Counted from the stretch's first letter, positions 1 through 64,000 are shown. The stretch: DNA of 64,000 bases from Eukaryota sp. GEM-RC1 (GCA_040285855.1 JAUFOQ010000017.1:1054001-1118000), one strand, 5' to 3'. The notes: a model not told the origin generated them from the sequence alone. A program made the numbers and translations.

Positions 1-216
1 GGAAAATAATTTACGGCGAAATTATATTACGGAAATAAATTTACGGTTTTGAGTTGTTACGGAAATTAATTTACGGTTTTGACATGTTACGGAAACTAAT
101 TTACGGCTAAAACATATTACGGAAATAGATTTACGGTTTTGAATTGCTACGGAAATTAATTTATGGTTTAGCCTCATTGCAAAATTAATTTACGGTTCAA
201 TTTTTAGACAGCCCTG
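1..216. mobile_element. End of a probable hAT-type DNA transposon/MITE with ~29-30 bp tandem subterminal repeats
   Basis: About 6 copies of TTACGGAAAtwAATTTACGG, ending in CAGCCCTG (reverse complement CAGGGCTG, a hAT-like terminus). The other end lies outside the window. Confidence 0.55.
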
Positions 217-221
217 TCTCC

Positions 222-460
222 AAGACATAATGCTTTTGTTTTTCAACCTTTTCGAATTTCTTTATATGGAAATTTAGGTACTGCATCTAATAACTTCTTG
301 TGTTCGTTTAAGGATTTGTGTAGGGATTTCAGTAAAATGTACAACAGTGGTTGTTGAAGAGATCGTCTAGTATATGCTTTATTTCGTTCTATGAACAACT
401 ACGTTGATGAAATCTTGAAGAGTTTGTTTGGTGGTGGAGAAGGTTGCGTGATGGCGTACT
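222..460 (+). pseudogene. 3' fragment of an RLE-type non-LTR retrotransposon ORF
   Basis: Translates as AFVFQPFRISLYGNLG..., homologous to 8770-9108 (FVFQPFAISPYGNIG) and 45822-46010 (YSFVFSLYGYLG); contains a stop. Confidence 0.6.
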
Positions 461-1927
461 AGTAGGTTCATCTGTCCTTTTTATTTTCTTTATAGATTAA
501 TGCACTTTTTTCTTTGGGTAAACCTAATTTACATGTACTTAACCTTTCACTTATACATGTAGTTCGCTACTACGAAATGGAGTCTACTTGTATGTCTTAC
601 CCTTAGGCCAAATCCATCCAAATGGTTTACAGCATCATCACAGTTCTCATCAAAGTTCTCCAGCACAAATGGTCTGCAGTCTACTACAACAGGAAATACG
701 ATAAAAACAAATAGGAAATTGAATTTGATTTCTGAATTTTGTTATGCCTTGTTAAGGCTTGAAATATGAAGGGACGGTGGCAGATGATAATCTAGAAAAG
801 AAAGGACTATAGTTCACTTCTGGAACACATGTTCACACTTGTGACATTAAAGCAAATCTGCAGCTATTGTAACTATTTTGAATAATTCAAATGATCCGGT
901 AAAGAATGCTGAGAAACGCTGTTAAAATACGTACATCAAGTTGCTGCATTGAATTCACGAAGACATACTAATATTGTGTTTCATCCTATTGTAATATCGT
1001 TATACGCAAATTTCGGTTCTTCTACTACGGAGTTTTTAAAATTGTTCGAGTACAAGATAAATAGCTGTACTGAGTTGCAAATGTATCTGAGTGAAACATG
1101 TTGCAGTTTTCACCTTCATACTAGTAGGTTGTCTGCTGAGAGAACAGATATATATATAACACTTTGTTGGTAGATTAATTAATTGTAAATGTAATAGACT
1201 AAACAACTAAAATTTGATATCATATAAACAACACCCATCGCCATCAAATCTTACAATATCTATGTCCTCATAATGCTTTGGAGATGATTAGCGGAATTGT
1301 TATAACAATAGTAAAAACGATACGGTTCAACCATACAAACATTTGATCAAAACGTTTGTTCATAGTTCTTTTACGATTTTGCCGTGATTGTAGTAATTTA
1401 GTGAGTCTTGGTCTACTTGGTTTTGATTTTGAAAATTTGAACCAACCCAGACCAGAACCACACACGTCTAAACCACACCAAACCAGAACCACGAACCGAA
1501 TGGTTTTATTTCTTTGTATAAATATTTGGTCGTTTACTTGGATTATTACAATGTAAATTTTTGTTCCATTTCTGACATACAAAATGTTTCTTTTGAAGAT
1601 GAACCCCAACCTAAATCTCATTATGACGCTCTTCAAACATCTCCAACTATGTATCTGGCTGTCCTTGGCTCGATGTACTGTGTCCAAACGACCTAATCGA
1701 TTAAGCCATGATGGGGTACAAGCTGCTGACTCTGCGATTGTGTCTCAATAACAACAACATATGATTGTTGATTTGTTGCGAAAGCATATTTAACTACTTT
1801 AGTAAACCTTTATTTATAATTTCTTTTGTTTCACACAATTCTGGTCCTTGGTTTCTGAACTAAAATACATCTGTATGTAATTACATATCGTTTCAAGAAC
1901 ATGTACTAGTACTTTTAGGATGATATA

Positions 1928-1966
1928 GAGAGAGAAAAAGCTTTATTCGGCACCCAATAAGGTATA
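1928..1966 (-). mobile_element. Extremely 5'-truncated non-LTR retrotransposon insertion (3' tip only)
   Basis: Reverse complement of the CCTTATTGGGTGCCGAATAAA..(TC)n tail seen at 5439-5466; flanked by an 11-bp direct repeat AGGATGATATA (1917-1927, 1967-1977). Confidence 0.75.
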
Positions 1967-2593
1967 AGGATGATATATTGGCAAAAACTATAAATTTCAA
2001 ACAAATTGAGACGACATCAGTCATGATTTGCAAGGCGTGATGGTTCTGGTGTTTGCAGTTAAAACCAAACTAGAACCAATCCAATCCATTGGTTTCTCTA
2101 CCATCACTAGTTTTTATGTTCGGTTTGGCATTTCTCACAAATTTGGTTCCATCATTCGGACATGGTCACTTCCTTTTTTTTAGTACTATTAATACATGTA
2201 GTATATTGTTTCTATCCGCTTATCATTGTGACAAAATCATTTGAATGGTTTCGTGTTTCGATTTATAGCCAACAATAATTGTGACTAAGTTGTATAAGAA
2301 CTGTGGAGCTGTCGGTCAGCAATTATATCCAATGCTTCATAGAATGTATTTTGATATCAATGGTTGTGATCTCATCTAATCCATAGTGAAGAAATGATGT
2401 GTTTCTAAAGGTTTTTCTGAAAAGATATTTAAAACAACTTGACCGTTGAAGGGTGGGTTCGGTCGAAATAGAGACAGATATATCAAAGAAGTTTTATCGA
2501 TTGGAGTGAAGAAAGAGTTGAAATAGTGAGTGGGAAAAGACATTTACAAACCTTAAGCGTAGCATTATTGTATACAAGAAACCCAAGTTACAG

Positions 2594-4429
2594 TTATCTT
2601 TCTAAAATTTCGGAAACAGTTGTAAGTTCAAGGTCACTCACGTCATCTACTTTACTGGGAGATTCTTGACCAGTCTCAAATTGCTGTAACTTCTTAAAAG
2701 TAAGAAGATAATCCTGTTGTAAAACAGAATTGAGTTTTTTCAACTTCTCAACCTCCTTTTTAGAAGCCCAAGCACTTTTCTTCTCCTTCGTAATTTCATT
2801 TGTTAACGATTTATACTTCGATTTCTGAACCTCAAGCTCTGAGGCTTGCTTAGCACACTCACCTTGAAGAGTTTCAACTTCCTTTCTTAATGAATCTGAT
2901 TGATCCTGTTGTGCTGAACATAACTTGGGGTAGAATTTGTGTGTCATGAATTTGTACATCATACTACTAAGAGAAGGGTCACTTAACAACTGGTAAATTG
3001 AATCAAGGAAGTGTTCTAGGTCAGATACGGTAGAAGGCAGGTTTAGGGATTCAAGTACACTCATGAAATCAGCAATCAAATTTGATTGACTCTGTTTTGA
3101 TTGATCTTGATTTTTCCAAAAGTGTACCAACTGCTTCACAGCCCAACAAACATGATGATCATGAACTGATGAACAGATCCTGCTTAAAAGTGAAAAAGAA
3201 AAAACTGATTGATCACCATCATTTCCAGAAATTTTCATAACATCATTCAGATTCAAAAGCAAATCATCAATAATCACTTCATCACCACGTTGATCGGACT
3301 GAGACAACATCCAAAGAAGCATATCGACTGGAACAAACTCTGATGGAATACGTCCATTTAACAATTCTTTTGAGAGCTTGAACAGAACATCAGAAAAAAT
3401 AGGTTTTTCAAATAAAGGCTTAGTGATCTCATAGAATATCTGAAGAGACTGGTGTTCCACGTTGGACAGATAATCAGTAAGAATCATTTCAAGATCGTCG
3501 GGTTCTAAAACGTGACTGTTAAGCACAAGACATTTGAGCAACCACCAAACGTCAACATCATGGGAGAATAAAGATGTGAAGACGTCCAAGTTGGAAAAAG
3601 ATATAGGATGAATTGAGTCAGGAATGTAGGACATGGCAGGGAAAAAGCATGACTCTGTGAGGCACTTGGCTTCAGTGAGTGTACTTGATTGAAGAAAAGA
3701 AGCGAGTGGAGTGACAATATCGTTGAGTGAGTAGATGAATTGTTCACAAGTATATTGGACGAAGGCAACACCAAAGAATAAAGAGAGAACTAGGAAGGAG
3801 AAAACATTCTCTAAAGTCAAAGAGATCGTTAAAGAGTTGTAAAAGAGGAGAAAAAACTCGTCAACGACGTCTACATTGACTGAAAACTCGTTGGAGAATG
3901 AGATTGCAATGGGTTCACTGGGTCGATTTCGAGATGGAGAAAATCGTTCAAGAAAGTAAGATGAATAGCCACATAAAGCAATGATGTGTGAATCGATTGT
4001 CACCTTGTTGTAATGAAGGGATATGTCACGCTCCTTTTTAATTAAGAGTGATAGAAAAGTTGAACAAGAATTGGTGAAACTCAAAGTGGAGGCGCTGTCT
4101 TGCTTATCCTTGATGAATTCGTTGAGTTGAGTGTAGCCAAGCTTCTGAGCCCACAAAGATTCGATCGAAGTGAGAGAGGTTGGAATTAGTACAGTTTCTC
4201 CATAGAGTGACTGCAAAATCGAATGGATCTTTTCGATCTCTGGTGCACTACTGGCCAGGAACTTGAGATCATCATTGAGGAGATGATCGAGACAGTTATC
4301 ATTGAGAAAAAGCGATAGAATTACCCTATGTGCAGGGAACATCAGGGGACCTAAGTAAATCTTAACGTCGGTCAGCTTGTGCTGTTTTTGGAGTTGAGCA
4401 ATTCGAGCATAAAGTGAAGGGTTATCCAT
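2594..4429 (-). CDS. Tandem BTB/POZ-domain protein with C-terminal coiled coil
   Basis: 611-aa ORF with two BTB starts (TDVKIYLGPLMFPAHRVIL; DISLHYNKVTIDSHIIALCGYSSYF) and a heptad-rich C-terminus. Confidence 0.8.
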   Translation of the reverse strand: MDNPSLYARIAQLQKQHKLTDVKIYLGPLMFPAHRVILSLFLNDNCLDHLLNDDLKFLASSAPEIEKIHSILQSLYGETVLIPTSLTSIESLWAQKLGYTQLNEFIKDKQDSASTLSFTNSCSTFLSLLIKKERDISLHYNKVTIDSHIIALCGYSSYFLERFSPSRNRPSEPIAISFSNEFSVNVDVVDEFFLLFYNSLTISLTLENVFSFLVLSLFFGVAFVQYTCEQFIYSLNDIVTPLASFLQSSTLTEAKCLTESCFFPAMSYIPDSIHPISFSNLDVFTSLFSHDVDVWWLLKCLVLNSHVLEPDDLEMILTDYLSNVEHQSLQIFYEITKPLFEKPIFSDVLFKLSKELLNGRIPSEFVPVDMLLWMLSQSDQRGDEVIIDDLLLNLNDVMKISGNDGDQSVFSFSLLSRICSSVHDHHVCWAVKQLVHFWKNQDQSKQSQSNLIADFMSVLESLNLPSTVSDLEHFLDSIYQLLSDPSLSSMMYKFMTHKFYPKLCSAQQDQSDSLRKEVETLQGECAKQASELEVQKSKYKSLTNEITKEKKSAWASKKEVEKLKKLNSVLQQDYLLTFKKLQQFETGQESPSKVDDVSDLELTTVSEILER

Positions 4430-4625
4430 AATTTCAAGAAAACAAAGAAAATTAAATTTTTGATTTAAGAGACATTTAGGCTCAAACTATAGGATCTGTT
4501 GGTTCTATAACGTTCACACTTAGAACTGATTTTAGCTGGGTTATTTGATAAAGACGTTGCTTTACAAGGTTTGTTCAGTGATTCATCAATTATTCTACTT
4601 GTTAACATTCTGAATGAAAGATGAT

Positions 4626-5541
4626 CAGGGGTGTGAAAATATTTATTTAAATATATTGTTTATTGTTTTCGATAAAAATAAATATATTGTTATTGTTTTT
4701 GACAGAAATAAATATATTGTTATTGTTGTCGAAAACAATAAATATATGTATTTATTGTCAATAAATATTGGTTAATTTCATTTAGTTTCTATGTATCAAT
4801 AATCCGACAAGAACAGCTCTAACATTTTTTATGATATATCAAATGTTCCTCAGACTCGTCATCGTCCTAAAGGAGCTCAATAGATTGTGTCGTGAATGAG
4901 ACTTTGATTGAAGATACTTTTTGGGGTAACTCCAATTGCACAACAACAGAACAGTTTGGGTTTCCGTCGTATTAAGCAGGACAAATCGTGTCAAGTACCA
5001 ATTTGAAAAGTAGTGGGTAACTATTTCGTTATGTTCAGACATAAAGAAGACTCAGACAGAATTTTATCGTGCTCAGCGACCTCCAATCGATCACTTTACA
5101 CTGTATTTCTTCAAAAATAGCACAATGTGTTACTGTAAAAACAGACAAAATAGGACCCATATATATTTCAATATATTGCAATATATTGCAATAATATTGT
5201 TTATTGTTTCGACCAACAATAAATATATTGTCGGTCACTCACAGAACAAACATTTTGTTTTTCCATATATCGGAATATGCCTTTCTATTTCTCTAGATTA
5301 ATTGAGAAATTGTACAAGTTTGGTGTGAAGGTTCATGTAGATAAACGTAATCTTTTACCGGGTGGTGATGAAGTCGTTTGGATTTAATCTTAGTATTATT
5401 TGTTTGTTTTTACAATTTCATAGTTTGTAGAAAGGTTACCTTATTGGGTGCCGAATAAACATCTCTCTCACAGAACAATAAATAAATAAATAGATATTTA
5501 TTGCAATAAATACAATATAAATATATTTTTTCTCACCCCTG
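4626..5541. mobile_element. Non-autonomous hAT element (MITE)
   Basis: TIRs CAGGGGTGTGAAAA / TTTTCTCACCCCTG; 8-bp TSD AAGATGAT (4618-4625, 5542-5549); AATAAATATATTG subterminal repeats. Confidence 0.9.
5250..5466 (+). mobile_element. 5'-truncated non-LTR retrotransposon 3' end nested in the MITE
   Basis: 12-bp TSD CTCACAGAACAA (5238-5249, 5467-5478); AATAAA followed by a short (TC)n tail; homologous copies near 35.6-35.8 kb (-), 41.7-42.0 kb and 44.8-45.05 kb. Confidence 0.8.
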
Positions 5542-6041
5542 AAGATGATCGTCTATGTATTTATTCTATTATTATCATATGTAATTTTGTGCCCTTAATC
5601 GATAAACTTTTTGTCCAACTATTTACTATTGATATTCGAAGAAACTATGGAGAGCTTCACATTTCCTTTAATCCACGGAGGATACTTTGCCAATAATTTA
5701 TAGAAGATCATGAAAATGTTTGATTGTTCATCAAAATTCAATGAGAGTCCGAGTATAACCATCGTTTTTCTGCTACAAAAATAATGATGAAATTCAAATG
5801 GATTATCCCTTGGATTAACTTCGTCGGAGGTAATACCAACAAGGCCTTGAAGTTGAGAGATACAGGCTTGGACGAAGTCAAAGTGTAACGATTGGAGATG
5901 AGATCAGTCCATATATAGATAGTGTTAGTACTTTAGAAAAAATAGACAATAAAACAAACCGTTGATGCATATAGTTTGTTAGTAGTGGATAAAGCAAATC
6001 AAAACACATATTGATTAACGCCACACAGAAAAGAATATTTA

Positions 6042-8093
6042 TCAAAAATTTCCTTCCTCTAAAGCCTGGATAAATTGCTTAGCAGAGTTCTTTTTAGCTA
6101 TAAGCACACTACTTCCACACTGAGAGTCCTTTGGTAATTCTAATCCACGTTTGTCTACTAAGAATAACGTGGCAATGAAACGTTCAGGACCAGCATCAAA
6201 AGTATCTGTAATTTCAAAATGAAAAGATTGGTAAAAATTTGATTTTTCAACCATTTTTTGTAACAATTCTAAATAATCCAAATTTTGAGTCCAACTAGAA
6301 CTGGGAGTAATTGAAAACTTCTGATATTTTCGGACAACCAAACCAGTTGAAGGATCAAAACTCCTTTGCGAATCCGTTTTGACATCATTCAACTGCTTTG
6401 AATAAACTTTCTTTTACCCATAACTTTAAACAAATTATTACGATCTTGAATTGCTCTCGGATTTGACGAAGCTTTCTTCACTGCCACGTCTACACCATTT
6501 GCCATATTAGCTGCTCGCTGAACATTTTCCATATGATCTTGCCCAACTACTAAAGCAAGGAACTTTCCTCCTTGGGCACGCACGCGACCAGCTGCTTGAA
6601 TCAACGACGTGGCAGTCGTATCGATGCCAGTCTTGATTACTAAATGACATGATGGGATGTCGATACCTTCCTGAATTACTCGAGTACCTACAAGACAGTT
6701 GATTTCCCGTTTTAACAATTTTTCAATTTGAACATTTGAATTACACTCAGTAGCCACGTCAACAACTGACTGCGACCGCCCAATCGCATAATCACTTTTC
6801 AAAAAAGGCAAGTCTGGATGACGCGATAGAGCCAACGATACAGATCGAGCTCCAATCCGAGTCTCACACATGATTAGCACTGAAAATCGACTAGCAGAAA
6901 CCTTTCTATGCTCCAGCATCACCATTCTAGCAATCTCTGATAAACTAAGAACATCACACTCCACTGGAGAAAAATCAGAAGAGAAAGTGTAGTTTAAAGA
7001 GGCAATGCCGGCAAAAACAGGACCACAGATTTGGTTTACATCTAATAGTTGTCTCCTATCCTCGAACACGTCAGCACACGAGAGTGCTTGTTTAATTATA
7101 CTGGTAAATGACTGTAGATCTTCAACAGACTTTTTGGGTGGGAGGTTTGGTAGATGAAGTGTTGACCATTTCTGAAAGAGTGGTGAGGAGTTGAATCAAC
7201 TGTTTAAAGAGATCAATCACTTCTGATGAGAGACATGATTCTACTTGACTTTGAGAGAAGTCAAGGAGATTCCCAGTGACAAAGGAACGATGACTTTGGA
7301 TGACGTGGCGTAGATCAGATATACTTTGATCAATTAAAGCCATAACACATGGCCACGGAAGTGGTTTTGGACTGACAACACGTGTTTCTAGAGCGGTGTT
7401 GTTGACATGAGAATAATACTCATCAAGAAAGTCATATGGTTCAACTACTACAGCATTAACAGAGTACAAGAACTCAGCAAGATCAAACTCAATCTCATTG
7501 TACTTCTTTGGCTCAATGGGGGAAGCAGAGAGTCCTAGTAGAGGTAAAGGTTGTCCAGCAGAATCCCATTCTAGGATGAACTGAGCAGCAGGTGTTTGAT
7601 GTCTCATGTGATGAACTTCATCGACAACAATGAGGGAGAAACACTCGGCAAGTTTGGACATGCTAACGTCACTTGACTTGAGAAGTCTGTCATTTACCCA
7701 CCCGGGAGTAGCAAAAACTGCCTGGAATTGTTTAAACTGAGAGATAGAAGTTGGAGGAGGAGATTCACCAAGAAAGATGCCAACGTTGCGTTTATTTTTG
7801 ACATCAGTCAACCATGCCTTTTTATGTTGATGGACAAGAGCACGGGTAGGAGCAACTAGAAGAGCAGGTTTGTGAGTAATGAGTTTGGCTGCAAGCATTC
7901 TCATGAATGCACAAAGTGTTTTACCGGTACCAGTACGCATGTAGATAACAGAGTTCACATAATTGACAGAGTTTGTATAGACTTCGACTTGGTAGTTTCT
8001 GGGAACTTTGGTAAGAAGAGGACAAAGGTCGTCCATAAAAATGTCAAATTCAATGTTTTCTTTACAGCAAAAAGTTTTTACTGAATTTGACAT
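6042..8093 (-). CDS. Dicer/RIG-I-like DExD/H helicase with C-terminal dsRNA-binding domain (frameshifted into 3 ORFs)
   Basis: Q motif PRNYQ, motif I RTGTGKT, Ia LLVAPTRALVHQH, II DEVHH, III GLSASP, V TRVIQEGIDIPSC, VI IQAAGRVR. The last ORF has a dsRBD pattern (LELLQKMVEK...GPERFIATL...GSSVLIAKKNSAKQFIQAL). Confidence 0.8.
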
Positions 8094-8544
8094 TATCAAT
8101 TCAATTTGAAACTATAAAACTAAGAGCAAGAGCAAATTAAGACTAAAACCGTGATCCATCACTAATCAGAATTGGTAAGTTAATATTCTTCTGAATGACC
8201 TACATGCAGAACGGTGTCGACAGTGTCCAGCAGTTTCTATGTAGAGAAAAAAAAATTGACGTCTTAAAAAAGGTGTGTACTTCAAACGATGACGATGATC
8301 AACATAATGCTGTTTTTCAAGATGTCTTAGCAGGATTATCACATTTGATTAATAAAAACAAGACCGTTGTACTTGCTTCTAAGTATTCCAGCTCTTGTCG
8401 TGTATCGGACCTCCTCAATATCTTCTTTCCAGTGCTAGGGTGATATAGAATGGCGCAGTTGTTACATAACTTATCAAAATGATCAAGAATACTTTGATAT
8501 GTTTCGATTTACGGGGTATACAAAAGAGGTATTCTATATTCTCA

Positions 8545-8681
8545 CTACGGTAATTTGCCGTAAATAATTTCCGTATTTTGACAGTTACCGTATTTTACGG
8601 ATACCGGGTACAGTGCCGTACCGCATTTTACGGTAGTGTACGGCAAAAAGTGTACGGTACGCTATTTTTTGTACATCACTG
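8545..8681. repeat. TACGG/CCGTA-rich transposon end (hAT-like terminus CATCACTG)
   Basis: Clustered TACGG/CCGTA motifs like those at 1-200, ending TACATCACTG. Confidence 0.45.
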
Positions 8682-8699
8682 AAGAAGAAATCAAACGAT

Positions 8700-9110
8700 A
8701 AGTTTTTACAGTTGTAATAATTGTATTTGAAGACAACAACTTATTACGTACAATGTACACTAACCAAAACTAGAAGACACCAGTTAAAGTATCTGAACTA
8801 AACTCAACCTGACTAGAATCAAACAATTTAGCTAAAATAGAATTGAAATATCTAAACATCGACCGAAACAAAGCCAAAGTCAATTTTGATAGCCAAAATC
8901 CCGCATTGAAGACTTTTCCATACTCTGAACACAATTTTCCAAAAGAGACTAAAAACTGTTGTGCTGAAGGACCAATATTACCATAAGGTGAGATAGCAAA
9001 GGGCTGAAAAACAAAACAATTACATCGATCAGCATTCAGCTTAACAATTGAGTCGCCATATTTTGTCCTTACTATTTTCCGCAGTCTTATGAGGTGAATA
9101 GTTTTCATCT
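8700..9110 (-). mobile_element. 3' fragment of an RLE-type non-LTR retrotransposon
   Basis: ORF 8770-9108 with K...KY..L...FVFQPFAISPYGNIG, typical of the C-terminal end of a restriction-like endonuclease domain. Confidence 0.65.
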
Positions 9111-9483
9111 AGAATTTTAGAGACTCATTTTACAGTTGTTGGTCTGAACACATAAGAACAGGGATTTAAGACACTAGATACCCCATTAACTAACATAATG
9201 TTGAACAAATTGGTGTATTTAGATATTAGTTAGTTAAATTAAAATAACCATCTTTAATTAATATTTATATCTCAAGTTAGACAAAATGAACACTAATAAA
9301 TAACATTCACTCAAACCAATCAGTGAGAATAATAATTGTGTAATGTGAAAAATACAAATAAAAAGTGCAAAGATACCGTCAGAGCAAAAAGGTCACCAAT
9401 GGGTAAAGACTAATATATTACAGAAAGTGGCTTGACCTTAATTATACCAAACACCCACATATTGGTAACAAGCCATTAAAAGA

Positions 9484-11833
9484 CTAACCCAAAATTGACA
9501 CATCACTGTAGTCGCTGTAATCACTATCGATTGAAGCGTCAGTGTCAACTTCAGCATATTGAGGGCCTAAATCAACATTGATAAGAGAATTAGCAAAAAT
9601 CAAAGGTGGACGTACGTCAATGTTGATTTTAGCTTCCTGTGGCACCGGAACAGCAATGTCAATACAAGTACCACGTCCTGCAAGCGTACTTACTGAAAAT
9701 GACCCATTCAAAAACGACGTCACAGTGACAAAGCACTTTGTTAGACCAAAACCTCTACCAAAGCCTCTGCGATCTTGTTCTCCTTTAGCTCCAAACTGAA
9801 CTAAAGAATTAGGGTCATTCATACCAGCTCCAGCATCATTTACCCCCATGTGAAGGTAATTCCGTCCATTTCGCATTTGATTCCATGTAGCAGCTCTAAT
9901 CACAGTTCCAGGAGGACTATACTTTCTAGAGTTACAGATCAAATCACGAAGGATATCAACAGTAACCGTGGGGAGGTAAACTGGATTGACTAGTCCCTTG
10001 TCCGTAGACCTGGTTCTTGGAACAACCATTTCATCACCAGAAGATGCAGAAAAGTTGTCAGAGAAGTTTAACTCGGACATACCAACATCAAGGTAGATCG
10101 TGTGAACAGGAAGTGAAGAACTAGCAGGTTTTAAGACACATTGGCCATTGCAAATGAAATGAATTTTAGCTGATGAGTCAGGATTATTAGAAATAGCATC
10201 AAACACCGCTTTAAAATTGTTACAAATATTCTTGGCTTTAAAATATCTCCAAGGTCCAACACAGTCAACATTATTATTGGGATTACCATCAGAAGACTTC
10301 AACCGTAGCACAAGTTCCTGAATTCGTTGTTTCAAAATGGGTAAAACCTTCTGATGCACATACTCAAGCTGCTTCAACTTGAACTCCCCAGTACATCTGC
10401 TTTTGAACTCACTAATAGACGACACCACGTCCTCTTCCAGAGCCTTTGACCAGTCAACAAAGGCCAATCCATACTGAAGACTAGTAAAACACACAGCATT
10501 AGGATCAGTAGATTCTGGGTTGCGTTCACAGCAAGTAGAAGTCCAGGATTGAAGCTGGTGAGTAAGGCGAGTTCTGTTGGGAGAAGCGTGAGCACCAGCG
10601 AGGTCTAATAGTCTAGAACAAAGGTTCAATAGATTGACAGCTGAATGGAATACTAGCAGGTTACGTTGGGCTTCAGTTAAATGAGTAGCAGTCCAAGTAT
10701 CACTTCCAACTCTTGTTTCCAAAGTCAATGTTTGAAACAACTGTCACTGCATTGTCAATATCTTCTCTACTAAGAGACAGTGAAGCTGATTTGGTATCCT
10801 GAATATCAGTGTTTGGTACAACACCAGAATCAGCCAGAACCCATGGATTAGTTAGGATGTCCTGCATTGTAGCTCTTTTAGAAGGGTCTGGATGCATCAG
10901 AGAGTGGATGAGTTGGTCAAGGGAATCGTCACCACCAGAAGGAATTTCAAGAACTCTGTCCCCATTAATATACTCTGAAACAGCTTCGTGAAGAGCAGTA
11001 CGGGAAACAATGTCACCCCAAGGAGAACGACCGAAGCAAAGAACATATAGACAGACACCGAGAGCGTAGATATCAGCAGTAGTACCATCATCAGAGAAGT
11101 CGTCTTTGTCGTCAGGTTTAGGAACTAAGTATTCAGGTGCGAGAAAGAGAGGAGAGCCTTGGAAAAGGAGTCGGATCGGCCAAGATGAGAAGATATGCCA
11201 AAGTCAGCTATTACAACACGTACGGAAGAATCTTTAGACCGACTAAGGAGAATATTGGACGGTTTGATATCGTTATGAGCAATACCATTAGAGTGGATGT
11301 AGTGAAGACCAGCAACAACTTGACCAAAGATTTTGCGAGCTTTAACAGGGGGGGAGAGGTTTGTAGGCGCCAATGTCACTGTCTTTGATTAAGGGTCCCA
11401 TATCACAGAACTCAGTGACGATGTAAACCTTCTGGGCGTCGGAATCCACTACGTAGTCTTGTAGGCGTAAGATGTTAGGATGATCAAGTTTACGAAGAAT
11501 GGCAATTTCACGGAGAGTTTGGCTGGAGAGCAAGTCAGATCCATGAGTACGTTTGAGAGAGATGATCTTCATGGCAACTTCTTGCTTTTCGGGAGTCAGA
11601 CATAACCAGACTTCTCCAGAAGCACCACTTCCGACTTTCGCAACCTTAGTATATTGCGACAAAGTAGTAGAAGCGTCTCGATGAAGTTGTTGTGAAATCT
11701 GAGGGGAATCTCCACTGAGGCTATCAAGACGATCTCGTCCGACATACTTGACAGCGTCACCGTCAGACATGTTATCAATATTAAACGCAACGCTATCCCC
11801 TCGAGAGGAGCGACAGCAGAAATGCTCAAGCAT
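9484..11833 (-). CDS. Ser/Thr protein kinase (CaMKK-like) fused to a histidine-kinase-type HATPase_c domain (frameshifted)
   Basis: Kinase motifs GSGASGEV, VAMK, HNDIKPSNILL, IADFG and APEY span ORFs 11342-11833, 11125-11379 and 10700-10897. ORF 9484-10740 has an N box (DLICNSRKYS), G1 (VNDAGAGM), G2 (GRGFGL) and G3 (GRGTCIDIAVP). Confidence 0.8.
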
Positions 11834-12452
11834 ATTTCAAGGAAAAATAAGAATCTGGTGTCAGGAATTCGTGCTAAAAAAGTTGACGGAAACAAAGAGA
11901 TCACATTGCAGTTTGATTTCTGAAATCTGTTTGTAGATTTTGGGGATTTTGACCACTTGTTAATCTGTGATTAGTGTGATTTCAACAAATACAGGAACAT
12001 TTATTAGACTGTGTTTGGGGAAAAGTCTCAATGATCCCCAATCCCAGAAATGAGTCTGCACGTATTCTTGGGTCTTATTGTTTCTTTAATTTGGGTTAAA
12101 CAGCTAGATGAGTAACTGAGTATGCGATGATTTTCGAAACAAATGGTTTGTTGAAAAGCCTTAACAAACTACCATCACAGTTTTCCAGTTCTAAACAGTT
12201 TAATTATCAAAATGGCTGTTTCATTATATACTCATCAATAAAATATCATATTGTATTTTGTAAATTTATAACATAGAACCAATTGGACTACCTGGACTGG
12301 ATTTTTGCTTTAAACATTCAGTTCGGTCAAACAAATCTCACATCAAGTTCAATGTAAACTGCGAGGACCATTCCACTTGTTGACTGAATTCAAGCTGAAA
12401 GATTACATTGACACGACTCTAATCCATCAGTTTGAACATTTTCCTTCCTTCG

Positions 12453-12835
12453 ATGACTGAATCACTCTCTGAAGACCAAATCAACGAATTCAAAGAAACA
12501 TTCGACCTCTTTGCCTCAGATGATGGTTGTATTATTGCCAGTGAATTGGGAAGTGTGATGCGCGCTCTAGGTTAGTTCTTTCTGCGTTTCTCACTTCAGG
12601 GCAAGATCCTTCTGAGACTGAACTAGCTGAATTCATCAACGAAATCGATGCTGATGGAAACGGAATTGATTTCCCTAAGTTTCTGACTGTTATCGTCCGA
12701 AACATGGACGATGTTGACACTGATGAAGAAATTAGAGACACTTTCCGTGCCTTGATCGAAGATGGCAATGATATCCTGACTGCGGCTGAAATCAAGCAAA
12801 CCTTGGATGTACTCGGAATATCTTCAGATCTGTAA
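12453..12835 (+). CDS. Calmodulin-like EF-hand protein with one 29-nt intron (12571-12599)
   Basis: Not in the ORF track. The spliced translation is [20 protein letters not shown]...[31 protein letters not shown]...[10 protein letters not shown]; removing the GTTAG...TTCAG intron restores the frame. Confidence 0.9.
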
Positions 12836-13089
12836 ATATTATACTGTAACATTATTATCTATTGTACAACAAGAAACCAAGTTTTATAACCAATTGGTCA
12901 GAATTTCCAAGTGAACAATTTTTTTGAAGAATTAGAACCAAATACAGGATTAACAACAGGACTAATGTGATCAATTTAGATTTTTGAACTGCTGTCAGTA
13001 TTCACAAAGCTTTGACGACCAACTAGTATACATAATTAAACAATCAATCATCACGTTAAGACAAGTATGTACATGTTACTCCCATCAAC

Positions 13090-14040
13090 TCATTCCACTA
13101 ACACACTAATAGAATCAACACCAACATATCTTATAGACGATTCACCACCACTTCCTCCTATATCCCCAGTCTTCCTCGTTTTAGAGTTCCTGGTAAAACT
13201 GATATCAGACCCAGCCATTGTGATCTCCTGTTTACTGTCAACTTGCACATCGAAGGAGCCATGGTAATAAGGGGAGATATTCAGAATATTCTCCTTTCCA
13301 GAAGGTATCTCAGTAATCATACTAACGTGACCGCCCTTGAGCCCTTGTAGATTGAGGAGTGATCTGTAAGATATTAGAGTTAAAGAGGAGTTGATATCGA
13401 AAGGAGTTATATGGTCTAGCTCAATCGAAGAGTCATACATGGTGATTTTACAAGTATCGAAATGAAAGTCAGAACCAGTCAAAGCCATTTTCCTTGTAGT
13501 TATAGAACAATTGTGGATTGTGGCCAATCCGAAATATATAGTTCCTTGTCCAGAAAGTTGATAGCCCATATCAAGCGATAAAGCAGAGATGTAAGTAAAA
13601 GACGGGAGGTAAACGAAGACATCGACGTTCTTACAGTAGAATATGTCATCAAAGAAAGAAGCTGGGTGATCGATAGTTAGAGTATCGTTTTCAAGGGTTA
13701 CTGTCGGTCTGAATGACATTCTGTTAAATTGTTTTGCAAGTTTAATGTGTAGATAGTGATCTGGTGATACCAATATGTGAAGAGTGCCGGAGAAGAGAGT
13801 GACATTGAGAGAAAGAGCAACGGGACTAGTGAACATGACGACTTGAGAATCAGAAAGCAGGGTGCCAGAACAAGCATCAGAGATGTGTCTGATATAGATG
13901 AAGCCAATCAGAACAAGAATAAGAGTACAAAAGATGCAAGAATATAAGAATAGACATAAAAGTCCTTGTTTATTAGGTGCAGTTCGAGCAGCTCTGACCT
14001 GAAGAAGTGCTTCTGTAAGAGAATCGGGGTAACAATTCAT
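13090..14040 (-). CDS. Type II single-pass membrane protein with beta-rich (adhesin/DUF4097-like) ectodomain
   Basis: 316-aa intact ORF with an N-terminal hydrophobic helix followed by short beta-strand repeats. Confidence 0.55.
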   Translation of the reverse strand: MNCYPDSLTEALLQVRAARTAPNKQGLLCLFLYSCIFCTLILVLIGFIYIRHISDACSGTLLSDSQVVMFTSPVALSLNVTLFSGTLHILVSPDHYLHIKLAKQFNRMSFRPTVTLENDTLTIDHPASFFDDIFYCKNVDVFVYLPSFTYISALSLDMGYQLSGQGTIYFGLATIHNCSITTRKMALTGSDFHFDTCKITMYDSSIELDHITPFDINSSLTLISYRSLLNLQGLKGGHVSMITEIPSGKENILNISPYYHGSFDVQVDSKQEITMAGSDISFTRNSKTRKTGDIGGSGGESSIRYVGVDSISVLVE

Positions 14041-14158
14041 TGAAGAAATGAGTTGAATGATTCAACTTGAATCGATATACTGTACAATCTAGCTACTATT
14101 ACATGTAGTAGTAGCTAATCCAGTTTGTTTGTTGCTTAATATCCCAATCCAACTGATC

Positions 14159-16092
14159 ATGGACCAATCTTTGTTGTTTTTGATCAATCTTCACCTACTC
14201 AAACGTCGTATGAAATCTGCTCTTGTTGTGGATCACATTGTGCCTCGTAGGCCATTTCGTCATTTGAAGAGACAACTTCCCGTTTTCTTTAACAAAATTG
14301 CTCTCGTTAGTGAACGTTTTCTTGCATGTACTTCACGTGCACTTAAGATGTTCTTTGAAACCAACACTTTCCCCATTGTCTCTGAAGACCTCCAGCAACT
14401 TTTCTTAATTAGTGCTCTTTTTGATGCCGATATACAATATGTTTTCTTGCATGTGGACACCCCCTTTAGAACTGGTTCTTTTCATAAGTATTCCCACGTG
14501 ATCACTGGACTTTTTACCACCTTGGATTGTCGTACAGATTTAGACTTTTTTTCTGATCGGTCTTCTGAAACCTTCTTTCCACGTCTGAGATGTATTGATG
14601 TCCGTGTGGAGTCATCTGTTTTCTTTAAGCTGTCCAAAATGTTGAGAGTTAACTATACAATTTCCCGGCTCCACCTAGGTACTAACTTTCTTGGTCCTAA
14701 AGGTATTGTGGAATTAAGCGAAACATTTAGACTCAATTCCTCCATCACTGTTATTGATGTTCGAAGTACCTCGTGTAGAGCTGAAGGTGCAGTAACATTG
14801 GCAGCAGCTTTGAAACGAAATACCTCAGTAACGGAGATTAATTTAGGGCATAACTCAATTGGTGATGAAGGTGCCAGAGCTTTTGGTGAAGCTTTGAAAT
14901 GGAATACTTCAATATCTGTCATTAATCTTCGGTACAATTCTATTGGTCCTCAAGGAGCCATTTCATTGTTTGAAGCATTGAAACTGAACTCTACAGTTAT
15001 CAAGATTGATCTGGGTACTAACTCAATAGGAGTTGAAGGTACTGCAGCCTTGGCAGATGCTTTGAAAAGTAGTTCCAAAGTTGAGGTCATTAATTTGGAG
15101 AACAATGCTCTTTGTGGTGAATGTGCAATGTTGCTTGCTGAATCGTTAAAGATTAATGTTTCAGTTACTGATATTAATTTGCGCGGTAATTCCATTCGTG
15201 TTGAGGGTGCTATAGCATTGGCAGGAGCATTGAAACTTAATTCAAGAGTTGCTAGAATTGACTTAGAGAACAATACTATCGGTGTCGAAGGCGCTACTGC
15301 TTTTGCTGAAGCGTTGAAAGTCAATTCTACAGTTACTGAAATTAATTTCAAGTCTAATTCTATAGGAGTTGAAGGTGCTGTAGCAATTGCTGAAACTCTG
15401 AAAATTAATTCAACTGTTACTAGACTTGACCTGGATTACAACAATATCGGTGTTGAAGGTGCCGTTGCGATGTTTGAAGCGTTGAAAGTCAATAATTCAG
15501 TTACTGAAATAAACCTTAGGTCTAACTCTGTTGGTACCGAAGGTGCCATTGCATTGGCTGAAGCCTTGAAAGTCAATCAGTCTGTAACTAAACTTCCCTT
15601 ATGGGGTAATAGTGTTGATACTGAAGGTGCCGTTGCATTGGCTGAAGCTTTGAAGACCAATTCTACACTAACTGTTATCAATTTAGGTTTTAACTCTATT
15701 GGTGCAGAAGGTGCTATAGCTTTGGCTAAAATTTTGGTAGAAAATTCCTCAATTGTTGAAGTTCATTTGGGTTTAAATTCGATTGGTGTTAAGGTGCCAG
15801 AGCATTAACAAATGCTCTAACAGTGAGTTCCTCAGTTACTATACTCGATCTAGTATGTAACTCCATCAAAGACACGGGAGCCGTTGCACTGGCCAAAGCT
15901 TTGTTGGTTAATTCTTCGGTTTCTGAGATGAATCTTGGTGGTAACTCTATTTCTGGTACCGGGGCTATGGCTTTAGCAGATTCATTGAAAGGAAATCCTG
16001 CAGTAACTCATATTCATCTAGGAATTCCTTTTGAAAAGTTTCCTAACAAGGAAATCATTGAGAGAATATCAGAAGGACGTATTGGGTGTTGA
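14159..16092 (+). CDS. Ribonuclease-inhibitor-type (NLRC3-like) leucine-rich repeat protein
   Basis: About 16 28-aa repeats LKxNSTVTxINLxxNSIGxEGAxALAEA; one frameshift near 15790. Confidence 0.9.
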
Positions 16093-16529
16093 TTAGTAAG
16101 GTCAATACAAGGGATGTCAAATGAGATGTATGATTTCGATGAGAGTCAGATTAAGATGACGTCATCTGTTGTTTACGGTCAACGTCATCAACTGTTTCAT
16201 CTCAACCTAGTAGGAATGTTGACGTGATCAGTGTGTTTCTGATATATGATTCACACTGACTGAGTAGCCAGATGACTGTGGTAGATGCAAAATTAGATTT
16301 TATATATAAGAGAAACACAACAGGATCACTCATTAAAAGGAAGGAAATTAATTAATTTCAATATGTTAAAGTAGGTAATCTTCTCATGAAATATCAGACT
16401 TTCAACTGACCCGATGGGTGCCTTGTTCTTACAGTGTTTGGTTATAATTTATTGAATAAACTTGTATATGATGTGTCAAAAAGAAACATCCTATTTCGTG
16501 GTTTACAAGGTAAATACAGTACTACTCAT

Positions 16530-17093
16530 CAGGCTTGTCAGTTGATAAAAAACGTTTAAAACGTATTTTGAAAAAAACGACGTTTTTTATTATCGTCAAA
16601 GTTTTTTATATTCTGGAGTGACACAAAAGAACGACTTTCTACTCCACTTTTGTCTTATTATGTCATGTGTTCTTTCAGGTGAGTTGTTTCTGACCAAGCA
16701 AGACAGAAACAAGGCAAGGGCATTTGTTGGTGTCACTATTACTGGTACAGTATATACTCTTTGGTTATGTATCTGAGTGAAACCACCTTCAGGTACACTC
16801 GAACAGTGTTCTTGTTGCACATATCTGGTTATCTTCCCGTCCTGACCACGTCATCATCGGCAGATGAGCACTATACTTCATCTCCATGGTGCTCTTCTTC
16901 CAATCTCAAAAGAACATAGCTGCAATGACCGAACTATGAAAGATTTGGTTGATGAAAATGAAGTGAGAAAACAGTGAAAAGTTGAAAAAGTTGACCTGCC
17001 CTTTTTGAACGTTTTTTACTAAATTCGAAAAAAACGTAAAAAACGATAAAAAACGTCGTTTTTTATTTTTGAGCAACGTTTTTTACAAGCCTG
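16530..17093. mobile_element. hAT-type MITE, family A
   Basis: TIR CAGGCTTG/CAAGCCTG; 8-bp TSD CTACTCAT (16522-16529, 17094-17101); AAAAACG subterminal repeats; inverted homolog at 34296-34827. Confidence 0.9.
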
Positions 17094-17100
17094 CTACTCA

Positions 17101-17560
17101 TAGTACACAAAACACCGGGCGTGTTTGAACACGGTGTTGAGTGTGAACGTGTTCTGAACGTGTTGTAAATTTCGTAAGGGTGGATGCGGTGTTTTTCGTT
17201 GTCGATTTTTTCGAGCTATTGAATGAAAATGGTCGCAAATATACGAAATCTTTGCTGCATAAAAGCTCGTGAGTACAAATAGGAACTCTCTGGATTCGGA
17301 GTTGATAGACTTTTGACTTATACTTCTCATGCACCTGAAATAATCGTGGCCATTAGTGATACGATGGTAAAGGCTGTGTTACACGAGTTCACATAGAATG
17401 GATGTATTCGATCACTGAAGGTCATACATTTTTAAAGAGATAATTGTATGAAGAGTTTTTGTGGTTGTGTGGCGGTGTTGTAGCGGTGTTCAACACGGTG
17501 TTGAGTGTGAACGTGTTCTGAACGTGTTGTCACTGGAAGAACACGTGTTTTAGTGTACTA
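17101..17560. mobile_element. TIR MITE, family B
   Basis: TIR TAGTACACAAAACAC / GTGTTTTAGTGTACTA; CGTGTT repeats; homolog at 33998-34883. No clear TSD. Confidence 0.75.
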
Positions 17561-18166
17561 TGGTACTACTACTTATTGAGTATGCAAATACAGTTATTTT
17601 TGATGTTTTGAAATGGTTACTTGTCACAAGAGCATGAATTTGTAAGGTAGATATCAATCGATACTTAATATAAAACACTCAGTGTGCTTATCTAAATTAA
17701 ACATTTTTGTGCGTGATGTTTTGACTCACTGTGAGGGTCGTTGTGTTGTTACTAAAAAATGGCAAAACTTATAATTACTCACTTTGTTTTTGCTGTCAAT
17801 ATTACATTTTCTTAATCACAATCATATTAACAATTCCTGCTGTGATCTCAGAAGCTGTTTTAGCGTTCTGTTGTTTCTAATGCTTCATGTTCAATTATCA
17901 ACCCAATGGAAGAAAACTCACAGTGATGTAAGGGATTTAGTTGGAAACAAATAACTAACCAATGGACAGTAGCTGAGACAATAACTTCAGAAGGCAACAA
18001 CAATGAATGTTAACTGTAAAGAAACATAACTAGTTGAACAATAGTTGCCGATATGAACACCACAAGACTTCACATTCTTAGCTAGCAATAGGTACATGCC
18101 AGTATTGTTGATGATCAACATTAGACAACCAGTTGAAATTCTCCCTCCCCAATTTAGCATCTGTAC

Positions 18167-21100
18167 ATGATACTATTAAACCCTGATGCCTTTGTTTCTA
18201 ACAAAACGGTGATCACGGAATCTAACGCTGCTCTGTATATACCTCATTTCAACCAATTGTCCAATGATCTTTCATCAAACTCTTTAAACACTCTCCACCA
18301 CTTCTATCTTGATTCGTTCACATTTACTGAGTTTTTCGGGGATAACTCTGCCCAATCTGAATCTGATGGTTTTACATGTTCCAATCCAGGTTTCTTTGCT
18401 TCCTACCTAAAAAACACTGCTTTCGATCCTTTATCCCACCACTACTTCATTTTCTACGGCTTTTTGTCCACATCTGCTTTCGCTCGGCTTTCCTCTTGTC
18501 TCTCTTCCAACTTCTATCTTATGCCTGGAACGGCTTCCCGAATCTTCCTTCCCTCTTCTTCTTACTTTCTGCTAAATGTTCCTGATCACTTAACGCTTCC
18601 TGTTCCACTTGAGTCTTGTTCTTTGATTCCTTTACCAAAGTCTTCCTGTGAAAGCTTGTTGTCTGAAGTGTTTAAGAACAATCCGAGATGTTCTACAATT
18701 TTGAATTTTTTCAATAGCGTAGTAGCTTTCGCGTCTGACTGTAATAATTCCGCTCTTAAAAGTGCTGCTTCAAATTTTGGTACATTATTCAATTTTTCGA
18801 GTACTTTGGCTGATTTAAAGGAGGTTGATGTTGTTCTTTGGTGTTTGATCGCACTAATAGCTCCTTTTAGCACTTTGGAAAGAGCTAATATTTTAATTTT
18901 TTTTGAAACCACGCCTTTCTTTAATGAATCTGTTGCTGATGAATTTTCAAAAATTGTAGATTTTGACGATTTTCTAATTGAAAAATGTATCACGTCAAGA
19001 TTACCGCTTTGTATCATCGGATCGTCATTTTTTAAAATATCTAAAATCAGCAAGAGTTTTCCTAATTATTCAATTCTTACATGTGATTGTAAAAACTTTT
19101 CAGATTTAAAATCTTTAAGAGACCACGTCTCAAGAATTTTAAATACAATTAGTTTAAGTGATAATTCAAAAAATCCCGTAGTATTGGTGTTTCAAAATAC
19201 TCCCCCAAATTATGTAAATTTCATTCATTATTTATCAAAATTTCAATTACTTTATGACCCTCTTTCTTCCACAATGAAAACTTTACCGAAAAGCTTAATC
19301 TCTGTTGTTGTTTTTATGACAGATGCAATTTGTAGTGTGAACTCATCCGATGTGACTTCTACTGTTCAGCAATCATTTATGATTGTCGTCGATGAGGTGC
19401 AAATCGATGCAGATCAATTTCCACGTTCTTTGTCTAATCAACTGAATCAATTACTTGATCAGAGTAGTTTTACGGATTCCTTTGACAGTGATATTTTCAA
19501 TCTTTGTAAAATGTTTGTGTCAATTTATCAAGATGTTTTTTCACAGATCCCTACTCATCTTCAAAATCACTGGAATATTTTAAAATCCTTTGAAATGTTC
19601 GCCACTATGTTCGTTAAAGCGATTTCTCGTTTTATCGATCCAAGCACGTCATCAATTTTGACCCTTTTCAATCAGATTATGCAAGTAAACTTTTCCAGTA
19701 CTGTTACTCCCGAGATTTACACTCAAATCATTAAGACCTTGTCAACTCTTTCAAATGATGATTCTGATACAGTTATTGCTTTAGATTCGTCATCTTTAAT
19801 TACTCTTGATGTGACATCCTTTTCCAGCCAATGGAGTCGACACTTACCAGAAAGTTTTAAAAATGTGTTGAAGATTAGTTCTCTTACGAAGTGTATTTCC
19901 AAGAGTGTCAGTGATTTACAGTTAATCAGAGCCACATGTGATTGTAAACTTGTTGTTTGTGAAAACGTTGATTTGTCGTATTCTGATTTGATTTTTGAGT
20001 TTTCTGCGGCAATCTCCCCTGTCGATATTTTAGAATACGCGTCGACATCAAATTTAATTGAAACATTTAAAAAATGTGTGATTTCCTCTGTTCTTGACAA
20101 TCAATCTTTTTTGATTGTCGCAGAAGATGTATTTGATGAATCCAGATTTTCCAAATTCTCAAATTTTCTGCACGCTGTTTCAGTTTCTGATTTTTCTTCA
20201 CTGTTTTCCGTTAAAGATCTTTCATTCTTATTATCCTCTTCATTTAGCGCAATGGCTTCTGAATATGTTCTTTTAAATACCTTGGAAAAAGCCAATGTAT
20301 TTGTAGTTGTCAGATCTAATTGTTCAGATTTGAACGACTTACCTCAGTTTAAATTTTCAAGTTATTTAAAAAGTTTCAAATTTTCCGAGTGGAATCTGGT
20401 TGAAAATGTGGATGACGTTATTGATTCTATTTTTGAATCATCTCCTGATAATAGACAGTCAATCAAAGATTTCACCCATCCACTTGCAACTTTATTTCAG
20501 AATTACTCATCACAATTCATGGCGTTGTCAGATTTATTTAAAATTTTCGAATATTTTCAAGATTTACTCCGTATAAGAAGTGATAAACTAACACTGACCA
20601 CTAAATCTCTTGAGGCTGCAATTGATTCGTATACTGCTGCGAAGGAATCAGTACAGGTAATCGTTACTCGATTGACAACTTGCCAATCTGACCTTCAATC
20701 AAAAATCCAATCAAAAGAATCTCTTGAGGAGACTATTTCTGATATTGTATCCAACGTTAACGACAAGAAATCCAAAGTCAATGACGTTCAAGAGAAAACT
20801 GAAGAAAAAACTCAGAGAGCTCAAACTCTTCACTTGCAAATCGAATCAGCTCTATCTACAGTAACCTCTCAGTTGACGTCATCGATGTCCCAGGTCCAAT
20901 CACTTTCGATTGATGATTTGATGGAGCTACAAGCAATTCAAAAACCATCTCTTTTGATTGAATACACGGCAGAAGCTCTTTGTATGCTGTTAGGAGTTGA
21001 TGTTTCTTGGAATTATTTCAAGAAAATGATTGGAAAGGAAAATTTCAAAAATTTAATTTCGACTTACAACAAAAATACTCTCACTTCTTCTACTCGCAAA

Positions 21101-23345
21101 TCACTTCATAAATATTTGACCCGTCCTGATTTCAAGAGTGACGTGATTCAGAGACAATCACTTGCTGCTGGGGCAATTGCTTCTTTCGTTTGCAGTGTAA
21201 CTCTATTTTTTGATACAAAGAATCGAATCAACCTCTTCAAGAAGAGCTTGATGACGTTACTCGAGAGCTAGCGCTTTGTAATGATGAACTGGCAATATTG
21301 CAGACGGATTTGGAAGGTGTCGAACGTGATTTGAAGGGTAAACAGCAGGAATTAGAGTCAGTTAATGATGACGTTACTCGATTGCAAAAAGAGATCAAGG
21401 ACTGTATGTGGATGGAAAGAAGATTTTTCAAATATTCGATGTCACAAAAGTCGATTTTGCAGATTGGCAAAGTCAATTGGAATCATGTAAAAGTCATCAA
21501 TCAACTATGATTAATGATTGCTTAGTCATCGCTTGTTTCTTTGTTTTTGCACAATCTGAAATATTTGATCCATGTCAGTCTCTGGATGACATCATCAGTC
21601 AATATTTTAATAATCTATCTTTTTCATCCAACATTTTTGAATTTTTCAGTCCCAACTTTAACCAAATATCGATGGCTCTTTCCCAGAAATTTGATTTGTT
21701 TCCTTTATTAGATTCAATTTTTCCTCTTCTATCTTCAGTCACTGTTGTGTTCGATTCAAACTCAGTTTTCCCCAATATTTTAAATTTTCTGAATTTTAAC
21801 AGTCTTACTCCAAAATCTGTTTCCCTTAAAGAACTTTCTTCAGTTGATCCCGAATATACTGGTCTATTAATAATTAATCCAGATGATACCACTTCTATTG
21901 GAGATACTCTCAACTTAATAGAAATGAATGAAAATCTACAGTCTTCATCTTGTTTCATTGTTCTTCCAAATTCTATCACGGTGTCGACTCGTCGTCTGTT
22001 AGCAACTCGACAAGTAAATATTTTAAATTTCGATAAGTTGTTGAAATTTAATTCGTGTGAATTGTTCTTTTCTGAAGTTAATCGGCAATTTTTCAATTCT
22101 TGTGGGGAATATCAAATGAGAGTGTTCGAAAGGAAAGAGTTATTTTTAAATTATTTACAATATTTTGCTGACACTTCTGTTCAAGCTTTCCAAACTAGTC
22201 CTGCATCAATACTTATGAACATTGAAAAACTTTCTACTGAATTATCATCTTCCAAAACCAAAATTGATGATCTTCGGCAAAAGTTATCCACTAGACACAC
22301 ACAAATCTATTCTGACAAAGTTCAATTTTTGAACAAAATTTTAAATTTATTCCATGAGCTGAAAACGACTCCTTTAAATTCGAGTTTAAATTCGAATACA
22401 TTCACCTCTACTTTAACCAGCATCATGGAACGTTATGATTCAGATGATTTTGACTCTATGACGTCAGATTTTGAGCGTACCTTGAGTTCTTTCATCAACG
22501 TGTTGAGCTCTACTAGTCTTGACGTCACGTCATTTATCAATCAAACGTTTAACACGTCGCCCTTTGGCTTTCTTTTAGTTGTAGATCATTTCTCCAATTT
22601 TTTAAATATTGTAGATGATTTTAAGGATTTTGCTGAACGTGATGGGTGCTTATTGACAGTCAAAATAATTGAAACTTTCGCTGATTTTGATGCTATTGAA
22701 CGGAAAACAGGTGATTGTTTGTTGTTATATTTGAGGACTTTTAGAGGTTTCTGTGAGACTTTTCAATCATGTCGTCACAAAAACGTGTACCTAGTTTGTA
22801 CACGTGATAGTTTTGAGCTAGAAGGTAGAACTTCCACTAATTTGTCAGTATTTCTTCGTCTCGATACCACCTCAATGTTCAATTTCTCTACAATTTTCAA
22901 ATCTCTAATTGGTAAAGTTTCAGATATTGTACCGCAAGCTCCTGATGAACATTTAGCGAAGTTGTATATTTCCATTACTGCTCTCTTCTGTCATTTAACT
23001 TTAAGTCCAAAGTTCAAACATTTATTCTGGAATTTCCCTCAATTTACAGTGTTCTTCAAGCACATTTTTAAAGTTTACGATAATTTTGGTTGTTTTCCTG
23101 ACCAGAATTTCTCCGAATTATTTTTATTATTTACATCTTTTTGTTGTCGTTATCTCAACTCTGATGATATCTCGATTGTTCAGTCAATATTTCAAAATTT
23201 CACAGGTTGTCATTTATTTGAACCTGATTTTCACTTTTTCAATGGTATTTACCCATCAAATTACAGCAACATTCTTCAATTCGCTCGATCTTTAAACAAG
23301 TTCCAAGAACCGTTGTGCTTATCTCCACTGCTAACTGACTCTTAA
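18167..23345 (+). CDS. Highly divergent dynein heavy chain-like protein (stalk/microtubule-binding domain retained; two frameshifts)
   Basis: Coiled coil, then ELQAIQKPSLLIEYTAEALCMLLG..SWNYFKKMIG...PDFKSDVIQRQSLAAGAIASFV, then a returning coiled coil with W..Q...MINDCLVIACF, matching the dynein stalk. No intact P-loops seen. Confidence 0.7.
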
Positions 23346-25720
23346 AATATTTAACGACATTTAAACACATTTATTTTTTGTACTATACTTGACACATAAA
23401 TCTATTTCAGTCTCGTGTAATTCTGACTATCAAAAATACTCAAAATTCTGTTCAAAACCAACTTCGTCTGCATGCTTTGCAAGTTATGTTTATTAACTTT
23501 TTAGAGATACGGTATTGTCAGATATAAACTCCGGTGGAAAACTAAAACTAATCCAGATGTTAGAGTATCTAAACAGCAAGCCATTAACTAAAAGATGACT
23601 TGAATCCGATCAAACAGTCTGTAATGAGTCAAAGCATGAACATTGGAATTTGAAAATATAAACCAAAATAGCGTTTGGGTTTTTGCCAATACTCCAGAAA
23701 AGTCATCTGTACGAACAGTGTAAAAAAAAGATCCAGTACTATCAATTTTCAGAAATGTGCCAAATTGGAGTATTTAACTCATCTTCAAGATCTTGACAAC
23801 CCATACATCTTGATTTAGAGATTCCCCTTTCAAAACCTTCACGAAGTAAAGAGGTCTTCAATACCCTTTAGTTATAGGAGGAGTAGTACTAAGTAAGTCT
23901 TACCCTATGTTGCTTTTCTTGGAGAAAGAATGGAGGCAGTTCATGAAGATATCACACGAATAATCATACGTGCCATCAGCCATCAAGTATGCGGCAGAAG
24001 CGTGTTCGCACGTGTTTTTGGAAACATTCAGACTACGAAGAAAGCAGAGTTGTGGCCGAAAGATACGTTTGGCCTAGAGTATTGCCGATGAAGCTTGATA
24101 GAGATGAATTCTTTGATTGTTGGAAAGGGATTGGAGTTCAGTAGAACCAAAGGACTTTGATTTTGGGTGCACAGGGCTTATCCGTTTAGGCTTTAGTTTC
24201 TCCGTTCGAAATTGGTAAACTTTAGGCACATGACTCCAGTCGGAATCAATGAAAACCGTGATTCAGAAGAAGAATTGTTGCTTTGAAAAACTGGATGATT
24301 TGCCACAGGTCAGGGTAGGATAGAATAGGATGAAGTTTATCATGACAAAAGAAGACATGATACACCAACAGAGTTGTGGATCGATTTTTCATCTCTTCAA
24401 TTTCTACTTTGATCTTCAAGACGGAAACGACACCCTCGTTACGCTTCTGTACGGAACCTCTTGCTTCGCTTTAACGCTTTGAATGTGACATTGCCACCAC
24501 ATCTTGAACTGGAAAGGAAGAAGAAGATCCTCAGATCTACTCCCATAACTAACGGGGATCGAAGAGGTCTGTGTTTGCTAGCTGTTTCTTCCTTAAGAAG
24601 CTCTTCATCTTCTCTCTTGCTTCGTGCTCGATTTCCCACCCTTGCTCTTCGCTTCGTGATGCTTGTCCTCTCTTCGCATGTTAGTAGCCATATGTAGGTC
24701 TCTTTCCCTGGTATTTCCCACTCTACTGACCTCCTTTAACAATCAAGTGACTAGTTCTACTCACCTAATCTGATCTCTTCTAGCAATCACGCCAAATCAG
24801 TATTGATTGAGAATTGCGTGTTTGTTCAAGAAGTTGATTATTGTTTGATTCTGCGCCATTATTTCTAACACGTGTCAACACGCGTGTTACGTATTGGCGT
24901 AATTTTGCTGGAAGATCATTTTCCCTCCTTATAGCATTGTTTAGGTATTTTCAATGAGTATGTCAATTCTAGCCTTTATATAGATCTTTACGGGATATCG
25001 TAATTAATCTCTGAATGTTGATTATTTAAAAAACAATGGTTGTCCAACGCTCCACAATTTCATTTTAAGAATTTGGTAAATCTTTCTTTTACTGCATGAA
25101 ATGTTTCAATTTCGTGAAGACTTTTGTATTTTGTTTTTTTGTTAACATCTTTTTTGAAAGATTGTTTTTTAAAATATCTGTCATTTAGTGATTCTATTCA
25201 GTAGAAGAAGTAATTTTTGCTACTCAGAATCTCAGCGAATGTTTTAAGAATTGATTGATTCTTTCGTGCTTTTCCAACCCACCAGTGCACCCACTAGTGT
25301 CTGTCTAAAAGCCTCAGGACCAAGCCTTGAAAGTATCGTTACATTTGAAGCTGAATCACTTGTAATGAAAACTTTTTGTAACTCAAATACAGTCAACAAC
25401 TGTTTCACCTTGTTCATTTTTTCATCAACAGTCCATCTAGATGGACGAAACTGAAAGTTTTTTGTTGTATCGACGTCGATGGGATGAGCACTTTCAACAT
25501 CAACAGGGATCTCAACTTATACTTGTTGAGTCGACTGACTACGTGAAGCACGTAGTTCAAGACATCGTTTTTCAAAAAATTGATTAATTTCTTTTGGACC
25601 ACAATCACGAACAATTAATTTAATTTTACACCAGAAATGCTCATCGCAGATAATGTCGAGAGTATTAAAAGTGTTCCATCATTTTTCAAAACAATGAAAG
25701 AATTCAAATCATTGGAAAAA

Positions 25721-26805
25721 TCAATTTAAATCATCACATAAACAATCAATTATAAATTGAACTTGCTTATGTGGTAGTTTCAATCCTAAACCAATACAGA
25801 ACAGAAATCCCGTGATGTACATTATTGTGTCATAACGTTGTACATACACTGTATCTATAATTCTGTCTTCGTGGTGACTCGAACAGAAATTCATTACATG
25901 TGTATCAAGAAACTGCCTTTCATACAAATCTAGCTTTCGGTTGGTAAATGTACCAACAATTAATATCAAATTATTATAACATCTTAATTTTTTGAACTGT
26001 TCTCCACTTTCGATTAATGAGTCATTTAAATCTAACAATGATGAAAGAGAATTCCATTCTAAGTCTGTTTTGTCAGTTTCTTTAACTGAAATAACAGACA
26101 ATATACAATTCGATACACAAATGAAAGAATTTAATGTACCAACCATTTCAATAACATTAGGGTCACTGCGATTTGTCAACGATTTCATAAATCTATAATA
26201 CATCAGCAAATATCATTGGCAATGCTTTTCGACCAATTTTTCCAGATGGCTTCTTGAAATGCAGTAAAAATTTGAGACCTTTAGAAGCTACCAGTACAAC
26301 ATTTCCACTCAATTGGCCATGAAGAGCAAACATTGTTAATGGATCAGCAAAGGGTTTGCAAAAGTCTCTAACTCTTGCCGAGTTACGTGTAAACATTTTG
26401 AGGTCTTTATCATTGTTGTAGAAAACATAATGTCTGGCAGCTTTCAACACGACAGGAGTGGGATCCAACTCCGTACGTGATTTAGCACATTTGACTTCCT
26501 TGAAATTCTCCTTATCAATACGAGTGTATTGAGTCAAATTACTACAAGAACTTGACATAATGTCAAAAGTTAATTTAATAGAATTTCTTGGTATAGTCAA
26601 ATGTACGATATGCCCCCATTGTAACAATAGGTTCAGTTGTATTCTCTGAATGCACCATAACAACAGTGCTTTCGGTTTCACCTGGAGCTAGATCTGAAGT
26701 AATTTTAACTTTTGAACATATTGTCTCTGAACGAGTACTGTCATCACCACTGTCATTAACTTTTAGAGATTTGGAAGATTTGACAATATTTTGTTCATCA
26801 AACAA
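25721..26805 (-). other. Fragmented ORF(s) of unknown function
   Basis: Overlapping co-oriented ORFs of 76, 162 and 162 aa suggest one frameshifted gene; no family recognised. Confidence 0.35.
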
Positions 26806-27230
26806 TTTCTTTAAAAAGTTGTTGAACTTTTTCCATTGACATATCCTTCCAACCTCAACCTAATTGAGAATGAATTGTCTACTACAGTTGAATGGAATGA
26901 TTTATTGGGATAAGAAGCCACAATGGCTTGAAAGAGAAAGTCGTTGAATTTGGAGGTTCAAAATGAGAAGAGAAGATTGTTGATTCATTTTGAAACTTAT
27001 TGAGTGTAACTTCAGAAGGATTTGATATGAAATTTACAAGCTTTAGAGCAATGACTTCCAATCCATTTAATTGATTGAGACGAGTATTAGAATCTTCCAT
27101 ATCCACGAAACGTGAAATTAAAGATCTTAGTTCATTTAAATATCGCTCTAGTTTTTTAAAAAAAAATTAATTTGGATAAATTCTTAAGGACTTGATCGTA
27201 TGTTGGGACAATATCCAGATTTTTAATAAA

Positions 27231-28106
27231 GGCACTGATTTAACGCACCACAAAACGCACCATAAATTGATTTTTTTGTCCTTGCGCACCACATTTATAC
27301 GAAACGTACCATAAATTATTTCCATTTTTCTTTATTTTAAGGGACCAAAAAAACATGCAGTCTATTTAGGTAAAGTATTCTTGCGTGGTCTTCCTCTTCG
27401 ATGGGTTCCTTCGAGTTCCTCTAGAAAATAAAGGTCTACCTCGGGTTTTCCTTGCTTTGGGTCTAGAAGGAACAGAATGGATATCACCCATCAACTTTTT
27501 CAATTGTTCGTCGATGTAGGCTCGATGCTCAGAAGAGATCTCAGTGATGTAGGTCAAAAATCCAAGGATGTCTGTGGAAGAACTCTCGATACTCTGAGAG
27601 TATGTTTTTCCACATAATGACCATTTTAGCTACAAAACCAGCTAGATTATCTGTAGACACCTGATGACAGCCAAGAAACTTCTCACCATAATCCGTAATC
27701 AAAGCGTGAATATACTGTAAAAATACAGGAAACTATTCAAATTTTGAATTCATTTCGGCTGATGAGGCATTGACAGATTCGATATCTGAGACATAACACA
27801 TTTCTGCAAAGCTCATCTTCCAAAGCATTATCTCGTACATGTTTTCTAGGATGAGTTACAACATTTTTATTGATATGCCATAAGCAAAGAGCATGTTTGG
27901 CGTCAGGGAATTGATGTTGAAGAGCAACATTAAGAGCTTGTTCACGGTCTGTTATTACCATAGCTAAAGTTACGGTATTTAAGGAGGTGCTGTGAACAGA
28001 ACAATTTATGGTACGTTACTGAATTTATGGTCCGTTTTACATTGTGGTGCGTAAGGACAAAAACAATCAATTTATGGTACGTTTTGTGGTGCGTTAAATC
28101 AGTGTC
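27231..28106 (-). mobile_element. Internally deleted Mutator-like element (MULE)
   Basis: Long TIRs (GGCACTGATTTAACGCACCACAAAACG... and inverse at ~28040-28106); TTAATAAA flanking duplication; transposase remnant VITDREQALNVALQHQFPDAKHALCLWHINKNV. Confidence 0.9.
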
Positions 28107-28812
28107 TTAATAAATTCACCACATAAAATGTAATGAACCACGCATAATTTGAAAAACATATCTGAATGTACAAATCTGATTCTTCAATAGTTGAGAGTGG
28201 TTTTAGCAAAGGAATCGATTGTGCAAAGGTATACAAATCGTAAATAACAGAAAATAATAGGTATATAATGTCGAGTCCGAATAGAATTTTTGGTATATTG
28301 AAATGTAGATGTTTTCTCTTACACAATCTTCACTGATGATGATTTAGATAGACAATGAAAATAAGGGTGCATAATTGTAGTTAAAAAATCAACCTGAGAA
28401 TTCGCTACGTGTCTAAACACCAGACACTATGGTCTTTCTGAAAGCAAATTTTTGGCAAGTTGTTGACATTTGGATGATCACTAATTGTTTGTTGTTTGTT
28501 GACACATGGAACTATACAGAACAGTTCTGTGTGTCAGTTTCGCATATGACGGTGTCTTACTTTTTGTTACTTTTTGTCTTTTTTACTTATTTCGAAGGCA
28601 ACAGTAACACATGGAGTTGGTTAATTCTGTCTGTACTGATTGAGTTCGGGTAGAAACCAAACCCCGATTGATAGACTATAATTAGTCTTAGGCTGCAATA
28701 TACTGCAAACGACTTTCAACAACCCACTCAACATATGTCATTAATTGTTTCTCAATCACCAGGAAATCTGTTCAAAAAATCACTTTACAGAATTGTGATG
28801 GTAATGTTTGAG

Positions 28813-31271
28813 TAGACCTGTGCAATCGACTCAGATAGTCGACTAAGTCGACTCCGCTACATCAGTCGAGTCGAATCGACTTAAACAATGTCTGAGTCGA
28901 GTCGAGTCGACTCAAGTCATATATTACATCGCATCAAATCACACTACATGTGGTTTATAGATATTATCTTCCATTAAATAGTTCAATACAGAATATTGAA
29001 ACAACACCAATTGTCTTTCGTCTTTGTGGTTAAATAATTGAGTGAAGTTACTACATGTAGTACTCAATTTTATTTACACCAATTTCTTGTTTCTCCTCTT
29101 TGAATGTCTTTACCTCCAACAAAGACCTGCAGTATTCTAACTGCACCAGGTGAAGAGATCACCATATCTTCTGATACTGAACCAGCTCCGACAGTGCTAT
29201 CTCCTCGTCAAACTTTCCAGGGCATCGTCACTTTGTTGTACACAAAGGACGCAAAGTGTGTAAGCTCTGCTCTAACGGCACTTCTTTTGCCTTAAAAACT
29301 TCAACGACTGTCTTACGTTCTCATCTTAACGAGAAGCATCCCAACTGGGAGGGCCACTCACAACGAACTATTAAAACTGTAGCCCCAAAGATTAGGAAGA
29401 GTACTACTAAATACATCAACCTTATGTTGGCAAAACTTGTACTGGAAAAATCTTTGTCTTTCAGTTTTGTGAACTCAAAAGCTCTAAAAGAGCTCCTGAA
29501 CTTGCTAGCTCCTGGTTATAAGGTTCCCTCTAGATGGACACTTCAACGATCTCTCCATTCTGCGTTTTTTAGAAACAAAGCTGCGATTGCTAAGAAAGTT
29601 TCGAAAATTGCTACACTATCCATAGACCTGTGGACATCAAGATCTCAGGTACATTTTTTAGGTGTGACTGCACACTTTGTAGAGAGTGGAGAACTCAAAA
29701 GCATGGTCCTAGATGTCAAGATGCTTCCGTTTCCACACAATGACGAAGCTATTGCTATCGCAATTAAAGAAATATTGACGGAGTTTGACATTAAGAAGGT
29801 TTTGTGTGTAACCACTGATAACGCAAGAAACATGGTTAACGTGATGAAGTCACTACTTCCTTCCACCTCGTCTTATCATGGGAGATGTATGGGACATGTT
29901 CTCAACATTTGTGTCAAAGCTGGTTTGGATTGCTTACAACCCTTTATAGCCAAAATAAGAGAGTTTGTTGTTGACCTTCACCGAAGTCCCAAAGTTAGAC
30001 AAGAGTTCAGTGAGTTTTGTAAACGATTAGACTTTCACATTCCTAGTGAGATTGATTGGCAAAGTGGGGATGATGGTGATAACACAGAAGGAGACAATAG
30101 CTCACAAGAAGATTGCGACAGAAGCTCCCAAGAACTTGCTGAAGATGATAAGCTCCCTGTGATTCCAAAAGGACTGATTCCATTAGATGTCGCTATTCGT
30201 TGGAACAGTTTGTACAGAATGATAAAGAGTTATCACAATTTTGGTTCTGTCATACCTTTGTTCCTTCGAAGTGTTGATAAGATCTTTTTAGCTCTTTCTC
30301 CAGATGAGGAATCTACTCTCAATCAATGCCTAGAACTGCTTAAACCGTTCTTCGCTGTCACTGAAGCTATTTCGGGAGAATCGTACCCCACCATGAGTTT
30401 TCTTTTAGCTGCTTCAACTCATTGTCTCGCTCACCTTTTGCCAAGAGACACAGATGAAGCGTTCTTGTCTGAGGCCAAGCAACAAATGAAAGCCAAGTTT
30501 GATACTTATATTCCCTTCATGTACACATTTCCTGCTTTTGTGTGTGCAATCTTAGATCCTCGGTTCAAAAACCAGGTGGTTCCCCAATTAACAAACAATT
30601 CTGGTTATTTTGAGCAATTAAAGGAGTTAATTAAGAGCCGCAAAACCGAAAAGGGTGTTCAAGAAGTCAAGTAACCAAGACTAGTACCATTTCTTCCAAT
30701 TCCAATTCCATGCGGCGACGAACTTTCCCAATATTTAAGTGATCCACTGGCCGTCATAAGTACCAATCCGGTTCTTTGGTGGCATCAAAGTAAAGGCCGC
30801 TATCCAATTCTCAGTGATTTGGCTGAAGAATTTTTGTCAATTCAGGCGACCTCAGTACCATGTGAGCGCCTCTTCTCAAAAACAGGTGATATAGTTTCAA
30901 GGAAGCGTTGTTCTTTGAGTGACGAAAATATTAGAGCATCTGCATGTTTACAGTCATGGAGCGTCTTTCTTGGTGATGAATTTGTGTTATAGCTACTTCA
31001 GTACTTATAGACTTTATTTGTTATGATATACTAATAGCTTTTCTTGTTTCTTGTTATAAAAATGTCCTGGATTTTGCCCGTTTTATAGACAAATGAATTT
31101 CCTTGAGTGTAGCTACTATCGTTACTCAATAGTCGACTCGAGTCGACTCAAAGCCGAGTCGAGTCGGCTCAGATAAATAATTAGTCGAGTCGAGTCGACT
31201 ACACGATTCGTAGAGCCGAGTCAAGTCGACTCAGATAAATTTCTAGTCGAGTCGAGTCGTGCACAGGTCTA
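28813..31271 (+). mobile_element. Full-length hAT DNA transposon
   Basis: Perfect 12-bp TIR TAGACCTGTGCA; 8-bp TSD TGTTTGAG (28805-28812, 31272-31279); GAGTCGAC subterminal repeats at both ends. Confidence 0.95.
29104..30992 (+). CDS. hAT transposase (BED finger, DDE core, dimerisation domain); frameshifted
   Basis: CKLC...HLNEKH, SIDLWTS, TTDNARNM, CMGHVLN, RWNSLY, LDPRFK, and in a downstream frame SIQATSVPCERLFS. Confidence 0.92.
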
Positions 31272-31995
31272 TGTTTGAGATAACTCATTTCATCTCTAAA
31301 ACATGGAACGGAAATGTTTTGCACCGCGCCGATTTTAGGCGTACCGTACCGTACTGTACTTTTGACCGACTAAAATAAATTATTATTTTTCTGAACATAC
31401 TACTAGTAGTAATGACCCAATGTTAGAGTTTAACAGTTACCATCGTCATAAGTTCTACCGTTCAACACTGCTCAGGCTATCAAGATAATGATTGTCATAC
31501 TTATTCAAATTTAGGGTACGTCATTTGCTGACCACAACTTCCCCAAAATGACATTTTTCCGCATGAAGCTCAGCAATCGCTCGAAATCAGCAATAGTAGT
31601 AGCGTCGTCGAATCACACAACTTTTAACGAGTGACTACGATGTAATACATTAGTGATAATGGGCCCAAAAACCAACTGACCGGATTTCTACACGATCAGA
31701 AGACCAATATTAATTTGCATTAGTACAGTGTTTGCTAGTGAATGAACCTCCACTCAAAAAATAGTATTTGTAAGTCCATTTCGATCACTCATAAACTGGC
31801 TTTTTATAAAATCAAATGACATCGACCGATCCGTACCATACGTACCAAAGATTTGCGTGCATTGCTCTTAAATTGAAGTCCAATAATTTGACAATCACTA
31901 CTTACTTCATAGTACAATATTTGTTTTGTACGAGCAAAATGGTGAACATGAACAGTTAATTATCAAAATTAATTTTTGTCAATCTTTACATCCCA

Positions 31996-32352
31996 ATGAC
32001 ATTCGATTCAACTGAAGAAGAACAAAGAGACGAAACACTTTCTGAAGAAGAGTCAATGTGGGGTTATACTGTGGAACCTCCTCGACGTACACCTAACAGA
32101 AGATTATCCACTGTCTGTGAGATCGCATATTCACCTCAGACATCCAATTCAGTTGTGAACAAGAATTCCCAGGCTTGCTTTTTTCTTCTTCAAGAAGAGT
32201 GGTTGCCCACATAGAAGTAGCTGTACCTACAGTTATGATCTAACAAAATGAGGAACCATCCTCTGTACAAAACAAGACGTTGTGAGAAACCCAACTGTCC
32301 CCTCGGTGGTACCTATTGTTCTTATGCACACTCTGATGATGAATTACGTCCT
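31996..32352 (+). pseudogene. Truncated duplicate of the 5' part of the CCCH gene at 35980
   Basis: Near-identical to 35980-36336, with a premature stop and an abrupt end. Confidence 0.8.
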
Positions 32353-32427
32353 GCTGTAGGAATACTGTATTCTATTTGAAGTTCAAATATTGAACACTGC
32401 GAAAATCTAAGATTTCAAATTTCATTA

Positions 32428-33445
32428 ATGATATCTGTTTCGTATCAGATGTCCTGTTTGGTTCTGTACGTTCCTTTATCGTTCTTTAGCAAAGGCATTT
32501 CCTTTTAAAGGAAGCTTTGGCAAAATCGGTGTTTTTGGAGGCTCTCATGAATACTGTGGTGCTCCCTACTTTGCTGCCATGTCTGCCTTAAAGTATGGTG
32601 CTGATTTGTCATCCATAATATGTTCTCCAGATGCTGCAATCCCAATCAAGTCTTATTGTCCGGATCTTATCGTTTTCCCTTCCTTTTATGATATCACAGC
32701 GTGCATTCAACTCATTCCTAGATTTGATAGTATTGTAATCGGTTCTGCAGCTGGTAGATGTGAATCAGCCGTTGCATCAATGAAACAGATCATTCCCAAG
32801 GCAATTGAGTCTGCTAAAGTAGTTGTACTTGATGGAGATGCTCTGTGGTTGTTATCACAGGACAAGTCTATTCTGCCTTCTGATTTTGGATCTTGTACAG
32901 TAGTTTTAACTCCAAACTTTATGGAATTAACCCGTCTTTGTCAAACGTATCTTGATCATACCCCACAAGGCGTTTCCGAGAATTTTTCGGATAAGCTGGG
33001 AAAGTTCTTACGGACATTTGTAGTTCGAAAGGGACCTATAGACTTCATTGGAACACCATCTGGAGCTGCTAATTTAAGTAATTTCACGGGATGTGATCAA
33101 CCAAAAAGAGCTGGAGGACTAGGCGATTTACTTGCAGGATGTATTGCTGTCTACACCCTACACTGTTTGGGATCTGAAACTCACCCTGTAGAGGTGGCTT
33201 TAGAAAGAGCTTGTCAGATTAACAGATTCTATGCTCATGAAACTTTTCATAACTGCAAAATTTGGTATTCTATGGTTGCTTCTGATGTTCTTAACAATAT
33301 AAAGCTCGACGGTAGAATGCAGTTACCACCATTAACGCAAAAACAGATTCATCGGGATGGCCTTATCGCTCTCATTATTATGGGTCCACTTGTTTTGGCT
33401 GTAATTGCTTTTTTACACTACTTTGCCTACCATAGTAACTTATAG
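32428..33445 (+). CDS. NAXD: ATP-dependent NAD(P)H-hydrate dehydratase (YjeF C-terminal/carbohydrate kinase family) with hydrophobic C-terminal tail
   Basis: KGSFGKIGVFGGSHEYCGAPYFAAMSALKYGADL, VVLDGDALWL, VLTPNFMELTRL, KRAGGLGDLLAG. The start is uncertain (frameshift or intron near 32470-32505). Confidence 0.88.
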
Positions 33446-33997
33446 TTATACCAATAATAACAATTGTAAAATTCTAAAGTTAAAGTTACTACGAATTGGC
33501 TTTTAGTTCAAATTGTCCGGGGTTAATTTGACATTTAGTTCAAAAAATTGAGTCTTTCAGCTGTTATAGGTAGGTGAATATCTTTAAGATTTTAGTGTAC
33601 CCAGCTTTGAACAGTCGTAAATATCCATTGTTTAACTACAATGAATAATTGTCGTTAAGAACAATTTGAGAACTTGCAAACAGCTCCGAAATCAAACACT
33701 ATGGTCCTTCTCCTAGCAAAACCTTGACATCCACTACGTGAACGTATCACAGTATGGGATACTATGATGACTTACCATCAGACCGTTGTAGTCAGTAATA
33801 ATAGAAAGGTCCACTTCCGTTTTCAATTAAAAATGAGTTGTAGTGTTTTGTCCAATTTCAATGAATACGAGCCACGCTTTTGTTTCCAAATTTGAAATTT
33901 AATTTTTTTTCTTTGACGAGGATGGTCTTTGGTACGTGAAATTGATCCTACTCCTGGTACCTTATAAGCTAAAAACGTGGACAATCTCTTTAAATCA

Positions 33998-34883
33998 TAG
34001 TACGGAAAATACTGGGCGTGTTTTAACACGGTGTTCTGAACGTGTTGTACTTTTTGAAGGGGTAGTTGCGGTGTTTTTAGTTGTTGATTGTTTCAAGCTG
34101 TTGTATGAAAATAGTTTCAAATATATAAATTCTTTTCTGCATAAATGGTGGTGAGAACAAATAGGAACTCTAAGGAGTCGGAATTGATAGTCAGTGATGT
34201 ATTCGATCACTGAAGGTCGGGCATTTTTGTAGAGAGAAGTGGATGAAAAGTTTGTGTGGATGTTTGGCGGTGTTGCAGCGGTGTTCAGTGTGAAAGAGGC
34301 TTGTAAAAAACGTTGTCCAAAAATAAAAAACGACGTTTTTTATCATTTTTCCGAAATCTATAAAAAACGTTCAAAAAGCGCAGATCAACCTTTTCAACTT
34401 TTCACTTTTTTCTGATTTCATTTTCATCACCCAAATCTTTCATAGTGCGACATTGCAGATATGTTCTTTTGACATGAAGGAAGGAGAACACCATTAAGAT
34501 GAAGTACAGTGCTCATCTGACGATGATCACGTGGTCAGGACGGGAAGATATCAAGGTATATGCAACAAGACCACTGTTTGAGTGTACCTGAAGGTCGTGT
34601 CACTCAGATACAGAACCAAAAAGCATATACTGTATCAGTAATAGTGACTCCAACAAATACTATTGCCTTGTTTCAGTCCTGCTTGGTCAGAAACATCATA
34701 CCTGAAATAACACCTGTCACAATAAGACAACAGTGGGTGAAAGTCGTGCTTTTTGTGTCAATCCAGAAAATAGAAAACGTTGGCGATAAAAAACGTCTTA
34801 AACGTTTTTTATCAAGTGACAAGCCTGGTATGAACGTGTTCTGAACGTGTTGTAACTGGGTGAACACGTGTTTTTCCGTACTA
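33998..34883. mobile_element. MITE family B copy containing a nested family A copy (34296-34827)
   Basis: TIR TAGTACGGAAAA/TTTTCCGTACTA; the inner element is the reverse complement of 16530-17093. Confidence 0.85.
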
Positions 34884-35979
34884 GGCTTAAAATTTAAATA
34901 CAAAGAGATAATATTATCTTTCTTTTTAGTATTAAATTAGTAACAATAACAAACAATACAATACTTGATCAACTTCTTATGAGATCTATTATGTAATTTT
35001 GGTTGTTTCTAGATTTTAGTCAAATTTGGAATCTTCGGCATTTCTGAAAAGAATCTTCATTAAATGGGAATGGGAGTACCATAACATCATGGGACTTCCA
35101 AGTTTTGGGATCACAAGTGTATATGCAATTTGTTCCATTGGATGATCACTCGTGGTCTGACACATTGAAATAAATAGATCCGTTTTTTCTGTCAGTTTCA
35201 CTGGGAAATATACACTTGCCTACATTTAGAAGAAATATCGATAACAGTACATTTTTGTATGACGATGCCTTTATTTACCTGGAATACAACAGTGACACAT
35301 AAGTTGGTATTTTACAGGTTGACTGGGGTAGAAACCAAAACCTGATTAAACTACCGTAAGTTCAAGTTTGCTTACATTGAACAGCTCACACAACGTTTGT
35401 CATTCAAGTGACTTCAGCGACCAGGAAACCGTTTCAAAAAATCAAGTTACATGATAGTGAGTCTAATCTAAAAATCCAGAAGATCAACTCTTTTATTGTT
35501 GTTACACATGTCACATGCCATATTGCACCGAAAAAGGAAACCTGCCTCCTAAATAAGAAAGTGTAAAACAAAAAGTGATTCAAAGACTAAAATCAAACGA
35601 CTTCATGCCTATCCGGTAAAAGATTCCGTTTTTCAACATTAACCTTCACACCAAACTTGTACAGTTTCTCAACTAATCGAGAGAAATAGAAGGGCTTATT
35701 CCTATAAGTGGAAAACACGATACGGTTGTTCCATTGAAACGCTCACAACTTATGCTTCTTTTTTTACACAGATTTTCAAAATTGAACAACTGTTAGCTTT
35801 GCCATCATACTCCATGTATGAGATTGAGATAATTTGCTACATCTCTGAAAATGAAGTCCAATACAATGGCAATAAGTATCTACATGTGCAGGCCATAGAT
35901 TTTGTTTTGAACGAGCAAATTTTGTAATGACTAGGAAGGAGCATTTTCAAAATTAATTTTTGTCAATTCCTTTACTTTA

Positions 35980-37484
35980 ATGATATTCGATTCAACTGAA
36001 GAAGAACAAAGAGACGAAACACTTCCTGAAGAAGAGTCAATGTGGGGTTACACTGTGGAAGCTCCTCGTCGTACACCTAACAGAAGATTATCCACTGTAT
36101 GTGAGATCACATTCTTCACCTCAGACATCAAATTCGGATGTGAACAAGAATTCCCAGGCTTGCCTTTTCTTCTTCAAGAAGAGTGGTTGCCCACATGGAA
36201 GTAGCTGTACCTACAGTCATGATCTATCAAAAATGAGGAACCATCCTCTGTACAAAACAAGACGGTGTGAGAAACCCAACTGTCCCCTCGGTGGTACCTA
36301 TTGTTCTTATGCACACTCTGATGATGAATTACGTCCAGGTAAACTTCTATGTAAGTATGGAGCTGATTGTTACAGAAGCGATTGTGCGTTTGCACATCCA
36401 CCTCGATCCCCTCGAGCTCCCAGATCTTCATTTCTTCCTGAAAATCGAGCTGATGCCGTTCCGATCCGTTCTCTCTTGAATCGCATTGTTGCCACTCCCC
36501 AAACTCCTGCTGCTTCTGACTCTTCCCACATCCAACTCAGACTCTGCAACACCCCCGAGCCTCATGGTCTTGAAGTTCTCCACGATTCTCCCTCCACGCC
36601 AGTTGTTGCACTCTCTTCTTTTCCAACAGCAACTAGTTTCGCTGATCTGGACTTGGATTTAGTCTCAACTAAATTCCAGGAAAACTTTGACCATTTACTG
36701 ACCAAATTACACTCCTTCGATCCTGTATTCTCTCATTCATATCAGTACACGTGCTTGTTTGATGGTTCTGATGGATACTACAAGTTCCGGTTGATCTTAT
36801 CTCCTTTCACCTTTGTAGAGCTCTGTTCTACTGACAAAGTAGAGCAATTTAAGGAGAACATCTTCTTCCCGTTCCCCCCTCCACTGCCCTTCCCAAATAA
36901 GTTCAAAAACCTGACTGCCATTGGAAGCAAAGTCTTACTGTAAGTTTGGACAGAGATGCTTTAAGAATGATCATTGTCATGAGACACATCCGAGGTTTTC
37001 CTGTTTGGATGAAGACAAGAACTGTAGGTTTTACGTTCCTGAAGAGTTTGAGTTGGGGAGAGCTCAATGTGATGATGATGCAGTGATTTGTTATGTCCAG
37101 GATGAGAATTGTAGAGAGATTTATCTTTCTTCTATAACTCATTTAACTTCGGCACAGTTTATCAAAACTGGAAATTATATGAAATTGGCTTTATCGATTT
37201 TACAGAATATTATTGTCCTTTTTAATTCTAAAGCTGGGGAACATCAAGAATATCAAGATGGGTTTCCAATTAAGCGAATTTATTTTAATTTTGGAGATTA
37301 TGAATCTTCTACTGCTTTTAATGATTCTCTACCTCCTGCCGGAAATCACTGCTTAATGAGAGTCGAATTATCTGAAAAAACTGTTCAATTGTTACAATAT
37401 TACTTCAAACCTTTGAGAGGTAGAGTTTTTCATCATTGTGATGAAGCTCAGAAGTCATGGAAACAGTTTATTAATGAATGTTAA
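35980..37484 (+). CDS. Multi-CCCH zinc-finger (RNA-binding) protein; frameshifted
   Basis: CLFFFKKSGCPHGSSCTYSH, YKTRRCEKPNCPLGGTYCSYAH, CKYGADCYRSDCAFAH and CKFGQRCFKNDHCHETH. Confidence 0.8.
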
Positions 37485-37602
37485 TGTTGTTTAAAAATGT
37501 ATATAATTATATCAAATGAATAATATAAATGATGAAATTTAACTCGTATTAGTACAAATAATTAGCAATACTTAGGATGTGTTCAGATTCTGATACTTAT
37601 TG

Positions 37603-39783
37603 TCAACTAATTGTATCACATAGATATTGAGAGACAAAATCATTTGTAGCAACGGGTGAAACTGAAGCAGAATCAAAATTAGGAATCTCAAAGGAAAACG
37701 GTTTGAAATCTCCATCAAAATTGATTGGTGATTGTGGTGCATCAGGAGCAACACTCGAAACCAATGAATTATTCAATTTAACTACACAATGAACTTGACC
37801 AACAGCAGTTGATTTAGTAGTTTCCGGTGGATAAAAGTTATACCAGCCATCTAAACCAGATCGTATATACAACAACGTATCCAAAGGAACTCGAGCTTCA
37901 GCAATAACAATATCGTTGAATATTAATTTCAAATTCAATTTTAAATTTTGTAAATCATCCATAAGTTGAGAGGTAGTTATACCAAAATTTGTTGCGAAAT
38001 CACAATCAGAAGAAAGTCTGTCTGAAAGCAAGTTAGATTTAAACTGAAACGGAGTTGAAACTTTAGAGAAGATTTGTGATTTTTGAGACTCTTCACGAAA
38101 AACAGAGACAACTAGACTTGCTTTTACATTAGATACATCTGAAAAGAAACTTCGGGATGAAAAATAATGAAAATTGAAATTTTTAATTTCAGTGACAAAT
38201 ATATTCAATGCATTATCACATGAAAAGGACAAACTATGGACTGACAAATCAGAAAATGCCGGAGAATCTTCAGGACTAATTGACTTTTCAGGACTTGAGC
38301 AAGGAACTGGAGATTCTTCTTCAGAAAAATCATGAAAATGATGACGTTTTTTTGATTTAGTCTTAGATTTTTCAATTTTATCTGCAAGTTTGAGCAATTC
38401 TTCAATAAGTTCTGATGCATCAACAACAGGCTCATCTTCGGTCGTTTCAAGGTAATAATCACTATCCTCAATCAATTCTGATTGATCCTCATCAGAAATC
38501 GATGGTGACGACACCGGTGATGGTGACAAATGAACTGAAACAGGTGATGCTGACGGTTTTGGTGGGGAATAATTAGAATTAAAAAACCCAATCAATTCTG
38601 ATGCTTCGTCTTCTGCAATTGAACTGGAAACTGAAGCAGATCGACGATGTGTCTGTTCAGGAAGGTATATTTGATTGATTGGCTGATGTGATGAGTAGGG
38701 CTCAGTACTGACTGACTTCTCGCGACTGCTTGACTTTTCACGACTAACTGACTTCGACTGTGGTATTGATTTTGAAACACTTTTAAAATAAGGTCTTGGC
38801 GGTAGAGATAATGATGGTCCAGTAGAAAACCTCAAAACATCACGTGTTTTATGACCTATTTCTGCACCACTCAAAAACTCACTCTTCAACGCGTCATCAC
38901 ACGTCATCCTTTTGATTGGAGAAAACATCAGCAGTCCTTGAAAAAACCCAACGCTACTACTAGGAAGCTTTTGAGCAAGCAACAATCTAGGCAGAAGAGG
39001 TGGAGCTGAAGGTTTAACAGAAGCTACTAAATGACGTGCTGCTTCAATCGGGAGAGATATGAGATCAGAAGGAGCAGGAAGTCCCAGACATTTGAAGATC
39101 TTGGCTATTTGTTCGGCTACTCCTGGTGCAGCGAATAGGGGAGATGAGAGAGAACCTACTTTGAAGAGTTGGAGAACGACGATGGCAGCTGACCATACGT
39201 CTGTTGAGAAGTCGAACTCTGGGTATGTATTGGTTTTAGGATTGGGAAGTAGTTGTTCAGGTGGGAGGTAGGCGAGGTGACGAGGAGGTCTGAGGGTGGG
39301 AGAGCGAGGAGATAGAGAGACAGGGGAGAGGAGGACTCTGTTGTTGACTATGGCGAGAGTGTCAGGTCTGATGTCTGTGTGAACAAGATTGTGGGAGTGG
39401 ATATTGGATAACGAAGAGAAGAGAGATGAAACTAGGGAAAGAGCGTTGGAGTGGGATGGCGGATCAGAGAGAAGATCTTGAACTGTTTCGAGAGAATTTG
39501 GCACAATAGCGTAGAGAACATTGCCAGAGGCTTCTTGAGAAAGAAAAAACTCTTTAGCAGCAATTGTTCCATCTTTGTGGGCTGACATGAGAGAACTGGC
39601 TCTGTCGAAAGCTGTAGATGTATCAACAACAGATCGACATATCATGACAGATTCATTTGTAGCACGGTGTATTCCTGACCAAACATGTGTAGACAGTTTG
39701 TCAGTGATAGAATATTTATCCATTAGACGAACATAAGTTAGTTCAAGTGAGATTGGGCGAAATTTGCAGTTTTCATCTACCAT
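37603..39783 (-). CDS. CMGC-like pseudokinase with Ser-rich linker and C-terminal C2 domain
   Basis: VHTDIRPDTL, YLPPEQLL, DVWSAAIV, LFAAPGVAEQIAKIFKCLGLP and PIKRMTCDDALKSEF are present; the Gly loop, VAIK and DFG are missing. C-terminal IAEARVPLDTL...LDGWYNF...VGQVHCVV is C2-like. Confidence 0.75.
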   Translation of the reverse strand: MVDENCKFRPISLELTYVRLMDKYSITDKLSTHVWSGIHRATNESVMICRSVVDTSTAFDRASSLMSAHKDGTIAAKEFFLSQEASGNVLYAIVPNSLETVQDLLSDPPSHSNALSLVSSLFSSLSNIHSHNLVHTDIRPDTLAIVNNRVLLSPVSLSPRSPTLRPPRHLAYLPPEQLLPNPKTNTYPEFDFSTDVWSAAIVVLQLFKVGSLSSPLFAAPGVAEQIAKIFKCLGLPAPSDLISLPIEAARHLVASVKPSAPPLLPRLLLAQKLPSSSVGFFQGLLMFSPIKRMTCDDALKSEFLSGAEIGHKTRDVLRFSTGPSLSLPPRPYFKSVSKSIPQSKSVSREKSSSREKSVSTEPYSSHQPINQIYLPEQTHRRSASVSSSIAEDEASELIGFFNSNYSPPKPSASPVSVHLSPSPVSSPSISDEDQSELIEDSDYYLETTEDEPVVDASELIEELLKLADKIEKSKTKSKKRHHFHDFSEEESPVPCSSPEKSISPEDSPAFSDLSVHSLSFSCDNALNIFVTEIKNFNFHYFSSRSFFSDVSNVKASLVVSVFREESQKSQIFSKVSTPFQFKSNLLSDRLSSDCDFATNFGITTSQLMDDLQNLKLNLKLIFNDIVIAEARVPLDTLLYIRSGLDGWYNFYPPETTKSTAVGQVHCVVKLNNSLVSSVAPDAPQSPINFDGDFKPFSFEIPNFDSASVSPVATNDFVSQYLCDTIS

Positions 39784-39792
39784 CTTCTTTAA

Positions 39793-40104
39793 ATGGTTCA
39801 AGGATCCTTCAAACCCAAGGGTGACAAACAGAGAAAGGCCAAAGCTGAACCTAAGCTGGCTAAGTTAAAGAAATCACAGAAAGTTATCTCAAAAGGCAGA
39901 GTCCACATGACATCAAAGAGAACTAACGACCAGGTGAAAGTACGCCAGACTGTTACGAAGGAGATCAATCGATCCATACATGAAACTCTAATGGAGAAGG
40001 CTCAACATCACAAGGAGTCCTTCAAAGTATTGGGTAAAGACAAAAAGCCTACGACTTCATCGAAACCAGCCAAGATTGATGTCTCGGAGGAGTCAGCGAC
40101 CTAG
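39793..40104 (+). CDS. Small basic protein, UPF0390/DUF2462-like
   Basis: 103 aa, Lys-rich, with an MVQG start and TKEINRSIHETLMEKA resembling the family pattern. Confidence 0.6.
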   Translation: MVQGSFKPKGDKQRKAKAEPKLAKLKKSQKVISKGRVHMTSKRTNDQVKVRQTVTKEINRSIHETLMEKAQHHKESFKVLGKDKKPTTSSKPAKIDVSEESAT

Positions 40105-40860
40105 ATCCTTACAACTGCCAACATCTTCTTCTAGTTAGATATTTCCACTTTTATGCTACCCACTGATTAGTTTTCTGCTTCTTTATTGGTTTATTCTCTT
40201 TCAATTTGTCAAAGCACCTTTATCAGTGGTTGCCAGTACATGTGATCTCACCCTTCGGCTCAATTTTGAATAAATTAGTCTGTCCGTTGGACCTTTTTTC
40301 AGTTTGATGATTGTCTTTTCAATGTCTGTAGTGTTGTACATCGTACTAAGCTAGACGAAAGTATGTAATTTATTATAATTGTTTGTGTCTAATTCTACAT
40401 GTAGAATGAAATCCGAAATTACCAGAACTCTAGGCTCTCAAAATAAGTTCAATGATCTAAAACAATAGTTTTCAGTAGAAAAATGGAGCTCTGAATTGTT
40501 GATCGACTTGTTGTAGACATTTCCTTGATAAAGTATTTACCACATTGGTGACGAAAAAGTGATGATGGGCGTCAAGAAACCCTTTGCTTGCAGAGTTGCT
40601 GTAGTAGCAGGAAAGTTATGGTATAGGAACGAATACCAACATTTTGAAATTGAACTCTATAAAACAAAAACACTAAGATAAGTACAAAAACTAGAACTCA
40701 ATATCATTAAAGCAACAATCATTGCCATTAAAAATCACATCAGCTTTTTCTTTATAACAAATACTGAGAGCAAATAGAGCTTTTGAAATCATATTAGGAA
40801 TTGATTTAAATGTTGTAAAGACAATACGAATCAATCAAAACTTGAAATCTAACTTCTTGT

Positions 40861-41470
40861 TCACTCCTTTTTTGACAACTTTCTCAAAATCAGAGTGAAA
40901 CCAAAGAGCATCTTTAACAAGTCGACCATGAATTGAAATTGGAAATGGACATAATTTGTACTCAACATGTCTAGTATGTATGAGATACCAACCCTTCGTA
41001 ATTTAGGAAAATTAAAAAGTGTGTAATTATCAGAAATCAAGCGACAATTAAGATGTAATTCTTCTAAATTAACTAGAGTAGGTAGATGATTTAATTCAAT
41101 AACGTTTTTCAAGTCAAGATGAAGACAGTTGAGATTTAGTAACTTTGATGCAAATGACAGATCAGATATTCTACTAGTAGTATCACGAATTCTCAACCAT
41201 TCCGGATGACTTAGTTGGGAAAGAGTTGTATGATCAGAAAAATCAAACGAAGCAATCTCTAATGATCGCAAATTTAAGAAATAACACATTTTAGAAATTT
41301 CATCTCTTGTCTTTAGTACACTCTTCAACAGTTCTCAATCAGGAAGGACCGATAAATTACTGAAACTGAAATTATCCACACCATTTAGAGTCACAGACTT
41401 TATATTCGGCAACTCAGAAAATGAAGTAAGATATTCAGCAGAACCTCCATTAAGATTAATATTAAACAGT
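40861..41470 (-). pseudogene. Leucine-rich repeat gene fragment
   Basis: LxxLxxLxL repeats (LLNLNCLHL, LVNLEELHL, FPKLRRV); no clear start. Confidence 0.55.
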
Positions 41471-42178
41471 TTTTCGATAAAGGGCACAAAAATACATATC
41501 ATGATAAAAGCTATGAAACACTAGACACCGAATGTTCCTGATCAACAGCACCACAGTTCTTATACAACTTTGTGAAAATTGATTTAAAAAACTTAGGCAT
41601 TGAACGGAACAACGAAAAAATGAAACGAGAAAAAAATTCAAAATAGGCGTTTCAACATTGTGATGTGTCTCTTTTTGGATCGATTAGTCCTGCAGGTGAT
41701 CAATTTGTTAAAGATTTCGAAGAACTGTGTAAACCAAAGAAGCGTAAGTTTAGAATGTCCGAATTTAAAAACCGTATTGTGCTTTCCAGACATGGAATAT
41801 GCCTTTCTATTTCTCTCGATTAGTTGAGAAATTGTACAAGTTTGGTGTGAAGTTTAATGATAAAAACCGTAATCCCTTACCGGACGAAGTCGTTTAATTG
41901 GATTAGTTTTAGTTTTAGTTTTAGTATTGTTTGTTTGTTTTTATCACAAGTTTTTATAAAGTCAATTCTTTTTACAATGCAGGAAGGTTACCTTTTTACA
42001 AGAATACACTTCGTCTTATTGATGTTTATGAAACTGAAGTATAGTTTTCGTATTTTGTAAAGTCAACACATCTACACTTGCCTGTATTTGACAGCAGCGT
42101 TCAACTTTTTTTTCTATTATAAGTTTCTGTTAGTATCATAGTGCTTGTAACAAAAATTTAACCTTCTGCTAGTGTTAC

Positions 42179-43561
42179 ATGGACCAAACCTCATCCATTT
42201 CAGAGTCTCCAGCAAGTACTTTAGACATCATTCTCACTGAACGATGTTTCTCTGACCAAATTCTTCTCTTCAGAGGTGTAACAATCCCAGTCAACACCTT
42301 TGTATTGGCAGCACATTCCAACTTCTTCAAACGTCTCTGGTTTGAAAGTCCATCTGTTCAGAAGAGTGAAAACCCCCTTGATATTTCCTCTCTCCCAGTA
42401 GATCTCACTTCCCTGTACCATGTTATCCACTACTTGTATGGAATTGCTGTCCCTTTCATGACACTAATAATTACCAACTTCTCTTTTTAGCCAGGTACTT
42501 TGAGATTCCTAACTTGATTTCCAGAATTTCATCACTTGTACCACTTTATTTCAAGGAATGGACACTTTTCCTCAAGTTCTTGGCAGAAGCAGATCAAAAC
42601 AATGATGAACCCGCCATTGAATTTGTTGGCCGTTATCTTTCGTCTGTTGATGAGATAGATTTAGACAACTTACCATCACTACGTAATCAAACTTTAATAT
42701 CACTTAATGAATGTTGTCAAACTAAGGCATCACAGTCTTGGTTCCTCAAAACAATGGTGAATTCTTATTTAAAGCAAAGAATCACCTTGGATCAATTTTC
42801 AAAACTTCTTCAAAATGCTTGTATTAATCTAGTTCCAACGTTAGATCTTGAGAAGTGTCTCGACGAACTTCAAGACTGCATTGAACTAAAACCAGTCTTG
42901 AGCGAATTTCATTTTTCAAAGATACGACCGCTAAATATTCAGCGATTACAATCCTTGCCAAATTCTCAGTCGTCTTTAGTTCGAGAACAACAGGCGATCC
43001 CCAGGGAAACACGTCAGAACAGTACAATTGTACCACCTCCAGTCAAAAAAAGCAAAAATAGAGGAGTCTGATAGTATAGATTCTAGTTCAATTCTGTTTT
43101 CAAATGTGTTCAACCATGCAGAATTACTGATTTCTGATGATCAAAAGAGACTTACTTTTAATGGCACTAGTGGCCAGAAGTATTGTCAAGGTAACAGGCT
43201 CTTGCTACCAGGAGTTGTGTACAAGTGGGTGATTACTTTTCATTGTTCCACTCTCTCTGGAATAGCTATCGGAGTTATACCAAGATCAAAGTTATCTTTA
43301 GCTCGCGGTACTCCGTTGAAGAATTCTTATTCTGTATCTGCTCAAAAGAGAGCTTATGGTCTTGTCGGAGATTGTGTACAAATTACCAAAAACGAAGTGC
43401 TGGAAGTAATTGCTGATATGATTGAAGTAAAGCTCACCATACGATCACTTGGTAGATCAGCGATTAATCTGTCTGGGCCACTACCAAATTTAAAATCTGG
43501 CGACTCATATGTTCCTTTTTTTAGACTCTGTGCTCAAGGACAATGCTTGTCTCTTTCTTAA
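42179..43561 (+). CDS. BTB-SPRY(B30.2-like) protein, paralog A (insertion-free allele); frameshifted
   Basis: BTB motif SDQILLFRGVTIPVNTFVLAAHSNFF; SPRY-like GVVYKWVITF...IAIGVI...YVPFFRL. Confidence 0.8.
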
Positions 43562-45068
43562 GTAAATAATACTACATTTAGTAAATAACCCTTGTTGAAC
43601 AGTACTTCTCGTTTCTCAATAAGTGTTTCAGTTAGTGGTCTTGTTAAATGATATCACGACTACTAGACGTTATAGTTGCCTTTAGTAGAATGTTCGGTGT
43701 AATATGATAACAGAGTGATCAAATCCACAATTGATTACACACCTCCACGTGTTACACGAACTGTGACACGACAACACAACAGTTTGCGTGTTCCATGTTT
43801 AGAATTGTTTACGTGTGTGGTTTTCAGGGAAAACCGAATCATTCTTGGATGCTTTGTCTCATTCAATTATGAGAGATAAAAGTACAGGTGATTTGATTGG
43901 CTCCTGGTTGTTGAAGTAAGATTTAATTTTAGATTGTACTGCAATTGATTATTCACTTCATTTTTTGTTGCCAAAATGTGGAGGGAAAATTATTCAGTTC
44001 TTGAAACAGCCGATCTGAAACAATTAATTCGGTATATGTATTGACTTAATTACCGAGATGGATTCTCATCAACACAATCTTTTGTTTGTTTGTGTATTTT
44101 ATGGTATTTCACTTAACAGAATGTTAGCATTTTCATTTTTGAAGAAACATCTCTCACTTATTTTTTAAAAATTGTGTAAACTATATGGACAAATTTCAAT
44201 GAAAGTTATTGTAGGGGAAGGTCCTCATTCTACCTTTTTCAATGTTCAGGTATTTTGATTCGATTGTAAACTGTTTCTTTCCATTGAAAAGTGAATATGA
44301 GATGATGTAGAGGTTTTGATATCTCCTTTGTTACTATCGATGGTCTTCTTTGTTTGTAGTTGGAAATTAATGGCTTTTTGGAGACTCCGTTTCACTTCTT
44401 TTTCTTTATATTTCACTGAAAACGTGTTCCTTTTGTTCTACATGTACTCTAGACGGTATTCAAAAGTGGTTATAATAATAGCTCCACAAAAATTATCCAA
44501 TGTACTCTAGGCTTTTGAGCTAATTGAATTAGTGAACTCAGTCAAAATTTTATGTTCAGCTCAACTAATTCGTTTACCCTCTGTAAAAATTTTTAAGTTC
44601 CACAGATCATGCCGTCAAATGATGAACACCCCAGCCTATCACTGTGAAATGTTTCACTTTTATAATAGCATATAGTATTAAGTATTTGTAAACGTAATAT
44701 ACGAAACACATATGACTGTAACTTGTACTTAAAAAATATCAAATGATCTTCATCTACTCCTATATTTTTGAAGGATTTTGAAGAACTTTGTAAAGAATAG
44801 AAGCGTAAGATTAAAATGTCTGAATGGATTCAATGCGTTTTCCATTTATCGAAATACGCCTTTCTATTTCTATCGATTAGTGGTGAAAGATTTTCTGTAC
44901 AAGTTTGGTGTGGATTTCGAAAAGGTAATCTTTACGAGATATGGATGATTTCGTTTAGCTGGATTAGTTTTAGACTTGGTATTATGTGTTTGTTTGTTTT
45001 AATTCATTTCTTTTCTAGGAATGTTACTTTTTGGACCGAATAAGCTTTCTTATTGATGTTTATGAAAC

Positions 45069-46191
45069 CAATCGATTTCCTCATGATATTTCACTTATTA
45101 ACCCCAATTCATGTAAATATTTAATTGACTTAAACGAAGCGTTAATCAAATTACCTTTTGATGTTTGGTCTCAATGTTTCCCAGAATCTTTTTCTGAAAT
45201 ACCTGAAAGATGTTTGACTAATCTTCAGTTCTGTCTGACAAAATTACAACAAAAACTCACAAATATTTTTGAAAGCTTGGATTATAATGTTCGACTTGGT
45301 ATGGCCAAGAAAAAAATCACACTTTGCAAATTTCTTAATGGATGTTCCTAATAGCTCTGCTTCATGTCTGATCACTCAAATCCCTCAAGTTTACGGTCAT
45401 TTTCTTGATGATAACTGTTGGTCATTAAACATGCGTTTACGGTCATATATTTGGCCTGATAACCTTCCACATATTTTGAAATGCCAATGTAGGCAATGTG
45501 TAACACCTACACATTTATTGAATTGTAACCGTTTTATTTCTTATAGAAGTAAGGTTCATGATTCAGTAAGGGATCAACTATATTGTATGTGTAAATCTTA
45601 TGGAATAGTTTCCGTTTTAGAACCAGTTCTGGCTGGTTTGTTTGATGATACGGATGTTATCAAATCGTTTGGAAACAGCCGTGGTGATGTCATATTTCCT
45701 GGTCTTGATGGATCTTTCATTTATGCTGATGTTATGTCTATCGATGCTTGTAATGATTCCAACAAGAAACTTACTACATCTAATACTAAAAACCCCCCTG
45801 TTGATTGGTGAAAGTTTTTAAATGGAAAAATATTGTGATAAACTGAAATTATTGAATTCAGTTTCACACTCGCATTACTTCTTGTACTCTTTTGTATTTT
45901 CACTGTACGGTTATTTAGGTGAATCTGCAATATCATTACTGGAAATCTTTGTGAAGATTGTAAACGAAAAAACATCTAGGACATTTGATCTTAGATTTTG
46001 GAAAAATTGAATTGTGTTTGCTATCTTTAAAGGTATGGTGACTTCTATATCTAGCGCTCTATTATCTCTTGGCAGACATTATGAAGATAATGTAGGTGAG
46101 AATTTCCAGATAGGCAATCTGGACTTTGAGGATATTGATTATTAGATGTATGTAAACTATAGTGTTGTTGTCAATAAAAACCACGAAAAAA
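45069..46191 (+). mobile_element. 5'-truncated RLE-type (CRE/R2-like) non-LTR retrotransposon
   Basis: CCHC knuckle CQC..HLLNC, VHD, RGD..YADV and KY endonuclease motifs; AATAAA plus A-rich tail; 13-bp TSD ATGTTTATGAAAC (45056-45068, 46192-46204). The empty site is visible at ~42022-42034. Confidence 0.88.
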
Positions 46192-47819
46192 ATGTTTATG
46201 AAACTGAAGTATAGTTTTTGTATTTTGTAAAATCAACACACCTAAATTGCTTGTATTTAACAGCTGTGCTATTCCCTATCCATAATCAACACCTAGACTT
46301 AATACTAATGTAGAATATTAACATGGCTCCCAATCGAATCACAAGTACCCTTTCTACGTTGTATTGATTCTTTTGGATTCACCTGTTACGCCTTCACTGT
46401 GTAGACTACACATGAGCCGTTTTTCACTCAACTGTTATTTTAAGTTTCCATTAGTAGTGCTTTTTTTGTTGTACAGTAACAAAAATTTCAATAATCTTCT
46501 ACTACTAGTAGTAGTTAATCTCAAATGCAAAATTAGAAAAATCAAGTAAAAGACACACTAAAAAGTGTAAGAAACGTTTCTTGTTTATTCCAATACATGA
46601 CGGTCTCTTTGGTACAACAGCCACTCACTGGTCACTGTTAATCTGTGATATTGAAAACAAACAATACTTCTCTATTGACTCAATGTGTACAGAAGATCAA
46701 CAATCTCAGTTTTCTAACACTTTATCACGTATTGACAATGTCATTTCACAATTACAGCAATTCCTGTTTGATATGGCAAACTTCAGCTATATAGCTAGAC
46801 GACCAGTTCAACAAGTCCAAACTCTCAATGATTGTGGTCTATTTATTCTAATGTATATGAATAAATTTGTCGAGTGTGAATCAACATCAACAAATCTTTT
46901 CGAAATTCTGTCTAAAGTCTCTAATTGTGTTGCTTATAATGCATTAGAAATGAGAAAACAAATACTGTCTCAAATCGTTACTACTCACCCTGATGAAGAT
47001 CATCCTGAGGAATACCGACAATATGTATGTACTCATGCCCAAGGTATTTTAAATGAGTTTTATTCTGATGAGATTGAATCACCTGTTAATCAACCTGTAC
47101 AGTGTCAATCTGAAAGTTTAACTCCTGAAACAATCGTAGATGATAGTAGTTACAAGGAAACGGTGTCAAAGCTCACTTATCAACACTTTCTCATAAGTTT
47201 ACCTGGAAATTTATCTAACCGGAAAAGAAGCGTCTTTTGAAGTTAAAAATGATTGAACAAGCGCTGGAAGAAGCTAAAGAATTATTTCAAGAAAGTTATC
47301 ATAACTTTAGTCGTCCAGAGTTGACAGATCTTCCAGAAATAAATTTACCAACTCCAATAATAAATGTTGCTGCTTGTGAGAAACCTGATACAACAGAAAC
47401 AACAGAAACAATTGAATCATCTGACACCACTGAAACAACAACAGCAACAGGAAATAGAAACACAACAGTTGCCAAAAGGAAAACCACCAAACCAAAAGCA
47501 AGTGGAGTATCAAATGCGACAAAGAGTTTGAAACCTCCTAAAAAACCAATGATTGAGTTTCTCAAACATTCCCAATTACCAAATAACTCTAATCATTGTT
47601 CAATATTGTCTTTTGATATTGAAACTAGAGAAATTGATCAAATCCCTGCAGAAACACTTACAGAGGAGTTGGATGATCAAAGAAAGAACGAGAATGAATC
47701 TCTCAAAATGAAAAGTGATGCAGAAAAAGAAGTGTGGATTCAAAACCAACAAGTTTTTATGATTTCTGGAGTGTTTGGTCATTTTATAAAAGATCAATTT
47801 TACCTTCAAGACAATTTTG
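45270..47819 (+). repeat. ~2.55-kb direct repeat, copy 1 (copy 2 at 56267-58817)
   Basis: The copies appear essentially identical apart from homopolymer lengths, and ORF translations match. Confidence 0.95.
46520..47819 (+). pseudogene. Truncated duplicate of the Ulp1-exonuclease-Fanzor element (Ulp1 plus Exo I only)
   Basis: Identical to 57518-58817; breaks after ...QFYLQDNF. Confidence 0.85.
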
Positions 47820-48249
47820 GCAAACTGTTCGGAATATTGAATCACTTATTTATTGGAAAAGAAGGTGGAATTAAAAAATTCTGTTACTGTTGATTTTTAA
47901 ATAGATGAGAATTGTTGTAGGTACTCCCAATTCTACCCTTATATATACCAAAACAAAGGACGAGAACAGAGGAAGAAAGGAAGTAGGACATCTTTGGCGT
48001 AATTTGGTGTTGATTGTGTCTCAATAACACATACGACTCTTTGTACAAAATCTTCAGAAGGAAAATGTGTGAAGAGAAGAAAAGATTAGTGTTGGGTTCC
48101 AAATGTGAAGCCAAAGACTATATAATGTTAGAGTGTTTATTGTACATCGAGATCGATCGATGTACGGTCGATAGAGACGGAAAGATCGATCGACAAATGT
48201 TTCGAAGCGAAAATTTGGCACTAAACCGAGGGAAGACTGTAGTATGGAT

Positions 48250-48868
48250 CAGGGATTGGAAAAAATATATTTATATTTATTGTGTACCAACAATATTTAT
48301 TGACAATAAGAGATCTTGAACAATATGGTATTGTTATTGTGAACAATAAATATATATATATATTGACAATGTATTGCAATATTTGAAAACACATAAAAGA
48401 AGCAGTTTATTTGAATCTGAGTAGATTCTTTACCTTCTAGTATCTTTATCACCCCTGGTTCGAAATCAGGAGACTGCCAGATAGTGGACAAACGCGGCAA
48501 CAATAGGCAACATAATGTCATTTGTCTACTGGAGGTTCTGGTTGGGGCGTGATTTTCAAAAAGATGCGTTTTGCTATCTCTTTGCCGTGTACATATTTGT
48601 AGAAGAAATTATTCTTTTATTGTAGCTTATATATTCCACTGCATGGTCTTTGTTCATTTCCTTCCTCGTAAGAAAGCGATTTATGTTCAATTTTACAATG
48701 TATTCTCCCACAACGATTCGAAAAAACACTGGTGTACCAACTTTTACACTAACAATAACACATCAATATATTGCAATATATTGTTATTGTACATGTACCA
48801 ACAATAACATATTGTTATTGCACTTATTGCAATATATTACAATAGCAATAAATTTTTTCCAACCCCTG
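48250..48868. mobile_element. hAT-type MITE related to 4626-5541
   Basis: TIR CAGGGATTGGAAAAAAT / ATTTTTTCCAACCCCTG; 8-bp TSD GTATGGAT (48242-48249, 48869-48876); ATATTG/CAATA repeats. Confidence 0.9.
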
Positions 48869-50117
48869 GTATGGATCCCTTTATTGTTTACATCATCATA
48901 TCTGTTGTTATACAAACCTTAGTTGACACTACTAAGACTTCAAAAATGATTATAAATGAAAGCTTCTTCTGATTTGTTACAATTTCTGGACATTAATAAC
49001 CACCTTCTCTTAATTCAAAGTTTGAACTTCAAACTGCAACTGGAACTTCGCAGCTTCTTGAGTGATAAACGACAAAGAATCGATGTTATGTCTTATGAAC
49101 TATAAGTTGTCTTCGTCGATTTTTTCATTTGATTATCTAATACATTCTCGTGCTACTTTCCTACAGCGTTTCTCAAAGTTTATCTACTGTTTAGATACCA
49201 AAGATTGCAACTAATATATGGACGGTCTCTACTAAATATATTAGAACAATTCACATTATGTCCAGATTCCCATTATGTCCTGCCTGATAGGTGGACATAA
49301 TGAGAGGGTAGACTGTATATCACTCCTTAATTCCTTCCCTACACGTAAACATCGAACGTTTTTATAGAATTAAGACATATAACACTCAACTCCAGAATAA
49401 TTTCTATAAAAGTGAGATTTTAGAAATGTGCCAAAATAAGAAATAGTCTGGATCAGACTATTTCTAGATCAGACTAATTCTTTATCCAGACTATTTAAAA
49501 CATATATATATGATACAGTTAATTCATTGAGGTATTTTTCAGGGGTTAAAGCATTGGAATTAAAATTGACAATAATCAAACAAGTAGCATATCCAAATCT
49601 TGAAAGGTTGCGGATTGTTGATAATGATTTGACTGTTTTATTTCATTGTAAATCCATAATTGCAATTGAATCAAAGATACATCAAATACCATACATCGTA
49701 TAAAATATACAAATAGAGTCAATAAAAAATACAACTGATGATATAAATAATGATACTCATTCATTAATAATCTCGATAGACAAGTGATTAATGGTAAAAA
49801 ATGATTATTCATATAAAGTATAACTTTATTACATTATGAGCTCTGCTCCAGTTTGTCCTCCTACTCCCCGCGCTGTACGACCAGTAAGGTTATACGATGT
49901 ATTGGGTCCTTCCGCTCCTCTAATTTTCCCTGGGGGAAATGATATCAATGCTATGGAAGAAGAAGATTCAGGGTATATCACGCCCACTTATTTAGATTCG
50001 GACGGTACTGGAATTTGCCCAGGTGTTCCTCGTAGATAATAATAAATCCTTAATTTTATAGTGTTGTTTTCATTTTTTTAGTATTATTTTTATAACATTT
50101 CATTTGACAATTATTAA

Positions 50118-50513
50118 ATGAACACATCCGAGAACGAAACATCTCCATTGATAAATAAATCAGGAAAAGAGAAAGAAAATTTATACAGTCAAGGCATTAA
50201 GGTATTCTTCAAGGGATTATCTGCATTGACTGCAGATGATTTTGAACATCATATTAGACCAATCGCAGAGGAGTTGCTGATTGTGATTAGAGCGTTGAAC
50301 CATAAGAAACAGCCAAACGTTTTCTACTCAGACCTTAGAACCAAGATACGCAAACAGCCGGGTGGTAAATGCGCAACAGGAAAATTTATGTCAAGTGCTC
50401 CATGCTCCAGAGTCTTATATGTGTTAGTTCCTCTTTTCGGAATTGACATTCTGTGTGGACGCAGGATCAGAGATAGAACTGAATATACTATGGTCAAAAT
50501 TGATAAAACCTAG
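50118..50513 (+). CDS. Hypothetical protein
   Basis: 131-aa ATG ORF with protein-like composition; no family recognised. Confidence 0.35.
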   Translation: MNTSENETSPLINKSGKEKENLYSQGIKVFFKGLSALTADDFEHHIRPIAEELLIVIRALNHKKQPNVFYSDLRTKIRKQPGGKCATGKFMSSAPCSRVLYVLVPLFGIDILCGRRIRDRTEYTMVKIDKT

Positions 50514-50761
50514 TTCTGAACCCTCTTCTCTTCTTCCTTGGTCGCTAAAGCACATCATCGGATCACTGGACATTTAATAATAGTATTGACCTTATTATAG
50601 ATATTAGAAGAGCTGCATGTACAATGTTTGAAAGTCACTATTAAACATCTTGCAATGTGACTCTATGTCATCAAATGTAGATTTACGTTCAGTTTCAGTA
50701 CTTGAATTAAATAAATTCTTTTAGAAAACTGCTCCTTCTGATTCTCCTTCTCTTTTCTCAC

Positions 50762-50870
50762 TGTTGAATATGCCAAGGAGCTCTGCCAAGGTGTAAGTTA
50801 TCCCCATAGTAAGTCAATTGTCCATGGAGATCTCAAACCAGGAAATGTGTTGATTGTTGATGATAGATTT
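50762..50870 (+). pseudogene. Protein kinase catalytic-loop fragment
   Basis: Translates as VEYAKELCQGVSYPHSKSIVHGDLKPGNVLIVDD. Confidence 0.7.
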
Positions 50871-53629
50871 GTTGTTGTTCTTCAGCTATACAAGATATAC
50901 ACTATGATCCCAGAGTTGAATATAAGTACTGTCCAATTGTCCTCAATGTCCATTAATTGTTTACTTGGGTACCAAGTGATCAAGACAATTACCTTGATTA
51001 TTGGAATTTTGTACACCAAGAATAGCTAAAATTATCTGACTACAATCTGAAAAACAGTAATTTTTGAATAATATGAAATTCTGAGTAGTGAAAATTCCTT
51101 CCTCCACTGAATAGAACTACATATATTATAATAACAGATAAAATTAAATATAAAATAGGAACCACATGAATTAAAAAGATTGAAAGAAGAACTAATTGAA
51201 CATTGTTAATTTTCCTTCAACAAAGAGATCAGTTCAACTAGTTTCACCAGTCTTAACTCTCAGCCACTCAAAGAAGAACAAATCACGTCATCTTCTGTTG
51301 AAACACGCGTGTTGCTGCCCTGGTTATTATAGATCTTAACGTAAGTCTGAAACCTTTATCTACTGATTCAATGATGACGTGATCATGGGGTTATTACTAT
51401 CACTGAAAGCAACGAGAGAAATAGAGAAGATTTGGTAGCAAGTATAGATGACGACGTTTGCAAAAGATCATAAAACACGTCATCTTTTGACCCTAGAGAA
51501 GTTCTTGATGGTCGTTGATAATGAAAGACAGAAGAAAAAAGACATTGAAGTGAGACAGGGTGAAGATCAACAGACTCTCAAGAAGGATAGGTAGGATACC
51601 CAAGGAAAGTAACAGTCTTACTTTCACAAATACTAGCAAAGATCGATGACGTGTCATTTGGATTTGATGACGTGTCACATAGGGTACTGGGTAACCACAT
51701 TCACCACCAGTGAGTAGAAGCCAATAGTAAGTATTGAGAAGTAGACGAGATCTAGTCTTGGAAGAGAGAAAAAAGTAGAAGTTGGAGTGAAGAACTAGAG
51801 AGATGAAAAGATGGTAGGATTAAGAAAACTTCTGATCTTTTGGGGAGTGTTAGTATTTCTTAGTGTTTCTGAGAGATTGTGTAGGAGAAGTGAAGTGGTA
51901 TTTAGCTTCAACGTTTGAGGAAGAGCGATCGAACTGGCTTGTGATCTGAACGGCAGTACGGTGTATCAAGTCACCCATCTCCTTCTCATTCAAGGATCTG
52001 GTTGGAGGAAAAGAATGACGTGATTTCCCTCTCTTTGAGGGGGGAGGGGGAGTGGGAGGGCGATCGACGCGATGATCATAGGTAAGTAAAGCTCGAAAAT
52101 AAGCAGGATTGGAACAGCACAAGCTCTGTCGGCAGAGAGAGCATGTAGTTGATACAGTAGTGAAAACTAAGGGAATCAACAAGTTATTTGAACAACGGGC
52201 TTGTTTAGAACTCGAGGGCGCTTTGAGGAAGGACTATTGACGGTAGTGATGTTGGAAGTTAGCCTAATCTCAATTCAAGCTCTGACTCATCATCTATTTC
52301 TTCAAACATATCAAAGACATACAACAATGCAAAGGCGATCTGCCTCGTTCCCTCTCCTTAGAGTGTTCTAGTCAATAAGTCTTCTTCTTAATACACTCCA
52401 GGTTTTCGTCTTTTGATCAAATCAATTGAGTTCTAGACGTATTGCTTCTTGCATTGGCCTTCTTCTTTTCTCTGAACTATCTTTACTATTGTAATGTGCT
52501 TCGTCGGGAACTTCTTCTTTGTGTGTGTCCTCTGGTGGTTTGTTGTTTGCATCAGCATTTTTCTTCGCCTTTACTCTTTTATTATTTTATTTGAACTAGT
52601 GTTTATACATGACTTGATTCCAATCAATGTTGAAAGACGATTTTCACCATTAAGTTTTTTCGTAAAGCATTTTAATCCGTACATTCTTTGTATTGTATCA
52701 CTTTGTCTCACGAATGGTTGTTTGTGTATTTTAGGCACTTTATCAGATAGAATTTTGGAGTGACACTTATGAACACCTTTTACATTGATTTGACTTCGTT
52801 CACGTCATCTCGTTGAGATCAAATATACTACCATTGTGCCTTAATGACAAAGTGTGTTACAGAACGTGGAGTGTTTGTCATAAGTAACTTTGATATCGTC
52901 AGAGAGTCAGTTGTTGTGACTCCTCCAGATTGCTACAAACATTTACAGTTGACATTGTTCAGTGCTACCAATGTAAGAGCTCTGGATTTTACCCAATTCA
53001 CCGTAACTTGTTCTAAACGGGATCGTTTGTCCAATATCTCATCATACAAGGATTACTCAAGGTCAGTGCTCAAAGGCTTACGTCCTGCACCAGATACCCG
53101 AAAGGAAGAAGGGTCTGACCTCATGATATTAATCTTATCAGCCTGCCAGTCTTTCAACTGGAGGTGATTCAGATTGCGGTACTGAGAAAGAACAGCAGCT
53201 TTGCATTTCGTTTCCATTTCGGTGAGGATATTTTGTTTAAAGCCGATGGTGATTTGGGCTCGAGTACGGTTTAATTGGGGGTGAGGTTGTAGAGGGATTG
53301 GTAAACCCAATTGGTTACGATGAGATCCAGGAGCCATAGTCAATACAGGGGAGGAGTATTTTGACTTTATGCTCATTAATAGTCATATAATAATAAATAG
53401 TATATATCGTTTTTATTTAATGTTTGATGTGAATACGTCAAATAATAAGTTATTTTCAGAAACGGGCTCTATTCGGTAAGGCTAACAGTGAGAAATTGTC
53501 CATATAGAGTTGACAGGACTGAGAAGAAGATAACAAGATCTGATGATGCTTTGTGTTAGAAGACATACGAAAGTATGGAGTGAAATTAAGATGATTTATG
53601 ATTGCTCTATTAGCTATTATACATCTACA

Positions 53630-54360
53630 CTACTTCTTCTCCTTCTTCGAGCCAACGCTTCTTCGAGTTCTCTTTGCTATATGTGTTTTACTAGGTTTAG
53701 CTTTGGATGAGGTTCTCTTTCTGGGACTCGAGGGAGGATTATTATTATTTTTCATAAACTCGACATAGGCTTTAGTATTTTTAATGCTAGAAGAAGCAAC
53801 TGTCGTGATATCACCGCCATACAGAACAGAACACATAAGTCCTTCATGTGAGTGGACCTGTTCCAACACTTGGATGATGACATGTTCTTCCTTATCACCT
53901 GATGCGACTTGTTGATGTATACCATGGTTAGATGGAAGGTTGGAGTTGTACAGCTCATATTGATGTACGCTGGCTTGGGAATCGACGCCAGATACAAGGT
54001 TCTTGATTTTCAAGGATGATGTTGAAGGGATCACGATGACCAGGAATGAGCCAGAGTGTTTGCCATGAAGCTTTGTAGCAGTCTTAGAGGATCTGAGGAT
54101 CAGATCGCCAATTTCAAAGGGATTTGATTTATTGGACTTAGGGGGTCTCTTTGACAATTGGTTGCTACTTGCTGATTCCTGCTTTTCCTTGATTCTCTCG
54201 TTTTTTCTTTGAAGATCTTCAATAAAAGGGATGCTTAAATTGGATGCTTCTAGAGCTTTGATTATGAGACTGGGATCTGCTTTAGGACCAAAAGAGGACC
54301 CAAACATGAGTTCGTAGGGAGTGTGTTCGGTGTAACGGTTCTTGGTAGCGTTAAGCTGGA
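53630..54360 (-). mobile_element. Ty3/gypsy integrase C-terminal fragment
   Basis: LNATKNRYTEHTPYELMFG, FEIGDLIL and KLHGKHSGSFLV (GPF/Y-like), followed by a chromo-like segment. Confidence 0.75.
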
Positions 54361-55990
54361 GTCTTTATAAATTTATCAAACGAACCAGAATTGTGAAAAT
54401 ATTAGTTCTTTTGAAGCGGCTGATATGTTCTCGTTTCTTCCAATAACTGTTTAATGATTGTATATAGCTTTCAATACATCCACATGAGGGTACTTCAATA
54501 TGAATATGGCATTAATGACCAAAATAAGGTCATTGGCAGTAGATATTGAACGTGATTTCCTTTTGTGCGAAGCTATCAAGTGGATGAGAAATAAAAAGGT
54601 GTCGCTGTTTTTGGTGTCGCAAAGATTTCTTTTTGCCAATAATTGAATAAAAGTAATGTTAATTTAGAAAAGATGAATAAGCTAGATGGTAAAACAACAA
54701 CAACAGTTTAAATTACTGAGAATACCTTACGGTAACGTAAGGTAAAGAATAATATTATTCTTGTTTGACTGTAGTGAGTTTACTATAATCTTGACAGAAA
54801 TCCTTCAAATACTACAGTAATGTCCATTTCCTTGAATGATTGCTCCTCTTCCATTGTTTTTGGTGAAGGGAAGAAGATTGTGAAATCTTGTCTTATAGAA
54901 CCTAGACATGTATCTGATCTTCTGATTCTATCTACTCCATCGATCTGGGTATTCACCTCTCTCACGTTACTTCTCGCCTCATAACTACCATCTCTGCTAT
55001 GAGTTCTACAATCCTTACAATCTCATCCTGCTCACTTATCAAATTGCTATGGATTACTTGGAGGAGTTATCATTCTCCACGATTCCAGTCTCAACGCGTC
55101 TTCTTCTTTCATCCATCATACTAGTGATGATACACTCTATGCTTTCTATTTCCAAAAGTCATCTGCCTCTGTTCATAACATCACTTATCACATCACTTCT
55201 ACTGACTATGGTGACCTCTTCTATGTGTGTTTCTCCCCTTTCTACGGCTCCTTCATCAACTCTTCCTACAGTCACACCACGCATGGTGATGTCGATTTCC
55301 TTGTCAAATATACTCTGCTCTTTGCTTTTGCTCAATTCCAGTTTCTCCTCTTTGATGCTGATTATATTCGATGTTTTTGGTCTTACACACTACATTATCC
55401 GTGTGTCTGATGTTTACCAGAGTACCATTGAGTTCTTCTAAGAAAACTACCAAATTAACTTATCTCAAAGAGTGTTTGCTGACGTTATCAACACGTGTCA
55501 GTAACACGTGTTTTCTACCTTTGGTCAGCTACTTCCCCGTATTACTCTGATGATGTGTATATTGTTAATCTCAGAATCATCTATACCAATTAGATTGATC
55601 ATGATCTCTTCTTGTTTCCATTTGACTTGTTTCAACGATGTTTTGAGTGATCACATCATCACACGTGTTTTGGGCGTGTTTAATTTTCGTTGTCTGCTTT
55701 TTTAATTTTTATTGGTGGAATAATCTGGTACCGTATCACACGTGTTTTTGATGGCTCTTTTTAGTATCACGTCACAATGTTTTGTACCCGGTTTAAAAAC
55801 ATGTTCTGGACCAGTTGGTGTCTTTACAGTCTAAGGTTTACATGGTCATCTTCTTTATGTAGTTCTATTCAGTGGAGAAAGAAATTTTCCACACTGAGAA
55901 TTTCACTATTTCACGAATTTCCATACATCATTCATATTTAGTTTTTTTATTTAGATTATTTTTAGTTCAGTTCGATTTAGCAAAAATCTC

Positions 55991-56266
55991 CTAGATCAGC
56001 GTTTGTATATCGTTGGAGTTTTGATATACGGGCCAGAGTTCCAGCCATATTGGGACAATTTCAAGGTTGGAGAGGATGGCTTTGACTATAGCTTTGTCAG
56101 ACAAGGCATCCATAGTTTTGTCGTTGTCTAGAAGAATTGCTTGTGTTCTCTGGAAAACGCGATGTAATCGTTTGATGAAATCGCCCCATCGTTCCTCTGG
56201 GTCGTTGATTGGCCAGTTCATTTTGACTTTGTTTAGCTCATTGAGCGCAAGAGTATGTAAACTGTG
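55991..56266 (-). mobile_element. Probable retrotransposon gag fragment
   Basis: Helical ORF fragment (MNWPINDPEERWGDFIKRL) co-oriented with the gypsy integrase remnant; the assignment is weak. Confidence 0.35.
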
Positions 56267-58817
56267 TGAAAGCTTGGATTATAATGTTCGACTTGGTATG
56301 GCCAAGAAAAAAAATCACACTTTGCAAATTTCTTAATGGATGTTCCTAATAGCTCTGCTTCATGTCTGATCACTCAAATCCCTCAAGTTTACGGTCATTT
56401 TCTTGATGATAACTGTTGGTCATTAAACATGCGTTTACGGTCATATATTTGGCCTGATAACCTTCCACATATTTTGAAATGCCAATGTAGGCAATGTGTA
56501 ACACCTACACATTTATTGAATTGTAACCGTTTTATTTCTTATAGAAGTAAGGTTCATGATTCAGTAAGGGATCAACTATATTGTATGTGTAAATCTTATG
56601 GAATAGTTTCCGTTTTAGAACCAGTTCTGGCTGGTTTGTTTGATGATACGGATGTTATCAAATCGTTTGGAAACAGCCGTGGTGATGTCATATTTCCTGG
56701 TCTTGATGGATCTTTCATTTATGCTGATGTTATGTCTATCGATGCTTGTAATGATTCCAACAAGAAACTTACTACATCTAATACTAAAAACCCCCTGTTG
56801 ATTGGTGAAAGTTTTTAAATGGAAAAATATTGTGATAAACTGAAATTATTGAATTCAGTTTCACACTCGCATTACTTCTTGTACTCTTTTGTATTTTCAC
56901 TGTACGGTTATTTAGGTGAATCTGCAATATCATTACTGGAAATCTTTGTGAAGATTGTAAACGAAAAAACATCTAGGACATTTGATCTTAGATTTTGGAA
57001 AAATTGAATTGTGTTTGCTATCTTTAAAGGTATGGTGACTTCTATATCTAGCGCTCTATTATCTCTTGGCAGACATTATGAAGATAATGTAGGTGAGAAT
57101 TTCCAGATAGGCAATCTGGACTTTGAGGATATTGATTATTAGATGTATGTAAACTATAGTGTTGTTGTCAATAAAAACCACGAAAAAAATGTTTATGAAA
57201 CTGAAGTATAGTTTTTGTATTTTGTAAAATCAACACACCTAAATTGCTTGTATTTAACAGCTGTGCTATTCCCTATCCATAATCAACACCTAGACTTAAT
57301 ACTAATGTAGAATATTAACATGGCTCCCAATCGAATCACAAGTACCCTTTCTACGTTGTATTGATTCTTTTTGGATTCACCTGTTACGCCTTCACTGTGT
57401 AGACTACACATGAGCCGTTTTTCACTCAACTGTTATTTTAAGTTTCCATTAGTAGTGCTTTTTTTGTTGTACAGTAACAAAAATTTCAATAATCTTCTAC
57501 TACTAGTAGTAGTTAATCTCAAATGCAAAATTAGAAAAATCAAGTAAAAGACACACTAAAAAGTGTAAGAAACGTTTCTTGTTTATTCCAATACATGACG
57601 GTCTCTTTGGTACAACAGCCACTCACTGGTCACTGTTAATCTGTGATATTGAAAACAAACAATACTTCTCTATTGACTCAATGTGTACAGAAGATCAACA
57701 ATCTCAGTTTTCTAACACTTTATCACGTATTGACAATGTCATTTCACAATTACAGCAATTCCTGTTTGATATGGCAAACTTCAGCTATATAGCTAGACGA
57801 CCAGTTCAACAAGTCCAAACTCTCAATGATTGTGGTCTATTTATTCTAATGTATATGAATAAATTTGTCGAGTGTGAATCAACATCAACAAATCTTTTCG
57901 AAATTCTGTCTAAAGTCTCTAATTGTGTTGCTTATAATGCATTAGAAATGAGAAAACAAATACTGTCTCAAATCGTTACTACTCACCCTGATGAAGATCA
58001 TCCTGAGGAATACCGACAATATGTATGTACTCATGCCCAAGGTATTTTAAATGAGTTTTATTCTGATGAGATTGAATCACCTGTTAATCAACCTGTACAG
58101 TGTCAATCTGAAAGTTTAACTCCTGAAACAATCGTAGATGATAGTAGTTACAAGGAAACGGTGTCAAAGCTCACTTATCAACACTTTCTCATAAGTTTAC
58201 CTGGAAATTTATCTAACCGGAAAAGAAGCGTCTTTTGAAGTTAAAAATGATTGAACAAGCGCTGGAAGAAGCTAAAGAATTATTTCAAGAAAGTTATCAT
58301 AACTTTAGTCGTCCAGAGTTGACAGATCTTCCAGAAATAAATTTACCAACTCCAATAATAAATGTTGCTGCTTGTGAGAAACCTGATACAACAGAAACAA
58401 CAGAAACAATTGAATCATCTGACACCACTGAAACAACAACAGCAACAGGAAATAGAAACACAACAGTTGCCAAAAGGAAAACCACCAAACCAAAAGCAAG
58501 TGGAGTATCAAATGCGACAAAGAGTTTGAAACCTCCTAAAAAACCAATGATTGAGTTTCTCAAACATTCCCAATTACCAAATAACTCTAATCATTGTTCA
58601 ATATTGTCTTTTGATATTGAAACTAGAGAAATTGATCAAATCCCTGCAGAAACACTTACAGAGGAGTTGGATGATCAAAGAAAGAACGAGAATGAATCTC
58701 TCAAAATGAAAAGTGATGCAGAAAAAGAAGTGTGGATTCAAAACCAACAAGTTTTTATGATTTCTGGAGTGTTTGGTCATTTTATAAAAGATCAATTTTA
58801 CCTTCAAGACAATTTTG
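56267..58817 (+). repeat. ~2.55-kb direct repeat, copy 2 (non-LTR 3' part, host promoter region, 5' part of the Fanzor element)
   Basis: Matches 45270-47819. Confidence 0.95.
57523..58238 (+). CDS. Ulp1/SENP-like (C48) cysteine protease domain, N-terminal part of the polyprotein
   Basis: FLFIPI...THWSLLICD...FSIDSM...QVQTLNDCGLFILMY: His, Asp, Gln and Cys catalytic residues are present. The start at ATG 57523 requires one extra A. Confidence 0.85.
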
Positions 58818-59335
58818 TTGCAACTTTAGAGTTGACTCATGAATCTGATGTTGAACTGCCACCTGATTGTAGAAACCTTCGAATTTTTGAAAACGAAAAA
58901 CAGTTACTAGAGTTTTTTGTCAACTATTTGAATGATAAAAATCCCTCAGTTTTAACTGGATTTAACATAACTGACTTCGATAATGTTGTTTTAGGCAACA
59001 GGATTGTTACACTTGGAGTCGACTTTCCAGAACCAATGATAGATGAAACAACTAAATCTCATTTTATCATCTCTATGGCAAAATGTTTGTTCTGAATGGA
59101 CTGGTAGAATTGTCTGTGATTCATACGTTTATGATAAGCAATTTATTGTTTCAAAATGTTCAAAGTCTTTAAGATCATTAAATTGGTTTTTATTAAACGA
59201 ATCTAAAGGACGTCTTCATGACGAATTTCACCACTTATTGCCTATTGATTGTGTTGTTGAAAGACCTCAAGAAGTTCTAAACTATTGCTTCAAAGATAGT
59301 GTAATAGCATTGAAGTTGTTTTTATTGTTTCAATC
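58595..59335 (+). CDS. Family-B DNA polymerase-type 3'-5' (DEDDy) exonuclease domain, middle of the polyprotein
   Basis: Exo I SILSFDIET, FENEKQLLEFF, Exo II LTGFNITDFD, GRIVCDSY and Exo III NYCFKDS; one frameshift near 59070. No polymerase palm motifs follow. Confidence 0.88.
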
Positions 59336-59349
59336 AAATAAAATCGTTC

Positions 59350-61468
59350 GTCCAACTTTTGTAACACATAAAACTACTCTAAAGTCTATTGTCAAACATT
59401 TTGGATTAACGTTACTACTCGATTATTATGCTCAATTGGTTCACAAACTTAGAATGCACACTTCCTATTGTTTGAAGCTGTTTTTATTACACATGGATAA
59501 GAATGGTGAAAAATTACCTTTAATTACAAGGAAAGAAGTAGAACATATTCAAACTCTGTTAAGAAACATCTCTGCTGAACATCATGAGATTGAATTATTT
59601 AATCGAGGACGACCTCCTAAATTTAATGAACACTTGAAAAACTTTGTTTCAGAAGAATACAAACAAGTAATGCTCAACAATGGAGGAACTCCACTCTTTC
59701 CAGCTGCTCATTCCTCACGGCTTATGGCAATGGTTGGTGAAACTATTAAATCGAATTTGGACACAAATATTAAAATGCGATATGCTCAATACATTGACAA
59801 ATTTATTAATGTTTATTTTCAAAAGACTGATCAAGAAGAAAAAATGTCAAAAAAAGAACAGTCTGTTTTTCGTTGGAGACTTAGACAAGTTAAAAATGTC
59901 TTTCTTGAAGGTAACAGAAATGACATTCCAAAAACCCCTGCAGAAATAAAACAATTTATTCCAAGATGTAATACAGAAATTCTTCAAGACGACAGTAATA
60001 GAAGTTTGAACATTGCAGGTAAAATTAAACTTCTATGGGCAACTAATGACTATGTTGAAGGATTGTTTAGAGATAAATATTTTATTGATGTTCTCTTCCC
60101 ACCATCAATTGATGTTCAAAATGCTAATGGTGTTTATAAAAAGAAAGTCGTTAAATCTCTACTAAAATCAGTTCGTGAACATCCCCAGTCCTTTATTAAA
60201 TCTGCGATTCAAATAAATAACTATCTTGAATGTGAAGGAGCAAGTGCTTACAATGTAATTCCTATTGTTCGTCACGTCACACCAGGTTTCTTTGAAATAG
60301 ACACACAAGGTCTTTGAGGAATATTACGTTCCACTTTGTCAACAAAACAAGTGAATGTCAAGAAGAAAATGTCTGATTGGAATACACAAACTGAAATTCA
60401 AAAATGTCTCCTGCTGAACAAAATCAATTCTGGTCCTACTTTTTCCCAACTTTAATCGTCCATTTATAAAGAAAGGTTATAAGTTTAACAATACCATTTA
60501 AACTGATGGTTTCTCTGCTTGTGTTGAACTTACCAGAGAGGACTGTGTGGGAATGTCCTTTAAACCAGACAGTGTAAAGTTCTCCAGTAAAGAAGAATAT
60601 GTTCAAGACTATGATGTTGAAGAGTTTTCATTGAAAACAAAAGTTTTTATTGATCCTGGAAAAACAGATTTACTCTATTTTTGTTCAGAGAAAGTAAATA
60701 GGCCATTTCCTGAACAAAAAGCCCGAGAAAGAAGAGACAAAGAAGACGAGTGGCTAAGATTGACAGAGACAGAATGGTCCAGATGGTCAAGGGTTCATCA
60801 AAAGTTTGGAAGGGGAAAGAAAAAAGAATTCATTCTCCAAGATGGAAAAACAGTTGAACAAGAAGAGTCAACATTATCCAAAGAAAATTCAAAATCGACT
60901 CTTTATGACACGTTCTATGACTATGTGAGTTCCAAACTTACAGTTATTGAATCAACATTTGATTACTACTGTTTGATGATATGGCGCATTCAAAAATGCA
61001 AAGATACGTCCATATTCAAAGAACAGAAAGTAAGTTGTTGAAAAATATGACTGCAAAAGGATGGAATAAAAATGACTGTGTATTGATGTTTGGTGACAAT
61101 GGTAATAAGACGCAGAACCTAAAACACCTCCGACCAAGTAGAGGTGTGATGTGGAGAAACTTCTTTAAGAGAAATGGTTTTAACATAGTTCTTGTAGACG
61201 AGAGTTACACGTCTTCAAAGTGTCCTACTTGTTGGAAGCCAGTTAAAGTGTTCAAAGAAATCAGTAATCCAAAACCATGGAAAGAGAGAAGAAACCTCTG
61301 GTAAAGTGTCACGCTTTGTTGAGATGCAAGTCCCAAGAATGTAGAGAAGAATGTCATGGTAGCGCCAAGATTTGGAATCGTAACAAGTTAGCATGTATCA
61401 ACATCAAGACCATTGTGGAGCATCATTTGGAGCGGGGTCTAGGAGTTAGACCCAGTTATTTGTCATAG
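59350..61468 (+). pseudogene. Fanzor1 (eukaryotic TnpB homolog), C-terminal part of the polyprotein; disrupted in this copy
   Basis: KTTLKSIV...LKLFLL N-terminus, GYKFNNTI*TDGFS, RuvC-I FIDPGKTDL, MFGD plus relocated Glu in VDESYTSSKCPTC, HALLRC...C, RuvC-III WNRNKLACINI and terminal RPSYL. Stops at 60315 and 60499 plus several frameshifts. Confidence 0.9.
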
Positions 61469-61557
61469 TCATAGTCATAGTCATAGTCTTAATTTACTAC
61501 AGTGAATCTGTAGCATTGTTGAATCTTCGGAATTCATGAACCAATCCTCTACAATAT
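61469..61557 (+). ncRNA. Candidate Fanzor omegaRNA (scaffold to ~61537, flank-derived guide after it)
   Basis: Lies between the Fanzor stop and the right junction; hairpin CTACAG-tgaat-CTGTAG, hairpin TGAATC-TTCG-G(A)ATTCA, ending TTCA(T). Expression is not shown. Confidence 0.55.
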
Positions 61558-62921
61558 CTGGGTCTCCAGCAAGTACTTTAGACATCATTCTCAATAAACC
61601 AGGTTTCTCTGACCAAATTCTTCTATTCAAAGGTTCAGATATCCCAGTCAACACCTTTGTATTGGCAGTACATTCCAACTTCTTCCACCGTCTCTGGTTT
61701 GAAAGTCCATCTGTTGAGAAGAGAGAAAATCCCTTCGATCTTTCATACCTTGACGTAGATCTCACTTCCCTTTCTCATGTTATCCACTACTTGTATGGAA
61801 TCGGTGTCCCTTTTGTGAAGCTAACATCTATCAACTTCTCTTTCTAGCCAAGTACTTTGAGATTCCAAACTTGATTTCCAGAATATCATCACTTGTACCT
61901 CTTTCTTTCAAGGAATGGCCACTTTTCCTCAAGTTTTTGGCAGAAGCCGATGAAAACAATGATGAATCCGCCATTGAATTTGTTGGCCGTTATCTTTCTT
62001 CTCTTGCTGAGATAGATTTGGACAAGTTACCATCACTACGTAATCAAACTTTAATATCACTTAATGAATGTTGTAAATCCAAGGCATCACAGTCTTGGTT
62101 CCTCAAAACAATGGTGAATTCTTATTTAAAGCAAAGAATCAGTTTAGATCAAATTTCAAAACTTCTTCAAAATGCATGTATTAATTTAATTCCAACGTTA
62201 GATCTTGAGAATTGTCTCGACGAACTTCAGGATTACACTGAACTAAAACCAATCTTGAGCGAATTTCATTTTTCAAGGATAAGACCGCTGATTATTCAGC
62301 GATTACAATCCTGCCAAATTCTCAGTCGTCTTTAGTTCGAGAACGACAGGCGATCCCCAGGGAAACACATGAGAACAGTACAATTGTACCACCTCCAGTC
62401 AAAAAAAGCAAAAGTAGCGGAGTCTGACAGTACAGATTCTAGTTCAATTTTGTTTTCACATAAGTTCCACCATTTAGAATTACAGATTTCTGAAGATCAA
62501 AAGAAACTCCTGTTTACTGGCACTAATCGCCCAAAGTTTTGCCAAGGTAACAAACCCTTGTTACCAGGAGTTGTGTACAAGTGGGTGATTACTTTTCGTT
62601 GTTCAAATACCTCTCGACTCACTATTGGAGTTGTTCCAAGATCAAAGTTTACTTCTAATACTGGTAGTGTTCCGTTGAAGGATTCCTTTTCTATTTCTGC
62701 CCCAAGGAAAACTTATGGCGGTCTTACCGGAGTTTGTGCACAAATGAAAAAAACGAAGTGCTGGAGGTTATTGCAGATATGATTGAACTAAAGCTCACCA
62801 TACGATCACTTGGTAGGTCAAAGATTAAACTGTCAGGATCACTACCACAGTTAAATTCTGGCGACTCGTATGTTCCTTTTTTAGACTCTCTGCTGTAGGA
62901 CAATGTTTGTCTCTTTCTTAA
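61536..62921 (+). CDS. BTB-SPRY protein, paralog B; frameshifted
   Basis: Colinear homolog of 42179-43561. Confidence 0.8.
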
Positions 62922-64000
62922 GTAAATAATATCGTTAAATAGTCCTTGGTGGACATCTTCTCTTTTCTCAATAAGTATTGGTTAGTTTTGTATAAGAATG
63001 CTGATTCTCTTATTTTATTCGTATTTGATTCTATTTTTTCTAATTGTCACTTATAAGACGCAATGCATGGTTGTTGAATCTAAGTCTCAATTTCTTTACA
63101 TCTATGCTCCAATCTACTGCTCCAATTTTTTGTGAAATGAAATAGTGCGTCTTTTGAATTCTACTTATCTAAAATTTGCGTTCATATCGTTCATACCTAA
63201 AATTACAGTCTTATTAGTTTTTTAAAGCTAACTTACCATCTTTGAATATGAACACACAAACACCTTTTCAAAAAAGTTCGTGTAGTTACATCAATTGACG
63301 ACTCTGTCGATCCTAATGTTGCTGGTGTAAGCAAAAAAGTAGTGGTGTAAAGACTGTAATGGTAATGGATTGCACCACTTTAATTAGTACTTTAATTAGA
63401 AGCATGACACTAGAAATTATGAGTGTTGGTCGTATATTTCGATTCCATTAGCAGTGATTTCGAATGCCACATTGACATTTTGTAAGTACTAAACTTTTGG
63501 AAATCAATTAAAGTAGGTTGATATTTTTTCTTTTACCGTACTGTTGAGTTTAATGGAGAAACTTGCAAGTGTTCTATAGTGGGAGTCTATAGAAGTCTCA
63601 AGATTGTTCATGTCTCATTGTTGATTCAGTTTGTTGTATAAAGTATAATATCTCTCCAAGCTTGTTGTGATTCTTCGTTTACATCTGAAGGTATTGGCAC
63701 TTCAGGAACACATTTATGCATAAAACAAGTAAACTTTAGTGACGTATGTTGTTCACTCTGACACAATGAAGTATGTGGATCTATAATCTACTGTAATCAA
63801 TCAAAGATTTGGATTTCATCAAATTACAATACTCGTCACCAAAAACGAATCAAATTTGATTGTCAAATAACATCATTACATTGATATGTTCAACTCTGCA
63901 GTTTCTTCATTGGGACAAACTGAATCAAAAGATCAGAGTGTTGATTGGTGAAGCCAACACAAAAGTTTTGTTACAAAGAATATGAAGAAAATTTTCCTGG

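Follow-up and report, generated by a model that had tools for sequence, protein, structure and literature searches.

A 64,000-nucleotide stretch of the Eukaryota sp. GEM-RC1 assembly (here called the window) contains, in one orientation, a Ulp1 protease, a 3'-5' exonuclease and a Fanzor1 nuclease, and raises the question of whether these form a single mobile element and what an exonuclease joined to an RNA-guided nuclease would do for it. All features described here lie on the plus strand. The protease (Ulp1/C48, clan CE) is N-terminally clipped and followed by an acidic spacer (57516-58226), in a reading frame (57513-58238) that matches PF02902 (E 4.2e-11; 43.5 bits against a cut-off of 20.7) and contains the catalytic His 57624, Asp 57675, Gln 57816 and Cys 57831. 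A Thr/Lys-rich linker (58217-58597) opens with a basic-helical motif that relatives have too (tblastn to P0001 764-957 and P0012 530-697) and shares frame 58217-59095 with the first two exonuclease motifs; just 5' of the Ulp1-linker break, an in-register match to P0012 is equalled by 14 of 1000 shuffles and one to P0001 by 67 of 1000. The family-B exonuclease (58598-59297; PF03104, E 6.9e-12) shows a complete DEDDy signature across one frame break near 59040: ExoI DxE (FDIET, 58610), ExoII NxxxF/YD (GFNITDFD, 58958) and ExoIII YxxxD (YCFKD, 59283). Seventeen codons past ExoIII, with the frame unchanged, begins a complete Fanzor1 (WED, REC, RuvC and TNB; 59349-61468, with its stop codon at 61466-61468), which is crossed by four frame breaks and two stops. 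A profile built from 60 stand-alone Fanzor1 proteins aligns to 59349-61492 (positions 11-645 of 676; domain E 5e-37, 5e-29, 1e-26 and 1e-10), the best match (E 5e-37) falling on the WED/REC N-terminal half (59349-60374). These searches, returning Peptidase C48, family-B exonuclease and Fanzor1, bear out the domain order and catalytic motifs proposed in the initial annotation, whose limits (57518-61535) differ from those of the insertion by no more than about 15 nt at the left end and 1 nt at the right end.

The nuclease exhibits the Fanzor1 hallmark, a TnpB-like RuvC whose Glu has moved to a position six residues ahead of a C4 zinc finger (VDESYTSSKCPTC, 61194; Cys pairs 61221-61232 and 61325-61342), as Fanzor1 is defined in PMC13565253. 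Its RuvC triad is D-E-N, formed by Asp 60652 of the IDPG motif (60649), the relocated Glu 61200 and Asn 61382 of WNRNK (61373), the third residue being Asn rather than Asp. WNRN occurs in 29 retrieved proteins, nearly all from the exonuclease-Fanzor family, and WNRD in 80. The Asn prompted consideration of a nuclease-dead, TldR-like Fanzor, which we rejected because GtFz1 is an active nuclease with a D-E-N triad; in SpuFz1, the D606N change raises activity above that of the wild type (both from PMC11423790). The relative P0003 matches SpuFz1 (8GKH, E 5e-24) and PpFz1 (2e-20), and its predicted structure (pLDDT 81) resembles SpuFz1 (9CEU) with a TM of 0.80 by target length. The exonuclease of P0003 matches that of yeast Pol delta (E 3e-6), PDB ranking places it in the delta/herpes/epsilon type, and its predicted fold, in a moderately confident part of the model (pLDDT about 40-87 by block), resembles the Pol epsilon, delta, HSV and ASFV polymerases. 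A palm/fingers/thumb polymerase domain was sought in every Pfam-scanned protein from the window and relatives, with no DNA_pol_B match. Known Fanzor1 proteins (SpuFz1, PpFz1 and GtFz1) share with this one the WED-REC-RuvC-TNB order, the Glu position, the fold, a short region 3' of the stop and, in GtFz1, the third-position Asn, but they are stand-alone proteins of about 600-800 aa, whereas here Fanzor1 closes a polyprotein that can reach about 1,900 aa.

Compared with its relatives, the window copy has six frame breaks (about 58225, 59040, 60400, 60440, 60995 and 61280) and two in-frame stops (60315 and 60499), where a single frameshift near 58217 had been claimed. A homopolymer run lies inside every break interval, and neighbouring BTB paralogues are frame-broken at similar density; introns were discarded as the source of the breaks, since the relatives are colinear across them with no residues missing. 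The earlier view, that the fusion is independent of indel correction, applies to the passage from ExoIII to WED: ORF 59043-60317 comprises ExoIII and the WED/REC half of Fanzor only. It does not extend to a functional exonuclease-Fanzor, which depends on reading through breaks because ExoI and ExoII lie in the frame before this ORF and the RuvC motifs are spread over three later frames. The Ulp1 domain covers only positions 55-182 of the 195 in the family profile, and the N-terminal W-L-x-D substrate helix of full-length relatives is missing; lacking about 54 N-terminal positions, the copy is therefore 5'-truncated. With six breaks, two stops and no 5' end, it may be dead.

The family is a selfish element of free-living protists, represented by 80 NCBI gene models in the assemblies TZLM3-RCL, TZLM1-RC and GEM-RC1; KAL0213088.1 and KAL0227444.1 are examples of intact natural copies. 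The single Ulp1-exonuclease-Fanzor1 polyprotein envisaged from the window exists as one gene model in P0001 (1846 aa), P0005 (1905 aa) and P0012 (1571 aa). All six exonuclease and RuvC catalytic motifs are found within one model in 10 of the 32 exonuclease-bearing relatives, three of these ten additionally carrying a 2A-like motif and Ulp1; the models are ab initio predictions in which false introns may bridge frameshifts, and one (P0007) is evidently merged with a host helicase. The exonuclease-Fanzor1 fusion is real and, being multicopy, is not the lone chimera considered at the outset; as the initial annotation had supposed, literature searches found no description of it. Among the 150 best Fanzor representatives, 144 lack an exonuclease, and the six exceptions all belong to these three assemblies. 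The Fanzor parts of the family and the window copy form one clade with support of 1.0 in a FastTree-only analysis of 81 sequences taken from 151 eligible ones (22 near-duplicates dropped, 70 outside sequences kept); the sister group of this clade has support of just 0.14. None of 44 viral and 276 metagenome pattern matches for related loci was confirmed by tblastn. Because the exonuclease motifs are kept in six subfamilies that are 26-48% identical to each other, the exonuclease activity appears, judging from sequence conservation, to be under selection.

The protease is a less constant partner. A His-Asp/Asn-Cys triad with an oxyanion Gln characterizes the Ulp1 module, which exceeds the PF02902 cut-off in the window, P0001 and P0005 and falls below it (E 0.001-0.02) in P0211 and the P0184 type; in P0012 it is unseen by Pfam, yet H, N, Q and C are present. 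The window domain has weak PDB matches to SENP8 (E 0.033) and SENP2 (0.57), and TAL-effector matches to its frame are an artefact of summed sub-threshold repeats (domain scores 1-2 bits). Nine of 34 tabulated relatives carry a 2A-like ribosome-skipping motif, with an exact GD(V/I)ExNPGP in P0001, P0005, P0173, P0176, P0184 and kin and E-to-H variants in P0012, P0082 and P0211, a change linked to low activity in PMC3708506. In P0176 the order is Ulp1 end, 2A, linker and exonuclease; a six-frame search of the window found no 2A-like motif, and an acidic, unrelated-looking stretch occupies the corresponding place. Where separation is encoded, the means would thus be the putative 2A-like motif, as in P0176. 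The proposed role of the protease as polyprotein processor is not supported by a Gly-Gly scan, admittedly a weak test: the window has no Gly-Gly between protease and exonuclease, and one has it among seven relatives (of eight, P0012 being left out). One subfamily (P0082, P0181 and P0182) has no protease between 2A and exonuclease, and the Ulp1 module has been exchanged between others, so the core is exonuclease-Fanzor rather than a three-domain protein. Sequence comparison thus shows a protease that the family can do without and that subfamilies exchange; this and the 2A-like motif are the new features here.

The element sits at the start codon of a gene belonging to a BTB family. Its left flank (57425-57515), the upstream region of the BTB host gene, ends in GTTA, a candidate TAM, and is collinear with 42096-42177, upstream of an uninterrupted paralogue (score 56, reached by 0 of 1000 shuffles); the exact left junction falls within about 57503-57517. 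To the right, the frame-broken host gene (61536-62920; PF00651, E 5.9e-7), severed from its upstream region, is 86% identical over 1456 nt to 42178-43627 in the paralogue, whose locus (42022-43627) is equivalent to an empty site. The first 15 nt of the right flank (61535-61549), at the start of the BTB gene, would be the guide; elsewhere in the window they match 42178-42192 best, with two mismatches (13/15) and GTGTTA directly 5', and three unrelated window sites have three mismatches. A second partial copy (45270-47819), with 1.25 kb of left flank followed by Ulp1, linker and ExoI and an abrupt end, is a segmental duplicate of 56267-58817 (99.88% over 2552 nt, with 0 substitutions and three single-base gaps); it includes the flank, so it is not an independent insertion and was set aside as evidence of mobility.

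Neither terminal inverted repeats (748 of 1000 shuffles score as well) nor a target-site duplication (905 of 1000) exceeds chance in the window copy, which has no 5' end, and a likeness between the right end of the element and sequence upstream of the paralogue is also chance (352 of 1000). The 3' end reads GGAATT(C), with no Helitron CTRR end; a RepHel gene is absent from the window and family proteins, transposase and reverse transcriptase domains from the 37 family proteins Pfam-scanned, and APE and restriction-like endonucleases from every family protein. The 3' tail (61466-61534) consists of about four TAGTCA repeats, which are not terminal, followed by two small hairpins (61497-61513, and 61520-61536 with a UUCG loop), with 66 nt from stop to flank. 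It folds no better than shuffles in four of four windows (z -0.95 to +0.75) and matches no Rfam family, three sub-threshold Rfam snoRNA matches being chance. From its position the tail is a candidate omega-RNA scaffold; this, the TAM and the guide are candidates inferred from one junction.

We tentatively favor, at a little less than even confidence, the reading that the locus derives from a multicopy protist element, of which it is a frame-broken copy lacking its 5' end, and that this element, which fuses an exonuclease to Fanzor1, serves as an RNA-guided homing cassette. Target sites without the element would be cut by Fanzor1, the 3' tail that results from its offset cut would be trimmed by the exonuclease tethered to it, and host repair would then copy the element into the trimmed break; a helper in trans would likely be needed to first reach new, non-homologous sites. 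Such coupling of guided cutting to end trimming would be plausible. Fanzor cut offsets and AT-rich TAMs are described in PMC10432273, and PMC13565253 reports TnpB-only homing without transposase for IS605 on plasmids. Phage T4 td intron homing (I-TevI) likewise joins a homing endonuclease to the aid of a family-B polymerase 3'-5' exonuclease, DexA and 43Exo contributing through this activity (PMC12153337). The T4 system is protein-guided with its exonuclease supplied in trans by the phage, whereas here the nuclease would be RNA-guided and the exonuclease is fused; the two may work alike without common membership. I-TevI cuts away from its insertion point. Counting for homing are the insertion at the start codon of a gene-family member, with an uninterrupted paralogue that matches both flank and candidate guide, and the lack of transposase and reverse transcriptase domains in the scanned proteins. 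Homing requires a homologous donor, however, and cannot alone explain family copies on 13 contigs of one relative, and engineered 3'-5' exonuclease fusions favor deletions over copying.

The 5' truncation would be equally expected from retrotransposition or from one-ended Helitron transposition, as reported for CRe-1/2/3 in PMC3627910. A non-autonomous retroelement, which we consider unlikely, would have its mRNA copied in trans by a host LINE reverse transcriptase through target priming, yielding 5'-truncated copies, with modules swapped by template switching and with Fanzor and exonuclease preparing or defending the target. Truncation inside Ulp1 with an intact 3' end, a short tandem repeat 3' of the stop codon and the exchange of modules between subfamilies accord with this. 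Ulp1 also occurs in Utopia/NeSL-type LINEs, one Ulp1 module finds its closest match outside the family in an MBD-Ulp1-GDSL protein (E 3e-5) whose arrangement we take to be a LINE-ORF1-like layout, and fragments that, from their motifs, are presumably LINE-like lie nearby (an Atlas lead to zf-RVT reaches 0.83 only). According to PMC3708506, a 2A-like motif at the N terminus is a typical trait of non-LTR elements. Non-LTR retrotransposons with 2A (Ingi/L1Tc, CR1, L2 and Rex1) or Ulp1 (NeSL/Utopia) resemble the family in these N-terminal accessories, but the family differs in having no reverse transcriptase, APE or restriction-like endonuclease.

Little probability likewise attaches to a one-ended or non-autonomous DNA transposon (Helitron/Replitron-like or DDE) with a separate transposase, in which Fanzor homing would be restorative and the exonuclease and protease captured accessories. 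Spread over 13 contigs does need a route to new sites, and the element has subterminal hairpins at its 3' end; according to PMC3627910, copies of the Fanzor1 families CRe-1/2/3 often lack their 5' part while keeping an intact 3' end, and 5' modules are exchanged in the MCi-2 and Sola2 families. Chlamydomonas CRe-1/2/3 and Mucor MCi-2 (Bao and Jurka 2013) share a 3'-anchored Fanzor1, truncated or swapped 5' modules and no recognizable inverted repeats; they have target-site duplications or Helitron ends and no reported fused enzymes, whereas no duplication was found here and the 5' modules consist of enzyme domains joined in frame. The absence of inverted repeats, target-site duplication and a CTRR end, together with the lack of a transposase in every gene model, weighs against a transposon, and conservation of the exonuclease catalytic residues at about 30% identity argues against passive cargo.

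More doubtful is the idea that the exonuclease makes cuts irreparable, eroding ends and so destroying empty alleles, competing elements or viral DNA, or that it trims the guide RNA 3' end. Cleavage by SpuFz1 produces 5' overhangs and recessed 3' ends (PMC10432273); a 3'-5' exonuclease would shorten the latter, blocking clean religation. The Fanzor part does resemble giant-virus (Nucleocytoviricota) clusters most closely (Atlas score 0.76, a lead only), but no guide array or viral target was seen and end erosion alone gains no new copies. Family-B exonucleases act on DNA, which counts against guide-RNA trimming. A family-B polymerase and a clan-CE protease do occur together in Polinton/Maverick and giant-virus gene sets; the element and its flanks, by contrast, have no polymerase catalytic domain, integrase, capsid or ATPase. 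Finally, an artefact or one-off chimera of adjacent genes is largely refuted and very improbable: the window copy requires six frame changes, the relatives are predicted models and the 2.55 kb duplicate could be a misassembly, but in the window a single open frame runs through the junction of ExoIII and Fanzor, the arrangement there is colinear across three assemblies and six subfamilies, and the homopolymer runs and similarly broken BTB paralogues speak for the same conclusion.

Returning to the homing cassette, a stronger version, which we regard as unlikely, is a transposase-free self-spreading element, an RNA-guided nuclease with an end-trimming exonuclease of its own, made as a virus-like 2A polyprotein with a swappable deSUMOylase. 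It would spread among the members and alleles of gene families using no more than guided homing and host repair. If true, it would amount to a gene drive of natural origin guided by RNA and could serve ready-made as a cut-and-trim editor. That the protease is 2A-linked and exchangeable suggests counter-silencing modules carried as in viruses and LINEs. As to what Fanzors do for their eukaryotic elements, retention of the exonuclease in subfamilies only about 30% identical points to the step after the cut. Engineered nuclease-exonuclease fusions also have a natural counterpart in this protein, which is built on a compact eukaryotic scaffold and has the D-E-N triad reported as more active.

The element at about 57516-61534 is carried by six consecutive plus-strand reading frames spanning 57513-61468. 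By Pfam, the first of these frames encodes a Ulp1/C48 protease (E 4.2e-11) and the second a family-B exonuclease (E 6.9e-12); the fifth has a match to a TNB zinc finger that stays under the cut-off (E 1.7e-4). A profile of stand-alone Fanzor1 proteins (60 of 94) matches 59349-61492 over nearly its whole length (positions 11-645 of 676), beginning 17 codons past the exonuclease motif ExoIII with the frame unchanged. The domain order and motifs of the initial annotation were right, but its account of the frames went too far: ORF 59043-60317 does join ExoIII in frame to the N-terminal half of Fanzor, though nothing beyond those two.

The single frameshift that had been proposed near 58217 gives way, on comparison with relatives, to six frame breaks and two stops. 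Because a homopolymer run lies inside every break interval (one base there shifts the register, on an informal reading), the two BTB paralogues nearby each show two to three breaks in 1.4 kb, and other host frames in the window run uninterrupted for 570-1037 codons, the lesions are likely uncorrected long-read errors in repeated DNA; alternatively, they may reflect decay. Runs of at least 4 nt make up 390 of the copy's 3954 nt. Lacking a leader, any 2A and about 54 Ulp1 positions, the window copy is a truncated representative of its family and is possibly dead. Both BTB paralogues (61536-62920 and 42178-43561), although 14% divergent, shift frame within one and the same T run close to the BTB domain end, which could reflect a systematic sequencing error, a common lesion or a programmed frameshift.

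P0003, a 940-aa exonuclease-Fanzor protein predicted from a relative, matches SpuFz1 (E 5e-24), PpFz1 (2e-20) and the yeast Pol delta exonuclease (3e-6). Its predicted structure (pLDDT 81, pTM 0.76) has seven Fanzor1 structures as best fold matches (TM 0.63-0.80 by target), with Cas12 and family-B polymerases ranking next. Profile and structure searches do return the two proposed domains, Fanzor1 and a family-B exonuclease. The third RuvC residue is Asn family-wide (Asn in 29 retrieved proteins versus Asp in 80). This does not mean a dead nuclease, a reading we rejected because, in PMC11423790, GtFz1 cleaves with Asn at this position and D606N raises SpuFz1 activity above wild type.

Looking for longer homologues brought up three proteins, each of them from Eukaryota sp. 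TZLM3-RCL and 45-47% identical across the whole ORF. Cluster look-ups and searches, tallied by hand, gave 57 gene models in TZLM3-RCL (13 contigs), 16 in TZLM1-RC (which we take to be S. litria) and 7 in GEM-RC1, some of all these models being parts of a single copy; protein fragments 71-88% identical to the window copy are among those retrieved. TZLM3-RCL and GEM-RC are Skoliomonas, free-living soda-lake metamonads, according to the accessible portion of PMC11316075, which makes no mention of Fanzor; the window's host presumably belongs here too. All six motifs (ExoI-III and the RuvC D-E-N residues) occur in one gene model in 10 of 32 exonuclease-bearing relatives, three of which (P0001, P0005, P0012) add Ulp1, and six exonuclease subfamilies keep ExoI-III at 26-48% identity. 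Searched exhaustively with HMMER, 1.84 billion representatives yielded 1103 matching proteins; among the best 150, the exonuclease occurs in 6, all from these three assemblies, and the longest of the 144 exonuclease-free proteins has 798 aa. The Fanzor parts of the window copy and ten relatives form a single clade (support 1.0) in a tree of 81 sequences. Recurrence of the architecture in multiple gene models and three assemblies bears out a multicopy family, as opposed to a one-off chimera. One gene model, P0007 (RCL1_001071), joins a DEAH-type helicase to linker-exonuclease-Fanzor and is probably an element that landed in a host helicase gene or next to one.

Nine of 34 tabulated relatives, those extending far enough upstream, carry a 2A-like motif, as do four others. 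It stands ahead of one or two Ulp1 domains (P0001, P0005, P0012, P0184), between Ulp1 and linker (P0176, P0173), or some 65 residues ahead of ExoI with no intervening Ulp1 (P0082, P0181, P0182). Its key Glu is replaced by His in several relatives, a substitution that reduced activity of LINE 2As (PMC3708506, available text). P0012 shares 98% identity with P0186 in the exonuclease versus 32% in Ulp1, and with P0211 84% in Ulp1 versus 27% in the exonuclease. On sequence comparison, the protease module is swapped among family members; exonuclease-Fanzor1 is the constant core. The suggestion that the protease processes the polyprotein found no support in a Gly-Gly scan. Outside the family, the protease module of P0186 matches a single protein, P0213 (E 2.9e-5; JGI, 807 aa), an MBD-Ulp1-GDSL esterase.

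Literature searches for Fanzor with Ulp1 returned only papers unrelated by title, and those for Fanzor, exonuclease and fused returned, by title, editing reviews and engineering. When the main texts of PMC3627910, PMC10711439, PMC10530073, PMC10691335 and PMC13565253 were searched by term, no natural fusion of Fanzor to an exonuclease or a protease came up; the words "fused" and "fusion" were absent from PMC10432273, and Fanzor and TnpB from two 2A surveys. DnaQ-like exonucleases are named solely as LTR-element accessories (PMC6338049). The supplements of PMC10530073, PMC10711439 and PMC10432273 (one picture-only file aside) held no match, though figure content such as the extra Fanzor domains listed in Jiang fig. 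S1B may escape a text search. The unfamiliarity first remarked on is consistent with these searches: the architecture is real, common to the lineage and built on a known nuclease family, and, going by literature other than Repbase and subscription journals, apparently undescribed.

The window also contains retrotransposon-like 3' fragments at 56267-57190 and 45060-46190 (plus strand), 8770-9108 (minus strand), 41700-41930, 44760-45070 and 35565-35782. We take these to resemble restriction-endonuclease-type (CRE-like) non-LTR retrotransposons by zinc knuckle and RxD..D motifs; they have no Pfam match, and their Atlas neighbours are unnamed eukaryotic clusters (0.96). At each of its three occurrences, the BTB upstream region has such a fragment next to it. 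Two 2.55 kb direct repeats are separated by 8.4 kb of unique sequence (47820-56266) with presumably Gag-like (55991-56278) and integrase-tail-like (53630-54364) minus-strand frames, both without Pfam support; AT-rich low-complexity tracts at 48240-48870 are common to 4650-5540. A hAT transposase with a BED finger (29181-30674, plus strand; PF14372 E 2.6e-8) has clusters of GAGTCGAGTCGA repeats on either side, at 28861 and 31149-31264, and a Dicer/RIG-I-like helicase with a dsRNA-binding-like tail occupies three frames at 6042-8111 (minus strand; DEAD E 5e-19, Helicase_C 9e-11). Related repeats at 16530-17560 and 34031-34883 (83-87% identity, both orientations), which contain 258-nt inverted arms 17.6 kb apart, are possible non-autonomous transposons. 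A tandem array of a 30-nt repeat fills 1-170.

The BTB gene adjoining the element starts at 61536, and an 86% identical paralogue at 42178 lacks the insertion. Sequence upstream of that paralogue matches 57425-57502 (0 of 1000 shuffles as good); its likeness to the element's right end is chance (352 of 1000). Since the match is to the left flank and not the right end, alignment places the element at about 57516-61534, wedged between the BTB upstream region and start codon. No TIR or TSD rises above chance at the window copy. A duplicate at 45270-47819 (99.88% identity) is excluded as a separate insertion because it carries 1.25 kb of flank. The 66 nt beyond the stop codon hold a six-nucleotide repeat along with a pair of small hairpins, with stability no better than shuffles. 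The right flank's first 15 nt are identical to the paralogue at 13 positions, immediately 3' of GTGTTA, and the left flank terminates in GTTA as well. This is consistent with a candidate AT-rich target-adjacent motif (TAM) and a flank-derived guide, though paralogy alone partly predicts the same match.

The cut falls 16-21 nt past the TAM for SpuFz1 and 14-17 nt past it for GtFz1 (PMC10432273). Because Fanzor cuts beyond the TAM and the element directly follows the TAM in the donor, cutting an empty site would leave a TAM-side end with a 3' tail unpaired in the donor, and the fused 3'-5' exonuclease would be the activity removing it. A family-B polymerase proofreading domain and DexA contribute likewise to T4 intron homing (available text of PMC12153337, citing Huang et al. 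1999). Copying primed from the opposite end would start at the element's 3' end, and its early release would yield a 5'-truncated copy with no TSD. We tentatively favour this homing and trimming, proposed from one known junction. Retrotransposition in trans, which we consider unlikely, would fit the 5' truncation and the presence of 2A and Ulp1; a 2026 review, however, describes Fanzor-encoding retrotransposons as without evidence (PMC13565253, in the part available). We give a similarly low chance to movement by a Helitron-like or other helper, for which CRe-1/2/3 offer precedent in the accessible parts of PMC3627910 and PMC10288648. Pfam found no transposase or RT in 37 family proteins, a scan that does not reach a separate upstream gene. 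That the exonuclease instead serves end erosion or defence seems quite improbable. Homing alone gives no account of first arrival at unrelated sites; the readings are partly compatible, in that a helper could seed new sites and homing could spread them.
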